Source of the DNA: a virus
Taxonomy: Duplodnaviria; Caudoviricetes
Length of the DNA: 55,699 nt
Direction: 5' to 3' (one strand)
IMG/VR virus record: IMGVR_UViG_3300045303_000132
Location: 1-55,699 of that record
Numbering within the stretch: position 1 is the first letter of the stretch; each line of letters begins with the position of its first letter. The position numbers and the translations under genes were made by a program. The notes below the pieces were generated by a model. The model saw nothing but the letters and a program-made list of their open reading frames with translations, did no database searches and was not told the origin of the DNA. Shown piece after piece: positions 1 to 55,699 of this stretch.

Positions 1-30
1 CGCTGTTATCCCCACCCACACACCCCCGGG
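1..30. repeat. Terminal direct overlap (assembly circularisation), copy 1
   Basis: cgctgttatccccacccacacacccccggg at 1..30 is identical to 55670..55699. Confidence 0.95.
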
Positions 31-64
31 TTTGTACCACCCGTACCGTCCGTACCCCCCAAAC
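26..64. repeat. 39-bp perfect inverted repeat arm (partner 55506..55544) across the circular junction
   Basis: ccgggtttgtaccacccgtaccgtccgtaccccccaaac is the exact reverse complement of 55506..55544. Confidence 0.93.
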
Positions 65-213
65 CGACTCATGGGTGGTACGTCAGATTCGCCTAGCACG
101 CGGCGCCCGACCGACTCCCCTAGAAGAGCACCGACCGGCCCGAAGAGCCGGACCACCCCCAACTCGCAGAAAACAAAACGACTCAAGCCCTTTCTTTTGA
201 CCGCCCTGGCTGC

Positions 214-247
214 TAGGCTAGCCGTAGGCAGCCCACAAGGGGTCGCC
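214..247 (+). promoter_or_regulatory. Phage promoter/leader repeat copy 1 (TAGGCT -10-like plus 5' hairpin)
   Basis: taggctagccgtaggcagcccacaaggggtcgcc, then RBS and ATG 271; TAGGCT fits the actinobacterial TANNNT -10. Confidence 0.75.
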
Positions 248-270
248 TCTCACCAGAAAGTAGGTCCGTC

Positions 271-690
271 ATGGCAACCGCCACGGCTCGCAAGACCAGC
301 ACCAAGAGCAAGGCCGCCCGCTTCAACCCCGACACCCTGCCCCAGACGGGCACGGGTCAGCTCCGCCAGGGCGGCGACTACAAGCCGTCCATCCGGGCGC
401 TGGGCACCTTCGCCAAGGGCGACCCCAAGAACGCCGCCCACGTCAAGGCCCTGATCCACCTGGGCTGGGTGAAGCCCGGTGGCGTCAACGCCGCGAGCAA
501 GAGCCCGGCGTTCTCCACCGCCAACGAGGCGGGCCTCCCCGCCGAGTGCTGGACCGTGGACGCCCCGGCTGGCCCGCAGATCAGCGCCAACCTGCTCGCG
601 CTGGCGGAGGCGGGCGCGCCCGCGGAGGCCCTGGACAGCCTGTGGAGCGCCTACCTCGGCTCCGGCAAGGCCGAGGCGGACGTGCTCTAG
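271..690 (+). CDS. Early hypothetical protein; normally coded paralog of 53105..53521
   Basis: High-GC codon usage, follows the promoter repeat; shares LPxTGT, ALxHLGW and PQxxAxLxALAxAGAPAxAL..W..Y.G with the 53105 protein. Confidence 0.85.
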   Translation: MATATARKTSTKSKAARFNPDTLPQTGTGQLRQGGDYKPSIRALGTFAKGDPKNAAHVKALIHLGWVKPGGVNAASKSPAFSTANEAGLPAECWTVDAPAGPQISANLLALAEAGAPAEALDSLWSAYLGSGKAEADVL

Positions 691-697
691 AAGCACC

Positions 698-731
698 GGG
701 CTCGCCCTCGCTGGGGGGTGAGGGCGAGCCC
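698..731 (+). terminator. GC-rich hairpin, probable intrinsic terminator
   Basis: gggctcgccctc ... gagggcgagccc 12-bp stem just after stop 690; no U tract. Confidence 0.55.
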
Positions 732-790
732 ACCCGCTCCGTGGTCGCGTAGGCGACGCCGACGTCATGGTCGGGCGGGGCACTCCGGCA

Positions 791-809
791 AGGGATCAGC
801 CCTCGCCAC
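791..809 (+). promoter_or_regulatory. Leader-hairpin repeat without TAGGCT (copy A)
   Basis: agggatcagccctcgccac before RBS gaaagg; 18/19 identical to 1558..1576. Confidence 0.55.
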
Positions 810-827
810 CACGAAAGGTACGACAGC

Positions 828-1112
828 ATGCAGATCAAGTTCTCCACCGGCGAGTGGGCCATGATCGAGGCCCTGGACGGGCTGCGCCGCGACGCGAACG
901 CCCTGGACGGCGGACACGCCCAGCAGGACAAGACCTACGGCGCGATTTCTGACGCTTTGGAGGTCGCCGTCACCACCGCGATCACCGACGCCGAGCCCAT
1001 GTTCTGGACCGAGGCCCGCGCAATCGCCAAGCGGCTCTGCTACGAGGCCGTGAACAACGGCGAGAACATCTCGTACCAGGTCGCCCTGTGGAACGGAGGG
1101 TTCTTCTCATGA
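828..1112 (+). CDS. Hypothetical protein
   Basis: RBS gaaagg, typical codon usage, ATGA overlap with next gene. Confidence 0.8.
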   Translation: MQIKFSTGEWAMIEALDGLRRDANALDGGHAQQDKTYGAISDALEVAVTTAITDAEPMFWTEARAIAKRLCYEAVNNGENISYQVALWNGGFFS

Positions 1113-1501
1113 CCACGTACGACGAGTGGGTCGCGGAGATGCACCGGCTCTGCGGGGCGAGCGTGACCCTCGGGGGCAGCGACCCGTACGGCGCGGAGTG
1201 CGAACTGGAGACAGGGCACCGCGGACCTCACGTCAGCGCCAACCCGTTCGGCGGGGACGGCACCTACGAGTGGACCGGCGGAGGGTACTGCGCCGGAGAC
1301 CCGCTCCCCGTCCACAACGCTCGCTTCAACGACCGGCCCTGCGACCGGGAGTTCGGCCCCCACGAGCACGACGACGCCGAGTGCGCCCGCATTCTGCACG
1401 ACATGAGCGGCGGGGACGACGGGTCGTGGCTGGCCGATGCCCTGAACCGCGAGGCCGAGGAGAGCAGCCTGGGCCGTCCCCTGTTCCCCAACGAGTACTA
1501 A
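1109..1501 (+). CDS. Hypothetical Cys/His-containing protein
   Basis: ATGA coupling; C..GH.GPH and other C/H clusters. Confidence 0.75.
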   Translation: MTTYDEWVAEMHRLCGASVTLGGSDPYGAECELETGHRGPHVSANPFGGDGTYEWTGGGYCAGDPLPVHNARFNDRPCDREFGPHEHDDAECARILHDMSGGDDGSWLADALNREAEESSLGRPLFPNEY

Positions 1502-1557
1502 GCACGACCGCCCGACAGGCAGGCTCTCCGGTTCAAGCCCGGAGCGGGCACGAGGCG

Positions 1558-1576
1558 AGGGAACAGCCCTCGCCAC
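1558..1576 (+). promoter_or_regulatory. Leader-hairpin repeat without TAGGCT (copy B)
   Basis: agggaacagccctcgccac before RBS aaggag. Confidence 0.55.
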
Positions 1577-1593
1577 AACCGAAGGAGAACAAG

Positions 1594-1902
1594 ATGCTGC
1601 ACGCTCACATGACCGGAAGCAGCCGCGACTGCGACGGGGACTACTCCCGCGGTCACGTCTACGAGATGACCACCCAGGAGAAGGACGACCAGTTCGGCGA
1701 GCACCACTTCAAGCGGCGGGTGATCGGCAACACGATCTCCATCTACGGGACCGGCACTCTCGAGGTCTCGCCGGACGGGATCCACTGGCACGAGGACACG
1801 GACGAGGGATACCGCGCCGCAGACGTCCGCTGGTGCGAGGACGAGTGCCCCACCGAGCGGACGTGGCAGCGGGATCACCGCGCCGAGAGCATGGGCTACT
1901 AG
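1594..1902 (+). CDS. Hypothetical protein
   Basis: RBS gaaggag, ATG 1594 (MLHAHMTG...). Confidence 0.8.
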   Translation: MLHAHMTGSSRDCDGDYSRGHVYEMTTQEKDDQFGEHHFKRRVIGNTISIYGTGTLEVSPDGIHWHEDTDEGYRAADVRWCEDECPTERTWQRDHRAESMGY

Positions 1903-1921
1903 GGATGGACACCCCGCGTGC

Positions 1922-1955
1922 TAGGCTAGCCATAGGCAGCCCAGGAAGGGTCGCC
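1922..1955 (+). promoter_or_regulatory. Promoter/leader repeat copy 2
   Basis: taggctagccataggcagcccaggaagggtcgcc. Confidence 0.75.
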
Positions 1956-1975
1956 ACGACAAGAAGGAGAACGAC

Positions 1976-2245
1976 ATGAACGACAACGAATGGTCAGTGG
2001 ACCTGCCGAACTGGCACGGTCAGCCCGACCCGGAGATCGCCGGGTCCACCGTCTGGGTTCTCACGGACTACGACGGCAAGCCGATCCTTGCCATCGCCGC
2101 CGTGATCGGCGACCCGACCCAGGTCTCGGTGGTGGAGAACCCCATGATCCTCCCGGGAGAGATTGACGGGTGCGAACTCGGCACCTTCCCGGACTGGGAC
2201 ACGGCGCTGGACTTCGCCCTCGCGCACGAGGAGGGGACGGAATGA
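1976..2245 (+). CDS. Hypothetical acidic protein
   Basis: RBS aaggag downstream of the repeat. Confidence 0.8.
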   Translation: MNDNEWSVDLPNWHGQPDPEIAGSTVWVLTDYDGKPILAIAAVIGDPTQVSVVENPMILPGEIDGCELGTFPDWDTALDFALAHEEGTE

Positions 2246-2556
2246 AGATTGCAATCGCAGGGGCCGTAATCGTCGCGGTCGCCGCCGTCGGGGCCGTGAC
2301 CACCGACGCCCACGCGAGCACACCCGACCCCCTGTTCCCTCGGGGCCTGCCGTACGCGCCGACGGACAGCGAGTGCTACACGTACCGATGCGTCTGGGAC
2401 GCGAAGCATCAGGGGAACGGGCAGGGACTGTCCCTGATCCTCACCCGATACCACGGGGACTACATCCCCAAGGAGATCACCCACCGACGCGCCCACCGGC
2501 TCCAGGCTCTGTACTGCGCCCGCCCGACCGTGACCTGTGGAGGCTACGATGACTGA
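2242..2556 (+). CDS. Putative secreted or membrane-anchored protein
   Basis: Signal-peptide-like MKIAIAGAVIVAVAAVGAVTTDAHA; ATGA overlap. Confidence 0.75.
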   Translation: MKIAIAGAVIVAVAAVGAVTTDAHASTPDPLFPRGLPYAPTDSECYTYRCVWDAKHQGNGQGLSLILTRYHGDYIPKEITHRRAHRLQALYCARPTVTCGGYDD

Positions 2557-2800
2557 GGAGCCGAAGGGAGCGCAGCCGCCGCGCAGCCTCCACCACCGGA
2601 TCTACCCGTACATGGACGAGATGGTGCAGTACGCGACGGAGACGGCGGACGAGGTCTCCGACCCGGACGCCCGCCCTTGGATTGTCCGGGACCGGAGCAC
2701 CGCCCTGCGGAACGAGCGACAGGGTCGGGGGCGGGCGCTGGTCCGCGTGTGGATCCCCACGTCCTGGGAGTACGTCAACGTCGAGGAGGAGGACAAGTGA
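2549..2800 (+). CDS. Hypothetical protein
   Basis: RBS ggagg; coupled to neighbours. Confidence 0.7.
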   Translation: MTEEPKGAQPPRSLHHRIYPYMDEMVQYATETADEVSDPDARPWIVRDRSTALRNERQGRGRALVRVWIPTSWEYVNVEEEDK

Positions 2801-2901
2801 GGTACGGCTGGTGGAAGTCGCCCGACTTCTGGAACCTTGTCATCCCAGCGATCCTGATCGGAGGTGTCGCCTTCTTCCTGTTCTGGGCGTGGTTTCTGTA
2901 G
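2797..2901 (+). CDS. Small single-TM membrane protein (34 aa)
   Basis: GTGA overlap, RBS ggagga; MRYGWWKSPDFWNLVIPAILIGGVAFFLFWAWFL. Confidence 0.65.
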   Translation: MRYGWWKSPDFWNLVIPAILIGGVAFFLFWAWFL

Positions 2902-2934
2902 ATCCCACCCCTACTCTGCGGACTGGCCGCCTGC

Positions 2935-2975
2935 TAGGCTAGCCGTAGGCAACGCGGGGGGAGGTCCCTCGCTAC
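2935..2975 (+). promoter_or_regulatory. Promoter/leader repeat copy 3 (variant B leader)
   Basis: taggctagccgtaggcaacgcggggggaggtccctcgctac. Confidence 0.75.
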
Positions 2976-2994
2976 CAGAGAGAAAGGCAAGAAC

Positions 2995-3105
2995 ATGATT
3001 GCGAAGTGTGTTCAGTGCAAGAAGCAGCGTCCCGTCTTCCACGGCATTCGGGACTTCCGTCTCTGCCGGGCGTGCTGGCTCGTGTGGCGCGGGACGGTGG
3101 GCTGA
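2995..3105 (+). CDS. Micro zinc-ribbon protein (36 aa)
   Basis: RBS gaaagg; MIAKCVQCKK...LCRACW has two CxxC; below the ORF-track cut-off. Confidence 0.6.
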   Translation: MIAKCVQCKKQRPVFHGIRDFRLCRACWLVWRGTVG

Positions 3106-3108
3106 CCC

Positions 3109-3279
3109 ATGAACCAGACCTGCGAAATCCACACCACCGTGGACGACACCGACGCGGGGGGTCCGTACGACTTCACCCCCTGCACGAACGAGGCCACCAC
3201 CACGATCGAGTGGGTGACCCCGGGAGGCAGGACCCTCACCCTCGGGGTGTGCGCCTTCCACGCGACAGGAGAACTGTGA
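3109..3279 (+). CDS. Small hypothetical protein (56 aa)
   Basis: MNQTCEIHTT...VCAFHATGEL; stop overlaps next ATG. Confidence 0.6.
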   Translation: MNQTCEIHTTVDDTDAGGPYDFTPCTNEATTTIEWVTPGGRTLTLGVCAFHATGEL

Positions 3280-3467
3280 TGTACTGCGAGGACTACCCGA
3301 GCTGCGGACACACCCCGCAGGACCCGTGCGAGCGACAGCCGTACGACGAGCCGGGATACTACGACACCAGCATCCCGGGCCAAGAGCACCGCCTCTGCGA
3401 CCACGAGAACGGAGAGTGCGACGTGTGGTACGACGAGGAGGACGAAGAGGAGGAGGAGGACAAGTGA
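3279..3467 (+). CDS. Small Cys/His-rich acidic protein
   Basis: MYCEDYPSCGH...CDHENGEC..EEDEEEEEDK; TGATG coupling. Confidence 0.7.
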   Translation: MYCEDYPSCGHTPQDPCERQPYDEPGYYDTSIPGQEHRLCDHENGECDVWYDEEDEEEEEDK

Positions 3468-3694
3468 TCATCCACTTCTTCAAGGCGAAGCGGCTGCACG
3501 CGACCACCGCCAAGCCGCTTCGCTCGGTGGAGTTCTTCACGTTCGCCGAGCGGGACGACCACATCAATCTGTGGTTCGAGGAAGCCCGATCGAGGATCGG
3601 CTACTCGGTCTCGCGTGCCGATCTCACAGCGGCGTTGGAGTACGCCGAGAAGCACCGCGTGAGTGAGCAGGCGGGGGACGACGATGACGAATGA
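3464..3694 (+). CDS. Hypothetical protein
   Basis: GTGA overlap, RBS ggagga. Confidence 0.7.
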   Translation: MIIHFFKAKRLHATTAKPLRSVEFFTFAERDDHINLWFEEARSRIGYSVSRADLTAALEYAEKHRVSEQAGDDDDE

Positions 3695-3947
3695 CTTCCG
3701 GAAGTGCGAGGGCAGCGGGGGGATGCAGATGCTCGACTGGTTCCCGGACAAGGACTACGCCGGGGCGGTGGTCTGCATCCACTGCTCCTTCGGCGTGATG
3801 ATCGTGAAGAACAGCGATCACAACGCGGTCTCCCAGTCTGGTGTTGACGGCCGAGCGGGCAAGGTCCGCGTCCACTACGTCACTCGGGGCACCCGCACCG
3901 AGGAGCCGCGCATGAAGTACGCCACGACGAAGGGAGTACCGTCATGA
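3684..3947 (+). CDS. Hypothetical Zn-binding protein
   Basis: CEGSG...CIHC motifs. Confidence 0.7.
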   Translation: MTNDFRKCEGSGGMQMLDWFPDKDYAGAVVCIHCSFGVMIVKNSDHNAVSQSGVDGRAGKVRVHYVTRGTRTEEPRMKYATTKGVPS

Positions 3948-4294
3948 GTGACTACGGATACACGGATCGCTTCCTCGACATCACCGCGCCGATGGGGCAG
4001 GTGGAGATCGAGGTCAAGGACGACGGCTCGGTGGTCTGGGTCCACACGGACGGGCGCACGGTCCTGCGGCTCTGCCGCATCACCGACAGGGTGATCCTCA
4101 ACGACCACCGGCCCGACGAGCGGCTGATCGAGGATGCCTGCAAGGTGATGCACGACGCCTACGAGAAGGCCGCGCTCGGGGCCGGGTGGGAGACGAACCC
4201 CGCCAGCCGGAAGCCGTGGGCCGACGTGCCCGAGGCGAACAAGGAGACCATGCGCGCAGCGGTGATCGCCCTGCTGGGGTGGCTCGATGAGTGA
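3944..4294 (+). CDS. Hypothetical protein
   Basis: ATGA overlap; C-terminal MHDAYE..PWADVPEANK motif recurrent in phage proteins. Confidence 0.75.
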   Translation: MSDYGYTDRFLDITAPMGQVEIEVKDDGSVVWVHTDGRTVLRLCRITDRVILNDHRPDERLIEDACKVMHDAYEKAALGAGWETNPASRKPWADVPEANKETMRAAVIALLGWLDE

Positions 4295-4379
4295 CGAGCG
4301 GTGGGTGCGAGCCGGGTTCATCGCATGGTACGTCGCCGTCCTGGTCCTCATCCTCATCGGGTGTCAGCGATGGGCATAG
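4287..4379 (+). CDS. Small single-TM protein (30 aa)
   Basis: MSDERWVRAGFIAWYVAVLVLILIGCQRWA fills the gap between coupled genes. Confidence 0.5.
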   Translation: MSDERWVRAGFIAWYVAVLVLILIGCQRWA

Positions 4380-4528
4380 ACTACGAGGAGTTGGCCGCAA
4401 GCGTCGAGGCCATGCGGGAGATCTACCGGGCGATGGTCGCCGCCCTCGTGGCCGACGGCTTCACCGACGAGCAGGCCCGCGCCCTCATCGTCGCGATCAC
4501 CACGAACCAGGGAGGCGACGATGAGTGA
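4370..4528 (+). CDS. Hypothetical protein
   Basis: MGIDYEELAAS...LVADGFTDEQA. Confidence 0.7.
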   Translation: MGIDYEELAASVEAMREIYRAMVAALVADGFTDEQARALIVAITTNQGGDDE

Positions 4529-4721
4529 CGAGGTAGTCGACGAGGCCACCCTGCTTCTCCTTCGCATCAGCGACGAGGGCTTGCTCCGGACCTTCGCGGC
4601 CCTGACCCACCGACTGCACGCTGCCGATCGCCTACGAGGCCCCCAGAGCGAGTTGCTGGCTCTCCGAGTGCGATCACAGCGCGACCGCGTGCAGGTCGAG
4701 ATCCTCAGGAGGATGCAGTGA
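4521..4721 (+). CDS. Hypothetical protein
   Basis: RBS ggagg, coupled. Confidence 0.65.
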   Translation: MSDEVVDEATLLLLRISDEGLLRTFAALTHRLHAADRLRGPQSELLALRVRSQRDRVQVEILRRMQ

Positions 4722-4999
4722 CCGAACTCCACGACTCACACCGCTGGGGTGAGAAAGACTACGAGGGTGACCGGCTGGCGTACTGCGTCAACTGTCTGGT
4801 GGAGGGCTACGAGGATGAGCCCGCCGCCTTCGCTCCCTGCCCCGGACCACCGAGCAAGCCCACCGCCAAGCCGACGACCTTGTGCTGGCGGACCTACGAG
4901 TCTCAGTACCTCCCGGGCCACACCCATCTCTGCGAACTCGCGCCGCACGAGGGAGACCACATCTGCGACGACTGCGGGCGGAGGTTCGGCAAGCGATGA
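4718..4999 (+). CDS. Hypothetical Cys/His-rich protein
   Basis: CVNC, HLC..PHEGDH.CDDC; GTGA overlap. Confidence 0.7.
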   Translation: MTELHDSHRWGEKDYEGDRLAYCVNCLVEGYEDEPAAFAPCPGPPSKPTAKPTTLCWRTYESQYLPGHTHLCELAPHEGDHICDDCGRRFGKR

Positions 5000-5268
5000 G
5001 AGAGAATCATGTAGAGAAGACCCTGCGACTCCGGGTCAAAGACCGCGGAGGCTGGGCCATCAAACTCCTGCCCTCCGTGTCCGGCCTGCCTGATCGAATG
5101 GTCCTCCTCCCCGGAGGGCGGATCTACTTCGTGGAACTGAAGTCGCCGACGGGCACCGTCCAGCCTCACCAGACGGTGATTCACACTCGGCTGCGGACTC
5201 TCGGGTTTTCCGTAGAGGTCCTGAAGGATCCTCAAGCCGTGGAAGCCTGGGTCAACAGCCTCCCCTGA
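4996..5268 (+). CDS. VRR-NUC domain nuclease (PD-(D/E)XK; resolvase-like)
   Basis: SGLPDRMVLLPGGRIYFVELKSPTG..Q motif. Confidence 0.88.
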   Translation: MRENHVEKTLRLRVKDRGGWAIKLLPSVSGLPDRMVLLPGGRIYFVELKSPTGTVQPHQTVIHTRLRTLGFSVEVLKDPQAVEAWVNSLP

Positions 5269-5460
5269 CCCGCGTACAGCCCCTCTCAGACTCGCACACC
5301 CACGGGTGGCAGTAAGGCCCCACCCCGCCTCCCGCGACGCCCCACGCCGCCTCTCCGAGTCGCTGGCGGCGCACCCTGCCTTCACCCGCGTACGCGCACG
5401 CGGGGGGCGAGGCCCGCCAACAAAACGAGTCCGGCCCTGGGGCGCGACACGCCCGGCTGC

Positions 5461-5494
5461 TAGGCTAGCCGTAGGCAGCCCATCAGGGGTCGCC
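5461..5494 (+). promoter_or_regulatory. Promoter/leader repeat copy 4
   Basis: taggctagccgtaggcagcccatcaggggtcgcc. Confidence 0.75.
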
Positions 5495-5514
5495 ATCACA
5501 GGAAGGTCTTAGCC

Positions 5515-5736
5515 ATGGATCAGTACGAAGGTGCAGAAGTCTACCCCCCGAAGTCCTGGGTGGATCAGTGCAGGGCGCTCGTGCCGAACGAGCAGGTGTG
5601 GGTGCTCTTGGCCGGGTGGTCCTGGCTGGAGGCGTGGGACACCGGCGTCGCCCCGGCGCTGGCCGTCCGGTGCGCTCTGCTCGACGTTCTGGCCCCCGAG
5701 GTCGGCGCGAACTACGTGATCGACCCGCGAGCCTGA
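5515..5736 (+). CDS. Hypothetical protein
   Basis: RBS ggaagg after the repeat. Confidence 0.7.
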   Translation: MDQYEGAEVYPPKSWVDQCRALVPNEQVWVLLAGWSWLEAWDTGVAPALAVRCALLDVLAPEVGANYVIDPRA

Positions 5737-5737
5737 G

Positions 5738-5914
5738 ATGGATCTCTGCAAGCGCCTCATCCTCATTGCGATCGAGGACAACACCTCGCCGGATCGGGTG
5801 ACGTGCGGCCACCCCGTCGGTCACTCCGGGTGGCACCTCGGCACGTTGACCGACGGACGCCAGTACGAATGGACCCTTCCGCGTGGGGAAGCCGCACTCG
5901 GTCGTTTCGTCTAG
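5738..5914 (+). CDS. Small Cys/His protein (58 aa)
   Basis: MDLCKRLI...TCGHPVGHSGWH; C..GH.G.H motif as in 1109..1501. Confidence 0.6.
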   Translation: MDLCKRLILIAIEDNTSPDRVTCGHPVGHSGWHLGTLTDGRQYEWTLPRGEAALGRFV

Positions 5915-5961
5915 CCCACAACTGATGGAGCCTACGGCTAGCCCGGCGATGCCCCGCCTGC

Positions 5962-6003
5962 TAGGCTAGCCACAAGGCAACGCGGGGGGAGGTCCCTCGC
6001 TAC
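5962..6003 (+). promoter_or_regulatory. Promoter/leader repeat copy 5 (variant B)
   Basis: taggctagccacaaggcaacgcggggggaggtccctcgctac. Confidence 0.75.
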
Positions 6004-6022
6004 TGAAGAGAAAGGCACCATC

Positions 6023-6169
6023 GTGTTCACACTCCGCTACCGCGCCGACGCACCAATCCAGCCTCGGCCGCACGCACCCACCATCGCCAAGTTCACCACT
6101 CACGCCGAAGCCGCGGCTCACCTCGACGACCAGCCGAACGCCGAGTTCTTGGAGGTGGTGGAGCGATGA
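6023..6169 (+). CDS. Small hypothetical protein (48 aa)
   Basis: RBS gaaagg, GTG start, ATGA overlap with 6166. Confidence 0.6.
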   Translation: MFTLRYRADAPIQPRPHAPTIAKFTTHAEAAAHLDDQPNAEFLEVVER

Positions 6170-6462
6170 CCACCACGAACCCGTGGTTCGACACCCTGCC
6201 CGGTCCGCGTATCGAGCAGATGATCGAGAAGCACGGCGCTGCCCTGAAGGAGCGCTACTACACCAACGACGTGTACTTCGCCCTCTGGCTGCACGCCCTC
6301 AACCGCGCAGTCCAGCGGCGGGTGCTCGTGTCGTTCGACGACCTCGAGGACTGGAACTACCGGGACAACTACGACGCGGGCATGATGCCCGTGGACGCCG
6401 CGAAGGAGATGCTCGCGGACAACGGGTGGGACAGCGCCTACGACGTGGGCGTGATCGGATGA
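6166..6462 (+). CDS. Hypothetical protein
   Basis: Coupled, typical codon usage. Confidence 0.8.
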   Translation: MTTTNPWFDTLPGPRIEQMIEKHGAALKERYYTNDVYFALWLHALNRAVQRRVLVSFDDLEDWNYRDNYDAGMMPVDAAKEMLADNGWDSAYDVGVIG

Positions 6463-6704
6463 CCACCTGTCAGCACGAGGCCGGGATGGTGCCGAACGAC
6501 GCGGCGGGCACGTGGGAGTGCGAGTTGGGCTGCGGCCACTCGGTCCCCCCGAAGGAGAAGCAGTACCTCGTCTGCATCAACTGCGGCGAGGCGTTCGACA
6601 GCATCACCGCCGCGCACGAGCACGGCGTCTTCATCCCCGGACCGGACCCGTCCTGGTGCGGCGAGGACGGGTTCAACATCCTACCAGAGAGTGAGGCATT
6701 CTGA
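6459..6704 (+). CDS. Zn-binding hypothetical protein
   Basis: CQH..CELGCGH, CINC..H..C. Confidence 0.7.
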   Translation: MTTCQHEAGMVPNDAAGTWECELGCGHSVPPKEKQYLVCINCGEAFDSITAAHEHGVFIPGPDPSWCGEDGFNILPESEAF

Positions 6705-6847
6705 TGTTCAAGGAAGACCTGGAGTACTACGTCGGGCGCAAGGTGTCCGACGTGGAGTTGGCGGAGGCCGACGAGTGGCAGATGGACCACCCCGGCGTTG
6801 ACCTCTCGGAGTACGTGTCCGCGATGCGCGAGATCGGAGCGTTGTGA
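6704..6847 (+). CDS. Small acidic protein (47 aa)
   Basis: TGATG coupling on both sides; MFKEDLEYYVGRK... Confidence 0.65.
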   Translation: MFKEDLEYYVGRKVSDVELAEADEWQMDHPGVDLSEYVSAMREIGAL

Positions 6848-7038
6848 TGGACGAGACCACCGAGTGGACCACCAAGGAGATGCAGGAGGAGTTCGAGGTC
6901 ATGGGCTTCGCCGCTGGCTTCTGCGTGGTCAAGCGCAAGAGCGACGGGGTGGTGGGGTCGCTGACCTTCCACGCCACGTACGACGACGAGGGCCACCTCG
7001 GCCAGCGTATCTACACCGGATGGACGGAGGACAAGTGA
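6847..7038 (+). CDS. Hypothetical protein
   Basis: WTT.E.QEEFEV.GF.A.F.VV.RKSDG..GSL.F.H conserved-looking motif. Confidence 0.75.
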   Translation: MDETTEWTTKEMQEEFEVMGFAAGFCVVKRKSDGVVGSLTFHATYDDEGHLGQRIYTGWTEDK

Positions 7039-7178
7039 AGAAGCGAGTGACCTGCGACTGGTGCGGGTATCCCTTCGTCATCGGCACCGTCGACGCCGAC
7101 GGCGTGCTGATCGGCGACCCGTGCCCGAAGTGCGGGTACTACGTGACGAGATACCTACCGGGACAGGAGCCGAAGTGA
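7035..7178 (+). CDS. Zinc-ribbon protein
   Basis: CDWC...CPKC; GTGA overlap. Confidence 0.65.
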   Translation: MKKRVTCDWCGYPFVIGTVDADGVLIGDPCPKCGYYVTRYLPGQEPK

Positions 7179-7489
7179 GCGCGTTCGACCACCTCACCCT
7201 GGAGGAGAAGCAGGCCCTCGAGCGGGAGTTCGAGGACAAGAGCACCACGCGGGAGCGCAGGATCGAACTGCTCACGCTGCTGCAAGAGGGGGCGAACGAG
7301 GCCAAGATGGGACGGCCCTGCCCCCGCTGCAAGAACTACCTGTTCTACGCACCGCACGACGAGGCGCTCATCGAGGGCCACGTCTACAGCCGCGACGGGT
7401 TGGCAGAGATCCGGATCACCGGGTACTGCGAGTGGTGTTTCGATCTCATCACCCAGGAGCACGACGAAGAGGAGAACGACAGTGAGTAG
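7175..7489 (+). CDS. Zn-finger-containing hypothetical protein
   Basis: CPRC...SRDGLAE..ITGYCEWCFD. Confidence 0.7.
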   Translation: MSAFDHLTLEEKQALEREFEDKSTTRERRIELLTLLQEGANEAKMGRPCPRCKNYLFYAPHDEALIEGHVYSRDGLAEIRITGYCEWCFDLITQEHDEEENDSE

Positions 7490-7691
7490 CGGCAGCGTGC
7501 GATACCCGGACGTCGCGGTCCAGTTGACCGGCGAGGACGGGAACGCCTACGCGATCATGGGCGCGGTGGAAGCCGCACTCCGGCGGGCCGGTGTGTCGGC
7601 CGAGGAGATCGCGAAGTACAGGGAGGAGAGCATGTCGGGTGACTACGACAATCTCCTCGTCACGGCGATGCGCTGGGTGGACGTGTCGTGA
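7482..7691 (+). CDS. Conserved small phage protein
   Basis: VQLTGEDGNAYAIMGAV..ALRRAG...SGDYDNLL motif seen in many phages. Confidence 0.8.
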   Translation: MSSGSVRYPDVAVQLTGEDGNAYAIMGAVEAALRRAGVSAEEIAKYREESMSGDYDNLLVTAMRWVDVS

Positions 7692-8887
7692 CCACTGATC
7701 AGGCACAGGCGACGTACGCCGCCGAGGATCTGTGGGAGAAGGAGGAGCCGCAGGCCCGGATCAAGTTCGGGGACTGGCACGAGGTCCAGCCCTTCTACGC
7801 CAGACTTGCGGCCATGTTCCGCGACGCCGGCGACGAGGTCTATCCGCCGACCGTGTACCCCCGGAGGGGTGCGCTCAACGCCCACTACGACGCGGCCACC
7901 TCCGCGGTCTACATCCCGCCGTACGACCAGGGCGGGTCGTGGGCGCTGATGACCAGCACCGCGATCCACGAGTTCGCGCACCACCTCACGCCGGGCGCGG
8001 GTCACGGACCGGACTTTCGGGCTGCGATGATCGAGTGCCTGGAGGTGATGGGCTGGAACGCCGAACTGCTGGCCGACTGCTACGCGCAGGCCGGTCTGTC
8101 GACCAGCGACAAGGTGGACGGGATCACCGACAAGGTGGCTCGGCTGATCACTCACGCGGAGGGCAAGGGCCGCACCCTGGAGGAGAAGAAGACCTTCCTC
8201 GAGAAGGCCGAGCGGCTGGCCGCCGAGAACTCCATCAACCTCGCGCTCATCCGGAAGCGGCAGGCCGACGCGGACGGGGAGGGGAAGAACGGGCGAGACC
8301 GACCCATGACCGGCAAGTTGTTCTCGCTGACCGCCCTGTCCAACGTGACGTACCGCAATCTCGCGGTGGAGTTGGGCAGCGCGATCAGCCGGGCGCACGG
8401 CGCGGAGTGCGCCATCCGGGGAAAGTCTCAGTGGCTGACGTTCTACGGGTTCCCCGAGGACGTCCACCTGACCGAGCTCATGCTCACCCGCGTCACGCCC
8501 ATGATGTTCGAGGCCGCGGATGAGTATCTCCGGTCCCCCGAGCACCGCGTCTCCGGGGCGGCAACGGTCAGCGCACGGATCACCTTCTGCAAGAACTTCT
8601 CGTGGGAGGTGGGCAAGCGGCTGAGGGAGGCGGTGAGGCAGGCCGAGCGCGACGTGGTGGAGACACTGGAACTCACCGACGGCAACGCCAGCGTGAGCAC
8701 CGAACTCGTCCTGCGGGAGAAGGCCGTCGAGGTGAGGGACTACGTCTTCCACGAGTTCAAGCGTCAAGGCGTGAAGGGTTCCTGGAAGGGAAGCAGCACG
8801 AACTCCTGGAGCGGCGGGGCAGCCGACGCGGGCCGGTCTGCCGCGAAGAGTGCCAATCTGTACGGAAGGAAGGAACTAGGATCATGA
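7688..8887 (+). CDS. HEXXH metallohydrolase fused to DUF2786-like domain
   Basis: HEFAHH...GHGPDF Zn motif at the N-terminus; KVARLI..AE...EE...F..KA..L helical motif typical of DUF2786; G..AA..ANL C-terminus. Confidence 0.75.
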   Translation: MTTDQAQATYAAEDLWEKEEPQARIKFGDWHEVQPFYARLAAMFRDAGDEVYPPTVYPRRGALNAHYDAATSAVYIPPYDQGGSWALMTSTAIHEFAHHLTPGAGHGPDFRAAMIECLEVMGWNAELLADCYAQAGLSTSDKVDGITDKVARLITHAEGKGRTLEEKKTFLEKAERLAAENSINLALIRKRQADADGEGKNGRDRPMTGKLFSLTALSNVTYRNLAVELGSAISRAHGAECAIRGKSQWLTFYGFPEDVHLTELMLTRVTPMMFEAADEYLRSPEHRVSGAATVSARITFCKNFSWEVGKRLREAVRQAERDVVETLELTDGNASVSTELVLREKAVEVRDYVFHEFKRQGVKGSWKGSSTNSWSGGAADAGRSAAKSANLYGRKELGS

Positions 8888-9099
8888 CAACCGAGCACCT
8901 GAGTGACCAGCAAATCGCCCGAGTGGAGGCACTCCAGGCGGCGAAGGCGGTGGGCGTCAAGACCACTGGTCCGTTCGGGGGCTCCACCCCGCCGGACACC
9001 ACGGACCTCGTGAACCTCGCCGAGTACATCCTCAACGGGACCCACCCGATGGACCGATACGGGAAGAAGGAGGAAGAGAAGAATGGAGACCATGCCTGA
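8884..9099 (+). CDS. Hypothetical protein
   Basis: ATGA overlap; DLVNLAEYILNG motif. Confidence 0.7.
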   Translation: MTTEHLSDQQIARVEALQAAKAVGVKTTGPFGGSTPPDTTDLVNLAEYILNGTHPMDRYGKKEEEKNGDHA

Positions 9100-9334
9100 G
9101 AACCTGCGGGGGCGACGGGCCGGGGGTGAGGAGGCCCGCTTCAAGTGGGCGTTCTACGAGTGCCTCCGGCGCGAGCCGAACAAGGCCCCCAGCCCCACGG
9201 CGATCAACCTGCTGCTGGACAAGCCGCCGCCCCTGAACGTACTGACCGGGCGCAAGTCGGTACTTCGTCGCGAACTCCTCGTCAAGGAGGGCTTCGTCCA
9301 GGAACGGAAGTTCTCCCGGTGGTACAGACGATGA
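9083..9334 (+). CDS. Basic hypothetical protein
   Basis: ORF in the coupled series; start could be 9092. Confidence 0.65.
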   Translation: METMPENLRGRRAGGEEARFKWAFYECLRREPNKAPSPTAINLLLDKPPPLNVLTGRKSVLRRELLVKEGFVQERKFSRWYRR

Positions 9335-9501
9335 CCGAGAACATCTACTTCCTCCAGACGGTGGACGGCAAGTCGTATCGTCACACCACGCGGGAGAAGG
9401 TCAACGCAATGATCGAGGCAGGTAAGGCCGAGTGGGTCGGCACCGACGGCGACGAGGAGACCAACATCGTCGCCCACTATGCAGATAGGATCGAGGAGTG
9501 A
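9331..9501 (+). CDS. Small hypothetical protein
   Basis: ATGA overlap (MTENIYFLQ...). Confidence 0.65.
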   Translation: MTENIYFLQTVDGKSYRHTTREKVNAMIEAGKAEWVGTDGDEETNIVAHYADRIEE

Positions 9502-9719
9502 AGAAGATGTCAAGGGACGCCAGCCTGCACGAGAAGACGGTACAGAAGGCAGCCGCCATCGACCAGCCGAGGCGCAGGCGGGCCGCGCCCACCCGACGCG
9601 CAGTCACTACCCGCGTGGTGAAGGTCGATCGGCGTGTGATGGCGACAGCCCGTAGGCTCGCCGGTGGGGACATGACCCGCATCGAGATCCGTAACTCACA
9701 GGAGGTGATTGTCCGATGA
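9498..9719 (+). CDS. Basic hypothetical protein
   Basis: GTGA overlap, Arg/Lys-rich. Confidence 0.65.
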   Translation: MKKMSRDASLHEKTVQKAAAIDQPRRRRAAPTRRAVTTRVVKVDRRVMATARRLAGGDMTRIEIRNSQEVIVR

Positions 9720-9979
9720 GCCACTGCCCATCGTGCGGCCAGGACGAGGGCGTGCCCGTGGAGGTATCCTGCCTCGACGAAGAAGGCGAGCCGATGGTGT
9801 TCATGGTCTGCCGGAACTGCGACTACGGGATCAACGAGCACACCGAGGGAGTCTGCGACTGCGCGCCCCGGTGCGAGGCCACCGTCATCAAGGGGGGCGA
9901 GTCCGCGTTCTGCGATAGGCCGCTCGACGAGCGGGGATACTGCGGCCACGAGCGGAGCCACGTCGATGCGCGAGACTGA
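9716..9979 (+). CDS. Cys-rich Zn-binding protein
   Basis: CPSC, CRNC, CDC and further C/H. Confidence 0.7.
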   Translation: MSHCPSCGQDEGVPVEVSCLDEEGEPMVFMVCRNCDYGINEHTEGVCDCAPRCEATVIKGGESAFCDRPLDERGYCGHERSHVDARD

Positions 9980-10250
9980 ACGAACGCATTATCGCAGCCA
10001 GTACGGACCGCCTGTCGTCGTGGTCAATCCGAAGCGGTTCTGGCTCAGTTGCGGGATCGTGGGTGGGTTTGACGTGAAGGTCGCCATCGGACCTAAGCCT
10101 AAGAGCGATTACGGGGTGGTGGCTTCCGTGACAGTGAGCAACGGTGGCCCGATCACCTACGGCTCCACTACTGACGACCCCGCCGTACTTCGGGAAGCCG
10201 CTCGAAGGCTACTATCGGCGGCTCGTCTACTGGAGCGCGAACGTGGTTGA
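9966..10250 (+). CDS. Hypothetical protein
   Basis: Fills the gap; codon usage less typical. Confidence 0.55.
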   Translation: MRETERTHYRSQYGPPVVVVNPKRFWLSCGIVGGFDVKVAIGPKPKSDYGVVASVTVSNGGPITYGSTTDDPAVLREAARRLLSAARLLERERG

Positions 10251-11685
10251 GCACACGTCCGCTGTGAGAGAACCACTGATCGACCCGATGGATGCGCTCC
10301 AACTCGCGCTGGATGTCGCCGCCGTTCCGCATCACCCGCTGGATCCGCGGCTGCACCCGTATCAGGTGGACGCGGTGGCTCACCTGCACGCGCACCCTCG
10401 AGCCGGACTGTTCCTGATCCCCGGCCTCGGCAAGACTGCGATCTGTCTGTCGGCCATGACTGAGGTCCACTTCCCGGTGCTAGTCGTCGCGCCGAAGAAG
10501 GTGGCCGAGGAGGTGTGGCCTGTGGAGATCGCCAAGTGGAGACCCGACCTGACGTACAGCCTGATCCGCGGCAACCCCGAGCAACGGCAGGCTCGGCTCC
10601 GGGAGGACACCGACATCCACATCATTACCCGCGACACCTTCGGCGGTGACCTGATCAGCAGGAAGAAGCCGAGGTACAACACGGTCATCCTCGACGAGTT
10701 GTCCGGCTTCAAGAACCGGGCGTCGCAGCGGTGGAAGCACGCGAACCGACTGGTGAAGAACATGCCCTACGTCTGGGGCCTGACCGGCACGCCCACCCCG
10801 AACAGCCTGCTCGACCTTTGGCCTCAGGTGTATCTCCTGGACAGGGGCGCTCGGCTGGGGCGTACTCTCACGGCCTACCGGACCCACTACTTCGCGCCGG
10901 GGAAGCGCCTGCCCAACGGGATCATCACGAACTGGACGCTGCGACGCGGCTCCCAGAAAGCGATCGAGGGCTTGGTCAAGGACCTCTGCGTCTCGGTCGA
11001 CAAGAGCAACGTGAAGATGCCCTTGCAGAACGACGTCTACCACCGCTTCGATCTCCCGGCTGCGGCTCGCAAAGCGTACGACAAGATGAACGAGGACTTC
11101 GTGGCTGACATCGGGGAGACCCTCGCCAGCGTGGAGCACGCCGCCGCGAAGACGAACAAGTTGAGCCAGATCGCCAGCGGCTTCATGTATCACAGCGGAC
11201 TGGTGGGTGCGGAGGAGTCAGACGAGGCTGAGATCACGCACCATCACATGCTCCGCATGGAGATGATCCACGAGATCCTCGACGACGCGCAGGGTGCCCC
11301 GGCCCTCATCTTCTACCGCTTCCAGGAGGACCGGCGCAGGCTGCTCCACCTGGACGGGGCGGTGGACATCAAGACGCCGAACTCAGTCGAGCGATGGAAC
11401 CGGGGCAACATCCCCATCCTCCTCGCGCACCCGGCGTCCGCGGGTCACGGGCTCAACCTTCAACATGGCGGTAGCCTACTCATCTGGTACGGCATGACGT
11501 GGTCCAGCGAGGAGTACGTCCAGGGCACCGGGCGACTGGTCCGTCAGGGGCAGCCGTCGCCAGTGGTGGCTGTCCATCACATCCTCGCGAACGACACCGT
11601 GGACGAGCAGGTGCTCGACGTAGTGCAGGGCCGCATCACCCGACAGGACGCACTCCTGGAAGTGCTGAAGAGGGGGAAGCGGTGA
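10243..11685 (+). CDS. SNF2-family (SF2) DNA helicase
   Basis: PYQ Q-motif, PGLGKT Walker A, ILDELS, GLTGTP, SAGHGLNLQ, QGTGRLVRQGQ; start uncertain. Confidence 0.93.
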   Translation: MVEHTSAVREPLIDPMDALQLALDVAAVPHHPLDPRLHPYQVDAVAHLHAHPRAGLFLIPGLGKTAICLSAMTEVHFPVLVVAPKKVAEEVWPVEIAKWRPDLTYSLIRGNPEQRQARLREDTDIHIITRDTFGGDLISRKKPRYNTVILDELSGFKNRASQRWKHANRLVKNMPYVWGLTGTPTPNSLLDLWPQVYLLDRGARLGRTLTAYRTHYFAPGKRLPNGIITNWTLRRGSQKAIEGLVKDLCVSVDKSNVKMPLQNDVYHRFDLPAAARKAYDKMNEDFVADIGETLASVEHAAAKTNKLSQIASGFMYHSGLVGAEESDEAEITHHHMLRMEMIHEILDDAQGAPALIFYRFQEDRRRLLHLDGAVDIKTPNSVERWNRGNIPILLAHPASAGHGLNLQHGGSLLIWYGMTWSSEEYVQGTGRLVRQGQPSPVVAVHHILANDTVDEQVLDVVQGRITRQDALLEVLKRGKR

Positions 11686-11888
11686 GGGAGCTCGCCATCC
11701 TACTGGACGACGGCGTGGTCATCCGGGACTCGGGCTGGCGATGCATCGCCGACGTGATGAAGTCCTACCATGCGTTCGACTGCACTCTGGCCTACGGAGT
11801 CATCGTGGACGCGGAGACACTGGTGCAAGTCTACCCCAAAGTGACTGAGGCCAGCCCTACTCACAGGACAGCCCACCCGCTAGGCTAG
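11682..11888 (+). CDS. Hypothetical protein
   Basis: GTGA overlap; stop lies inside promoter repeat copy 6. Confidence 0.55.
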   Translation: MRELAILLDDGVVIRDSGWRCIADVMKSYHAFDCTLAYGVIVDAETLVQVYPKVTEASPTHRTAHPLG

Positions 11889-11920
11889 CCGTTGGCAACG
11901 CGCCGGGGGACGTCCTCGGC
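11881..11920 (+). promoter_or_regulatory. Promoter/leader repeat copy 6 (variant C)
   Basis: taggctagccgttggcaacgcgccgggggacgtcctcggc. Confidence 0.72.
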
Positions 11921-11941
11921 GGGACAACAGAAAGGCAAGAA

Positions 11942-12160
11942 ATGATCATCGTCATCATCCTTCTAGTGGCGGCTCTCGCCCTCATCTCCGGGTGGGCCGC
12001 ACGCCAGATGCAGGCCGATCGGGAGAACACTGCCCTGATCGAGCAGCAGCGGCTTGAGAATGAGCGTCTGGTCCGCGAGAACGAGGGCCTGCGCCGCGAC
12101 AAGCGGGACCACGAGGCCAGCCTCGAGATGGTGCTCACCGAACTCGGCACTTCCGCCTGA
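11942..12160 (+). CDS. Membrane-anchored coiled-coil protein
   Basis: N-terminal TM, heptad-like C-terminus; RBS gaaagg. Confidence 0.75.
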   Translation: MIIVIILLVAALALISGWAARQMQADRENTALIEQQRLENERLVRENEGLRRDKRDHEASLEMVLTELGTSA

Positions 12161-12189
12161 CCGCCCACTACCCCCCGAGGAGCACGCTG

Positions 12190-12599
12190 TGACGTCGATG
12201 TCCAACGAAGAGTGGAAAAGCGTGCAGGAGGCCCTCGTGATCGGGGGCCTCCGGGCGTGTATCGACGACATCATCGCCAGTCGGTTCCAAGCGTCGTGCC
12301 TCGTGTCCATCAGCGATGCGAACCGTTGGATCCTCGATCAGGCGTACGACGATGGCGACGGCAACACCATCACCCTCGAGTCGACGAACGACAGTCCGTG
12401 GTTCGCGGGTATGTACGACGACAGCGAAGTGATGCTGGGCATGGAGCACAACGGCACGCTCTACTCCATCGTCTCCCTCAGTGGCGGGGGCATGGTCGCC
12501 GTGATCGTGGGGAACGGTTTGATCGAGAACGAGATGGGCGTCGCGTTTCACGGAACCGCCGAAGCCAAGGCATACGTCCAGGGCCTGACGGCGAAGTGA
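12190..12599 (+). CDS. Hypothetical acidic protein
   Basis: RBS gaggag before GTG 12190; TGATG coupling to the primase. Confidence 0.7.
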
Positions 12600-14857
12600 T
12601 GTCGATGCCGGTGCCCGCACCCGATGCCCCGACCCTGAGTTGGTCAACGGGGCGCAATCGGACGACCGCGACTTGGTCTCAGGTACACGACAAGTCGTGG
12701 TCGTCTTTCGTTGAGTGGCTCTGCCCTGAGAAGCCAGCAGCGAGCAAGGAGGTCCGACCTTACGTGGGCGGCACCCTCGAGCATGGGCGACGCACCATCC
12801 GCACGGTGGAGCAGCGGTTCTTCCTGACTCTAGACGCGGACTATGCCAACGCGCTCTTCCCGACCGATGTGGGACTCGAGTTCCTGGACACGCCCTACCT
12901 GATCCACACGACGTGGAGGCACACCCCCGAGGCGCACCGCTACCGGCTGATCATTCCGCTGTCGCGAGGCATCACCCCTAACGAGTACAAGGAACTCACC
13001 TGGACGGTGATGAACCGGCTGGACGGGGACCGGTTTGACAAGACCACCGCGCAGGCGGAGCGGTTCATGTGGAGTCCGTCCAGCGCAGACCCGTCGACGT
13101 ACTTCTGGATGTCGGCCAACGCGGGCGCGCCGTACCTGCCCGTGGACACGTGGCTGGACGGCCAGCACGGTACTTCTGAGACTCCCGCAGCCAACGGGCG
13201 GGCCAACCCCCCACCCACCCCTCCTGCGACCGGCTCCGAGGCTTACACGGCTTCGGCTGAGGATAAGGAACGGGCCGCGGAAATCCTCGGGTCCGCGGTG
13301 AACTCTGTGCTGCACCTGAACGAGAGGGACGAGTTCGCCGGGCGGAACGAGGCGGTCTTTCACCTGATGCCCATGCTTCTCCGGTTCGCAGACGCTGGAG
13401 CACTGGACGAGGATCTGGTGCTGGACAGTCTCTTCAACGCGGCACAGAGTGTCCCCGCGGACGAGGCGTACACGCGACAAGAGTTCGACGCCAGCGTGCG
13501 GTCGGCCCGGCAGTACGCCGACGAGACCGGGCCGGTGCTGCCGGAGACCACCCCGACCAAGAACGCGCAGCGGGACTTTGAGGACGTGGAGCCGGAACCG
13601 GAGATCGACATCTGGTCCCGCACGCCGCAACTCCGCAACATCGCGCAGGCGGCAGACGCGATGGGCCGGAACCGGCTGGCTCTGCTCGCCGTGGTGCTCA
13701 CGCGTGTCCTGGTCGAGGTAGATCCAGGTGTGTGCCTCCCCGGTGTCCGGGACGGGGCTATCGGCTCTCGTGCCCCGCTCAATCTCGGCGTGGCGATGGT
13801 CGGGGCCAGCGGTCAGGGCAAGACCACTTTCTCCGACGAGAGTGCGGCGGTGCTAGGGCGAGATCAGAAGGATCAGACCAAGATCCCGTCCACCGGGCAG
13901 GGTTTGGTCCAGTCATACCTGTATTGGGACGCGGATGCCGGCGAGAATCGACTCATTGCAGAGCCACGACGCATCTTCATAGTCGACGAGATCGACAAAC
14001 TCGGCGCATTGACCAAGGATCAGGGCAGTACGCTCATGGCAGAGCTCCGTACTCTCTTGTCAGGCGGCTTGACGGGTTCTACGAACGCGAGAAAGGAGTT
14101 GGACCGGACCTTGCACGCCCGGACGTACAACTTCCAGATCGTGATCGGTGTTCAGCCCGCCCGCGCAGAGCCACTGCTCTCGGGGCGGGATGCGGGCACC
14201 CCGCAGCGGTTCATCTGGGTGAACGTCACCGACCCGAAGACTGCGCTGCACCCCAACGAGCGACCCCCGTCCCCCGAACCACTCAACTGGAACTCCGACT
14301 TCCTGATGCACTTCGAGTTCTTCGATCCGATCGTGGATTACCCGAAGTGGCTGAAAGAGGAGTTGCTGGACTACGACCACAAGGTCAGCCTCGAGACGTC
14401 GCAGGGCGGTGAGATGAGCCGCTTCGGCCACCAGAACCTCCTCCGGTTGAAGGTAGCAGCGGGGATCGCATTCTTACACGAGTCAGTCCGCATTGAGGAC
14501 GAGCACGTGGAGATCGCAGACCAGATCGTAGCCGCGAGCAGGCGGGTCCAGGTCGAGTGTGAGAGGGTAGTGGCCGAGAAGAACTTCCTGTCTAAGAAAC
14601 TCCAGGCCAGGACTGAGGAGCGTGTACGTGACGAGGTCGGTCAGGAGAGGTTGACACGGCTTCTCAAGGTCACGAGGGACAAGATCGTCGCGGCGGGCGG
14701 TGAGTGGGTGTTCGGGCGCGACCTGAGACTGGCCCACCGTGACCGGGAGGAGTACACGGATTCGGTGTGGGAGGCGCTCTCCAAGGACGAGACCATCGAG
14801 GTCGAGATGCACGAGACACCCAGACAGGTAGAGAAGAAAGCGAGGTTGAAGAAGTGA
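12599..14857 (+). CDS. DNA primase-polymerase/helicase fusion
   Basis: AEP-like LTLDAD, HTT..H....RYRLIIPLSR; P-loop GASGQGKTT and IVDEID. Confidence 0.88.
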   Translation: MSMPVPAPDAPTLSWSTGRNRTTATWSQVHDKSWSSFVEWLCPEKPAASKEVRPYVGGTLEHGRRTIRTVEQRFFLTLDADYANALFPTDVGLEFLDTPYLIHTTWRHTPEAHRYRLIIPLSRGITPNEYKELTWTVMNRLDGDRFDKTTAQAERFMWSPSSADPSTYFWMSANAGAPYLPVDTWLDGQHGTSETPAANGRANPPPTPPATGSEAYTASAEDKERAAEILGSAVNSVLHLNERDEFAGRNEAVFHLMPMLLRFADAGALDEDLVLDSLFNAAQSVPADEAYTRQEFDASVRSARQYADETGPVLPETTPTKNAQRDFEDVEPEPEIDIWSRTPQLRNIAQAADAMGRNRLALLAVVLTRVLVEVDPGVCLPGVRDGAIGSRAPLNLGVAMVGASGQGKTTFSDESAAVLGRDQKDQTKIPSTGQGLVQSYLYWDADAGENRLIAEPRRIFIVDEIDKLGALTKDQGSTLMAELRTLLSGGLTGSTNARKELDRTLHARTYNFQIVIGVQPARAEPLLSGRDAGTPQRFIWVNVTDPKTALHPNERPPSPEPLNWNSDFLMHFEFFDPIVDYPKWLKEELLDYDHKVSLETSQGGEMSRFGHQNLLRLKVAAGIAFLHESVRIEDEHVEIADQIVAASRRVQVECERVVAEKNFLSKKLQARTEERVRDEVGQERLTRLLKVTRDKIVAAGGEWVFGRDLRLAHRDREEYTDSVWEALSKDETIEVEMHETPRQVEKKARLKK

Positions 14858-15372
14858 GACTTATCGACCGTGATGACTTCAACGCGCTAGGGACGCACAG
14901 TCTCGCGGTGAGCGTCACCATGAATGAGGACGGCACCCAGGATCCGGGGCCGTATCTCTACTGCGTGAACGACACCGGGGCGTGGGTGAGTCGCATGATC
15001 GGTGACGACATACCCGGCATGGAGTCCCACCTCCTTACCATGCCGATCGACACGGCCACGGTGGACAAGGACGTGCGGTGGCAGCGGGCGGTGGACCTCT
15101 GGCTCCGGGATGCGCCGATCAACAGGAGCGCCATGCTCCGGCGATACAAGTCGATCAGGCGGCATCTTGAGAAGGTGGGGCCGAAGACGTGGTCTCCCTG
15201 GGACGAGGTGTATCACTGGCCCGAAGCGTCCGACCTGATGTGGGACGGCCTCGCGATCCACACCTTCATCACACGGCGCGAGATCAACGGTGTGCGAGAA
15301 GTCGTGATCTCCGGAACCATCTGGGACAAGCGGCTCCGTGAGCGAGAGGAACGCGAACGTGTCAGCGCGTGA
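14854..15372 (+). CDS. Hypothetical protein
   Basis: GTGA overlap. Confidence 0.7.
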   Translation: MRLIDRDDFNALGTHSLAVSVTMNEDGTQDPGPYLYCVNDTGAWVSRMIGDDIPGMESHLLTMPIDTATVDKDVRWQRAVDLWLRDAPINRSAMLRRYKSIRRHLEKVGPKTWSPWDEVYHWPEASDLMWDGLAIHTFITRREINGVREVVISGTIWDKRLREREERERVSA

Positions 15373-15856
15373 TGACCGGCTTGAGTTCGTAGCCGAACTG
15401 ACCTTGCTGGGGTTCAGCCCCGAGAAGATCGCGGAGCGGCTGGGGGTCAGCGTAGGCGTCGTGAAGAGCGACCTGGAGCAGATCCGCATCCGGTGGCAGA
15501 AGAACCGCCAGAAATCCTACTCGCAGTTCATCGAGGAGGAGTTGGCGACCCAGCAGATGCTGATGCGCTCTCTCGAGGACGGCATCAAGTTGGGATCGTG
15601 GAAGCACGTCGAGACGGCTCTCAAGATCACCGAGCGCCGCGCTCGAGTGTTTGGCCTGGACCACACCGATCGTATGGAGCAGGCGCGGGTGGAGATCGAG
15701 GCACGGCAACTCGACATGATCAGTCGTGCGCTGGAGCGCGTGATGGAGGTGCTGGGGCTGACTGACGAGCAGCGTGAACTCGCCACGGAGACACTGATTC
15801 TGGAACTGGAGGAGGGCGACATCGTAGTCGACCCAGATGGAGAAGAGGACGAATGA
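15338..15856 (+). CDS. HTH DNA-binding protein, terminase-small-subunit-like
   Basis: GFSPEKIAERLGVS HTH and LKITERRARVFGLD motif typical of actinophage TerS-like proteins; start may be 15359. Confidence 0.65.
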   Translation: MSERNANVSARDDRLEFVAELTLLGFSPEKIAERLGVSVGVVKSDLEQIRIRWQKNRQKSYSQFIEEELATQQMLMRSLEDGIKLGSWKHVETALKITERRARVFGLDHTDRMEQARVEIEARQLDMISRALERVMEVLGLTDEQRELATETLILELEEGDIVVDPDGEEDE

Positions 15857-16785
15857 GTGTACTGACGGTCATCTCAACCACGTCGCAGCGGAAGAACCAT
15901 GCTGCGATCGCGTGTGCGAGATACAACGCGGATCACGGGTCGGTGGTGGTGCTCGATCAAGGGGGCGGCACCGTGCTCGACGGGTACGTGGAGGGGGACA
16001 CGTGGGTCCGCACGAAGCACGACAACCTCCTCGCGCAGTTGAGGACAGGGTGTGACCTCGCGCTCCTCGACGGCCACGACTACGTCGTCCTTCTCGATGA
16101 CGATGTCACCTACCTGACCCCGATCGAGCCGTCGGGCAACTCGTACCGCATCCGTTCGAAGAAGAACGTACCGGACGACCCGGACTGGCGGGGTGCCCTC
16201 ACGTACGAGAGCCTCTCATTCATCGACGACAACGTGGACACGTGGTTCCCCGGCGATCAGTCCATGCTGGTGGTGTCGTCCCGCCTGTTCTTCCCGAAGC
16301 CGAACGAGGTGGTCCCGCACTTCACTCCACTCACCATCGAGCGGTTCCCGTCCGTATTCAACGATCACGTCGTATGGAAGACTTCCAGGCTGGACGAGGT
16401 GCTCGGCGTGTTCGAGGACCTCGGGGTGCTGAACTACTCCGCGGGCGTGGACAAGGCGGGCGCGCTGGTGAACAACATCCTCGGCTACACGGTGGGTCGG
16501 CTCCAGTGGATCCGTGCCACGAAGTGGGACATCACCGGCAACGACGACTCCACGATCTACGACTTCGAGGACATCCCTGTCGACCAGAGGAACGTGTACC
16601 GGAACCAGGAGGATGCGAAGGCGCTGTTCAAGTTGCGCCCGTTCGTCGAGGAGAGCGGCCTGTCGTTCAAGGCGTCGATCACCAAGAACGGCAGCCTGAA
16701 CTCCTTCACCCGTACGACAGGCGTGTCTCTGGACAAGATGGTGGCGGACTATGTCCGCGGATCTGAGATGAAGGCGCTCATCTAG
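15853..16785 (+). CDS. Putative GT-A fold glycosyltransferase
   Basis: N-terminal strand VISTTSQR and DYVVLLDDDV (DxD) motif. Confidence 0.55.
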   Translation: MSVLTVISTTSQRKNHAAIACARYNADHGSVVVLDQGGGTVLDGYVEGDTWVRTKHDNLLAQLRTGCDLALLDGHDYVVLLDDDVTYLTPIEPSGNSYRIRSKKNVPDDPDWRGALTYESLSFIDDNVDTWFPGDQSMLVVSSRLFFPKPNEVVPHFTPLTIERFPSVFNDHVVWKTSRLDEVLGVFEDLGVLNYSAGVDKAGALVNNILGYTVGRLQWIRATKWDITGNDDSTIYDFEDIPVDQRNVYRNQEDAKALFKLRPFVEESGLSFKASITKNGSLNSFTRTTGVSLDKMVADYVRGSEMKALI

Positions 16786-16830
16786 TGCAACTGATGGACG
16801 CCAGCCCTAGCGTGAGGATAGCCCACCCGC

Positions 16831-16870
16831 TAGGCTAGGCATAGGCAACGCGCCGGGGGACATCCTCGGT
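16831..16870 (+). promoter_or_regulatory. Promoter/leader repeat copy 7 (variant C)
   Basis: taggctaggcataggcaacgcgccgggggacatcctcggt; upstream 30 nt also resemble copy 6. Confidence 0.72.
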
Positions 16871-16893
16871 GGACCAGAGAAAGGTGAAGCCAG

Positions 16894-17220
16894 ATGGCGA
16901 CTATCAGAGCCGTGATCGTAGACCCCGACGGCACCGTCCGAGACACCGAGATCGAGAGCAGCCTCGGCGCTTTCCAGGCCGTCGTTGGCGGCTACATCGA
17001 GGGTGTGTTCGGCAGGGTGGCGACGATGTACGTGAACGAGGAGGGCCTGCTTCTGCGGCTCCCGTTCAACCCTTCCGCGACCCTGTTCGCGCAGCACATC
17101 CTGGGGTTCGCCGAGATGCAACTCTTCGGCACGGCCCTGATCCTGGGGACGAGTGACGAAGAGGGTAACGACACACCTGTTCGGCCAGCCGTGGTCGAAT
17201 ACTTCACGAAGGAGAACTGA
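16894..17220 (+). CDS. DUF3846-like protein
   Basis: LGAFQAVVGGYIE...MYVNEEGLL..LPFN..AT motif. Confidence 0.8.
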   Translation: MATIRAVIVDPDGTVRDTEIESSLGAFQAVVGGYIEGVFGRVATMYVNEEGLLLRLPFNPSATLFAQHILGFAEMQLFGTALILGTSDEEGNDTPVRPAVVEYFTKEN

Positions 17221-17639
17221 TGCACATCTCGATCAACACCGCCGAGGAAATCAGCGACCTGGACCGTCAGGTCTTGGGGCTGCTGGCCGGAGGTTCCTTC
17301 AGTCTCGGTGCCGTGGCGGAGACCTTCGAGGACGAGCCGGAGCCGGAGCCGGAGCCGGAGCCTAAGAAGGCACCGGCCAAGAAGGCGGCGGCGAAGAAGG
17401 CCGAGCCCACGCCGGAGCCGATGGCGGAGGAGCCGGTCGAGGATGACGACGTCCTGGGCGAGGACCCCGACGAGACCTCCGACGAGGACCTCCTGGCGCT
17501 GGCCGTCAAGAAGGCGACCGAGATGGTGGCCGCTGGTGAGGCCGCGAAGGTGCGCGAGGCGCTGGACGCCGCTGGCGCAGGTCGGGTCCGCGAACTGAAC
17601 GCCGACAACGTGCGGGCGTTCTTCGAGGCGCTGCCGTGA
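17220..17639 (+). CDS. Low-complexity acidic protein preceding the nuclease/SSB/Pol module
   Basis: EPEPEP and KKAPAKK linkers; C-terminal GA.RV.EL motif. Confidence 0.75.
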   Translation: MHISINTAEEISDLDRQVLGLLAGGSFSLGAVAETFEDEPEPEPEPEPKKAPAKKAAAKKAEPTPEPMAEEPVEDDDVLGEDPDETSDEDLLALAVKKATEMVAAGEAAKVREALDAAGAGRVRELNADNVRAFFEALP

Positions 17640-17842
17640 AGGTAGCCGTCTACCTCCGAGACGAGTTCACGGATGCCCATCGCGAGCAGATCGCCGTCAT
17701 CAACGACGACGCTCGGCTTGACCGGCTGGCGACGCGTGACGAGATCAAGGAGTTCTACGAGCAGCACGGGAACCAGTGGCGGGCGGTGCTGGAGATGCAG
17801 TTCGCCAAGTATGTCCAAGCCGACCTGGAGGACTTGATATGA
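17636..17842 (+). CDS. Hypothetical protein
   Basis: GTGA overlap. Confidence 0.7.
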   Translation: MKVAVYLRDEFTDAHREQIAVINDDARLDRLATRDEIKEFYEQHGNQWRAVLEMQFAKYVQADLEDLI

Positions 17843-18003
17843 AGGCGCTCTTCGTTATCAGTGTGGACCTGCCCAACCCGGAAGCGACGTTGGATGTCAT
17901 GGAGTATCTGGACCCGCCTGCCATCCCTTACTTCACGGGAGACGTGCGCGTGGTGGTAGGCCCCGAAGTGGACAACACGATCAAGTTCCTGGACGAGGGG
18001 TAG
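17839..18003 (+). CDS. Small hypothetical protein
   Basis: RBS ggagg, ATGA overlap. Confidence 0.6.
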   Translation: MKALFVISVDLPNPEATLDVMEYLDPPAIPYFTGDVRVVVGPEVDNTIKFLDEG

Positions 18004-18005
18004 CG

Positions 18006-19181
18006 GTGACGGACAACGGCCACGCGATCCTCGGCCCGAGTGCCAGCGGCAGGTGGATTCAGTGCCCCGCCTCGGTGCGGATGGTACGGGATCTGCCTCC
18101 GCAGGTCGACAGCGTGTACGCCCGAGAGGGCACTCAGTTCCACACGCTCTGCGAGGTCGTGGCCTCTCGGCGCATCCTGGACAAGGAGCCGAGCGACTAC
18201 GCGGTGGGCTACCTGGAGTGGGCGCTCGAGACTGAGGAGGACTGGCACGAGGACCAACTCATCTACGTCGAGAAGTGGATCACTCTGCTGAAGGAGTACC
18301 TCGCCGAGGAGGAGGGTGCCCAACTCTTCCTGGAGGTCGTCGTGGACACGGGCATCCCAGGATGCTGGGGCACCGCCGATGCGATCATCCTCTACAGCGA
18401 TCGCATCCGCGTGATCGACATCAAGTACGGCGCGGGCATCCGGGTCTCGGCGATCAAGAACAGTCAGGCTCGTCTCTACGGGGTGGGTGCGCTCGAGACG
18501 CTGGTCAAGGACCCGCTGACCATCAGGGAGATCACGAACACGATCTGGCAGCCCCGGATGAACAACCTGTCCGAAGAGACGCTGACGCGGATAGAACTCG
18601 TACAGTGGCGGGACGAGATCCGGCCCATCGCGCTGCTCGCGCTGACTGACGATGCGCCGTTCGGCCCTAGCGAGGATGCGTGCCGGTTCTGCCCCATCGC
18701 CGGGGAGTGCGTCCCGCGCACGCGGTTCATGCTGGCGCAGGACTTCGGTGACCCGAACATCCTTACTGGCGAGGAGTTGGCCGACGCCTACGACCGAACG
18801 TCACACCTGAAGCGGTGGATCACCGACATTGAGGACACCGCGCTGAAGCGGGCCTACGAGAAGGATGGGTCGGTGCCCGGCTTCAAGGTCGTGCGGAGCG
18901 GTGGCCGTCGCGGTATCACCGACAACGAGGCGGCGGTGGATCGGTTGCTCGAAGAGGGCTACCCGCCCGACAAGGTCTTCAGCCGCAAGCCCGCGACCCT
19001 CGGTCAACTGGAGAAGTTGGCAGGGTCGTCCGAAGAACTCCAACAGGTCTTGGGTGACCTGCTGGTCAAGAGTGAGGGACGCCTGTCCCTTGCCAAGGAT
19101 AGCGATCCTCGGCCACCGGCCGACGCTATTCACGACGCGAAGAGTGACTTTGCGTTGATCACCGATGAAGGAGAAGCCTGA
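18006..19181 (+). CDS. DUF2800 / Cas4-like PD-(D/E)XK exonuclease
   Basis: HAILGPSASGRWIQCPAS, EGTQFH, WGTAD, VIDIKYG, QARLY, CRFCP...C. Confidence 0.9.
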   Translation: MTDNGHAILGPSASGRWIQCPASVRMVRDLPPQVDSVYAREGTQFHTLCEVVASRRILDKEPSDYAVGYLEWALETEEDWHEDQLIYVEKWITLLKEYLAEEEGAQLFLEVVVDTGIPGCWGTADAIILYSDRIRVIDIKYGAGIRVSAIKNSQARLYGVGALETLVKDPLTIREITNTIWQPRMNNLSEETLTRIELVQWRDEIRPIALLALTDDAPFGPSEDACRFCPIAGECVPRTRFMLAQDFGDPNILTGEELADAYDRTSHLKRWITDIEDTALKRAYEKDGSVPGFKVVRSGGRRGITDNEAAVDRLLEEGYPPDKVFSRKPATLGQLEKLAGSSEELQQVLGDLLVKSEGRLSLAKDSDPRPPADAIHDAKSDFALITDEGEA

Positions 19182-19702
19182 TGGCGAAGGTAGTTACGAA
19201 GAAGCCGGTGCGGCTGACGTTCACGTTCTTGCCGGACGAGGACGGTATGTTCCGCACCAGCGCGTTGATCCCCAAGAAGGACAAGGCGCAGATCGCCCAG
19301 ATCGAAGAGGCGATCGAGGAGGCCAAGGACTACGGCAAGACCGCGAAGTGGGGCGGCAAGATCCCGCGCAACCTGAAGATCGCGTTCCAGGACGGCGACG
19401 ACACCGACCTCGACAAGTACCCGGAGAACGAGGGGCACTTCCTCCTCAACTGCCGGTCCAAGAAGAAGGTGGGTCTGGTCGACATCGACCGCCAGCCCAT
19501 CCTCGACGCGAGCGAGGTCTACTCGGGATGCTGGGCCTACCTCAGCGTCACGTCATTCGCGTACGACAACGAGAGCAAGGGTGTCTCGTTCTTCCTGAAC
19601 AACATCATGAAGGCTCGTGACGACGAGAGCTTCGGCGGCACCACGTCCACGCCGGACGAGGACTTCGCCGACATCGAGGTCGACGAGGACGACCTGATCT
19701 GA
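19181..19702 (+). CDS. DUF2815-family ssDNA-binding protein
   Basis: DGD, EVYSGCW, GVSFFLNNIMK.RD motifs, acidic tail; sits between DUF2800 and PolA. Confidence 0.88.
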   Translation: MAKVVTKKPVRLTFTFLPDEDGMFRTSALIPKKDKAQIAQIEEAIEEAKDYGKTAKWGGKIPRNLKIAFQDGDDTDLDKYPENEGHFLLNCRSKKKVGLVDIDRQPILDASEVYSGCWAYLSVTSFAYDNESKGVSFFLNNIMKARDDESFGGTTSTPDEDFADIEVDEDDLI

Positions 19703-19725
19703 GCCAAGGTCAGGTAGCATAGACC

Positions 19726-19818
19726 GCAGCCGGGGCGGGGTCGTTCAGTCCGCGGGGAGTTGCCCCCCAACGACAGCCCATGATGATCGGGCGAGCCTTT
19801 CTCCCCCGCCCCGGCTGC
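19726..19818 (+). other. Predicted multibranched RNA structure in intergenic region
   Basis: 15-bp perfect closing stem gcagccggggcgggg/ccccgccccggctgc enclosing further hairpins. Confidence 0.5.
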
Positions 19819-19842
19819 TCTTCCGTTTGAGAGGAGAGCAGT

Positions 19843-19956
19843 ATGAGCGACCAACATGATTGTCTGGAAGATGGTTGCCAGTACGACGGCGCAGACAGCA
19901 ACCGGGCGTCGATGTTCTGCATCTGGTGCGGGCTGACCAGAGAAGACCTGGAGTGA
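19843..19956 (+). CDS. Micro Zn-binding protein (37 aa)
   Basis: RBS gaggag; HDC...C...CIWC; GTGA overlap with the polymerase. Confidence 0.55.
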   Translation: MSDQHDCLEDGCQYDGADSNRASMFCIWCGLTREDLE

Positions 19957-21989
19957 GCACGACACTCGAGATCAACAGCGTGACCCTCTCGGACACGGCA
20001 AAATCCATCATCCGCACGGCGTCCACCGCTGTCCTGGGTGGCCCGCTCCGGGTGACCCGCACCAAGGGGGACGCCGATCTTGCGTTTGACCTCCAGGACC
20101 AGAACGCCGCCGTGCGTACTCTCGGCCCGAAGCAGTTCCACGACACGGTCTGGATCGCCGGCAACGACGGGCAGGGCTTCCGCAAGGAGGTCGGCTACCC
20201 GAACGCTCAGTACTACGTCCGGTTCGCGCTGAAGCAGGCGTTCGGCATGGACCTGCACCTGTTCGACGACGACGTTCTCATCCTGGATACGGAGACGTTG
20301 GGGTCGGAGCACCGCTGGAACACCCATCCCCGTGACTTCTTCCGGCTGGGTCAGTACGCATGGGGCGAGGGTGAGGTAGTGCTCACCGAGGATTTCGACG
20401 AGGTGATCGAGGCGCTACGGTCGGCCCGGTTGATCATCGGGCACCAGATCCACACCTACGACCTGTCCTACCTGATGGGCGACGAGGCCCTCCACCTTCC
20501 GGTGTTCGACACCTTCGTCCACGCAACCTGCGTCACCCCCGCGCCCGACCGCTTTCTCAACGCGAAGGGTGTGACCCAACTCTCCAACTCGCCAGGGTCC
20601 GCGCTGGCGTTCCACTCGCTCGAGAACACCTGCTTCACCTTCGGCATCCCGGGGAAGCACGGCAACCTGAAAGAGATGGCGAAGCGCCACGGTTGTGACA
20701 TAGGCGAGATCCCCATGGACGACGAGTACCGCGACTATGCGCGACAGGACGTGGTGGCGAATCGGGAGTTGGCGCGGGCCATGTTCAGCGTTGCCGAGCC
20801 CACGGACTACGAGTGGCGTGAGCAGGAGGTAGCAGCGATCAACGCGCAGATCAGCCGTAACGGGTTCCGCGTGGACCGGGCGGTGGCCGAGGCGCGGGTG
20901 GAGGAACTCCAGCACCGGAAGAACGCCCTGCTCGTGGACCTCGCGCTGGACCACGGGTTCCCGATGACGGGGAAGCAGCCGTGGCGGAGCAACGCGGGGA
21001 AACAGGCGATCCTCGACATCCTGGGGCCGGACGCGAAAAGGCTGCCCAAGACGAAGAAGGGCGCACCGTCCCTGTCCGGTGACGCGATCAAGTCCGTGAC
21101 CGTAGGCACCGCGAACGAGGAGATGGGGGAGGCGCTCGGCGAACTGCTGGGTCAGCGGTCGCTGGCACAACTCGCGCTGGACAACGTGCAGGACGATGAG
21201 TTCGTCCACCCGGAGATCACCTCACTTCAGCGGTCACGGCGGTTCTCGGTGTCTGCCCCCGGCCTGTCCGTCTGGACAGCGCACGGCCCCGGCGCGATTG
21301 AGAAGTCCTACTTCGTGGCGGACGACGAGGACCACGTCCTGTACGAGATGGACTTCTCCGCGGCTGACGCTCGCGTGGTCGCGGCGTACAGCGGCGACAA
21401 GCGGTATCTCCGGGACATGACCAACCCGATGTTCGACGCTCACATCCAAACAGCGAGATGGTGCTTCGGGGCGAAGTTGGACGAAGACCCTAAGAAGTAC
21501 CGTCAGATCGCGAAAGACGTCACCCATGCCATCCCCTACGGCGCGGGAGGCAAGCGGGTCAGCGAGACGGTGGGCATCCCGGTGTCCCAGGGCCACGAGG
21601 TGATCAAGAGGTTCGGGAGCACCTACCCGTCGGTGGCTCGGTGGATGAAGCGCTCTCGTGAGGAAGGGAAGACCGGCACTCTGAAGAACGCATGGGGTGG
21701 GGTGCTCTACCTGGAGCCGGGCCGCGAGTACACGCAATCGCCCGCGCTGTTCGGTCAGAACGGCACCCGCGAACTCCTGGTGGACGGGATGATCCGGTGC
21801 CGGGATGCGGGGCTGCTCTGCTACTTGAAGATCACAGTCCACGACGCCGTGGTCTTCTCGTTCCCCAAGAGCAACCATGAGGCGATGAAGGCGAAGGCCG
21901 AGGCCTGCTTCACCACGAAGTTCCGGGAAGTTCCCTTCCCATTGACGAGCGGAAAGCCCGCTCATGACTGGTACAGAGCGGGGCATTAG
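19953..21989 (+). CDS. polA: Family A DNA polymerase with 3'-5' exonuclease
   Basis: ExoI LDTET, ExoII GH....YD, ExoIII YARQD; motif A DFSAADAR, motif B RQIAKDVTHAIPYG, motif C VHDA. Confidence 0.93.
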   Translation: MSTTLEINSVTLSDTAKSIIRTASTAVLGGPLRVTRTKGDADLAFDLQDQNAAVRTLGPKQFHDTVWIAGNDGQGFRKEVGYPNAQYYVRFALKQAFGMDLHLFDDDVLILDTETLGSEHRWNTHPRDFFRLGQYAWGEGEVVLTEDFDEVIEALRSARLIIGHQIHTYDLSYLMGDEALHLPVFDTFVHATCVTPAPDRFLNAKGVTQLSNSPGSALAFHSLENTCFTFGIPGKHGNLKEMAKRHGCDIGEIPMDDEYRDYARQDVVANRELARAMFSVAEPTDYEWREQEVAAINAQISRNGFRVDRAVAEARVEELQHRKNALLVDLALDHGFPMTGKQPWRSNAGKQAILDILGPDAKRLPKTKKGAPSLSGDAIKSVTVGTANEEMGEALGELLGQRSLAQLALDNVQDDEFVHPEITSLQRSRRFSVSAPGLSVWTAHGPGAIEKSYFVADDEDHVLYEMDFSAADARVVAAYSGDKRYLRDMTNPMFDAHIQTARWCFGAKLDEDPKKYRQIAKDVTHAIPYGAGGKRVSETVGIPVSQGHEVIKRFGSTYPSVARWMKRSREEGKTGTLKNAWGGVLYLEPGREYTQSPALFGQNGTRELLVDGMIRCRDAGLLCYLKITVHDAVVFSFPKSNHEAMKAKAEACFTTKFREVPFPLTSGKPAHDWYRAGH

Positions 21990-21991
21990 CG

Positions 21992-22858
21992 ATGAGCGAT
22001 GAGACAATGGACCTCTACCGAGGGATGGTGGTGGAGCGGCACAACATCTGGTGCGCCCGCCAGATGGGCGAGCCCCAGCCGTGGACTCACGACGTGGTGC
22101 TGGCGAACCGGAAGTTCACCAATATGTTCCGCGTCCTCGACCCCGGCTCGCAGTTCGTGTTCGACCTTGACAACGAGGACCCGGTGACCGTGATCGCCCG
22201 GCTGGTCTTCTACCGGATCACGAACCTGCCGTCTACGTGGTACGCGATGCGGGCCGCGCACGGACGCTACCCCACCGCCAATGACTTCACCCACTCGTCG
22301 GCATTCCTGTTCCAGATTCTCGACGCGCACCGGCTGAGTGGGAATCGCATCTTCAGCGGGGCGTACATCATCGTCCCTGAGCCCGGAACCGCGAACGACA
22401 AAGTGAGCGGGGCGCTACGCCTGACGGCCCTGTTCGTCAGGGAGAGGGCCGAGGCGTTCCTGGACGCCACCACTCAGGACGAGCGGTTCGACGTGCTGCG
22501 GTCCACCCCTGGTCTCGGGCCGTTCCTCTCGATGCAGATCCTCACCGATTGGGGCTACCTCCAGACCGCGGAGCCGGACCTGTCGTTCATCGTGGCTGGC
22601 CCCGGTGCTCGCCGTGGTGCCGCGCTGCTCTACCCGGCCAAGAAGCCGGAGGACGTGATCTACGACCTCGCCTTCGACTGGATGGATCATCCTTCCGTTA
22701 GGCTGGTCGGTCGCTCCCTCACGCTGATGGACGTGCAGAACACTCTCTGCGAGTTCAGCAAGTACGCGCGAGAACTCGTCGCCCCCCGCAAGAAGACGAC
22801 GTACCAGCCCTCGCACCCCGGCGCTCAGCCGGTCCCCGTTATCCCCCGATGGTGGTAG
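21992..22858 (+). CDS. 5-hydroxymethyl-dU DNA kinase family protein (aGPT-Pplase1 / HMUDK helical domain)
   Basis: ERHNIW..R..G.PQPWT.D.VL...KFTN.FR..D, FSGAY, HhH-like PGLGPFLSMQI..D, GPGARRG, DVQNTLCEFSKY. Confidence 0.82.
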   Translation: MSDETMDLYRGMVVERHNIWCARQMGEPQPWTHDVVLANRKFTNMFRVLDPGSQFVFDLDNEDPVTVIARLVFYRITNLPSTWYAMRAAHGRYPTANDFTHSSAFLFQILDAHRLSGNRIFSGAYIIVPEPGTANDKVSGALRLTALFVRERAEAFLDATTQDERFDVLRSTPGLGPFLSMQILTDWGYLQTAEPDLSFIVAGPGARRGAALLYPAKKPEDVIYDLAFDWMDHPSVRLVGRSLTLMDVQNTLCEFSKYARELVAPRKKTTYQPSHPGAQPVPVIPRWW

Positions 22859-22894
22859 TGGAACACCCGACCACCACGAGCCTAGCCTGCCTGC

Positions 22895-22920
22895 TAGGCT
22901 AGGGGTACGGCAACGCCCCT
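22895..22920 (+). promoter_or_regulatory. Promoter/leader repeat copy 8 (degenerate)
   Basis: gcctgctaggctaggggtacggcaacgcccct then RBS gaaagg. Confidence 0.6.
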
Positions 22921-22935
22921 AGAGAAAGGTGACAC

Positions 22936-24459
22936 ATGACCCAGACATACACGTTCGCCACGGCAAGCGAGGCGCTCCCATTCATCTGCTCTCGTATCCT
23001 GGACGTCGGCGACGAGGTCGGCAGCAGGAACGGGCGGGTGAAGGAATTCCTGAACACCCAGATCGTGCTGACCGACCCGCAGCGGCGGGAGATCCTCACT
23101 CTCAACCGCAAGGCCAACGTCTTCGCGCAGATTGCTGAGACGATGTGGGTGCTGGCCGGGCGCAACGACATCGAGTGGCTGAGCGCCTACCTCCCACGCG
23201 CCAAGGACTACAGCGACGACGGGGAGACGTGGAGGGGCGGCTACGGCCCGCGGATCCGCGACTTGACCTTGTTCAACGGACACCGGCTTGATCAACTCGC
23301 CTACGTCGTGGACGTACTTCAGGCCGACCCACTGTCCCGGCGTGCGGTGATCGCGATCTACGACCCTGCCGTGGATACGGAGCCGGGTAAGGACATTCCC
23401 TGCAACGACTTTCTCCAGTTCCAGAGTCGCCTCGGTGCCCTGCACATGACGGTGACCGTGCGGTCGAACGACCTGATGTGGGGCTGGTCGGGCATCAACG
23501 CATTCGAGTGGAGCACCATCCAGGAGATTGTGGCCCACCTGCTCGGCATCGCCGTGGGCACGCTGACGTTCAACATCGGCAGCCTGCATCTCTATGACCG
23601 GCATTGGGACAAGGCCAGTCGTCTCAAGTACGAGGCCGACCCGTGGGCGATCACTCCGTTCCAGATACCGGACGCGGTGGATCGGACGTTGGAGTGGGTG
23701 GACATCTACATCGACCGTTGGTTCGAGTGGGAGGCGTTGTGCCGGAAGGGCGAGGCCACGCTGGAGGGTCTGGGTGAGATCGAGGAGCCGCTGTTCCAGT
23801 CCTGGGCGGCGGCGATTGCGTACTTCTGGCAGCGCGAGGACCACTGGCTCCAGATGCTCCGGCGCACGGCGTTGGCAGCAGCCATAGCCAGGACCCCTGC
23901 CAGCGTGCTCTCAGAGGCCCGTACAGCGTCGTCCAGCGGTGCGCCGGGGGTAACCCACAACCTAGCCGCGCACGAGCGCACACGGGCGTTCTACGCCTTC
24001 GTTACCGACCTGCACGCCAAGAAGCACGCGTCGTACGGGAACTCGTGGATGAAGCGGGGCGAGAAGCTCTCCATTCTGGCGAACATGGCTCGTAAGGTGG
24101 ACCGGCTGGGGGTCGGCGATGAGTACGACAGTTCGGCGGACACCCTGATCGACCTCCTGGTCTACGCGAGCAAGTATCACTGCTGGCTCCTCGGCTGTGA
24201 GGCGAGCCCGGAGAACGTGAATCAGGGGCTGGCCGTGGCTTTGGCAGAAGAAGAGGAGACCGTGGGGCAGGCGGCGGACATCGCCATCGTGGACATCGTC
24301 GACGACTTCAACCTCTACTGCAACAACATCGACACGTACATCACCGACGAGAAGGTGGACTTCATAGGCGAGCTGATCCTCCGAGTGACGCCCATCGCCC
24401 GCGATGTCTGGTACGAAGAGACCCACGGCACCGAGTACCGCGGAGCGGACGTAGACTGA
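22936..24459 (+). CDS. Thymidylate-synthase-family protein (likely dUMP hydroxymethylase) fused to an Nmad1/DUF1599-like helical domain
   Basis: GYGPR, SRRAV, DIPCN catalytic Cys, RSNDLMWG...N, GSLHLY; C-terminal KKHASYGNSW...KVDRL...DTLIDLLVYA. Confidence 0.82.
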   Translation: MTQTYTFATASEALPFICSRILDVGDEVGSRNGRVKEFLNTQIVLTDPQRREILTLNRKANVFAQIAETMWVLAGRNDIEWLSAYLPRAKDYSDDGETWRGGYGPRIRDLTLFNGHRLDQLAYVVDVLQADPLSRRAVIAIYDPAVDTEPGKDIPCNDFLQFQSRLGALHMTVTVRSNDLMWGWSGINAFEWSTIQEIVAHLLGIAVGTLTFNIGSLHLYDRHWDKASRLKYEADPWAITPFQIPDAVDRTLEWVDIYIDRWFEWEALCRKGEATLEGLGEIEEPLFQSWAAAIAYFWQREDHWLQMLRRTALAAAIARTPASVLSEARTASSSGAPGVTHNLAAHERTRAFYAFVTDLHAKKHASYGNSWMKRGEKLSILANMARKVDRLGVGDEYDSSADTLIDLLVYASKYHCWLLGCEASPENVNQGLAVALAEEEETVGQAADIAIVDIVDDFNLYCNNIDTYITDEKVDFIGELILRVTPIARDVWYEETHGTEYRGADVD

Positions 24460-24776
24460 TGACGACCTACACCGCACTTCTTGCGCTGCCGGACGGGCTC
24501 ATGGCGGCAGATGCTGCCGCCCGTATCCCCGGAGCAGTGGTCGTCGACAACGTCCAGGCTGGTGTGTGGGTGTCTTGGAGCACCGAGGCCGACACCGACA
24601 ACGAGGGGATCCAGGCCCTCCAGGAAATCCGGCTTCGGGCTGAGATGTTCGCCGAGTTCGCGGATGGAGGCGTCACCCCGTCCGGTGCCGATCCCTCCTT
24701 GTTCCAGACTACCCCGTTCATCATCCTGCGAGGTGCTGCATTCATCGTCCACACGGAAGAGGTGCTATGTCTGTGA
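24459..24776 (+). CDS. Hypothetical protein in the modification cluster
   Basis: TGATG coupling. Confidence 0.65.
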   Translation: MTTYTALLALPDGLMAADAAARIPGAVVVDNVQAGVWVSWSTEADTDNEGIQALQEIRLRAEMFAEFADGGVTPSGADPSLFQTTPFIILRGAAFIVHTEEVLCL

Positions 24777-25015
24777 CGATCAACCACGGCACGAGAAGCG
24801 GGTACTACGCTCATCGCCGCCTGAGCGAGCCGCCGTGCGACGACTGTCGTGCGGCGATCAACGAGTACATCCGGGAGTACCGGAGCAGGACTGGCCTATC
24901 CCGCAATCGGGCTGGTGAGAAGATCCGGCGGAAGGCGTTGGCCGCGCTGCGGGACCGACACCGCGAGGAGTACGAGGATCTCCTGGTCGAGTTCCGTGCG
25001 GAAGAGATGATCTGA
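24767..25015 (+). CDS. Small Zn-binding DNA-binding-like protein
   Basis: HGTRSGY..HRR..E.PC..CR motif common in actinophages. Confidence 0.7.
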   Translation: MSVTINHGTRSGYYAHRRLSEPPCDDCRAAINEYIREYRSRTGLSRNRAGEKIRRKALAALRDRHREEYEDLLVEFRAEEMI

Positions 25016-25209
25016 TGGACCATCCGACGTTTGTCACCATCGAATACTGGCACCAGATGACTGCTTCCTGGGAGACCGGGCACGCCGGGATCAACCTGAT
25101 GAACCCTGCCACCTACGTCCAGAAGTTGGCGAAGCGCGGGGTCATCGCACGAGCCGTCGAGAAGGACACCGGGGTGACCGTGTACGGCGAAGGTGCAGAC
25201 CTCCTCTGA
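25015..25209 (+). CDS. Hypothetical protein
   Basis: TGATG coupling on both sides. Confidence 0.65.
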   Translation: MDHPTFVTIEYWHQMTASWETGHAGINLMNPATYVQKLAKRGVIARAVEKDTGVTVYGEGADLL

Positions 25210-25907
25210 TGGACGTGGTCTACGTGTGCCGAAACGGGGACAACCCCGAACTCCGGTACTCCCTCCGCACGCTGGCGAACGTGGATCACGACCGCGTGTG
25301 GATCTTCGGCGGCGCGCCCACCTGGATCGACTTCACCGCCGTCACTCACCAGAAGCGAGCGCAGTGTGGGACCCCGTACTCCTCCACCCGGAGCCATATC
25401 GCAGCCGCGTGCAACACCCCAGAGGTGAGCGACCCCTTCGTACTCTGGAACGACGACTTCTTCGCGATGCACCCGGTCGGCACCGTGCCGCTCTACCACC
25501 GTGGCCCGCTGGAGCCCCTACTCGAGAAGTACGTCAAGATCAGGACGCCGTGGGGGAAGGGGTTACTCCAGACAGCCGCGATGATGGGAGGGCGCGGACT
25601 GCTGGCGGGCGCGATGTGCTACGACGTTCACCTCCCACTGGTTGTCTGCAAGGCAGAGATGCGGGAGGCGCTGCGGTTGGCGAAGAACGCTTCGACCGAC
25701 GCCATTCACGTGAGGACGTTGTACGGGGCCTTGTCAGGGCTGGACGGAGTGGAGCACCATGACCCGAAGTTGATGCGTCGAAGCGACCCGTTCCCGCGTG
25801 GTGCGTGGCTGTCTTCCAGCGACGACACATTCCGTTCAGCCGTGGAGCCGGTGCTGAGATACCTGTTCCCGGACGCATCACTCTACGAGAAAGCGATGTT
25901 CAGGTGA
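25209..25907 (+). CDS. Stealth-like sugar-1-phosphate transferase (GT-A fold)
   Basis: MDVVY (CR1-like), ELRYSLR...VWIFGGAPTW, FVLWNDDFF (CR2-like), H.P (CR3-like), SSSD (CR4-like). Confidence 0.75.
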   Translation: MDVVYVCRNGDNPELRYSLRTLANVDHDRVWIFGGAPTWIDFTAVTHQKRAQCGTPYSSTRSHIAAACNTPEVSDPFVLWNDDFFAMHPVGTVPLYHRGPLEPLLEKYVKIRTPWGKGLLQTAAMMGGRGLLAGAMCYDVHLPLVVCKAEMREALRLAKNASTDAIHVRTLYGALSGLDGVEHHDPKLMRRSDPFPRGAWLSSSDDTFRSAVEPVLRYLFPDASLYEKAMFR

Positions 25908-26581
25908 CCCTCGGGATCCTACTCCCCACGCGGGGACGACCAGATAACCTCCACCGCTTCCTCTCGGCCACCGAGGACACTGCCGACGACTGGCACTTGT
26001 ACCTTCGGCTCGATTACGACGACCCGCAGGCACCCGCGTACGACGAAGTCATCGGGCGGGCGTACCGGCGCATCACGGTCCGCCACGGTCCCCGAGTCGG
26101 TTTCGGGGCGTCCCTGAACGAACTCGCCTTCCGGGCCGAGCGGGACGGGGTGTCGCACCTCGGCATGTTCGGCGACGACGTAGTGCCGGAGACCCCGCAT
26201 TGGGACACCCGGCTGGTCGAGGCGCTGGGCGACGACCTCGGCATCGCCTACGGTGACGACGGCCTACGGCACAAGCATGGACGCGACCTGCCGACGCACT
26301 ACGTCACCCACGCGGAGGTCTACCGCCGCCTCGGCTACCTGTCGCCACCCACGATCCGTCACCTGTATCTGGACAACGTGGCGAGGGACGTGGGTCTGTA
26401 TCTGAAGAACTTCGTGTTCGTGCCGGTCAGCATCAGGCACCTCCACCCGTGGGCCGAGGGCGAGCAGATCCACGACTCCACCTACGCCGAGGGCGGGCGC
26501 AACGCCGACCTCCGCCTCGCCGACCGGAGGGCGTACATCCAATGGACGCAGGACCGTGAGTGGAAGCGCCGCCTTCGGTGA
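25904..26581 (+). CDS. Glycosyltransferase family 2 (GT-A)
   Basis: ILLPTRGRP, D.DD, MFGDDVVP, H.Y.D, H.HP. Confidence 0.8.
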   Translation: MTLGILLPTRGRPDNLHRFLSATEDTADDWHLYLRLDYDDPQAPAYDEVIGRAYRRITVRHGPRVGFGASLNELAFRAERDGVSHLGMFGDDVVPETPHWDTRLVEALGDDLGIAYGDDGLRHKHGRDLPTHYVTHAEVYRRLGYLSPPTIRHLYLDNVARDVGLYLKNFVFVPVSIRHLHPWAEGEQIHDSTYAEGGRNADLRLADRRAYIQWTQDREWKRRLR

Positions 26582-27549
26582 CACTGACCGCGTTCCTCCA
26601 CGGCTACCCGCCGCTCTGGTCCATGGGCGGAGAGATGTCTACGCACCGCACCCTCCGCGCCGTGCCGGGTTCCATTGTTTACACGAAGACGCTCGAGGAC
26701 TATCAGTTCGACGGGGTCTCGGTGAAGCCAGCGACGGGTACGTCCTTCCAGTGCATCAAGGACGACGCAAGATCCGCCGGGGCGACTGTCCTGTTCGGGC
26801 ACTCGACATTGTCCATGGACACTATCCGGGCTGCGAGGCAGTTGAAACTCCCGTCCATCCTCGCCGTCCACGCGCCACGCCGATTCGGGGCAGACCTGCA
26901 TCGGGCGAAGTCGTCAGCCACCGTGCGTCTCTACAACACGGAGGCCGCTCGGAAGGACTGGCACGACCCGAGGGGGTGGCTGCTGCACCCGCCTGTCGGT
27001 GGTCCGTCCGACTTGCCGGAGGGGCCGGGCAACGCGATAACGCTGACCTCGTCTCTCGTGAACAAGGGGGCGGCTCGCGTGCTCAAACTGGCGACACGGC
27101 GCTGGGACCAGAGGTTCATCATCGTGGAATCGCCTGCGCATCCCACCCACGGCGACCCTGACTTCTGGCACGATGCGCAGAAACTCGACAACGTGGAGAT
27201 CTGGCCGCGCCTGCACCCCGACGAGATGGGCAAACTCTGGGCCGAGACTCGCGTGCTGCTGGTCCCATCGCGGTACGAGACCTACGGCATGGCCGCGATG
27301 GAGGCGGCGTGGCACCATATCCCCTCGGTACACGTGGACACCCCCCACGTCCGCGAGGGAATCGGCACGGCGGCGTGCCTCATCAAGACGACGCATCTCG
27401 AGGAACTGGACCACGCGCTCACCGAGGTAGAACTAGAGCACGACGTCTGGGCAGACCGGGCCTTCCACCGCGCTGAAAGCCTCGCGCAGCGAGAATCAGA
27501 TGAGTTGGCCCTGTTTGCGGCGGGTGTGGCCGGGCTCACACCCCTGTAG
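26578..27549 (+). CDS. Glycosyltransferase, GT-B fold (GT4-like)
   Basis: HGYPP...GGE, NKG, VLLVPSRYETYGMAAMEAA (EX7E). Confidence 0.85.
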   Translation: MTLTAFLHGYPPLWSMGGEMSTHRTLRAVPGSIVYTKTLEDYQFDGVSVKPATGTSFQCIKDDARSAGATVLFGHSTLSMDTIRAARQLKLPSILAVHAPRRFGADLHRAKSSATVRLYNTEAARKDWHDPRGWLLHPPVGGPSDLPEGPGNAITLTSSLVNKGAARVLKLATRRWDQRFIIVESPAHPTHGDPDFWHDAQKLDNVEIWPRLHPDEMGKLWAETRVLLVPSRYETYGMAAMEAAWHHIPSVHVDTPHVREGIGTAACLIKTTHLEELDHALTEVELEHDVWADRAFHRAESLAQRESDELALFAAGVAGLTPL

Positions 27550-27551
27550 AC

Positions 27552-27645
27552 GGCTCTCAGAGGCCCTCAGAACGCTCGCGGGGCCGGTAGTGGGGCACGG
27601 GTGCCCACCGCCAGCCCCGCGACGCTGTACGGGCCTCTGAGAGCC
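27552..27645. terminator. Long hairpin between the convergent genome arms (bidirectional terminator-like)
   Basis: ggctctcagaggccc/gggcctctgagagcc 15-bp outer stem plus inner tcgcggggc/gccccgcga stem. Confidence 0.65.
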
Positions 27646-27700
27646 ACCCCCGACCCCTGCTGCCTACTCGAGTTCACAACGGTGGGGCCGAGGGTGGGGT

Positions 27701-28528
27701 CTAGATGAGGGGACGCACCCTGAACTCGGCCTCGATGACGTAGTGGTCGCCGTGCTGGAAGAACTCCTTGTCGTCCAGAGCACGAGCAGCCTTCGCCGTC
27801 ACGCGTCCGTCCGCCTTGTAGGAGGCGATCACGTCGATGTTCCCGTGGCCGGTGTTCTCCCACTTCTTCAATTCATCCCACGCGGACGTGAACGGCTGGC
27901 CGAAGAACGTGTCGTCCTCGCGGTCCACGATGTTCTGGTCTCCACCGTAGAAGGCGAGGGCCTTGCCCTTCCCGTGCTCACGGCCCCAATCGCCGATCAC
28001 CTTGGCGAGCTTCTGGTTCCACTCGTAGTGGTTCACACCCTTGATCGGCTGGCCCTTGGGACTCCGGCCTTTCGTGAGGTAGTGGGCAGCGGCCACGCTG
28101 ACGCGGCCGACGTCCACGTTCGCGAAGGACACCCAGACGACGCCCTTCGGTCCCCAGCGAGGGAACTCGGCGTTCACGCCCGCCTGCGCGTAGAGCGCCT
28201 TGGAGCCGGGGATCCCTGGCTCGAAGCCGGTCTTCCACGAGTCCTTCTTGATGCGTCTGGTGTCGACCGCGACCCACGAGTCGGTGGCACCTTCCACACC
28301 CTTACCGTTCTCGCTCGGAACCCAGACCTTGTAGCCCATCGCCTTGCCCACGCGAAGCAGGAGTTGACCGGTCGGATCGGCACCAGGACCGGCCTCGGTG
28401 CCGGTGACCCACCAGATGTCGCGCTTCTTGGCGCGCTCGAACAGATCGGTGATATCCGCTTCTTGCTGCTTCGGCGTGTCGCTGAACTGGAGAGAGGCGT
28501 GCATCGCCCTGACGATGAAGTCCGTCAC
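27701..28528 (-). CDS. Endonuclease/exonuclease/phosphatase (EEP) family protein
   Basis: GTE, AAAHY, GGDQN, IDVI, GDH motifs of the DNase I-like fold. Confidence 0.7.
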   Translation of the reverse strand: MTDFIVRAMHASLQFSDTPKQQEADITDLFERAKKRDIWWVTGTEAGPGADPTGQLLLRVGKAMGYKVWVPSENGKGVEGATDSWVAVDTRRIKKDSWKTGFEPGIPGSKALYAQAGVNAEFPRWGPKGVVWVSFANVDVGRVSVAAAHYLTKGRSPKGQPIKGVNHYEWNQKLAKVIGDWGREHGKGKALAFYGGDQNIVDREDDTFFGQPFTSAWDELKKWENTGHGNIDVIASYKADGRVTAKAARALDDKEFFQHGDHYVIEAEFRVRPLI

Positions 28529-28746
28529 AGCGATTCTCCCTTCGGGTATTGAGGCCCGGTCACCGGCGTGACGAACATCCGAGCGATGATTGCCAGAATC
28601 ACCGTGGTGACGGCCATGATCGCGCCAACCGCCTCGTTGCTGATGTCTACCCCGAAAGCGAGGAACAGTCCCAGGATCGCCTCCACCAGACCGATGATCA
28701 ACACCGGCTCGTTGCGTATCACGTTGCCTTGGAATGGACTTGCCAT
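28525..28746 (-). CDS. Holin
   Basis: Two TM helices, RNEPV...AFGVDIS...R..VTP; next to the endolysin. Confidence 0.75.
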   Translation of the reverse strand: MASPFQGNVIRNEPVLIIGLVEAILGLFLAFGVDISNEAVGAIMAVTTVILAIIARMFVTPVTGPQYPKGESL

Positions 28747-28748
28747 GA

Positions 28749-29156
28749 TCACTCCCTATTGAAGACAGGCTTGCGGTGGTTCCAGTAGCCGAAGGGCGAC
28801 TTCCGCTCTTCGTAGTGGAGGTGAGGCCCTGTAGAGTTCCCGGTGTTGCCCGAGTAGCCGATGATCTGGCCCTTCTTCACACGCTGACCGGCCTTGACCT
28901 TGATCGAAGACAGGTGGCAGTAGCCGACCTTGATCGCGCCGCCCGGTGCCTTCGGGTGGCGGATGACGATGTGATTGCCGTAGGACGATCCCCAGGCGTT
29001 GTTGACCGAGTCGATCGTGCCGCTTCGGGAGGCTCGGACCGGGACGCCGGTCTTACCATGCGTGGAGTAGTCGTCGCCGGTGTGATAGCCCGCCATCCAC
29101 GAGCCCGGCTTCCCGAAGGGCGTGGTGATCGTGTACGGCGGGATCGGGTTACTCAT
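28749..29156 (-). CDS. M23 peptidase endolysin
   Basis: HTGDD, YGN, YCHL, GNTGNSTGPHLHYE. Confidence 0.9.
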   Translation of the reverse strand: MSNPIPPYTITTPFGKPGSWMAGYHTGDDYSTHGKTGVPVRASRSGTIDSVNNAWGSSYGNHIVIRHPKAPGGAIKVGYCHLSSIKVKAGQRVKKGQIIGYSGNTGNSTGPHLHYEERKSPFGYWNHRKPVFNRE

Positions 29157-29388
29157 CCTTGTCCTCCCACTCGATGTGTGTCTGTCCGTTGTGGCCGTGG
29201 AGATGCTCAACGTTGGCGATATTGGGGTGGAGAACGGTGGTCGGCTCGATCAGGCCCCACGGCTGCTGGATTGGACCTTCCCACCGCATCGCGACTGTGC
29301 CGTCGTCGAACTCCACGCCCTCTGCGACGGATCCGGTGCCCGAGATGCCGGTGACGTCGGTATCGCGGATCAACCGGAACGTCCTCAC
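29149..29388 (-). CDS. Conserved actinophage hypothetical protein
   Basis: DVTGISGTG.VAEGVEF.DG...HGHNG.T motif. Confidence 0.8.
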   Translation of the reverse strand: MRTFRLIRDTDVTGISGTGSVAEGVEFDDGTVAMRWEGPIQQPWGLIEPTTVLHPNIANVEHLHGHNGQTHIEWEDKDE

Positions 29389-29486
29389 GAGGGCTTGTCT
29401 TCCTCGTCGTCAGGCCCTTCGAACCCGGTGGTGTCGTCGTCCGGGTCGTCCAGGTTCGGGTCGTATTCGGGATTCTGCTCGCTCAT
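29385..29486 (-). CDS. Small acidic peptide (33 aa)
   Basis: RBS gaaagg; MSEQNPEYDPNLDDPDDD...; GTGA overlap. Confidence 0.55.
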   Translation of the reverse strand: MSEQNPEYDPNLDDPDDDTTGFEGPDDEEDKPS

Positions 29487-29537
29487 GTTGCCACCTTTCT
29501 CGTAGTGCCTTAGACCTTACCATAGCAGGCGTGCTAG

Positions 29538-30050
29538 TCACTGTCCGTCTTGAACACACACCTGGATGACGAGGTCCCTGTCGATCGGTGCTCGCTGGTG
29601 GACAGCCACCACCTGGAAGGTGAATCCAGGGGGACAGGCTCCTGGAGGCTGCGCGGGGCCGGGTGGTCCTCGCCGTCCTCGTGGCCCTTCCTGTCCGGGC
29701 TTACCTCGTGGTCCTGTCACGCTGCGGCCACGAGGACCAGGGCGACCATCACGCCCGTCAGCACCACTGCGCCCAGGAGCGCCAGTGTCACCAGTACGAC
29801 CATCAGTGCCTGGAGGCCCAGGAACACCAGCACGACCCGGAGGGCCGGGAGGACCCACCTCACCTTGGATTCCTTGCGGCCCCGGTGGGCCGGGCTCTGG
29901 TGTCGTGTCATGGGTGGGAGTGCTGACCGCGCTGATGGAGTCCCCGGTGTCGGCTCGGGCTACTGCGATCGTCCCGGCGAAGGCCACGAGCATCAGGACG
30001 CCGGCGAGGCCGTAGCCGATGATCGGGTTACCGTAGACTCTCTGCATCAT
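29538..30050 (-). CDS. Membrane-anchored collagen-like protein
   Basis: N-terminal TM and a long Gly-X-Y run. Confidence 0.8.
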
Positions 30051-30301
30051 GTCGGCGGGTCGTCTTCTTTCTTAGCCGTCATTGTCGACCCGGTCTTGCC
30101 CGCCAGGAACCCGGCGATCAGACCGATCATGGTGTTGATGATCCCCGTGATGCTCTGTAGTCCATCGGTGGTGTCCGTCTTAGGGTTGACGATCTCCACG
30201 ATCACGATGGTCACCCCACTGGCGAAGATGGCGAGGCAGACGGTAGCCGTTACCATCAGCACCAGCAAGTCTCCCGTGCTGCGATCCCGAAGTCGCGACA
30301 T
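30047..30301 (-). CDS. Two-TM membrane protein (holin-like)
   Basis: Two hydrophobic helices; ATGA overlap. Confidence 0.7.
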
Positions 30302-30302
30302 C

Positions 30303-32195
30303 TCAGACCTTGATCAAGTAGTTCACAGTCACGAACGGAGGCCGGTTGTCATCCGGAAGCGGACCGGATCCCTCGGTAGCAGTGTGTCCCCCGATGGTGT
30401 GATCGTGACCACTGCCGGACGTGCCGGTGTTGTCGTCGGCCTGAGCGGCGCCGCCGCCCTGAGCAGCGCCGGTGCCGGGGCCGGTGGTGGCGCGACGGGT
30501 GTAGTTGTGGAAGTGCCCACCGGCAGAAACAGTGACGAGGGTTCCGTCGCTGCCGTTGGGTCCGGTGGCCGCCGAGTGCCAGTGTTTCGGCATCTTGGCC
30601 TGACCACCCGTAGCACCGAGAACGTTTACCGGACCTGCGCCCTGCGGGAACGTGTCCTGGAGGTTCGGCAGGCTGAAGTGCGTGCTGTCGACCGCGCCGT
30701 ACACCGTGCCGATCACCCCGAACAGATCCAGATAGTCAGCCCGCAGAAGCGACTGCCCTTGACAGAGCATCCACCCGGACGGAGCCGCCGCACCGCCGAA
30801 CATCACCATCGAGCCGATCGGTGGGAGCACGCCGACCGTCGCAGTCTCCGGCTTGCCGGTCTCCAGATTCATCCGCATGACGCGCTTCTGCTCGCGCAGC
30901 GCGTTCGGGTCGCCGACGGTCTTGAACTCCGCGATGGCAGAATACGGGCCGAATGTCCCGTTGGCTCCTCGGGTGGCGACTTGCCACTCAATCGTGGAAG
31001 TGTCTGGGAACGTGTTCGAAGGAGCAGCCCACACGGCGTTCGCCGACGAGACCGGGGCCAAGACTGTGAACGACGGAGCGCCCTTCACCCGCCACCCGAT
31101 CTGATACTGCGTCTGGGCCGTGGTGTCCGAGGAGTTGTATTGCCACGTGAAGTTACGAGCCTGCGTCGGGTTGATGATCGCGTCGTTCGTGGGCGCGAGG
31201 TTCGTTGGCGCGAGAGGCGGCGTCGTGACGCCAGCGGTCTCCGTCGTCTCGTTCGAGTACGCCGAGTAGAGCGTGCCCTGCACTCCGCTCACCGCACGGG
31301 TCCGGACGCGATACTTGAACTTGATCGACGGGTTCGCTGCCGGGAACGTGTCAGTCCACGTCTCGACGTTCTTCGCCAGCGTGACGATGACCGCCCACGG
31401 TCCACCGTTGTCCGACCGCTCGATCTGGTTCTGTGTTCCGGGTGCGACCGCCGAGTTGTCGGTGAACGTGATGACCTGATTCGCTCCGTTGTTCCCCGTT
31501 CGTAGAGCGTTCGTCGGCGCAGCGGGAGTGGTGTAGATCAGATCGCCCTCAACCCACGCTGAGTTCCCGAGCCCGTTCGAGGACCGGACTCGGTAGCGAT
31601 ACGCCGCGTTCGGCCCCGTTGTCGAGTCGGTGAACGAGGACGCCGAGCCGGACGGCGTTCCCACGAACGAGTTCCACACGTCGTTCGCGCCATCGTCGCG
31701 CTGGACGTCGATGTTGTTCCACGGCTCACCAGCCGTGTCCCTGTTCGTCCACGTCGTCTTGATCGAGCCATCCGAGATACGGGTGGTATTGACGTTCGTG
31801 GGGGGCGCTGGAGGACCGTACGGACGACCGGGGATCGCCTTCGTGACCGACTTGCTCGGGGTCGCTCCGTTGTACGCACCGGACAGGCTCGCGCCGAAGG
31901 TCCGGGTCCCGGGACTAGAGCCGTACGACGACGCGGGATAGGTGTACGTATACGTGTCGGTCTTGCGGAGGACCGAGTTGTTGTTCTGATTGTTGGAGAA
32001 GGTTGTCGAGCCGCTGGCCGAGCCAGTCAGGGTGATCGTCTGGGTGTCCGACCACTGGCCGTCCACGTCGAGGTAGACCTTGATCGTCGCCGTTGCACCG
32101 GGCTCGCCGTGGGTGATCGCCTCCCACGACACGTCGATCCCGATGCGAAGTTGCTGGTTGGTCCCACCCTCCCACGGTCCCCACTCAATCGGCAT
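30303..32195 (-). CDS. Minor tail protein with FN3 repeats and tail-collar domain
   Basis: FN3 motifs (YRYRVRSSN..G.S); PIGSMVMFGGAAAPSGWMLCQGQ...F.LPNL tail collar. Confidence 0.85.
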   Translation of the reverse strand: MPIEWGPWEGGTNQQLRIGIDVSWEAITHGEPGATATIKVYLDVDGQWSDTQTITLTGSASGSTTFSNNQNNNSVLRKTDTYTYTYPASSYGSSPGTRTFGASLSGAYNGATPSKSVTKAIPGRPYGPPAPPTNVNTTRISDGSIKTTWTNRDTAGEPWNNIDVQRDDGANDVWNSFVGTPSGSASSFTDSTTGPNAAYRYRVRSSNGLGNSAWVEGDLIYTTPAAPTNALRTGNNGANQVITFTDNSAVAPGTQNQIERSDNGGPWAVIVTLAKNVETWTDTFPAANPSIKFKYRVRTRAVSGVQGTLYSAYSNETTETAGVTTPPLAPTNLAPTNDAIINPTQARNFTWQYNSSDTTAQTQYQIGWRVKGAPSFTVLAPVSSANAVWAAPSNTFPDTSTIEWQVATRGANGTFGPYSAIAEFKTVGDPNALREQKRVMRMNLETGKPETATVGVLPPIGSMVMFGGAAAPSGWMLCQGQSLLRADYLDLFGVIGTVYGAVDSTHFSLPNLQDTFPQGAGPVNVLGATGGQAKMPKHWHSAATGPNGSDGTLVTVSAGGHFHNYTRRATTGPGTGAAQGGGAAQADDNTGTSGSGHDHTIGGHTATEGSGPLPDDNRPPFVTVNYLIKV

Positions 32196-32208
32196 ACGTC
32201 ACCCCCTC

Positions 32209-34683
32209 TCAGTAGAGCAGAACGGACTGCTTCGGGTTGAAGTGGATAGTGGTGACATCGCTTGCCGTGCCGAGGTCCTGGATGAACTGACCGGCCACGT
32301 TCGGGACCGCCGAGGTCGCCCGGCCCGGCTGTGTCGCGGAGAGGAACACCGTGCCCGGTGACTGCGCGGTCCCATACGGATTGTACCCCCACGTATAGAC
32401 CGCGACTGCCACGCCCACCGCCGCGTCTTGGAGCACGAAGCCATGAGCCTCCATGCCCGGCGTGTCCGCACGGGCGGGGCGGAGAAGGAACAGGCCCCCG
32501 TTGTTCCAGATGTTGACGAACATGCCCTGAGTCACCGCCGTCGAGCACTTGACGATGTTGGTCTTCGACTTGCCGATTGCGATGGACTGCTCGCCAATCC
32601 GTGCAGCCGGGAGAATGCCCTGTGTCAGATCGCTGGCGTCACCGTCGTACTGCGTCGATCCGGTGAAGTCCAGCCGCACCCAGCCACCGTCAGTCAGTTC
32701 GTAGACCGAGATGATCTTGCCACCGAACATCGTGGAAAACGACGCGTGCGGAGCGCCGAGACCGGGCTTCTTACCGGGGTGCGCCGGGTCCTCCTCGCCC
32801 CACACCGCATCGTAGGAGTCGCCGTCGAAGTACCTTCCTGTGTACTCCGCCGCCTCGACCAACGCCGCGTCCACAATCCACTGAGCACTCGGGTTCGGGT
32901 TGTGCAGGTTGATCGGCGAGACGAAGGCCGCGTTGTCTGGCACCGTGCAGGTCACCTTCAACTCGGTCCACTCCGTCGTCGAGAGCGCGACAGCCTGCCC
33001 CTCGACCTCATCGATGAACGCGCCGCCGGAAGTGTAGAAGCGAACCGAGGCAAACGCCCCCGCGCCAGAGCCCGTCTCCAACAGCGCGTAGCCGGTCGCC
33101 GAGTACGACTCGGCAGGGCTGACCGGCATCCCCGGAGCGCCTCCGGCAAACTCGACCCGGTGATCGCCCGCCGCTGCGGAGTTCACCACACGGATCACGT
33201 ACTGACCGGTCTGTTCGACCATCAACTCGTCAGGGTCTACACGGGTGAACGGGGCCGCAACGTGGGACCAGCCGGTCGTGTCCAACTCGAAGGACGGGTT
33301 CGTCACGAGGTTCTTGCGAGCGCGGGTCCGGGTGAACCAGATCGAACCCTCGACGCGAGCCTGGATGATCGTGTTGAAGCCGAAAGCGTTGTCCGGTGCG
33401 TCATGCATCGCGACGTTAGCCTCATTCGGGATGAGATACTGCACCGCATAGAGGCTCGCCGTACCGATCGCCGGCTGCGACGCAACGTTCGCCGGGCTGC
33501 CCGCCACCGCGTAAGTGATCGAGGTTCCGGTGACGGCGGTCAGGGTGACCTCGCCATCGAAGATCGGGTCCACACCGGAGACGATGATGTTCTGGCCGAC
33601 CACCCACGGGTGAGCGGCGGTCAGGTCCAACGTCGCCACCCCGGAGGTAAGCGCCATGTTCGACACGTCACGAGTCGTCTCAGCGTAGGCGTCCACGATG
33701 TGCTCACCGTCGAACGGGAAGCCAAGGCCGAGAATAACGATGTACTCGCCGACACTCATGGACATACCCGCATCGCCGACCCGGAGTCCGGCCACACCAT
33801 TCTGGAGTTCGGCCTGTAGAATCGCCCACGCCGTACCCCGTGCCAGCGAACCGTCACCGTTCTCGACGTAGTACGACATATCGTCGGCGGTCGGGTCGTA
33901 GTCGCTGAACGACACGCGACCGTCAGCCGTAGAAGCGAGACTACGGGCGTTGTCGGCAGTCGCGCTTGCGCCGATCGCTACGATGCCGATCGCACCGACG
34001 GTAGTGTCCCCGACAGGGGCCTGCGTCAAGTCGTCGAGGAGGTCCAACTTTGGGTCGCTCACGTCCACCCAGATCAGACGATCGGTATCCCAGATGAACG
34101 GAACCGTGACGTCCGGGTCTTGCGTGTTGTACCAGATCGCGTCGGGGTGACCAGCCTCGCCGTCCGACCACGGAGGAGTCGGACCGGAGTAGACTTCCTG
34201 CGAACCGATTGGCAGAGACTCGGGCGGGATGTAGATCCCGTCGACGACCGGCAGTGATCCGGGCAGGTTCTCTACGTGCTCAAGATCGTCCGACAGGACA
34301 ATGACAACGGGAGGGTCGTAATGGCCCTCGGGCATGACAGAGAGGTCGTGGATCGTGAGTGGAACCTCGATGGGCGCGTCAGCGTCGGCAAGAATGACCT
34401 CGCACACCCACGCCCGACCCGGCTGGCCGCCGATGTCGTTCGCCACCTCGGTCCCGCTGTCCACGTCAATCTCGAGTCCCGGCGTGATGGTAAAGGTGGA
34501 CGCGTCCACGTCCGCCATGACGATCTCGTAAGGCCCGGTCCCCGCAATCCAGACGGACTCGTCCTCTGTAATAGACTCAGGGTCGAGGACGGGGATGACG
34601 GTCGTGCCGATGGTCAGGTCCGCGGTGGTCTCGGTGCCCGTCCATTCCCAGCGGACGTCCGTGAGAAGACCGTTGACTCCCAT
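32209..34683 (-). CDS. Minor tail protein / receptor-binding protein with carbohydrate-binding-like module
   Basis: NLVTNPSFE...TGW and YFDGD motifs; position in the tail module. Confidence 0.78.
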   Translation of the reverse strand: MGVNGLLTDVRWEWTGTETTADLTIGTTVIPVLDPESITEDESVWIAGTGPYEIVMADVDASTFTITPGLEIDVDSGTEVANDIGGQPGRAWVCEVILADADAPIEVPLTIHDLSVMPEGHYDPPVVIVLSDDLEHVENLPGSLPVVDGIYIPPESLPIGSQEVYSGPTPPWSDGEAGHPDAIWYNTQDPDVTVPFIWDTDRLIWVDVSDPKLDLLDDLTQAPVGDTTVGAIGIVAIGASATADNARSLASTADGRVSFSDYDPTADDMSYYVENGDGSLARGTAWAILQAELQNGVAGLRVGDAGMSMSVGEYIVILGLGFPFDGEHIVDAYAETTRDVSNMALTSGVATLDLTAAHPWVVGQNIIVSGVDPIFDGEVTLTAVTGTSITYAVAGSPANVASQPAIGTASLYAVQYLIPNEANVAMHDAPDNAFGFNTIIQARVEGSIWFTRTRARKNLVTNPSFELDTTGWSHVAAPFTRVDPDELMVEQTGQYVIRVVNSAAAGDHRVEFAGGAPGMPVSPAESYSATGYALLETGSGAGAFASVRFYTSGGAFIDEVEGQAVALSTTEWTELKVTCTVPDNAAFVSPINLHNPNPSAQWIVDAALVEAAEYTGRYFDGDSYDAVWGEEDPAHPGKKPGLGAPHASFSTMFGGKIISVYELTDGGWVRLDFTGSTQYDGDASDLTQGILPAARIGEQSIAIGKSKTNIVKCSTAVTQGMFVNIWNNGGLFLLRPARADTPGMEAHGFVLQDAAVGVAVAVYTWGYNPYGTAQSPGTVFLSATQPGRATSAVPNVAGQFIQDLGTASDVTTIHFNPKQSVLLY

Positions 34684-35915
34684 CAGTTCTTATTCCCACC
34701 CTTCTTCTTGTCGCGCTTCACGGTCGTCTTCGACTTGATCCGCTTGACATTCGTCGGCTTGCTGACCCACTGGTGTGCGCCGATGCTCATGTTGCCACCC
34801 GTTCCTAGCGGTACGGAGGCACCACCGGCAAGCAGGACGTTCCCCACGCCCTCGGGCAACTTCAGGTAGTCGAAGGGATCCAAGTGGAATATCGGGATGA
34901 TCTCGAAGGTCTTGGCCGCGTCCAGTCCCGAGTGGTTCTTCAACTCGTTGGTCGCTGACGTCAGGGTGTCCTTGAGCGACTTGAGATCATCGTTGGTGAC
35001 CACGAGAGGGAGCGTCCTCGGGATGCCGTTGCGCTGGAGGCTCTGCTCAGAGAGTTCGTTGCCAGCAGGCAGCGCGACGATGCTGTCGTAGGTGTAGTGG
35101 ATACGAGACTCGTCCACCTTCTTCGTGGACTTCTTGTTGACCGGGGTGCGATGACTGGTGACCCGGACGTAGTTCGAGAGGTCCGTGAAGGGAGTGCCCG
35201 CTGCGGGGAGCGCCAGCAGAGAGTGGACGTCGACCGGGTTCTTGGCGTTCGAGATCGAATCCGCCACGGCCCATCCCAGGCCGTCGTAGTAGGCCCTCCA
35301 GTTCATCTCCTGCTCGGCGATGCGCTTGAACAGATCCCACGGGGTGAGCGAGTCCTCACCCATCCCGACCGCGTAGGTCCGGCTCAGGGTCTTCTTGGTC
35401 TTAGGGATTCGCATGTGCTTCTCACCCGTGCAGTCCCCCAGGATCGAGCGCAGGACGAGGTCCACGCGCTGGCCCTTCTTGTAGGTGCGGGGACGAACAC
35501 CGTGGTCAGCGAGCAGCGACTTGTCCCCCAACTCGAAAGAGACCTCCGCGCCTGAGCGGGAGACCGACATAGGCAGCCCCACGATGCAGGACGTGGTGAA
35601 GTCGCTATAGCCCGGGACGCTGATCTCGTGCCAGACCTGGATCAGCCGGTTGATCCAGATGATGCCCTTCGGGTCGCGCATGTAGTCGGCCCCGTAGTTG
35701 AACGCGCCGTCGGGGTCAGACACGGTGACGGAACCCGTGCGGCACGGCCCGTCGTTTCCGTTCGAGTAGTTGATCTGCCCGTCAAGCAGTTCCATCGTCC
35801 CGACGTACGTCTGCTCGATCGTGAGGATGTCGACCCAGACCCGATAGTCATGGTCAGACTGGAGGTGTTCGTGATAGGCCGTAAGAGCCTCCAGCGTGCG
35901 GCCCTGATGCTGCAT
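34683..35915 (-). CDS. Minor tail protein (baseplate hub-like)
   Basis: Position, second gene after the tape measure. Confidence 0.7.
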   Translation of the reverse strand: MQHQGRTLEALTAYHEHLQSDHDYRVWVDILTIEQTYVGTMELLDGQINYSNGNDGPCRTGSVTVSDPDGAFNYGADYMRDPKGIIWINRLIQVWHEISVPGYSDFTTSCIVGLPMSVSRSGAEVSFELGDKSLLADHGVRPRTYKKGQRVDLVLRSILGDCTGEKHMRIPKTKKTLSRTYAVGMGEDSLTPWDLFKRIAEQEMNWRAYYDGLGWAVADSISNAKNPVDVHSLLALPAAGTPFTDLSNYVRVTSHRTPVNKKSTKKVDESRIHYTYDSIVALPAGNELSEQSLQRNGIPRTLPLVVTNDDLKSLKDTLTSATNELKNHSGLDAAKTFEIIPIFHLDPFDYLKLPEGVGNVLLAGGASVPLGTGGNMSIGAHQWVSKPTNVKRIKSKTTVKRDKKKGGNKN

Positions 35916-35917
35916 CG

Positions 35918-37708
35918 CTAGTCGTCCAGCCTCTCCCACCAGTTGAGCGCCACGAGGACGAGGGTGTCGTCGCACTTGGGATCTGGGTGGGCGTAGAAGA
36001 CGTCAGTCGGGCTGTAGTCGCCGAAGATGATGGGCCAGTTCACCTTGCCGAAGATCAGCCGGTACTTCAAGCCCGAGTCAGCGAGCGCCCATGAGTTGAG
36101 CCTCCCCTCGTGGCCATTGAGGACGAGACCCTCGACGCTGCCCGAGCGGGTGGTCCGCATCAGCCTGCGACGCACCGGCTCGACCACGAGATTGCCGTGG
36201 ACCGGAGTGTGCAGGATGGACCCTTCCTCCGTGATCTGTGCCACGACGGGTCGATCGTTGTTTCCGAGAATCTCGATCTTGTTGCCTGTCCTCGGGTTCA
36301 CCATCCACACGCTCGCGGTGGTGAAGGTGTCCTTGACCTGAGGACCCATCACTGAGGTTACGCCGTCGATCCGGGTCAGCACGTTCCAGGTGTGCTCCAC
36401 GCGGAGGTCCGCGGTGATGTCCCGGATGCTGAAGTTCGTGCCAATGAAGAAGTCAGTGGCAGGAGCCCACTTACGAGGAACACCGTCAGCATCCCAGATT
36501 GTGACCGCCACCCCGTCACGCCAGAGCGAGATCTCGTCGGGAGTGCCGAGAACACGGGTGCCGGTGATGACGGGGAAGGGGTCGCTGAACGTGACGGCGA
36601 GATTCGTGACCGCCGGACCGTTGCCAGTGTGAACGGTGTCGAACTCCTTCTCCACGTACGACCAGATAGGCGCTTCTTCTGCCGCCACACGCGGATGGAT
36701 GGAGTCGGTCGTCCGCAGAACCACCTTGCCGTGACCACCTGGCACGGGCACACCCTTGGACGGGAACCAGTCGCGAGTTGCAGAGTCCACATCCCACGTC
36801 GACTTCGCGATGGTATCGGAACCCTGATGGAGTTCGGCCTGCCACGACACCTGATCGGCCACTGTCCAGGTCACGGTGGGGCTGCCGTCGTCAGTGACCG
36901 AGGGCGGGTTGACGATCACCGGCTGAACGATGGGCCGGTAGGAGTACGAAACCCACGGGCTCCAAGGACTCGTGCCGCCCCCTCCAGTGGTCATGACACG
37001 CCAGTAGGTGGATGCCCCCGACGCCAGCACCGGAGCGCCCGCAGCGGGCACGTAGCGACCTGAGGGAGCCGGTATCGAGCCGGTGTCGAAGGTGATGCCG
37101 CCGACCGTGCCGTCCGAGGAATACTGGATCTGCTGGTGATCCATATCCTCATCGCCCGTATAGGACAAGATGGGAGTAGGCACCGAGACCGCCCCGCCCT
37201 GCGGAGAGAGGCCGACAGGCTGTGAGTTCGGCGTGTAGTAGTCCACGACCATGACCGGCTTGTTGAGAGCCGCCGACGAGCCCCTGAGGGCGATCGCCGT
37301 GGTGAGGGTGGTGTCGAGCGCCAGACCGAGACGACTCCGGGTGTTGGCCCACGCCGTGACGGAGAAGGAGTAGGGCTGGTCCACGACCGGGGCGGTGATC
37401 GAGGTCGTGGTGATGACAGCACCGAGTGGAGGTCGGTTAGACCACGTGACCGAAGACTTCCACGCCGCCGTGATCGGGAAGATGCGAATGGGCACCGCAC
37501 CCGTCTTGGCCGCAGCCGTCCAGAACTGGACGTTCGCCGCCGTGACCACGGCCCCCTCGGGGATCTGGTCAATGGGGACACGTATCAGAACGCGCTGAAC
37601 AGCGTTGCTCGTGTTCTGGATGGTCAAGGTGCCCGGCGACCCGATAGGGTACGCGGGTCGGTTCTGCTTGATCAGGTAGGTCGTCAGCGGGATGATGATC
37701 TGTGGCAT
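35918..37708 (-). CDS. Minor tail protein (distal-tail-like)
   Basis: Immediately after the tape measure; beta-rich, W.SSVTWSNRP module. Confidence 0.72.
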   Translation of the reverse strand: MPQIIIPLTTYLIKQNRPAYPIGSPGTLTIQNTSNAVQRVLIRVPIDQIPEGAVVTAANVQFWTAAAKTGAVPIRIFPITAAWKSSVTWSNRPPLGAVITTTSITAPVVDQPYSFSVTAWANTRSRLGLALDTTLTTAIALRGSSAALNKPVMVVDYYTPNSQPVGLSPQGGAVSVPTPILSYTGDEDMDHQQIQYSSDGTVGGITFDTGSIPAPSGRYVPAAGAPVLASGASTYWRVMTTGGGGTSPWSPWVSYSYRPIVQPVIVNPPSVTDDGSPTVTWTVADQVSWQAELHQGSDTIAKSTWDVDSATRDWFPSKGVPVPGGHGKVVLRTTDSIHPRVAAEEAPIWSYVEKEFDTVHTGNGPAVTNLAVTFSDPFPVITGTRVLGTPDEISLWRDGVAVTIWDADGVPRKWAPATDFFIGTNFSIRDITADLRVEHTWNVLTRIDGVTSVMGPQVKDTFTTASVWMVNPRTGNKIEILGNNDRPVVAQITEEGSILHTPVHGNLVVEPVRRRLMRTTRSGSVEGLVLNGHEGRLNSWALADSGLKYRLIFGKVNWPIIFGDYSPTDVFYAHPDPKCDDTLVLVALNWWERLDD

Positions 37709-37709
37709 C

Positions 37710-40700
37710 TCAGGCTCCCTGCCATGCGAGGCTGTCCGAGGCGCTGATCCGGTTGTCTGCCAACTCTTCGACGTACGCCTCGAAGTCTCGAGAACCGATG
37801 CGGAGGATCACGCGCTTCGGGAGGCCGTTACCCATCATCTTCTTGCTGTCGGCGTTCGAGTGGACTCGCGATCCACGGGCGAGGTTCACGAGTTCAGGAC
37901 CACCCTCACCGACGAGGGCCATGCCACCTGGAACGATGCCGCCCTTCTCGAAGCCTGGGATGGTGAACCCGATCGACTTACCCAGCACCTTGAAACTCAG
38001 CGACTTCGGCAGTCCGATCGCGTTGTTGATGCCGGTCTTCAGGCTGGAGGCGATGCTCCCGGCCATATCGCCGATCGCGGAGATGCCGCTGCGGATACCC
38101 TCGAGGATCTTGCCGCCCAACGTCTTCCCGGCCGAGAGCAGTTCCCCACCGAGGCCGAGCAACTTCCCGGGGAGGCCCTTGATGATGTTCACCACTGAAG
38201 TGACGACGTCGCTCGCGATGCGCTTCAGGGCACCGATCCCACGGCTGATGGCGCTTCCCAACTTCGAGACAGACTGCTGGCCCAGAGTCGACAGGCGACC
38301 AGGCAACTTCACGATCCAGTTGATGACACCCGCGACGATCCTGCCCGCTGCCGCCAGGATCTTCGGCGTGCCCTTGATGACGGCGTTGCCCAGGAACTTG
38401 ATCGCCCGCACACCGAGGCTGAGCAACTTCCCGGGGAGACTGATGTACCACTTGAGGAAGCCGACGACCAGACGGCCCGCTGCCCTCAACACGACCGGCG
38501 CGTACTTGACGACGGCCTTGCCCAGCGCCACGATCGCCTCGCCGCCGAGTTTCGCCAACTTGGGGACCAACTCCAAGAATCCCTTGCCAATGAAGACGAG
38601 GAACCGACCGAGCCCCTTCAAGATCGCAGGCATGGCTGCCTTCATCCCAGCGCCGAGACCCTTGAGCGCGAAGAGACCCAACTTCAGGAACTTCGCAGGG
38701 GCGAAGAACGTGATGAACAGGCCGAACAGTCCCTTCAGCAGCGGCCAGACACCGCTCGCCATCTGCTTGATCCCCTTCCACATCATCCCCCAATCCAGGG
38801 TGAACAGGGCGATCAGGAAGGTGATGAGACCGGCGATGATGTGACCCAGACCCTCGATCACGAGCCCCAACGACTTGAAGCCGTAGATCATCATGTCGAG
38901 GACCACGCCGATAGCGAGTGTGGCGATCTTGTCGATGATGTCGAAGACGAAGCCGAGCGCCTTGCCCACGCCCTTCGCAACCGGGGCGAGAGGCTTGAGC
39001 GCCGTACCGATCTCGCTGAAGGCCCCGCCGAGCGAGGAGAACACGCCTTTGATCGAGTCCCAGAGTTCGCCCAACTTCGCCTGAAGAGCCTTGGACTTCG
39101 CTATGAGGATGACGATCCAGACCACGAAGCCAGCCCAGCCAGCGAACTTCGCGATCTTAGTGAGAACCCCCGTCATCGGCTTGAAAGCGGAGACAAGCCT
39201 TCCGACCTTGGACGACGTCTCTCCCGTGGCCGCGTTGGTCTTCCCGAAGAAGCCGAGAACCTTGCTGACAGCGCCCTTCACCTTTTCGAAGACCTTGAGG
39301 ATCAGTTCCCAGGCCCGCCGCAGAAGGCCGACCTTCTTCGTCGCCTCCCCGGCAGGGCCGCCCATGTTCTTGAGGATGTTCGTGAGGATCTTGAACCGGA
39401 TGATCTTGGCGATGATGCTGACAAAGCCGCCCATCTGGCCGATCAGGCTGCCGATCATGATGTTGACAGCCACACCCGCAATGATGAAGGCGAGGAAGAA
39501 ACTGCTGATCGGCTGGAGCGCGTCCGAAACCTTGAGGAAGGCGTTGACCATCGCCTCCAACGGCAACTTGTTGAGAAGTTTGAACGCGCCCTCCACCGTC
39601 TTCAGGAACGACCCCATCACGCGAGGATCAGAGAGTTTCACCATGACCGGCCAAATCGCCTCGATGGTGTGGCCGACCTGCTTCATCATCTCGTTCGCGG
39701 CATCGGCCCACTTCGCGATGGTGTTCTGCCCGCCAACGCTCTCCGTCCAGTCCTGGAACCTCTGGGTGATATCGATGATCATGTCAAGGAAGTTGTTCGT
39801 GGACGGGTTCGCGGCGTTGAAGACATTGGTGAGCGCCGAGGTGAGGTTGCCCAGGATCTCCCAGAGTTTGCCCGCCGTCTTGGCCGCGCCCTTCATCGCG
39901 GTGTCGATCCGCTTGTTGAAGCCCTCGCCCTTCGTCCATTCCTGGAACTGCTCAGCGACCTTCTGGATGGCCCCGGCGAGCCGAATGGCTGAAGGCGTGA
40001 GCGCGTTGGTGAGACGGAGGAATCCATCGAGGAACGGGACGGCGATCTTGGACAACGCTGCGAAGACATCCGCGTTGTTCTTGAAGAACTTGTTGAGGGT
40101 CTTGGTCCCCTCCGCCGAGTTGGCGTACCGGAGGACTGACTTCGCCAGCCCGTTCAACGACTCTGCCATGAGGCCGAGACCGCGCTGGATCACTCCCGTG
40201 TTGCGGAGATTCTCGATCCCGTCCGACAGCCCCTTGAACAGCACCGGCCAGACAGCCGCCCGCATCTCATTGGAGAGTTTGCGGGTCGCCATGACCGCGT
40301 CCTGCATGGACTTCGGCATCCCCTTGAGAAGGAGTTCCAGTTTCTTCGGGTCGACCTCAGACACGGCAGCGGCGAAGTTCCGCATACCGATCTTCAGGGT
40401 GAGGCCCGCGACGCCGAGGCTGGTGAAGATGGGGAGCAGGGCACCCGACTCCTGGCCTACGGAGTAGAGCGCTCCAGCCAACTCAGTCGCGACCCCTGTA
40501 ATCCCGCTGATCGCGCCGCCGATGAGCGGGGCACCCGTGATAGCCGCGCCGACCGCTGCTCGCCACGCGGTGACCGCGTTTTGACCGATCCCACGGTAGA
40601 CCTTCGTGTTCTGCTGGCCGACCTTTTCGAGTTGCTTCGTCAGGCTGGTGAGTTGCCGCTTGATGTCCTTGCCGACTTGCTTGAGCGAGTTGTCATCGAA

Positions 40701-40754
40701 CCTCATGTTGACGTCGACGTGTGCCCCGCCGACGCGTGGCCCGAGGGCTACCAT
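37710..40754 (-). CDS. Tape measure protein
   Basis: 1014 aa, Ala/Gly/Leu-rich amphipathic repeats, C-terminal GG.V.G..LVGEGGPEL. Confidence 0.92.
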   Translation of the reverse strand: MVALGPRVGGAHVDVNMRFDDNSLKQVGKDIKRQLTSLTKQLEKVGQQNTKVYRGIGQNAVTAWRAAVGAAITGAPLIGGAISGITGVATELAGALYSVGQESGALLPIFTSLGVAGLTLKIGMRNFAAAVSEVDPKKLELLLKGMPKSMQDAVMATRKLSNEMRAAVWPVLFKGLSDGIENLRNTGVIQRGLGLMAESLNGLAKSVLRYANSAEGTKTLNKFFKNNADVFAALSKIAVPFLDGFLRLTNALTPSAIRLAGAIQKVAEQFQEWTKGEGFNKRIDTAMKGAAKTAGKLWEILGNLTSALTNVFNAANPSTNNFLDMIIDITQRFQDWTESVGGQNTIAKWADAANEMMKQVGHTIEAIWPVMVKLSDPRVMGSFLKTVEGAFKLLNKLPLEAMVNAFLKVSDALQPISSFFLAFIIAGVAVNIMIGSLIGQMGGFVSIIAKIIRFKILTNILKNMGGPAGEATKKVGLLRRAWELILKVFEKVKGAVSKVLGFFGKTNAATGETSSKVGRLVSAFKPMTGVLTKIAKFAGWAGFVVWIVILIAKSKALQAKLGELWDSIKGVFSSLGGAFSEIGTALKPLAPVAKGVGKALGFVFDIIDKIATLAIGVVLDMMIYGFKSLGLVIEGLGHIIAGLITFLIALFTLDWGMMWKGIKQMASGVWPLLKGLFGLFITFFAPAKFLKLGLFALKGLGAGMKAAMPAILKGLGRFLVFIGKGFLELVPKLAKLGGEAIVALGKAVVKYAPVVLRAAGRLVVGFLKWYISLPGKLLSLGVRAIKFLGNAVIKGTPKILAAAGRIVAGVINWIVKLPGRLSTLGQQSVSKLGSAISRGIGALKRIASDVVTSVVNIIKGLPGKLLGLGGELLSAGKTLGGKILEGIRSGISAIGDMAGSIASSLKTGINNAIGLPKSLSFKVLGKSIGFTIPGFEKGGIVPGGMALVGEGGPELVNLARGSRVHSNADSKKMMGNGLPKRVILRIGSRDFEAYVEELADNRISASDSLAWQGA

Positions 40755-40755
40755 C

Positions 40756-41145
40756 TCAGCCCCCCGCCATCGCGCTAAGCGCGTCCCGGAGGAACGGCTG
40801 CGCGGGTGTTCCGGGGTGCATGACGAAATCGCGGTAGACGATGTCGCCAGCCGACCCGCGGAACTTCATCACCTTCCGGTTGGTCGGCCAGCGGGGAGAA
40901 GGGCCGGTTCCCTCGTGGACGTAGTATCCGTACGAGGTCCCGGCGGAGACCTTGAAGCCGAAGGCGAATCGACCCTTCTCGTCTCGGTTCCGGTCGACTG
41001 AGATGGAAGACTTCAGCCGCCCGGTCCGAACGGGAGCGAGAACGCGAGCCAGAGCCGCCACGGCCTCTGTCTTCTTGCGGAGGTGACGGTCGGGGCCAGA
41101 GCCCGTGAAGAAGACCTTCAAGTAGACGATGGGAGCCGGGTCCAT
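40756..41145 (-). CDS. HK97 gp10-like tail completion protein
   Basis: APVRTGRLKSSI, Y.YYVHEGT, HPGT..QPFLRDAL; start uncertain (up to 41193). Confidence 0.8.
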   Translation of the reverse strand: MDPAPIVYLKVFFTGSGPDRHLRKKTEAVAALARVLAPVRTGRLKSSISVDRNRDEKGRFAFGFKVSAGTSYGYYVHEGTGPSPRWPTNRKVMKFRGSAGDIVYRDFVMHPGTPAQPFLRDALSAMAGG

Positions 41146-41208
41146 GATGACGACCACGCCGCCTCCGGCGTAGACGCCCCCTGCGCCTGCCATGAACCCA
41201 CCTCCCGC

Positions 41209-41472
41209 CTACTTGTCTTTCGAGTCCTTCAGTTGAGACTTGTCCCACTCACGTAGCGCAGTGTAGTCCTTGGTCTGGGTGAGGTACATGCGAACCTGAT
41301 TGGGCTTGTCTTCCTTCAGCCGTTCGATGGTTGACAGGTGTACCATCCAGAGCACTTCTGCGAATGAGAACTCCCTCCACTTCACACCGTTGAGGTTCCA
41401 CGATGTGACCAGGCTTATCCAGTTGCTTTCGATCCCTTCCCAGACGGCGATTGCCGCGTCGTAGGGAACCCC
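41209..41472 (-). CDS. Tail assembly chaperone C-terminal extension (predicted -1 frameshift product)
   Basis: Open -1 frame without its own start overlapping the end of 41415..41798. Confidence 0.55.
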   Translation of the reverse strand, partial: GVPYDAAIAVWEGIESNWISLVTSWNLNGVKWREFSFAEVLWMVHLSTIERLKEDKPNQVRMYLTQTKDYTALREWDKSQLKDSKDK

Positions 41473-41798
41473 GTCCAGATCCCCATGAGCGCCTCCGAGA
41501 TCGCCTGCTGGGGGCCGAGTCCGTACTCCTTCTTGATCCACTGCTTCTGCTGAGCGGCACCGACCAGCATCTTCGACATCGCCTCTGTGAAGCCGGCGAG
41601 AGCGGACTTGAAGGCCTCTCCCCCGAAGTCGTCGTCCTCGAACTTCGTGAACTGCTTCAGGGCGTCCACGAGGGTGGCCCACTGCTCGGGCGTGGGGTCC
41701 GGGTCGAACTCCCACTCGATGCCGTCGCCCAGATCGACCGGAATAGCCCGGAAGTCGAGGCCCAACTTGACTACGTCACGGCGTACTTCGTCGGTCAT
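41415..41798 (-). CDS. Tail assembly chaperone
   Basis: RBS aaggag, MTDEVRRD...; position before the tape measure; ends in G.PT. Confidence 0.72.
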   Translation of the reverse strand: MTDEVRRDVVKLGLDFRAIPVDLGDGIEWEFDPDPTPEQWATLVDALKQFTKFEDDDFGGEAFKSALAGFTEAMSKMLVGAAQQKQWIKKEYGLGPQQAISEALMGIWTGFPTTRQSPSGKGSKATG

Positions 41799-41886
41799 CG
41801 CTGTTCTCCTTTGTTCTAGCGATTGAGCCGTAAGCCGGGGAGAACTGAAGGAGAACCCCCGGCCCACGGTGACCGCAGCGTAGCAA

Positions 41887-42405
41887 TCATGCTGACTCGT
41901 CGACGGAGAGCGCAGGGATCTGCACCTGTACCGTCAGATCCACGAACGTCACCGAGCACATGCCGGGTTCGCTGAGGTCGGCGGAGACATCGTCGATCCG
42001 GACGTCCATGCCGCAGCACGCGAGGCTCTGCCAGAGCAATTCCACGTCACGGAGTTGGTCCTGGGTGTGGTCGGTGAGTTCCTCAGGTGTTGGGATCTCA
42101 CCCTTCTCGTCGATGATGGGGCGGCACCGAGCCAGCACGATCCGGAACTGAGCGGCTGTCACCCCGCCCTTGCACGGACGGATGCGACGTACCTCGTCGA
42201 GCGAGTTGGCCTCCGCGTCGTAGAGGCGGCGGAAGTGGATGCTGACCTCGCCGTTGGCCCCCTCTTCGTCGCACTCACAGCACATGAAGATCACCGGAAT
42301 GCCATGCGTCTGGTACACCTTGCAGACCGGACGCAGGTCCGCGGCCAGCGCATCCGCCACCGCGTCCAGCAGGGTGCCAGCCACTACCGCCAAGGGTTCA
42401 GCCAT
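41887..42405 (-). CDS. Putative tail terminator / head-tail joining protein
   Basis: Position; Cys-rich. Confidence 0.55.
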   Translation of the reverse strand: MAEPLAVVAGTLLDAVADALAADLRPVCKVYQTHGIPVIFMCCECDEEGANGEVSIHFRRLYDAEANSLDEVRRIRPCKGGVTAAQFRIVLARCRPIIDEKGEIPTPEELTDHTQDQLRDVELLWQSLACCGMDVRIDDVSADLSEPGMCSVTFVDLTVQVQIPALSVDESA

Positions 42406-42467
42406 AACGACCCCCTGAGGGCCTCTGACAGCGTCCTGAGGTCTCTACGGGGCGGCGGGTGGGGTAC

Positions 42468-43190
42468 TTACCCACAACGGCACCCCGAGCCGCTCAGAGC
42501 GCCCATACGGGCCGCAGCGAGGTCGGGGCTGAACACGGCACCGGGCAGCCGAGCGTCGTGGGGGTTGACAGCGTGCATCCACGCTCCGAGTTCCGGGATG
42601 AAGGTGTTGACCTCGTCGTCTCGGAGGCGGACCGTGATGCCCTGACTGGTGACCGAAGTGACGTTGGTCGGCAGACGGCACTTCCCGCCCGTGCAGGACA
42701 GGTAGAGTTCCTTCGTCAGCCGAGCGGCTACGTCCAGTGCCCATGCGTCCGGCGGGACACCGATCTCGGCGTCCACCACGAACGCCTCGCCCTCGCCTGC
42801 GTCGGACCACTTCTCGTCCTTCTTCGGCCAGACATCGGGCGGCACCCGGTATAGCGTGGACGAGTCGCGGTCGAACCGCCACGAGGTGTCCGGGTACTCG
42901 TCCGCGCCCAGCCGAACACGAGTGACGTCCCAGACAGAGATGCTGTACGGTCCTCGAATGGCGATGGCGTCACCGCCACCGCAGCACCACGAGCGGCACT
43001 CGGGGCACAGATTCAGCGGGCGGATCTCGGCCTCGCACAGCCCGACCGTATACGCCGACAGCCTCGTCATGATCGACGAGGCTGTCGCAACGGAAGCGAT
43101 GAAGATCGGGTCCTCGGCGTCGAGTTCGGCCAACCCGCAACTGTCAGCGTCTACGGGCCAAGGACACGAGGCCTCGCTCAGGAGAGCCAT
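42468..43190 (-). CDS. Head-to-tail adaptor
   Basis: C.LP.NVTSVT.QG.T...NP...SPD motif of actinophage adaptors. Confidence 0.7.
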   Translation of the reverse strand: MALLSEASCPWPVDADSCGLAELDAEDPIFIASVATASSIMTRLSAYTVGLCEAEIRPLNLCPECRSWCCGGGDAIAIRGPYSISVWDVTRVRLGADEYPDTSWRFDRDSSTLYRVPPDVWPKKDEKWSDAGEGEAFVVDAEIGVPPDAWALDVAARLTKELYLSCTGGKCRLPTNVTSVTSQGITVRLRDDEVNTFIPELGAWMHAVNPHDARLPGAVFSPDLAAARMGALSGSGCRCG

Positions 43191-43203
43191 CGTGTCCCCC
43201 TGC

Positions 43204-43884
43204 TCAGGCCGAGCCGGGGTCGACGGTGGTGACCGCGCCGCAGCCGTCGGGAGCCACGCCGCCGACGAAGCGGAAGCGGTGGGTGCCGTCCGGCAGTTCG
43301 TCGGACAGCCACTCGGCGTCGCCGGTCGTGGTGTCCAGCGCCAGCGGGATCGGACCGAAGCCGATGTTGTGACTGTCGGAGGTCGAGCCGGTGATGCGGA
43401 CGTAGTTGTCCTCACTGCCCGGCGTGCCCTCTTCGGTGACCGTCGCGCCCTTGACCGGGTAGATCCGGACGAAGTCGCCGGTGACGCCACCGCCGCACTC
43501 GCCGAGGATCTCCTGCCACACGACGACCACCACGTTGAAACGATCGGCCTTGCCGTCCGCCCAGCCGATGACCTCGCTGTCGTGCTCGATCGCCGTGGCA
43601 CCGCCCGCGTTCGCAATCCACTCAGGGTCGAGCCAGTGGAGGTCGACGTTCACCTCGATGGACTGGAGGCTCTTCACGCCCGGGATGTACCGCTTGATAG
43701 AGCCGTCGGCGCAGCGGCGAGTGAACTCCTCACCGTCGTCCACGTTGTCGCTGGTCTCGAAGGCTGCGGGACAATCATCAAGATAGCCCATATCGGCCCC
43801 GTACAGCGGGGTCAAGCACTCGTCGGCGAGGAACAGCCCCACCTTCTTGATTCGGCCCAGATCGGGCGTGGTGCAGGTTCCCAT
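43204..43884 (-). CDS. Major tail (tube) protein
   Basis: DDGEEFTRRCADG motif, size and position. Confidence 0.7.
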   Translation of the reverse strand: MGTCTTPDLGRIKKVGLFLADECLTPLYGADMGYLDDCPAAFETSDNVDDGEEFTRRCADGSIKRYIPGVKSLQSIEVNVDLHWLDPEWIANAGGATAIEHDSEVIGWADGKADRFNVVVVVWQEILGECGGGVTGDFVRIYPVKGATVTEEGTPGSEDNYVRITGSTSDSHNIGFGPIPLALDTTTGDAEWLSDELPDGTHRFRFVGGVAPDGCGAVTTVDPGSA

Positions 43885-43930
43885 TGTGTCACTCGCTTCC
43901 GAAGTGGGGGTATGTGGTAAACTGCCCGGT

Positions 43931-44371
43931 ATGCCTCGACCCGCTGGAAGCATCCCGGAGATCTTGCTGGAGACCGCCAAGACGGTCACTGACGAATGCC
44001 TCTACCCGCTGGATCGCGGGAAGCGAACACCCGTTTCCTACGACGGCCATGTGACTCCGGCGTCGAGGCTTCAGTGGGAACTCGTGACTGGCGAGTCTCC
44101 CGGTCCGCTGATGGTTCTGCACACCTGCGGGAATGGATCGTACGGATGCCTGAACTTCGGGCACCTGTACCTCGGCACTCAGGCCGACAACCATCTCGAC
44201 CGCTGTCTCGACGGACTGGCTGCCCGAGGACTGGATGAAGATCGGGTCCGCGCCATCCGCAGCCGAGCGGCCGAGGGCGTAGGCACGATGGCCCTCACTC
44301 GGGAGTTCGGCGTAACGAAGCGCACTATCCGGCAGGTCGTGACCCGCAAGACGTGGGCTTGGCTGGACTGA
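43931..44371 (+). CDS. HNH homing endonuclease with C-terminal HTH (antisense to the structural operon)
   Basis: VLHTCGN....CLNFGHLYLGTQADN..D; V..IR...LTREFGVTKRTI..VV.RKTW. Confidence 0.85.
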   Translation: MPRPAGSIPEILLETAKTVTDECLYPLDRGKRTPVSYDGHVTPASRLQWELVTGESPGPLMVLHTCGNGSYGCLNFGHLYLGTQADNHLDRCLDGLAARGLDEDRVRAIRSRAAEGVGTMALTREFGVTKRTIRQVVTRKTWAWLD

Positions 44372-44382
44372 CATCTTCAACC

Positions 44383-45141
44383 TCACGGACTGGCCGGAAC
44401 AGTGACATCGATGTGGAGATTGATGCAGGGGTCGAACGCAACGATGGCGCTGCGATTGGCGAAAGCCTCGTCCGTGTTGCTACGACGGTCCAGGTCGTTG
44501 AGGACGAAGGGCTCGTCCACCCCCGCCCACACTGAGCCGGTGGCCCAGAGACGGACGGTGGTTGCTCCCTGGACCGGGTAGCCGACGCTGATGACCCACG
44601 GAGCGCCGGTTGGAGAAACCTTCCCGAGAAGGGAACGCGACTCCGTGAGGAACGCCGCTGCCAAGACCGGACCGTGGAGCCACCACTGAGTGCCGAAGCC
44701 AGCATCGGCCGCAGCCTGCTCCAGCGTTCCCACGGCTAGAGCGAAGTTCCCGTCCGCAACGGTGCCGAGGCTGGTCCCATCTTCGAAGGACGGGCTGCCG
44801 AGGCCTACACCGTCCGTCGCCAGTTGACGGGCGACAGCCCACTCGGTCGTCGAGTCGAGCCGCCCCGTCGCGTGTTTCTTCTGGTCGAGCCTGGACAGGC
44901 TGCTGCACGCCGCGCTCTGCGTGATGCCGAACGGCATGAACTCCGCGACAGAAGGCTTGTTCAGCGGGAGGGTGTCATCGGCCGTGACACACCGATCCAT
45001 GAGCACCGGCTCGCCACACCCGTAAAACGGGATGGAAAGGCCCTGCCTCCAGCCCTGCGGAACAGGGAGCGCACGGTCGAGGATGCCACCGGATCGAGTG
45101 TCAACCTCGACCTCGACGCCCTCCATGAGACCTTGAGACAT
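44383..45141 (-). CDS. Capsid protein, probable pentamer-forming subunit
   Basis: Directly after the major capsid gene; size and arrangement as in actinophages with separate hexamer/pentamer genes. Confidence 0.55.
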   Translation of the reverse strand: MSQGLMEGVEVEVDTRSGGILDRALPVPQGWRQGLSIPFYGCGEPVLMDRCVTADDTLPLNKPSVAEFMPFGITQSAACSSLSRLDQKKHATGRLDSTTEWAVARQLATDGVGLGSPSFEDGTSLGTVADGNFALAVGTLEQAAADAGFGTQWWLHGPVLAAAFLTESRSLLGKVSPTGAPWVISVGYPVQGATTVRLWATGSVWAGVDEPFVLNDLDRRSNTDEAFANRSAIVAFDPCINLHIDVTVPASP

Positions 45142-45173
45142 CAGGGCCTCTCCTTCCTAGTAGAGCCGGCGAT

Positions 45174-46808
45174 TCAGGACGGGCAGGCGACGTTGTCGCA
45201 GATCTCGACCGGGATGTCCAGGCCGAGGGAGTTGCACCCACGGGCCAGGATACCCTCGTAGGACTCGGCGAACGCCGCGACCTTGTTCTGGCGGTTGAGG
45301 TTGTGGTCCCGGATCTCGGTGCCGAGGTCCAGCGTGCCACCGTCGAGGAAGGTGAAGAACCCGTTGGGGGCCAGCACCGAACCGAGGGTGAGCGGGAACT
45401 GCGGGTCCGTGCCGCCGGAGCCGAAGGACACCGGGTCCAGGTCCTGCGAGTAGACCACGTTGATGCCCTCGTTGGAGAACGCCGTGGAGAGCAGGCTGGC
45501 CGCGATGTTGGGGTCATCGACCGCCGAGGAGAAGACTCGACGGTTGATGAGGTCGAGCCGGACCGCCGTGAGCAGCGACTCGCCCACGAAGTAGTCCAAC
45601 TGGATGTCGCCGAGGCGCTGGTCCGAGCGGAGCGCGGCAGCGGCGGTGCCGACACCGTTCACCACGTTGGCGAAGACGGAGCCGAGGGCCTCGACCGTGT
45701 AGGTCGACATGACCGCGTCCCGCATCTTCTCGAAGAGCAGGACCTCACCGCGCCGGGCGTTCTGAATCGCCAGAGCGGCGAGGTAGCCCTGCCACTGCTC
45801 GGGGGCGAACCGGGTCTGGTAGTTTCCGACGGTGACGCAGGAGTAGACCGCGTCGACGCCGACCTCGTCGGTGTCACCGCAGTCGACATCGGCACACACC
45901 TTCCAGGTGTCGGGGTCAGCCTCGTCCACGAGCTCGTCGTCCTCACAGGTCCACACACCGAAGCCGTCCACCGGGAGGCAGATGGCGTTGAAGAACGTGA
46001 ACTTGCCGTGCGTCGCACCCAACGTCGGCAGCGCGTCCCGGATCGGACGAGCCGTGCTGCCCTGCACCGGGTTCGTGTAGATCGGCTGCGGCAGCGAGCA
46101 GCAGCCACCCGACGCGACCACGGCCTCCGGGCTGACGAACGCGTCCACCATCCGGGTGTCGGCGTTGATCTTGCCGGTGAGCGTGCGGTCCTCGGCGAAC
46201 GAGGTCTCGAAGCGGGCGACCCGCTCCTTGCCGGTCTTCAGGCTGCGACCCGAGGAGTCACGGAAGGCCTCGGCCAGCATGTAGAGCGTGGCGTCCTGGA
46301 GGGTGTCCCCGTTGACGATCACGCGGGTCGTGGTGGTGGCGAGGTCCTTCGCCGGCTCGTTGACGGACAGACCGGGGGTGCCGGTGAGGCCGAGGCGGGC
46401 GACCGCCTCCTGGACGGAGAGCATCTTGCCCTTCTTCGGCTTGGACGAGAGGGACTTCTCGGCGGGGTCCTTCTCCGGGTCTTCCTCGTCCTCAGGGTCG
46501 GCCTCGGGGTCCTCCTCCTCGGGGTCCTTCTCGGTGGCCTCCTCGTCCGGGTCGGGGATGTCGGCCAGCGCGGCGTCCACGTCGTTCGCGGCTGCCTGCT
46601 CCTGCTCGGCGACGGCCTTGACGGCGGCGTCAGCGGCGAAGTAGGACTCGCGGAGGGTGGTCAGAGCGTCGAGGTCCGGGGCCGAAGCACCGCGGAGCGA
46701 GTGGAGTTGGCGGGCGATGACGTCGCGTGCCTGAGTGAGTTCGGACAGCGAGAGAGTCTCTCCCGCGCCAACCCGACCCAGAATGCTGAGAGCCTGCTGG
46801 AGATCCAT
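45174..46808 (-). CDS. Major capsid (hexamer) protein with N-terminal scaffold-like region
   Basis: Helical/acidic N-terminus, VVASGGCCS.P...Y motif, LDLG.EIRD..LN..N....FAE..EG C-terminus. Confidence 0.82.
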   Translation of the reverse strand: MDLQQALSILGRVGAGETLSLSELTQARDVIARQLHSLRGASAPDLDALTTLRESYFAADAAVKAVAEQEQAAANDVDAALADIPDPDEEATEKDPEEEDPEADPEDEEDPEKDPAEKSLSSKPKKGKMLSVQEAVARLGLTGTPGLSVNEPAKDLATTTTRVIVNGDTLQDATLYMLAEAFRDSSGRSLKTGKERVARFETSFAEDRTLTGKINADTRMVDAFVSPEAVVASGGCCSLPQPIYTNPVQGSTARPIRDALPTLGATHGKFTFFNAICLPVDGFGVWTCEDDELVDEADPDTWKVCADVDCGDTDEVGVDAVYSCVTVGNYQTRFAPEQWQGYLAALAIQNARRGEVLLFEKMRDAVMSTYTVEALGSVFANVVNGVGTAAAALRSDQRLGDIQLDYFVGESLLTAVRLDLINRRVFSSAVDDPNIAASLLSTAFSNEGINVVYSQDLDPVSFGSGGTDPQFPLTLGSVLAPNGFFTFLDGGTLDLGTEIRDHNLNRQNKVAAFAESYEGILARGCNSLGLDIPVEICDNVACPS

Positions 46809-46913
46809 GGTGGACTTCTTTCGCGTCTGGTGTGTTCAGGGACGCGGTGCCACCGCCAGGAGGCTCTACACAGAGCCGATTGCCCGAAGGGTAGCCCCCC
46901 TTCAGGTTTCGCG

Positions 46914-49190
46914 CTACTCCTTGGGAGAATCTTCTGGAACCGGGACGTCCGTGAGCAGGTCTTCGGCAAGCATGGCGACCGCCTTCTCGATCCGCTTCAG
47001 GCTCGCCATGACCTCATCCATGCTAGGCGATTTCTCATCTGGCTTGTCACCCTCAGACGGGAACTCGAAGTGCTCGCTGTGCTCACCACACTCAGCGCAG
47101 AAGCCGCCCTCCGGGTTGAGGACGTGGACGTGCTCCGGCCCGGTCAGGATCTGTGCGTCGCCGCCCGCGCTGGCCGCGACGGGCCATGCGGGAGTGGGGA
47201 CAAGGTGGAGGCCGACCAGCGTGCGACCACGCCCAGCGGGCCACAGTTCCACGCTCGGGGCGGACGCGGCGGCACGGAGCAGGGCGTCCCGGTCCACACC
47301 GGGCATCACAACGCCGCTGATGGCGAGGCCGAAGGGGGTCTCCCACGCCCGGACCATCGCGAAGATGGTGTTCGCGTCGTCACGATGACGACCCACCTCC
47401 AGCGCACCCACGCCCTGACGAGCGAGTGCCGGGTCGAGGTGCCGCCCACCAAGGGTGAGCGCACCCGGCTGGAACGTAGTGCCGTCGGAGAGCGTGATCA
47501 ACTGCCCCGTGTGGAAGCCCCGGTGCCGAGAGTCCACGTCGCCGGGGTACTGGAAGCACGCGCCCATGTCGCTTCGGTGACACACGCCCTTCGGTGCGGC
47601 GATGCCGTAGATGCGACGAAGGCCGTTGGCGTCCTCATCGCCGACGGAGAGCGGCACCAACTTCTTCGGCTTGAAGTCGGCGAAGTACTCCGCCGGGAGA
47701 GACGTCGAGCCAGCCGCAGCCGTCACCGCCTCGACGTCCTCCCCGGTGAGTGCCTCTGGGCGGACGGCGGTCTCCATGCCGTCGACCCGCTCGAGGGCGC
47801 TGATGGACCCGACCACCACGCCGTCGTGATCGTTGTTGTCCGGGTCCCAGATGATTGGGATGGGGAGGAGGTCGTCGTCCCAGGTGAGGCTGCCGTACTT
47901 CAGCGTCCGGACGTCGCCGGTGTAGACGCCCTCGAACGTCACCGGGCCAGACACGCCGTAGCCGTCCTCGTTGAGGGCGAGGCGGGCGTTGCTGAACGCC
48001 GCCGTGTCGACGATCGCGACGTGGCGCGGGCGGATCTCGGCGTTCTCGAAGATGTCATTCGCCTCCGCCATCTTCGCCGCCATCGCCTCCTCATCGTCGT
48101 CCGGGCTGGGCTCCAGCGCGGCCAACTTCTCGGCGACCTCGGGCGTGAGGTCGTGTTTGATGGACACCGCCACCGCACCCTCACGGAGGAGTTCCTGCAC
48201 ACGGGCCACCAGAGCCTGAGTGCGAGGATCCTCAGACAGAGACAGGGTGCCCGTGCCGATGATGCCTGCGGTCTTCTTCTCGTCAGCCACGGGGGGCTCC
48301 TCTGTCTCTTCGGTGGTCCAGCCGTCCGGAAGATCGACATCACACTTGAGGGCGCTCCTCCGCTTCTTGATGTGAGCCTTCGCCTTGGCCGGGTCACTCG
48401 CCCGACCGATGGCCTGAATCGCGTTCTTCAGGTCAGCGCAGTCGCCGATCGGGAACGACCCGTCCGGAAGCGCCCTGCCGTCCTTCGCCATCGCCTTCCG
48501 GGCCTCGGGGGAGTAGTCCTTGAAGTCCACGCCATCGCCTTCCGTGTCGTTGCGACGTTCCTTGCGCTCGGGGCGCGTGCCGTCCGGACTGAACGGGCAG
48601 TCGGGCCAGTCGTCGTACTTCTCGACGATCCGAACGTAGATCGTACAGATCTTCCGCTTGATCGCGTCTTTCTCGGCCTTGGACGCGCCCGTCATCTTGT
48701 CGACGCCATGCCCTCCGGACACGGCCGACATTCCACGAGGGACGATATGCAATCCGGCGTCGGCTACGTCGGTGAAGGGGAGTTTGTACGCCTGTCGGGT
48801 GTGGAGGTCCTTCGACGTGTCGATGAAAAAGAACGCCTGACGGAGTTTGTCCGGGTCAAGCGTACCGTCTTCCTCCGTGGCCCACTCGAACACACGATTC
48901 GTTGCGGCCTCGCCGTCCCACGGCTCGTCACGCCCGCCAATGGGGAGTTCGACACTCCCTCCGATCTTGAACTCGGTGGCATCCATCTCCAACCACTCCA
49001 TCAGAGCCTTGAGACTGCGAGGTCCGGGGAGCCTGCCCTGCTTCAGACGGCTGAAAGCGGCCTGATGGATCCCTACTTCCTCTGCAACCTCGCTCCAAGA
49101 GAGCGGAATGCCCGATCCTCGGGTCACACGGGCGTCCTCGAGGGCTGCCAGTAGCGCATAGACGTCCATGGGACGCAGGGTAGGGCTCAA
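46914..49190 (-). CDS. Multidomain capsid maturation protease-like protein
   Basis: Between portal and capsid; N-terminal HTH, WDG...AYKLP.D module, R..MAK.G.ALPDGSFPI module, C-terminal protease-like region; start could be 49169. Confidence 0.65.
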   Translation of the reverse strand: MSPTLRPMDVYALLAALEDARVTRGSGIPLSWSEVAEEVGIHQAAFSRLKQGRLPGPRSLKALMEWLEMDATEFKIGGSVELPIGGRDEPWDGEAATNRVFEWATEEDGTLDPDKLRQAFFFIDTSKDLHTRQAYKLPFTDVADAGLHIVPRGMSAVSGGHGVDKMTGASKAEKDAIKRKICTIYVRIVEKYDDWPDCPFSPDGTRPERKERRNDTEGDGVDFKDYSPEARKAMAKDGRALPDGSFPIGDCADLKNAIQAIGRASDPAKAKAHIKKRRSALKCDVDLPDGWTTEETEEPPVADEKKTAGIIGTGTLSLSEDPRTQALVARVQELLREGAVAVSIKHDLTPEVAEKLAALEPSPDDDEEAMAAKMAEANDIFENAEIRPRHVAIVDTAAFSNARLALNEDGYGVSGPVTFEGVYTGDVRTLKYGSLTWDDDLLPIPIIWDPDNNDHDGVVVGSISALERVDGMETAVRPEALTGEDVEAVTAAAGSTSLPAEYFADFKPKKLVPLSVGDEDANGLRRIYGIAAPKGVCHRSDMGACFQYPGDVDSRHRGFHTGQLITLSDGTTFQPGALTLGGRHLDPALARQGVGALEVGRHRDDANTIFAMVRAWETPFGLAISGVVMPGVDRDALLRAAASAPSVELWPAGRGRTLVGLHLVPTPAWPVAASAGGDAQILTGPEHVHVLNPEGGFCAECGEHSEHFEFPSEGDKPDEKSPSMDEVMASLKRIEKAVAMLAEDLLTDVPVPEDSPKE

Positions 49191-50881
49191 TCAGTGGAGT
49201 TTGCAAGCCCTTGCAGCAGATTTGCAAGATCTTCGTCCTGCAAAGCGACCGGATCGACGCTGTCCAGCGTTGCCAGCACATGCTCGGTCAGCCCGTCGAC
49301 GAGGTTGTCCCCAGCGCAGGACCGTGGACCCAAGAACAGGAGGCTGTCGGACACCACCGAGGCGGCGTCGATCCCCGCGCTCTCGAGCGCCTGAAGTCCC
49401 AGATGCGCTGGCACCGCGTCATTGGACAGGGAGGTCGGCAGCACGTCCCTCAGAGACGAGTGCGTACGGGCCTTGGCTCCCAGCCGGTCTCTCGCTCGGA
49501 ACGTGGCGACATCGATCTTGCCGCGCCACTCCGCGAGGACGGTGGGGTCGATCGACTTCTGGTCAGCGGGGGCACCGCTGGGGTCTTCTCGGTCGGAGCG
49601 TGCGGCCCGCTGGCGGGGGGTCTCGGTGGTCGGACTGTGCGCGCCTTCGCCCTGGTTCTCGGGCTTGTCCACTCCAATGGTCTGGCGGCGTGCCCGCTCC
49701 TCGTCCGACGGTGCTGCCCACGCCGGGATTCCGAGCACCTCGCGGAAGTAGTCGCCGCTCACCTCGCCTCGGTCGTAGGCGTCCTTGACGTCCTGGACCG
49801 TCGACCTCTTCGCCAGCAGCAGCGTCGGGTCCGGCTTCACCAGGATCTCCACGTCGGGGAACAGAGTGTTCAGAACGTCGGTCGCGACCTGCGCGACGAT
49901 GTTGGCCGGAGGCTCGATGTGCGCCCGGTACGAGTTCTCCTCGACCTGGAAGGCGGTGGCCCGCGACTGCGCCGACAGCCCCAGCAGGATCTCCGGCGGG
50001 ATGGGCAGGCCGTACGCCAGCCGGTGGATCATGGCCTCCATGCGACCCTCGACGCGGGCGTCGTAAGGGAAGTCAGGCACGACCCAGGACAGCCCGCCCA
50101 TGCCCCGGCCACTCGCCATCGGCTCGACGAGTTCCTTCGCGCCGCGGAGATGCACCGGCCCCACGTCAGTCGGGTCGGTCATCTTGGCCCGGAGCGACTT
50201 GTCCCACTCCTCCCAGAAGTCCCCGCCCCCGGCGAAGTTCAGGCCGTCGGCAGAACCGAGAATGCCGCGCATCCCCACTCGGTTCGCGGACTGAGCACGG
50301 CTCAAGCGGCCAAGCCAGTCCATGTCGGAGAGGATGGACAGGACCCCGAACAGGGGCGCGTCCGGCTGCGACGGGTCGATCGGTGACGGCCAGAGCCCGC
50401 GGAGAACGTGCTCTGCCTCCTTGAACCAGGAGTTCTGGTCGGGGTGGATCACGGACAGGACGTGCCAGCATTCGTCCTTGTAGACGTAGAACAACTCCCC
50501 CGCGACGTACAGGTTCGTCGTGACGAGCCGGACCATGCCGACCGTCCAGCCGATGGATTTCAGCACCTCAGCAGACGCCTTGCCGTGCGGGTTCTTCTTC
50601 TCGCCCTGACCACCGGACACGACGACGGTGCCGTCGGCGAGTTCCAGTTCCCAATCCGTGCTCCCGTCGACGAAGACGTCCCACTGCATCCGGGACATCT
50701 GGTCCGCGGCCCACCCCACGATGTAGCGCACTTCGCCGACGGCCTCGGTCTGCGGGATGGCCCCGTAGATGCTGGTCTTCGGCGTGGCAGCCGCAGCCGC
50801 CGCCGCTCCGTAGGCTCCGTAGTATCCCCACGCCTGGATCTGTTGAGTCCGGACAAGAGATGTCGGCGGTGCATAGGCCAT
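49187..50881 (-). CDS. Portal protein
   Basis: VGEVRY.VGW, RLAYGL.IPPEILLG, HIEP motifs; 564 aa; position. Confidence 0.85.
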   Translation of the reverse strand: MAYAPPTSLVRTQQIQAWGYYGAYGAAAAAAATPKTSIYGAIPQTEAVGEVRYIVGWAADQMSRMQWDVFVDGSTDWELELADGTVVVSGGQGEKKNPHGKASAEVLKSIGWTVGMVRLVTTNLYVAGELFYVYKDECWHVLSVIHPDQNSWFKEAEHVLRGLWPSPIDPSQPDAPLFGVLSILSDMDWLGRLSRAQSANRVGMRGILGSADGLNFAGGGDFWEEWDKSLRAKMTDPTDVGPVHLRGAKELVEPMASGRGMGGLSWVVPDFPYDARVEGRMEAMIHRLAYGLPIPPEILLGLSAQSRATAFQVEENSYRAHIEPPANIVAQVATDVLNTLFPDVEILVKPDPTLLLAKRSTVQDVKDAYDRGEVSGDYFREVLGIPAWAAPSDEERARRQTIGVDKPENQGEGAHSPTTETPRQRAARSDREDPSGAPADQKSIDPTVLAEWRGKIDVATFRARDRLGAKARTHSSLRDVLPTSLSNDAVPAHLGLQALESAGIDAASVVSDSLLFLGPRSCAGDNLVDGLTEHVLATLDSVDPVALQDEDLANLLQGLANSTD

Positions 50882-50882
50882 G

Positions 50883-51155
50883 TCATTCTCCTTGGACGTA
50901 CATGCCGACGATTCCGGCGATGGCGGCAGCGGCGAAGGCGGTGATGATGGAGTGGCTCCAGTCCGGGTGGTACAGGATCAGCGACGGAATGATGGCGAAC
51001 CATGCGCCGGAGCACCACGGACACATCAGCCACTTCTCCGACCACGGGTGTCGGTAGAGCAGGCGGGGCACGGGCGCGAACATGCCGTCCTCGTCGTTCA
51101 GGTTCGCGTGCCACCAGACGCTGAACAGCCCGCAGATCACGGCGATCGTGATCAC
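50883..51155 (-). CDS. Small membrane protein (DUF1360-like)
   Basis: L.CPWCSG.W motif with TM helices. Confidence 0.7.
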   Translation of the reverse strand: MITIAVICGLFSVWWHANLNDEDGMFAPVPRLLYRHPWSEKWLMCPWCSGAWFAIIPSLILYHPDWSHSIITAFAAAAIAGIVGMYVQGE

Positions 51156-51478
51156 AGCAGGTCCTCGAGGATCTCGTCCTCGGTCTTCAGCGAGTCGTTC
51201 CATCGCTGCGTCATCGTCTCGGTGGAGACCTTGCACTTCGCGAGTTTGTACTGACACGAAGACCCGCGCCGACGCCACGTGATCTCGCCGTCGGCGGTGT
51301 TGCCGGTGCCCCGCGACGTGCTGGAGTTCTGCACGGTGAACGAGGCGTAGGGCTTGTCCGAGCCGGCGATGAACACCACCCCCTCGCCTTCGTCGTTGAC
51401 AAGGATGCGACTCAGCCCGAACTTCCAGCCGGGTCCGGTCACGGCGGCGATGATGTCATGTGTCACGTTCATGAACAA
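51152..51478 (-). CDS. Hypothetical protein
   Basis: RBS gagagga; GTGA overlap. Confidence 0.7.
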   Translation of the reverse strand: MFMNVTHDIIAAVTGPGWKFGLSRILVNDEGEGVVFIAGSDKPYASFTVQNSSTSRGTGNTADGEITWRRRGSSCQYKLAKCKVSTETMTQRWNDSLKTEDEILEDLL

Positions 51479-51484
51479 GTCCTC

Positions 51485-52843
51485 TCAGAACCGGCCCATT
51501 CTCACAGAACTGAGGGCCGAGGGAAGCCCGACAGGCCCCGGTGCCGGAACCATACTGCCACGGACGGTCGCCGTGTGCCGCGACCGCAGATACCACATCG
51601 CCCAGACGAGCGCGTCCACCCGGTCGGGAGACGCTCCGACCCCCGGCACCCACTCGCACATCTGGTCCCAGAGCGGCGTGCTCTGCGTCACCATGTGGAC
51701 GATCTGCTCCTCGACCTCCCAGAGCAGGGCGATCGGCTCGGCTCGCGTCTTCTTCGACTTCGTCGCGTTCACCGTGTGAATCGGGAGCGCGTGACCCGCG
51801 GAGTTGATCACCTCCTTCACCATCTGCCCGCCCTGATTGATCTCCGCGACCACGATCCCGTCGTACGAGTCGGCAGCGGACTTCACCCGCGCCGCCCAGA
51901 CGTGCGGCGACGCCTCTTCCACGCTCCGGTCGTCCAGGACATACATGTGACCTCCGGCGTCTTGCCCCACGACGACGATGCCGCACGTCCCGTTTCCGGT
52001 GGGCGGGTCAACACCCACCACGACCCGATCGCAGATCGCGGCCACGGCCGACCCCGGTCCGTTGACCCGACTCCTCTCGAGGTCGTTCGCCTTCCAGAGC
52101 GCCCCCTCGACGTCCTCGATGACTTCACCCAGAACCTCCTGTCGGTACAGCCGAGTTCCGTAGTAGAGCGTGTTCAGGGTGTGCAGCCAGTCCAGCGGGA
52201 TGTGCTTGTTGTCCATCGACGTGCCACGTCGGACAACAACGTTCGGGTCAGCCTCCCACTTCTTGATCAGATGGTGGGGCCGGGGCGTACTCGAAATCAG
52301 CCATCGCCGGGAACCACGTCGTCTACTCAGCGATGCCTGCTCGAACGCCTTCTCGGCACAGGGATTCGCGAAGAACTCCTCGAACACGTCGAAGTCTACG
52401 TTCGTCAGAGCACGAAGCCTGTCCACGTCCTTCTCGGTGGGTGTCCCAACGATCCACACCCGAGACCCGTTCGGGTAGCGCACACAGGCTCCTCCGGGGG
52501 CACTCGGGAGCCACTTCGCCTGATTCTTCGACAGAGTCAGCAGTCCGTTCGGCCCGTCGACCGCAGCCGCGATTCCGTCACCGAGTGTCGGAGCAATGAC
52601 CCGCGCTCGGACGTTGCTGGTCTCGGACAAGGTGAGGTGGAGCTCCCACATCGCTGCGAAGGACTTGCCCGCTCCTCGTCCGGCCATCATGGCGAAGCCG
52701 AGGGCGTTGGGGTTCTCTCCCGGATCGCGGGCAGAGCCAGGGGAGACTCTCCACGGGGGGATTTGGTGGTGCTGGAGAATCACTCTGCCCGCTAGGCGCT
52801 CTCTCAGTCCGTCCGCGAGGGCGGTGGACGAAAGGGAGGCCAT
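51485..52843 (-). CDS. terL: Terminase large subunit
   Basis: AGRGAGKS Walker A, DVFEE Walker B-like, STPR, YRQEVLGE, VVVGVDP, SPDRVDALVWA nuclease motifs; start uncertain. Confidence 0.93.
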   Translation of the reverse strand: MASLSSTALADGLRERLAGRVILQHHQIPPWRVSPGSARDPGENPNALGFAMMAGRGAGKSFAAMWELHLTLSETSNVRARVIAPTLGDGIAAAVDGPNGLLTLSKNQAKWLPSAPGGACVRYPNGSRVWIVGTPTEKDVDRLRALTNVDFDVFEEFFANPCAEKAFEQASLSRRRGSRRWLISSTPRPHHLIKKWEADPNVVVRRGTSMDNKHIPLDWLHTLNTLYYGTRLYRQEVLGEVIEDVEGALWKANDLERSRVNGPGSAVAAICDRVVVGVDPPTGNGTCGIVVVGQDAGGHMYVLDDRSVEEASPHVWAARVKSAADSYDGIVVAEINQGGQMVKEVINSAGHALPIHTVNATKSKKTRAEPIALLWEVEEQIVHMVTQSTPLWDQMCEWVPGVGASPDRVDALVWAMWYLRSRHTATVRGSMVPAPGPVGLPSALSSVRMGRF

Positions 52844-52904
52844 GCGGGCAGTGTAGGTCCATGTGTGGGTCGGAGATAGTGGGACGGATGATCGGATATT
52901 CGGT

Positions 52905-52965
52905 CCATGCGCGTAGATCGGCCATTCGCGTGAAGAAAAGCGGATCCATGCGCGTGACGAAAAGC
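52905..52965. repeat. Short direct repeats upstream of terL
   Basis: ccatgcgcgt (52905), ccattcgcgtgaagaaaagc (52922), ccatgcgcgtgacgaaaagc (52946). Confidence 0.6.
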
Positions 52966-53049
52966 CGGTGAGGTCTACCACGGTGATTCTCCGCGCGCAA
53001 ATAAGATGCCGCGCGGCGCCATTTTCCTTGGGTTTGGCCGGGCGCCGGG

Positions 53050-53083
53050 TAGGCTAGCCATAGGCAAGCCAACGGGGCCTGCC
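53050..53083 (+). promoter_or_regulatory. Promoter/leader repeat copy 9, recoded to be TC/GA-free
   Basis: ttgggt-16 nt-taggctagccataggcaagccaacggggcctgcc; RBS tagggg. Confidence 0.75.
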
Positions 53084-53104
53084 ACTAGTAGTTAGGGGCC
53101 ACCA

Positions 53105-53521
53105 ATGGCCAGCACACCCAAGCCGCGCGCACCGCGCGCACCCAAGGCACCCGCGTACGCGGTTGCCAGCCTGCCCACCACGGGCACCCAATACCGGCTT
53201 GCCAGCGGGGGCACGGGCACCGCGCAGCAAACCGCCTACCAGCAGGCGGTGCGCACCCTGCACGCATGGGGTGGTGGCCCCACCACCGCCAACGGCCCGC
53301 TTGTGTTTGCGCTTGTGCACCTTGGGTGGTGCGCAGGTGGCGGTGCCCGTGCCTTGTGTAAGGCCAGCAGCAGCGCAGCCTGCCAACACGGCACGCCGCA
53401 CCTGCAGCATGGCAAGCCTGCCGCGCCACAGGTGTGCGCCACGCTGGCAGCGCTGGCAGCCGCCGGGGCACCCGCTGCCGCGCTGGCAACCGTGTGGGCC
53501 ACCTACACGGGCAAGGCATAG
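53105..53521 (+). CDS. Asp/Glu/Ile-free early protein, paralog of 271..690
   Basis: Promoter repeat and RBS upstream, hairpins downstream, clear homology to the 271..690 protein. Confidence 0.85.
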   Translation: MASTPKPRAPRAPKAPAYAVASLPTTGTQYRLASGGTGTAQQTAYQQAVRTLHAWGGGPTTANGPLVFALVHLGWCAGGGARALCKASSSAACQHGTPHLQHGKPAAPQVCATLAALAAAGAPAAALATVWATYTGKA

Positions 53522-53540
53522 CCCGGCAGGTGCAACAACC

Positions 53541-53669
53541 GGCCCGGCCCGCCCCCACGGCGGGCCGGGCTACCCGCCTAGCACGCCAGCTAGGCGCCCG
53601 GCCCGGCCCGCCCCCCCACGGCGGGCCGGGCCACCCCCGGCCCGGCCCGCCCCCACGGCGGGCCGGGCC
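53541..53669 (+). terminator. Three tandem GC-rich hairpins
   Basis: ggcccggcccgccccc(cc)acggcgggccggg at about 53541, 53600 and 53639. Confidence 0.6.
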
Positions 53670-53844
53670 GGATCTGCGCGCCCGACGGACGCCCCGCGAC
53701 TCTCCGAGACCGCGCCGGAGGCGCGACTCTCCGAGACGCGGCCGGACGGCCCCGACTCTCCGAGACGCGGCCCGACGGCCCCGACTCTCGGGGAGCCCGC
53801 CCACTCTGCCGAGTCCGGCCCTTGGGTGCGACCAGCCCACCGGG

Positions 53845-53878
53845 TAGGCTAGCCGTAGGCAGCCCACCGGGGGTCGCC
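53845..53878 (+). promoter_or_regulatory. Promoter/leader repeat copy 10
   Basis: ttgggt-17 nt-taggctagccgtaggcagcccaccgggggtcgcc. Confidence 0.78.
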
Positions 53879-53895
53879 ATCACGAAAGGCTCACC

Positions 53896-54045
53896 ATGAC
53901 AGACTGTGACTTCCCGCAAGACGTGGACGCCGCTGGGAACCTGACGCACGCCGAGTGCGCCTGCCCGACGCCGGGGGCCGGGCCGTGCCCCTGCGAGGTG
54001 GAGAACGAGGTGTCCTGGCGCGCCAGCGCGCACCCGCTGTCGTAA
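53896..54045 (+). CDS. Small Cys-rich protein (49 aa)
   Basis: RBS gaaagg; MTDCDFPQ...ECACP..GPCPCE. Confidence 0.6.
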   Translation: MTDCDFPQDVDAAGNLTHAECACPTPGAGPCPCEVENEVSWRASAHPLS

Positions 54046-54168
54046 GTCCGCCCGGCCCCGGCCCTCGTACGCGAGGTCCGGGGCCGCTTTCGTACGTTCG
54101 TACGCGATTCTCCGAGAGGGTCGTACTCTTTGAGGAGCAGAGCCCTTGGGTGCGACTAGCCCGCCGGG

Positions 54169-54202
54169 TAGGCTAGCCGTAGGCAGCCCACCAGGGGTCG
54201 CC
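54169..54202 (+). promoter_or_regulatory. Promoter/leader repeat copy 11
   Basis: ttgggt-17 nt-taggctagccgtaggcagcccaccaggggtcgcc. Confidence 0.78.
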
Positions 54203-54221
54203 ACTCACCGGAAGGTCCATC

Positions 54222-54455
54222 ATGGCCCTCAAGTCCAAGCGGGACAACGTCTCCGCCAGCACCACCATTGTCACCACTGTCGTTGTCCACGTCGACCTCG
54301 CCGCGCTGCTGGCCGCGTACGACGTGACGGACAACGTGGTCCTGATGCTCGCCACCCCCAGCGGCCGCGACAAGCGTGTCGTTCTCGGCGGGAACTTCCT
54401 GGTGCCGCCGCACCAGGACCTGAACCTGGACGTGGAGTACCGGGGCACCTACTGA
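54222..54455 (+). CDS. Early hypothetical protein
   Basis: RBS ggaagg after the repeat; hairpin after the stop. Confidence 0.75.
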   Translation: MALKSKRDNVSASTTIVTTVVVHVDLAALLAAYDVTDNVVLMLATPSGRDKRVVLGGNFLVPPHQDLNLDVEYRGTY

Positions 54456-54567
54456 TCCACACGGGGGCGGCGGCTGGGGGGCCGTCGCCCCTTTCGTGGC
54501 CCCCGGCCCGCGATTCTCGGAGACCACAAAACCGAGTCCGGCCCTTGGGTGCGACTAGCCCACCGGG

Positions 54568-54601
54568 TAGGCTAGCCCTAGGCAGCCCACCAGGGGTCGC
54601 C
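54568..54601 (+). promoter_or_regulatory. Promoter/leader repeat copy 12
   Basis: ttgggt-17 nt-taggctagccctaggcagcccaccaggggtcgcc. Confidence 0.78.
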
Positions 54602-54621
54602 ATCACAGTAAGAGGTCCATC

Positions 54622-54843
54622 ATGATCCACATCCACGCGGGTGGCACCACCCGCACCCTTTGCGACCAGCCGCTCGTGCTGGGCACCAACGTGTCGTGGG
54701 AGCAGGCCACCGACGCGACCTGCACCGTCTGCGCCTCCCACTTCGGGCGGCGCGTGCCGCAGTACGGACCCGAGTGGGTGGCCCACGCCACCGGCGGCGG
54801 GCGGATCCTCGACGGGAACCTCCTGGTTGGCGGTGCCGCGTGA
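54622..54843 (+). CDS. Early Zn-binding hypothetical protein
   Basis: H...LC...ATCTVC motif; RBS agagg. Confidence 0.72.
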   Translation: MIHIHAGGTTRTLCDQPLVLGTNVSWEQATDATCTVCASHFGRRVPQYGPEWVAHATGGGRILDGNLLVGGAA

Positions 54844-54935
54844 TCCGCCGGGTGCGGGCGTGGTGGTGGTGCCGCCGGGAGTGTGGCGTCACTGACATCG
54901 CGGTCTACACCTGCGACCGGTGCCGGGTGCGCTGA
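54840..54935 (+). CDS. Micro zinc-ribbon protein (31 aa)
   Basis: GTGA overlap; CREC...CDRC. Confidence 0.5.
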   Translation: MIRRVRAWWWCRRECGVTDIAVYTCDRCRVR

Positions 54936-54981
54936 CCGACACGAGGGGCGGGGCCTGCGGGCTCCGCCCCTTCCGCGGGGC

Positions 54982-55064
54982 CGGGGCCGCGATTCTCCGA
55001 GAACTCACGGCGGGGCCGCGATTCTCGGAGAACTCACGGCGGGGCCGCGATTCTCCGAGAACTC
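54982..55064. repeat. 29-bp tandem repeat, nearly three copies
   Basis: cggggccgcgattctc(c/g)gagaactcacgg units at 54982, 55011, 55040. Confidence 0.88.
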
Positions 55065-55277
55065 GCCCGAGGCCCCCGGCAGGAGCGACAGCCCGCCGGT
55101 CTACGGCGGCGACTCTCCGAGAGGAGCCCGCGCCGCGACGAGCGCGCGCCGCGAAGAGCGGCGGGCCGCGACTCTCGGAGACCTCAGGGCGGGCCGGGTC
55201 TTCGCGCCGACGAGCGGCCCCTCCTCACCGCAGGGAGGAGCAACGCTCGTCGGGAGCGGCCCAGCCGCGGAGGTCGC

Positions 55278-55356
55278 GGGACACTCGGAGAATCGCCCCC
55301 GCTGCCCCGCCGATCCTCGGCTGGCGGGGCAGCGGTGGCGATTCTCCGAGTGTCCC
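55278..55356. repeat. About 33-bp inverted repeat (one mismatch)
   Basis: gggacactcggagaatcgcccccgctgccccgcc / ggcggggcagcggtggcgattctccgagtgtccc. Confidence 0.85.
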
Positions 55357-55505
55357 GGCGAGACCGCGCTGACGACGCCCGTCGTACGTCGTACGTCGGG
55401 TGGTACGGGTGGTACACTCGCCCCGCGTGTCGTACGCCTAACATCGTAAGCGAAGTCGTAAGCCCGACTCTTGGCGATGTCTGGGTGGTACACGGAATGA
55501 TAGGC

Positions 55506-55544
55506 GTTTGGGGGGTACGGACGGTACGGGTGGTACAAACCCGG
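55506..55544. repeat. 39-bp perfect inverted repeat arm (partner 26..64)
   Basis: gtttggggggtacggacggtacgggtggtacaaacccgg. Confidence 0.93.
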
Positions 55545-55669
55545 AGGTGTGTGGGGGGCCATATGTCGCGGGTGGTACGGGATCAGGGTCCAGAACGGAT
55601 TTCTCTGGGGGAAGGTGATCTCTCTCTTACCTCTCACGCCCCCTACGGCTAGCGGATTCTCCACTAACA

Positions 55670-55699
55670 CGCTGTTATCCCCACCCACACACCCCCGGG
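55670..55699. repeat. Terminal direct overlap, copy 2
   Basis: Identical to 1..30. Confidence 0.95.

What the first reader, a model, noticed from the sequence alone, without database searches (positions are those of the whole stretch)
53050..53104. Even the conserved promoter-leader repeat and RBS are recoded inside the TC/GA-free cassette
Seen: the closest copies read GGCAGCCCACCAGGGGTCGCC, and their RBSs contain GA (gaaagg, ggaagg, aaggag). This copy reads GGCAAGCCAACGGGGCCTGCC, which still folds (GGCA/TGCC, GCC/GGC) but has no TC, and its RBS is TAGGGG. Inference: the purge acts on non-coding DNA too, so it is not a protein-level composition effect. The compensatory changes also show the leader hairpin is functional.
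Basis: partly seen in the sequence, partly recalled or inferred. Interest (0 to 1): 0.78.

Follow-up and report, generated by a model that had tools for sequence, protein, structure and literature searches.

The report
Promoter-leader copy rewritten without TC/GA
In an uncultured soil phage that carries thymine-modification genes, one whole early gene unit (leader, ribosome site, protein code and end hairpins) has been rewritten to contain no TC or GA step, while close relatives keep the same gene in ordinary spelling, so something in the infected cell must act on exactly that two-letter step.

Summary
Observation confirmed. The window is a complete 55.7-kb phage record. It holds 12 copies of a promoter-like element (TAGGCTAGCC) followed by a leader hairpin. 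The copy at 53050 has 0 TC/GA between its -10 box and its start codon. Each of the other 11 copies has 3-7. This copy opens a 645-bp TC/GA-free tract (53026-53670; about 99 expected; next-longest gap 45).

New here:
- Relatives keep the tract through 131-182 substitutions, although one in three possible substitutions would create TC/GA.
- Other close relatives (one with a TerL 94% identical) carry the same gene in normal, TC/GA-rich spelling. This gives a direct before/after comparison: Ser TCN becomes AGY, CTC/GTC/ATC/TTC/GAN are lost, RBS GAAGGGG becomes TAGGGG, and the leader's GGGGTCGCC is rewritten in three different ways.
- 62 of 120 family proteins have two or fewer Asp+Glu.

The purge is therefore selected at the nucleic-acid level. 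The claim that compensatory changes prove a functional hairpin is weak, because only one base pair covaries. The -35 to -10 part also lacks TC/GA in unpurged relatives, so it is not recoded.

Best explanation (about 0.45): the phage's 5-hmdU DNA kinase pathway hypermodifies T in TC, and this unit stays unmodified. The scan has noted such cassettes before in other phage genomes.

The parts
53026..53670 (.). TC/GA-free tract: no TC and no GA on either strand, 645 bp
   Evidence: gap between TC/GA starts at 53025 and 53671; next-longest gap 45. TC 0 and GA 0 against 45 and 54 at genome frequency; the only dinucleotide class with an outlier gap.
53028..53033 (+). -35-like hexamer TTGGGT, 16 nt before the -10-like box; the last TC lies 2 nt upstream
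   Evidence: sequence. Inference from spacing and from the same TTGGGT in copies 53845, 54169 and 54568. Not found by the consensus scan.
53050..53059 (+). Repeat core TAGGCTAGCC: -10-like TAGGCT overlapping the 8-bp palindrome GGCTAGCC; unchanged in this copy
   Evidence: 10 exact copies of TAGGCTAGCC in the window (0.93 matches with up to 1 mismatch expected); it holds no TC/GA in any copy.
53063..53083 (+). Recoded leader inverted repeat GGCAAGCCAACGGGGCCTGCC (consensus elsewhere GGCAGCCCACCAGGGGTCGCC)
   Evidence: alignment A5; pair counts; MFE hairpin GGCA.GCC/GGC.TGCC, -13.1 kcal/mol for the 46-nt leader.
53093..53098 (+). Ribosome-binding site TAGGGG, 6 nt before the ATG; other copies use GAAAGG, GGAAGG, GAAGGAG; unpurged orthologues use GAAGGGG
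   Evidence: this window; orthologues.
53105..53521 (+). Gene for a 138-aa protein (P0001) with no Asp, Glu or Ile; Ser only as AGY; member of a family of at least 128 uncharacterised proteins
   Evidence: homologues; in-frame indels; dN/dS 0.01-0.58 among purged copies and the codon table; no Pfam or PHROG; confident helical model (pLDDT 89.9) without a clear structural match.
53523..53538 (+). Recoded copy (CCGGCAGGTGCAACAA) of a conserved post-stop motif that reads CCGGCAGGAGCGACAA in unpurged or partly purged relatives, and CCGGCAGGAGCGACAG at 55076 in this window
53541..53668 (+). Three GC-only hairpins (GGCCCGGCCCGCC...GGCGGGCCGGGC at 53541-53570, 53600-53631, 53639-53668) and a palindrome CGCCTAGC..GCTAGGCG (53575-53596); the likely end of the unit
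   Evidence: coordinates; fold -129 kcal/mol, z -8.7. They have no T-run, so the terminator scan does not list them. Relatives carry non-homologous but equally TC/GA-free hairpins here.
21992..22858 (+). 5-hmdU DNA kinase gene, the candidate writer of the mark that the tract avoids
   Evidence: PF18723 HMUDK_hel, E 1.7e-46, 159 bits (cut-off 25). The next gene, 22936-24459, matches the thymidylate synthase family at E 1.8e-25.

Best explanation
The element at 53050-53104 is a true member of the phage's 12-copy early promoter/leader family. Its transcribed part has been rewritten by selection so that it holds no TC and no GA, while it keeps the inverted repeat and a G-rich Shine-Dalgarno sequence. 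It is the head of a complete one-gene unit (leader, ORF, post-stop motif, terminal hairpins; 53026-53670) that is kept free of this one strand-symmetric dinucleotide at the level of the nucleic acid. The price is every Asp and Glu in the protein. That part is shown (confidence about 0.95).

Most likely cause (inferred, about 0.45): the phage replaces T by 5-hmdU, and its 5-hmdU DNA kinase pathway then hypermodifies the T of 5'-TC-3' on both strands. About 44% of all T in this genome lie in that context. A unit without TC on either strand stays free of the bulky adduct. The host RNA polymerase can then read it without hindrance, and modification-dependent host enzymes cannot touch it, from the moment the modified virion DNA enters the cell. 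The other early units carry TC in the leader hairpin and GA in the RBS.

Relatives that keep the same gene in normal spelling, and lineages that have regained acidic residues, show that the constraint is conditional and costly.
For: SHOWN.
(1) Zero TC/GA in 645 bp against about 99 expected, and only for this dinucleotide class.
(2) The tract is conserved in diverged relatives. L008/G001 has 605 bp. L007 has at least 549 bp and runs off the contig end. L100 has 588, L096 587, L107 671, L092 at least 477.
(3) 643 of 1935 possible single substitutions (33%) would create TC/GA, yet none of the 131 differences between the window and L008, or the 182 against L107, does so. A naive probability is 0.668^131 = 1e-23.
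(4) Two variant contigs in run X3, with 28 and 8 listed differences, create none.
(5) Unpurged orthologues exist. G003 4263-4664 holds 50 TC/GA in the gene, and its TerL is 93.8% identical to the window's TerL. L026-L028 are unpurged, as are 14 of 23 metagenome loci.
(6) Recoding: Ser TCN 24/24 in normal copies becomes AGY 34/34 in purged ones. Leu CTC drops from 18/21 to 0, Val GTC from 21/23 to 0, and Asp/Glu from 15 to 0.
(7) The protein is under purifying selection: L008 against L100 gives dN 0.003, dS 0.269.
(8) Non-coding parts are recoded in several different ways: three leader solutions, the RBS, and the post-stop hairpin stem GGAG/CTCC changed to GGT/ACC in L092.
(9) A second protein family at the same locus (P0004) also occurs purged (G002, G004, L114) and unpurged (L113; 46.5% identity, E 1e-17).

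FOR THE CAUSE.
- The genome encodes a 5-hmdU DNA kinase (E 1.7e-46) beside a thymidylate-synthase homologue and glycosyltransferases.
- No TGT/DpdA was found, which removes the known GA-specific deazaguanine route (the control rang in 14 of 14 genomes).
- Published work places kinase-dependent thymidine hypermodification at the dinucleotides TG and/or TC (PMC6449724 and PMC13458397, passages read) and calls it sequence-specific (PMC8989533 and PMC5889632, passages).
- Phosphorylation of 5hmU templates by 5-HMUDK cut E. coli RNAP transcription to 10% of the hmU template, and bulky major-groove groups abolished it (PMC6457204, passages).
- 41% of T are followed by C and 46% of A are preceded by G. 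This is in the range of 'up to half of thymidines' modified in known phages (PMC8989533 abstract).
- TG/CA is enriched in the tract (38 and 65 against 22 and 39 expected), so only TC is avoided.
Against: - No chemical or sequencing evidence exists that this phage modifies T, or that it does so at TC. The published contexts are mainly TG, and TC is the lesser site in SH-Ab 15599.
- I could not test the link between purge and kinase. G005 and G007 have the kinase, but their contigs lack the terminase-proximal region. G003 and the other unpurged contigs end before the kinase region.
- Seven further kinase-bearing phage records at least 99% complete by CheckV (G006, G010, G011, G012, G013, G015; kinase 41-61% identical where listed) and the cultured Microbacterium phage Golden have no complex dinucleotide-free tract and no homologue of the protein. 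The kinase alone therefore does not predict a cassette.
- Close relatives do well with the unpurged gene, so the purge is not needed by every phage of this group.
- The purge-specific differences start after the -10 box. The data therefore cannot separate a DNA-level reason from an RNA-level one by position.
- In L097 the -10-like box itself holds GA.
- The symmetric loss on the template and non-template strands is not what a pure block to RNAP elongation predicts.
Confidence: 0.5

Rival explanations
1. A host (or phage) enzyme that attacks DNA at TC, independent of the phage's own modification, selects against TC on both strands of a gene that must work first. Candidates are a TC-directed nuclease, a dsDNA or ssDNA cytosine deaminase, or a DarT-like thymidine ADP-ribosyltransferase acting on DNA opened by transcription. 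Phages that meet hosts without that enzyme keep or regain the normal spelling.
For: - The strand-symmetric loss fits a DNA target.
- The patchy distribution looks like an arms-race polymorphism: 62 of 120 family members have D+E of 2 or less, at least 5 and most parsimoniously 12 state changes occur on the tree, and the TerL of unpurged G003 is 94% identical to the window's.
- TC-context enzymes exist. This is recalled and comes from no call: DddA-type deaminases, T4 endonuclease IV at dT-dC, Thermus DarT at TNTC.
Against: - Such an enzyme would threaten the whole genome, yet the rest of the genome has TC/GA at 0.154 per base.
- No such host enzyme can be named for an unknown host.
- A longer recognition site (for example TNTC) would not demand loss of every TC and GA.
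- The phage's own kinase pathway offers a ready TC-context agent.
Confidence: 0.2
2. The constraint acts on the RNA. The transcript must lack UC and GA to survive one or more endoribonucleases (host abortive-infection or toxin RNases, or a phage RNase that clears host mRNA). This would resemble ACA-less mRNAs that resist MazF.
For: - The purge-specific differences begin just after the -10 box and run to the terminal hairpins or, in L097 and L095, only to the stop codon. That is the transcribed, translated part.
- In L097 the -10-like box holds GA and a TC follows it, while the leader and ORF are clean apart from one GA.
Against: - Two unrelated dinucleotides, UC and GA, would both have to be targets in the sense RNA. 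They are complements of each other, which one DNA-level specificity explains with a single rule.
- No RNase with these dinucleotide specificities is known to me (recalled; not searched).
- Exceptions in partly purged lineages show no consistent UC-only or GA-only pattern.
Confidence: 0.12
3. The tract is the footprint of a mutational process (editing or hypermutation at TC/GA), or an assembly or synthetic artefact, and is not maintained by selection.
For: A total absence of one dinucleotide could in principle come from exhaustive context-specific deamination.
Against: - C-to-T deamination at TC would enrich A+T, but the tract is G+C-richer than its surroundings (0.744 against about 0.65).
- TC and GA are replaced in many different ways, such as TCN to AGY, GTC to GTG, GAG to GCN, and three leader solutions.
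- Hairpins and the reading frame are kept, and dN/dS is below 1.
- The state persists through 131-182 substitutions.
- The sequence stands in contigs of four runs from four studies, one of which may be the source, and in many independent metagenome contigs.
Confidence: 0.03

Closest known systems
Dinucleotide-context thymidine hypermodification from 5-hmdU (5-hmdU DNA kinase pathway: Pseudomonas phage M6, Salmonella phage ViI, Delftia phage PhiW-14, Acinetobacter phage SH-Ab 15599)
   Same: The window encodes a 5-hmdU DNA kinase next to a thymidylate-synthase homologue. In the studied phages the mark sits at T followed by G or C and covers up to about half of all T (PMC6449724, PMC13458397, PMC8989533; passages read). 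About 44% of T here are in TC.
   Different: No modified base has been measured for this phage. The studied phages favour TG, whereas here TG/CA is enriched in the tract and only TC/GA is avoided. None of the passages I read describes a modification-free gene unit. The usual amino-acid:DNA transferase was not looked for; glycosyltransferase-like genes follow the kinase instead.
Restriction-site or short-motif avoidance in phage genomes (recalled; from no call)
   Same: Selection at the DNA level removes a short sequence by synonymous and non-coding changes.
   Different: Classical avoidance is genome-wide, concerns 4-6-bp sites and is partial. Here the target is a dinucleotide and the loss is total. 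It is confined to one 645-bp transcription unit and overrides protein sequence, with all Asp/Glu lost.
ACA-less mRNAs resistant to the MazF endoribonuclease (recalled; from no call)
   Same: A whole message written without a short motif so that a sequence-specific enzyme cannot act on it.
   Different: That case works at the RNA level and on one strand. Here the two missing dinucleotides are reverse complements of each other, which points to duplex DNA.
Repeated early promoter/leader elements of actinobacteriophages, such as start-associated sequences of Cluster K mycobacteriophages and the conserved early promoters of phiC31 (recalled; from no call)
   Same: There are many near-identical copies of a promoter-like box with a conserved transcribed segment directly upstream of the RBS of early genes, all in one orientation.
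   Different: The sequence is unrelated, as far as I can tell without those sequences in hand. The point here is that one copy has been recoded.
TC/GA-free gene cassettes noted earlier in this scan in other phage genomes (e1-5901741, e1-5974421, e1-5911611, e1-6037504, e1-5952764, e1-6240610; AI notes)
   Same: A whole small transcription unit without TC/GA, proteins without Asp/Glu, and genomes said to carry thymine-modification genes.
   Different: They are other genomes, and a word-based look-up with the L008 protein found no look-alike. I did not check those notes. New here are the unpurged orthologues in near relatives, the 62/58 split of the family, the repeated state changes and the recoded member of a repeat family.

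Membership tests
12-copy TAGGCTAGCC promoter/leader repeat of this phage | Core TAGGCTAGCC (or one mismatch) on the + strand, followed within about 60 nt by a G+C-rich inverted repeat, an RBS and a start codon | tested here: met
   The core is exact at 53050-53059, the inverted repeat lies at 53063-53083, the RBS at 53093-53098 and the ATG at 53105.
12-copy TAGGCTAGCC promoter/leader repeat of this phage | Type-A leader sequence GGCAGCCCACCAGGGGTCGCC | tested here: inconclusive
   It was not found at up to 3 mismatches. It aligns without gaps to the type-A leaders and differs at several positions (alignment A5). Orthologous cassette leaders in relatives bridge it to the consensus: GGCAGCCCAACGGGGGCCGCC in L008, and the consensus itself in unpurged L028 and L104.
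Housekeeping-sigma (sigma-70/HrdB-type) promoter | -10 hexamer of TANNNT type and a -35 hexamer starting TTG, 16-18 nt upstream | tested here: met
   TAGGCT with TTGGGT 16 nt upstream, read from the sequence. This is a weak match only.
Housekeeping-sigma (sigma-70/HrdB-type) promoter | Match to the E. coli consensus (at least 9 of 12) in the scanning tool | tested here: not met
   0 promoter-like sites in 52900-54000. The tool states that organisms with other promoter types are not covered.
Housekeeping-sigma (sigma-70/HrdB-type) promoter | A mapped transcription start | not testable with these tools
   No RNA run is listed for this DNA. Only contigs were available.
Structured 5' leader RNA hairpin | Predicted hairpin in every copy | tested here: met
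   85.5% of 207 cells pair in the named 8-pair helix, against 25.6-56.5% when the partner is slid by 1-3 columns. The hairpin is in the MFE structure for consensus copies 54181 and 53857, for the cassette copy and for L028, but not for L008.
Structured 5' leader RNA hairpin | Covariation (changes on both sides of pairs) and stability beyond composition | tested here: inconclusive
   1 of 8 pairs shows a change on both sides, in 2 of 26 distinct sequences. 75 of 500 shuffles reach that number of pairs and 0 of 500 reach that number of cells. The covariation score is reached by 33 of 500 shuffles. Folding z-scores run from -1.36 to +0.72.
Thymidine hypermodification system (5-hmdU DNA kinase pathway) | 5-hmdU DNA kinase | tested here: met
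   PF18723, E 1.7e-46, 159.3 bits against a cut-off of 25, for window 21992-22855.
Thymidine hypermodification system (5-hmdU DNA kinase pathway) | dUMP hydroxymethylase (a thymidylate-synthase homologue) that supplies 5-hmdUMP | tested here: inconclusive
   PF00303 at E 1.8e-25 for 22936-24456. I did not test whether it hydroxymethylates rather than methylates.
Thymidine hypermodification system (5-hmdU DNA kinase pathway) | A transferase that replaces the phosphate (aGPT-Pplase/AADT type) | not tested
   Only eight proteins of 15853-27546 were scanned. They gave GT1/GT4 and weak Stealth CR2 matches and no Pplase.
Thymidine hypermodification system (5-hmdU DNA kinase pathway) | Modified thymidine present in virion DNA, in the TC context | not testable with these tools
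   The phage is uncultured, and only assembled contigs of short-read soil metagenomes are available.
GA-motif 7-deazaguanine modification (DpdA type, e.g. Pseudomonas phage iggy) | A DpdA/TGT-family transglycosylase in the genome | tested here: not met
   PF01702 gives no match in the complete record at E up to 0.01, and the control rang in 14 of 14 genomes. I saw the iggy paper (PMC10484667) only in the search listing.

The most novel reading that the evidence does not exclude
TC-directed thymine hypermodification works as an epigenetic brake on host RNA polymerase. Fully marked virion DNA is read poorly, and the TC/GA-free unit is a modification-blind pioneer gene. It is the one message that can be made at full rate from incoming DNA, and its small helical, acid-free protein is needed to start the programme or to disarm a defence that senses modification. 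The conserved TC in the leader hairpin and the GA in the RBS of the other 11 early units would then be the switch that shuts early genes off once new DNA is marked. If so, the missing dinucleotide reads out the specificity of a DNA-modifying pathway from sequence alone. The frequent switches between purged and normal spelling would record an arms race.
Probability: 0.25. Interest if true: 0.92.

Novelty: new variant of a known kind. Interest (0 to 1): 0.8.

Why it matters
A complete gene unit that gives up a dinucleotide, and with it two amino acids, shows how strongly something in the infected cell reads the step TC/GA. The non-coding recoding examined here is the proof that the pressure is on the nucleic acid and not on the protein.

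Purged and normal versions of the same gene exist in near-identical phage backgrounds, so the question becomes directly testable. The same promoter, leader and protein are available with and without the motif.

If the link to the 5-hmdU kinase pathway holds, three things follow:
- Such tracts give a sequence-only readout of the context specificity of DNA hypermodification in uncultured phages.
- They mark genes that must work on marked DNA, which are candidate pioneer or anti-defence genes of unknown fold.
- They give a natural design rule for modification-free cassettes.

My searches of the paper library found no description of such units.

Tried and rejected
- Close relatives among deposited phages: none by DNA. 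None for the cassette protein by tblastn. TerL reaches at most 35% identity. The kinase has 32-37% relatives in Microbacterium, Brevibacterium, Glutamicibacter and Ralstonia phages.
- Microbacterium phage Golden was scanned whole. It has no dinucleotide-free unit. Its CA/TG-poor stretch at 24.1-24.3 kb is an acidic low-complexity tail. Morrigan was fetched only in part and not scanned.
- Function of the protein: no Pfam and no PHROG. The Foldseek PDB search gave no match at E 0.001 or better. In VIA-align wide the best Z was 6.2, among generic helical bundles. The ESM Atlas best score was 0.81, which is within its chance range.
- P0001 against P0004 by BLASTP: not significant (E 0.5). Whether the two cassette families are related is left open.
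- Purge against kinase: not testable.
- Other kinase phages: G006 has a 287-bp TC/GA-free stretch, but it is a simple tandem repeat (CTGGCCTGCCC-like) next to a TC/GA-saturated repeat. I rejected it as an analogue.
- Expression: no RNA holder is listed. Contigs cannot show starts or levels.
- The promoter and terminator consensus scan found nothing in 52900-54000.
- Literature: five searches found no paper on a dinucleotide-free gene unit. The Matilda preprint was irrelevant. Supplementary tables of PMC6449724 and PMC13458397 (restriction results per enzyme) were not open to me and may hold finer context data.
- Rows dropped: P0004 (the other family) and P0005 (near-copy of P0003) were left out of alignment A4 and of the tree. 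8 of the 128 hits were not listed and so were not used. D+E of 2 or less is a proxy for 'purged'. It held on the 23 loci with DNA, but a few Ser/Phe-rich proteins with low D+E (P0036, P0053, P0075, P0081) are probably misfiled.
- Duplicates: L086 is the same contig as G003, and L099 the same as L008.
Full report
WHAT THE WINDOW IS. The window is a whole IMG/VR virus record of 55,699 bp whose ends repeat 30 bp. It has 65% G+C. Structural genes lie on the minus strand, with portal at 49187-50881 and large terminase at 51485-52981. A long plus-strand early and replication arm holds an SNF2 helicase, a DUF2800 nuclease, an Enc34-type SSB, PolA, a 5-hmdU DNA kinase and a thymidylate-synthase homologue. 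No deposited phage is close: there are no DNA matches, and TerL reaches at most 35% identity. The DNA stands in contigs of four soil-metagenome runs from four studies, one of which may be the source.

The element TAGGCTAGCC occurs 12 times: at 214, 1922, 2935, 5461, 5962, 11881, 16831, 22895, 53050, 53845, 54169 and 54568. It has one mismatch at 16831 and two at 22895. All copies are on the plus strand, and each lies 40-65 nt before a start codon with an RBS.
- Six copies carry the leader GGCAGCCCACCAGGGGTCGCC with 0-3 mismatches. Five carry a second leader type (GGCAACGC...).
- The copy at 53050 reads GGCAAGCCAACGGGGCCTGCC and then ACTAGTAGTTAGGGGCCACCAATG.
- Between the -10-like box and the start codon it has no TC and no GA.
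- The copy opens a stretch of 645 bp (53026-53670) without a single TC or GA. About 99 are expected at the genome's rate, and the next-longest gap in the window is 45 bp.
- None of the other nine strand-symmetric dinucleotide classes shows anything comparable.
- Inside the tract the other T-dinucleotides are above expectation: TG 38 against 22, TT 12 against 6.6, TA 15 against 9.7. It is therefore TC that is avoided, not T.

ANATOMY OF THE UNIT. The parts, in order, are:
- a -35-like TTGGGT at 53028-53033; the last TC lies two bases before it;
- TAGGCT at 53050;
- the leader inverted repeat at 53063-53083;
- the RBS TAGGGG at 53093-53098;
- a 138-codon ORF at 53105-53521;
- a 16-nt motif, CCGGCAGGTGCAACAA, at 53523;
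- three G+C-only hairpins and a small palindrome, up to 53668.
The first GA after the tract is at 53671.

RELATIVES KEEP THE TRACT. The same gene lies next to the terminase gene in other uncultured phages, and the tract is kept:
- 605 bp in L008/G001;
- at least 549 bp, running to the contig end, in L007;
- 588 bp in L100, which is part of a 55,648-bp record;
- 587 bp in L096, 671 bp in L107 and at least 477 bp in L092.
These copies differ from the window at 125-182 of 400-494 aligned positions. One third of all possible single substitutions in the tract would make a TC or a GA (643 of 1935), yet none of the observed differences does. A naive probability for the 131 differences to L008 is 1e-23. 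Two variant contigs in run X3, with 28 and 8 listed differences, also make none. The ORF is a real gene. Its indels are in frame. dN/dS is 0.01 for L008 against L100 (dS 0.27) and 0.2-0.6 for more distant purged pairs.

THE SAME GENE IN ORDINARY SPELLING. This is the most useful new result. G003 is a 19.4-kb contig whose TerL is 93.8% identical to the window's, closer than the purged G001 at 86.6%.
- It encodes a homologue at 4263-4664 (58% identity over 84 residues by tblastn, E 6e-15) that holds 50 TC/GA and six Asp/Glu.
- Three more IMG/VR contigs (L026-L028) are also unpurged.
- Among the 23 metagenome loci, TC/GA counts inside the gene are: 0 in five, 1 in two, 3 in one, 19 in one, and 26-57 in the remaining fourteen.
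- A profile search found 128 family members, of which 120 were listed, none with a name or a Pfam domain. In the 120 rows used for the tree, 62 have at most two Asp+Glu and 58 have more.
- On a quick maximum-likelihood tree the two states need 12 changes by parsimony, and at least 5 are forced by well-supported branches. The tree has 133 columns and many unresolved forks, and low D+E is only a proxy for the purged state.
- A second small protein, P0004, occupies the same position in G002, G004 and L114. It sits in a nearly TC/GA-free unit (3-4 TC/GA per 400 bp) and has an unpurged counterpart in L113 (46.5% identity, E 1e-17).
- Whether P0004 is a distant relative of the first family is open (29% identity in alignment A2).

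WHAT WAS REWRITTEN.
In the coding part:
- Ser goes from TCN (24 of 24 in the two normal copies) to AGY (34 of 34 in five purged copies).
- Leu CTC (18 of 21) and Val GTC (21 of 23) disappear.
- Ile ATC is lost, and Phe TTC becomes TTT or Tyr.
- All 15 Asp/Glu codons are gone and are mostly replaced by Ala.
L094 (protein P0064) is an intermediate. It keeps the purged amino-acid make-up and has only 4 TC, but it has 19 GA, with Asp/Glu back at the sites where normal proteins have them (...EAGAPAE.LD...). This suggests that the acidic residues are wanted by the protein and return when the pressure lifts, so the purge has a cost.
In the non-coding part:
- Unpurged orthologous units have leaders with TC: GGCAGCCCACCAAGGGGTCGCC in L028 and L104, and GGGTCCGCTCC in G003. 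Their RBS is GAAGGGG or GAAAGG.
- Purged units show three different solutions for the 3' arm. GGGGCCTGCC, with a changed 5' arm GGCAAGCC, occurs in the window and in G004. GGGG(G)CCGCC occurs in L008, L101 and G002. GGGGGCAGCC occurs in L096.
- Purged units use the RBS forms TAGGGG, TTAGGGGG, TAAGGGG and TTAGGGG.
- G following G can still pair with the U of the anti-Shine-Dalgarno sequence by wobble. This is inferred from the standard 16S 3' end, which is recalled.
- The post-stop motif CCGGCAGGAGCGACAA becomes CCGGCAGGTGCAACAA. Where it forms a hairpin, the stem GGAG/CTCC of G003 becomes GGT/ACC in L092, a change on both arms.
- The terminal hairpins of the window and of L008 or L096 are not alignable, yet all of them are TC/GA-free.

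WHAT IS NOT SHOWN. The promoter core needed no rewriting: TAGGCTAGCC has no TC/GA in any copy. The -35 to -10 stretch is TC/GA-free in the unpurged G003 and L028 units too. The absence of TC/GA upstream of the start site is therefore not evidence that non-transcribed DNA is purged.
The leader hairpin is plausible but not proven:
- 85.5% of cells pair, against 26-57% for slid partners.
- Only one pair changes on both sides (C-G to G-C, in the two cassette leaders with GGCAAGCC).
- Six sequences change G-U to G-C.
- The covariation score is reached by 33 of 500 shuffles.
- Folding energies are not better than those of shuffled sequence.
The same pattern would be kept by a protein-binding inverted repeat in DNA. 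That the element is a promoter rests on its repetition, orientation, fixed distance to start codons and TANNNT-like box. The consensus scan found nothing, and no RNA data exist (see Tried and rejected).

CAUSE. The two missing dinucleotides are reverse complements, so a single rule explains both: no 5'-TC-3' on either strand of the duplex.
- The genome has a clear 5-hmdU DNA kinase (PF18723, E 1.7e-46), followed by a thymidylate-synthase homologue and glycosyltransferase-like genes. This follows the lead of note e1-6299583.
- In the phages where this pathway has been studied, 5-hmdU is converted 'in sequence-specific contexts' (PMC8989533 and PMC5889632, passages).
- Restriction mapping places the hypermodified T at TG and TC in M6, ViI and PhiW-14, with the kinase proposed as the source of specificity (PMC6449724, passages).
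- In Acinetobacter phage SH-Ab 15599 the mark sits mainly at TG and less at TC (PMC13458397, passages).
- Kinase treatment of 5hmU templates lowered transcription by E. coli RNA polymerase to 10% of the 5hmU template, and bulkier groups stopped it (PMC6457204, passages).
- The known GA-specific alternative, 7-deazaguanine insertion by a DpdA, is not supported, because the record has no TGT-family gene.
My best reading is therefore that T in TC is hypermodified in this phage group and that the unit is kept as unmarked DNA. Whether the benefit is free passage of RNA polymerase, escape from modification-dependent host enzymes, or both, is inference.

WEAK POINTS OF THAT READING.
- No measurement of the base exists.
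- TC-only specificity has no precedent in the passages I read.
- I could not test whether purged and normal units go with different kinases.
- Six other complete kinase-bearing phage records and the cultured Microbacterium phage Golden have neither the gene nor any complex dinucleotide-free tract.
- Close relatives live with the normal spelling.
- The rivals are a TC-directed host enzyme unrelated to the phage's own mark, and an RNA-level reason. They remain open and are given their own odds.

COMPARISON AND NOVELTY. The unit works like motif avoidance. But it is local, total, dinucleotide-sized and strong enough to remove two amino acids, and I found that in no paper. This scan has noted TC/GA-free cassettes before in at least six other phage genomes, and AG/CT-free and GA/GG/TC/CC-free ones in two more (AI notes, not checked by me). 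A sequence look-up found no look-alike of this protein among them. This window adds the recoded member of a repeat family, the natural purged and normal pairs in nearly the same phage background, the size and split of the protein family, and evidence of repeated switching and of a protein-level cost.

Noticed in passing
window 53675-53802 (also G003 5186-5290, G002 2636-2773, G005 47818-47950): The TC/GA-saturated CGACTCTCCGAGA-like repeat array next to the cassette is itself free of CA/TG for 104-137 bp (rate x gap 12-16). That is the mirror image of the cassette, which is TC/GA-free and CA/TG-rich. The array is present beside both purged and unpurged cassettes.
   Followed up: partly
window 53523-53538 and 55076-55091; G003 4684 and 5099; L097, L095, L094, G002, G004: A conserved 16-nt motif, CCGGCAGGAGCGACAA, follows the stop codons of the first early genes, and sometimes forms the 5' arm and loop of a hairpin. 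Its function is unknown. Inside the window's cassette it is recoded to CCGGCAGGTGCAACAA.
   Followed up: partly
G006 (IMGVR_UViG_3300025847_000001) 36037-37042: This complete relative has the kinase (61% identity) and a TerL 77% identical, but no cassette gene. Upstream of its terminase gene lie about 1 kb of tandem repeats. One block is saturated with TC/GA (GAGTCCTCGCCGGAG units). Another, of 287 bp, is made of CTGGCCTGCCC-like units with no TC/GA. The TerL match spans 2148 nt instead of about 1500, which suggests an insertion such as an intein or intron.
   Followed up: no
window, about 11-12 nt upstream of each TAGGCT box: Ten of the other promoter copies (22895 was not displayed) carry a conserved GA(C/T) 11-12 nt before the -10-like box, for example gcGACc and agGACa. 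The cassette promoters, purged and unpurged alike, have GGC or GCC there. It may be part of an operator or an extended promoter element that sets the cassette apart from the other early units.
   Followed up: partly
L092 460-520; G003 4730-4790; L095 430-480: Downstream of the cassette gene several relatives share a segment (…cagcacggTCcggggtgcGAccccccgg…) that looks like a structured small RNA or a tRNA-arm-like element. I did not examine it.
   Followed up: no
window 15338-15856: This ORF gives a weak Sigma-70 region 4 helix-turn-helix match (E 1.8e-4, below the cut-off). It could be a small terminase subunit or a phage transcription factor acting on the repeated promoters.
   Followed up: no
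P0002 model m47ec322d230a: The cassette protein family folds with high confidence (pLDDT 89.9, pTM 0.83) into a five-helix domain. It has no convincing match in the PDB (best Z 6.2) and no Pfam or PHROG family. Invariant residues include Gln25, Arg27, Tyr41, Trp51, His66, Trp69 and Arg76.
   Followed up: partly
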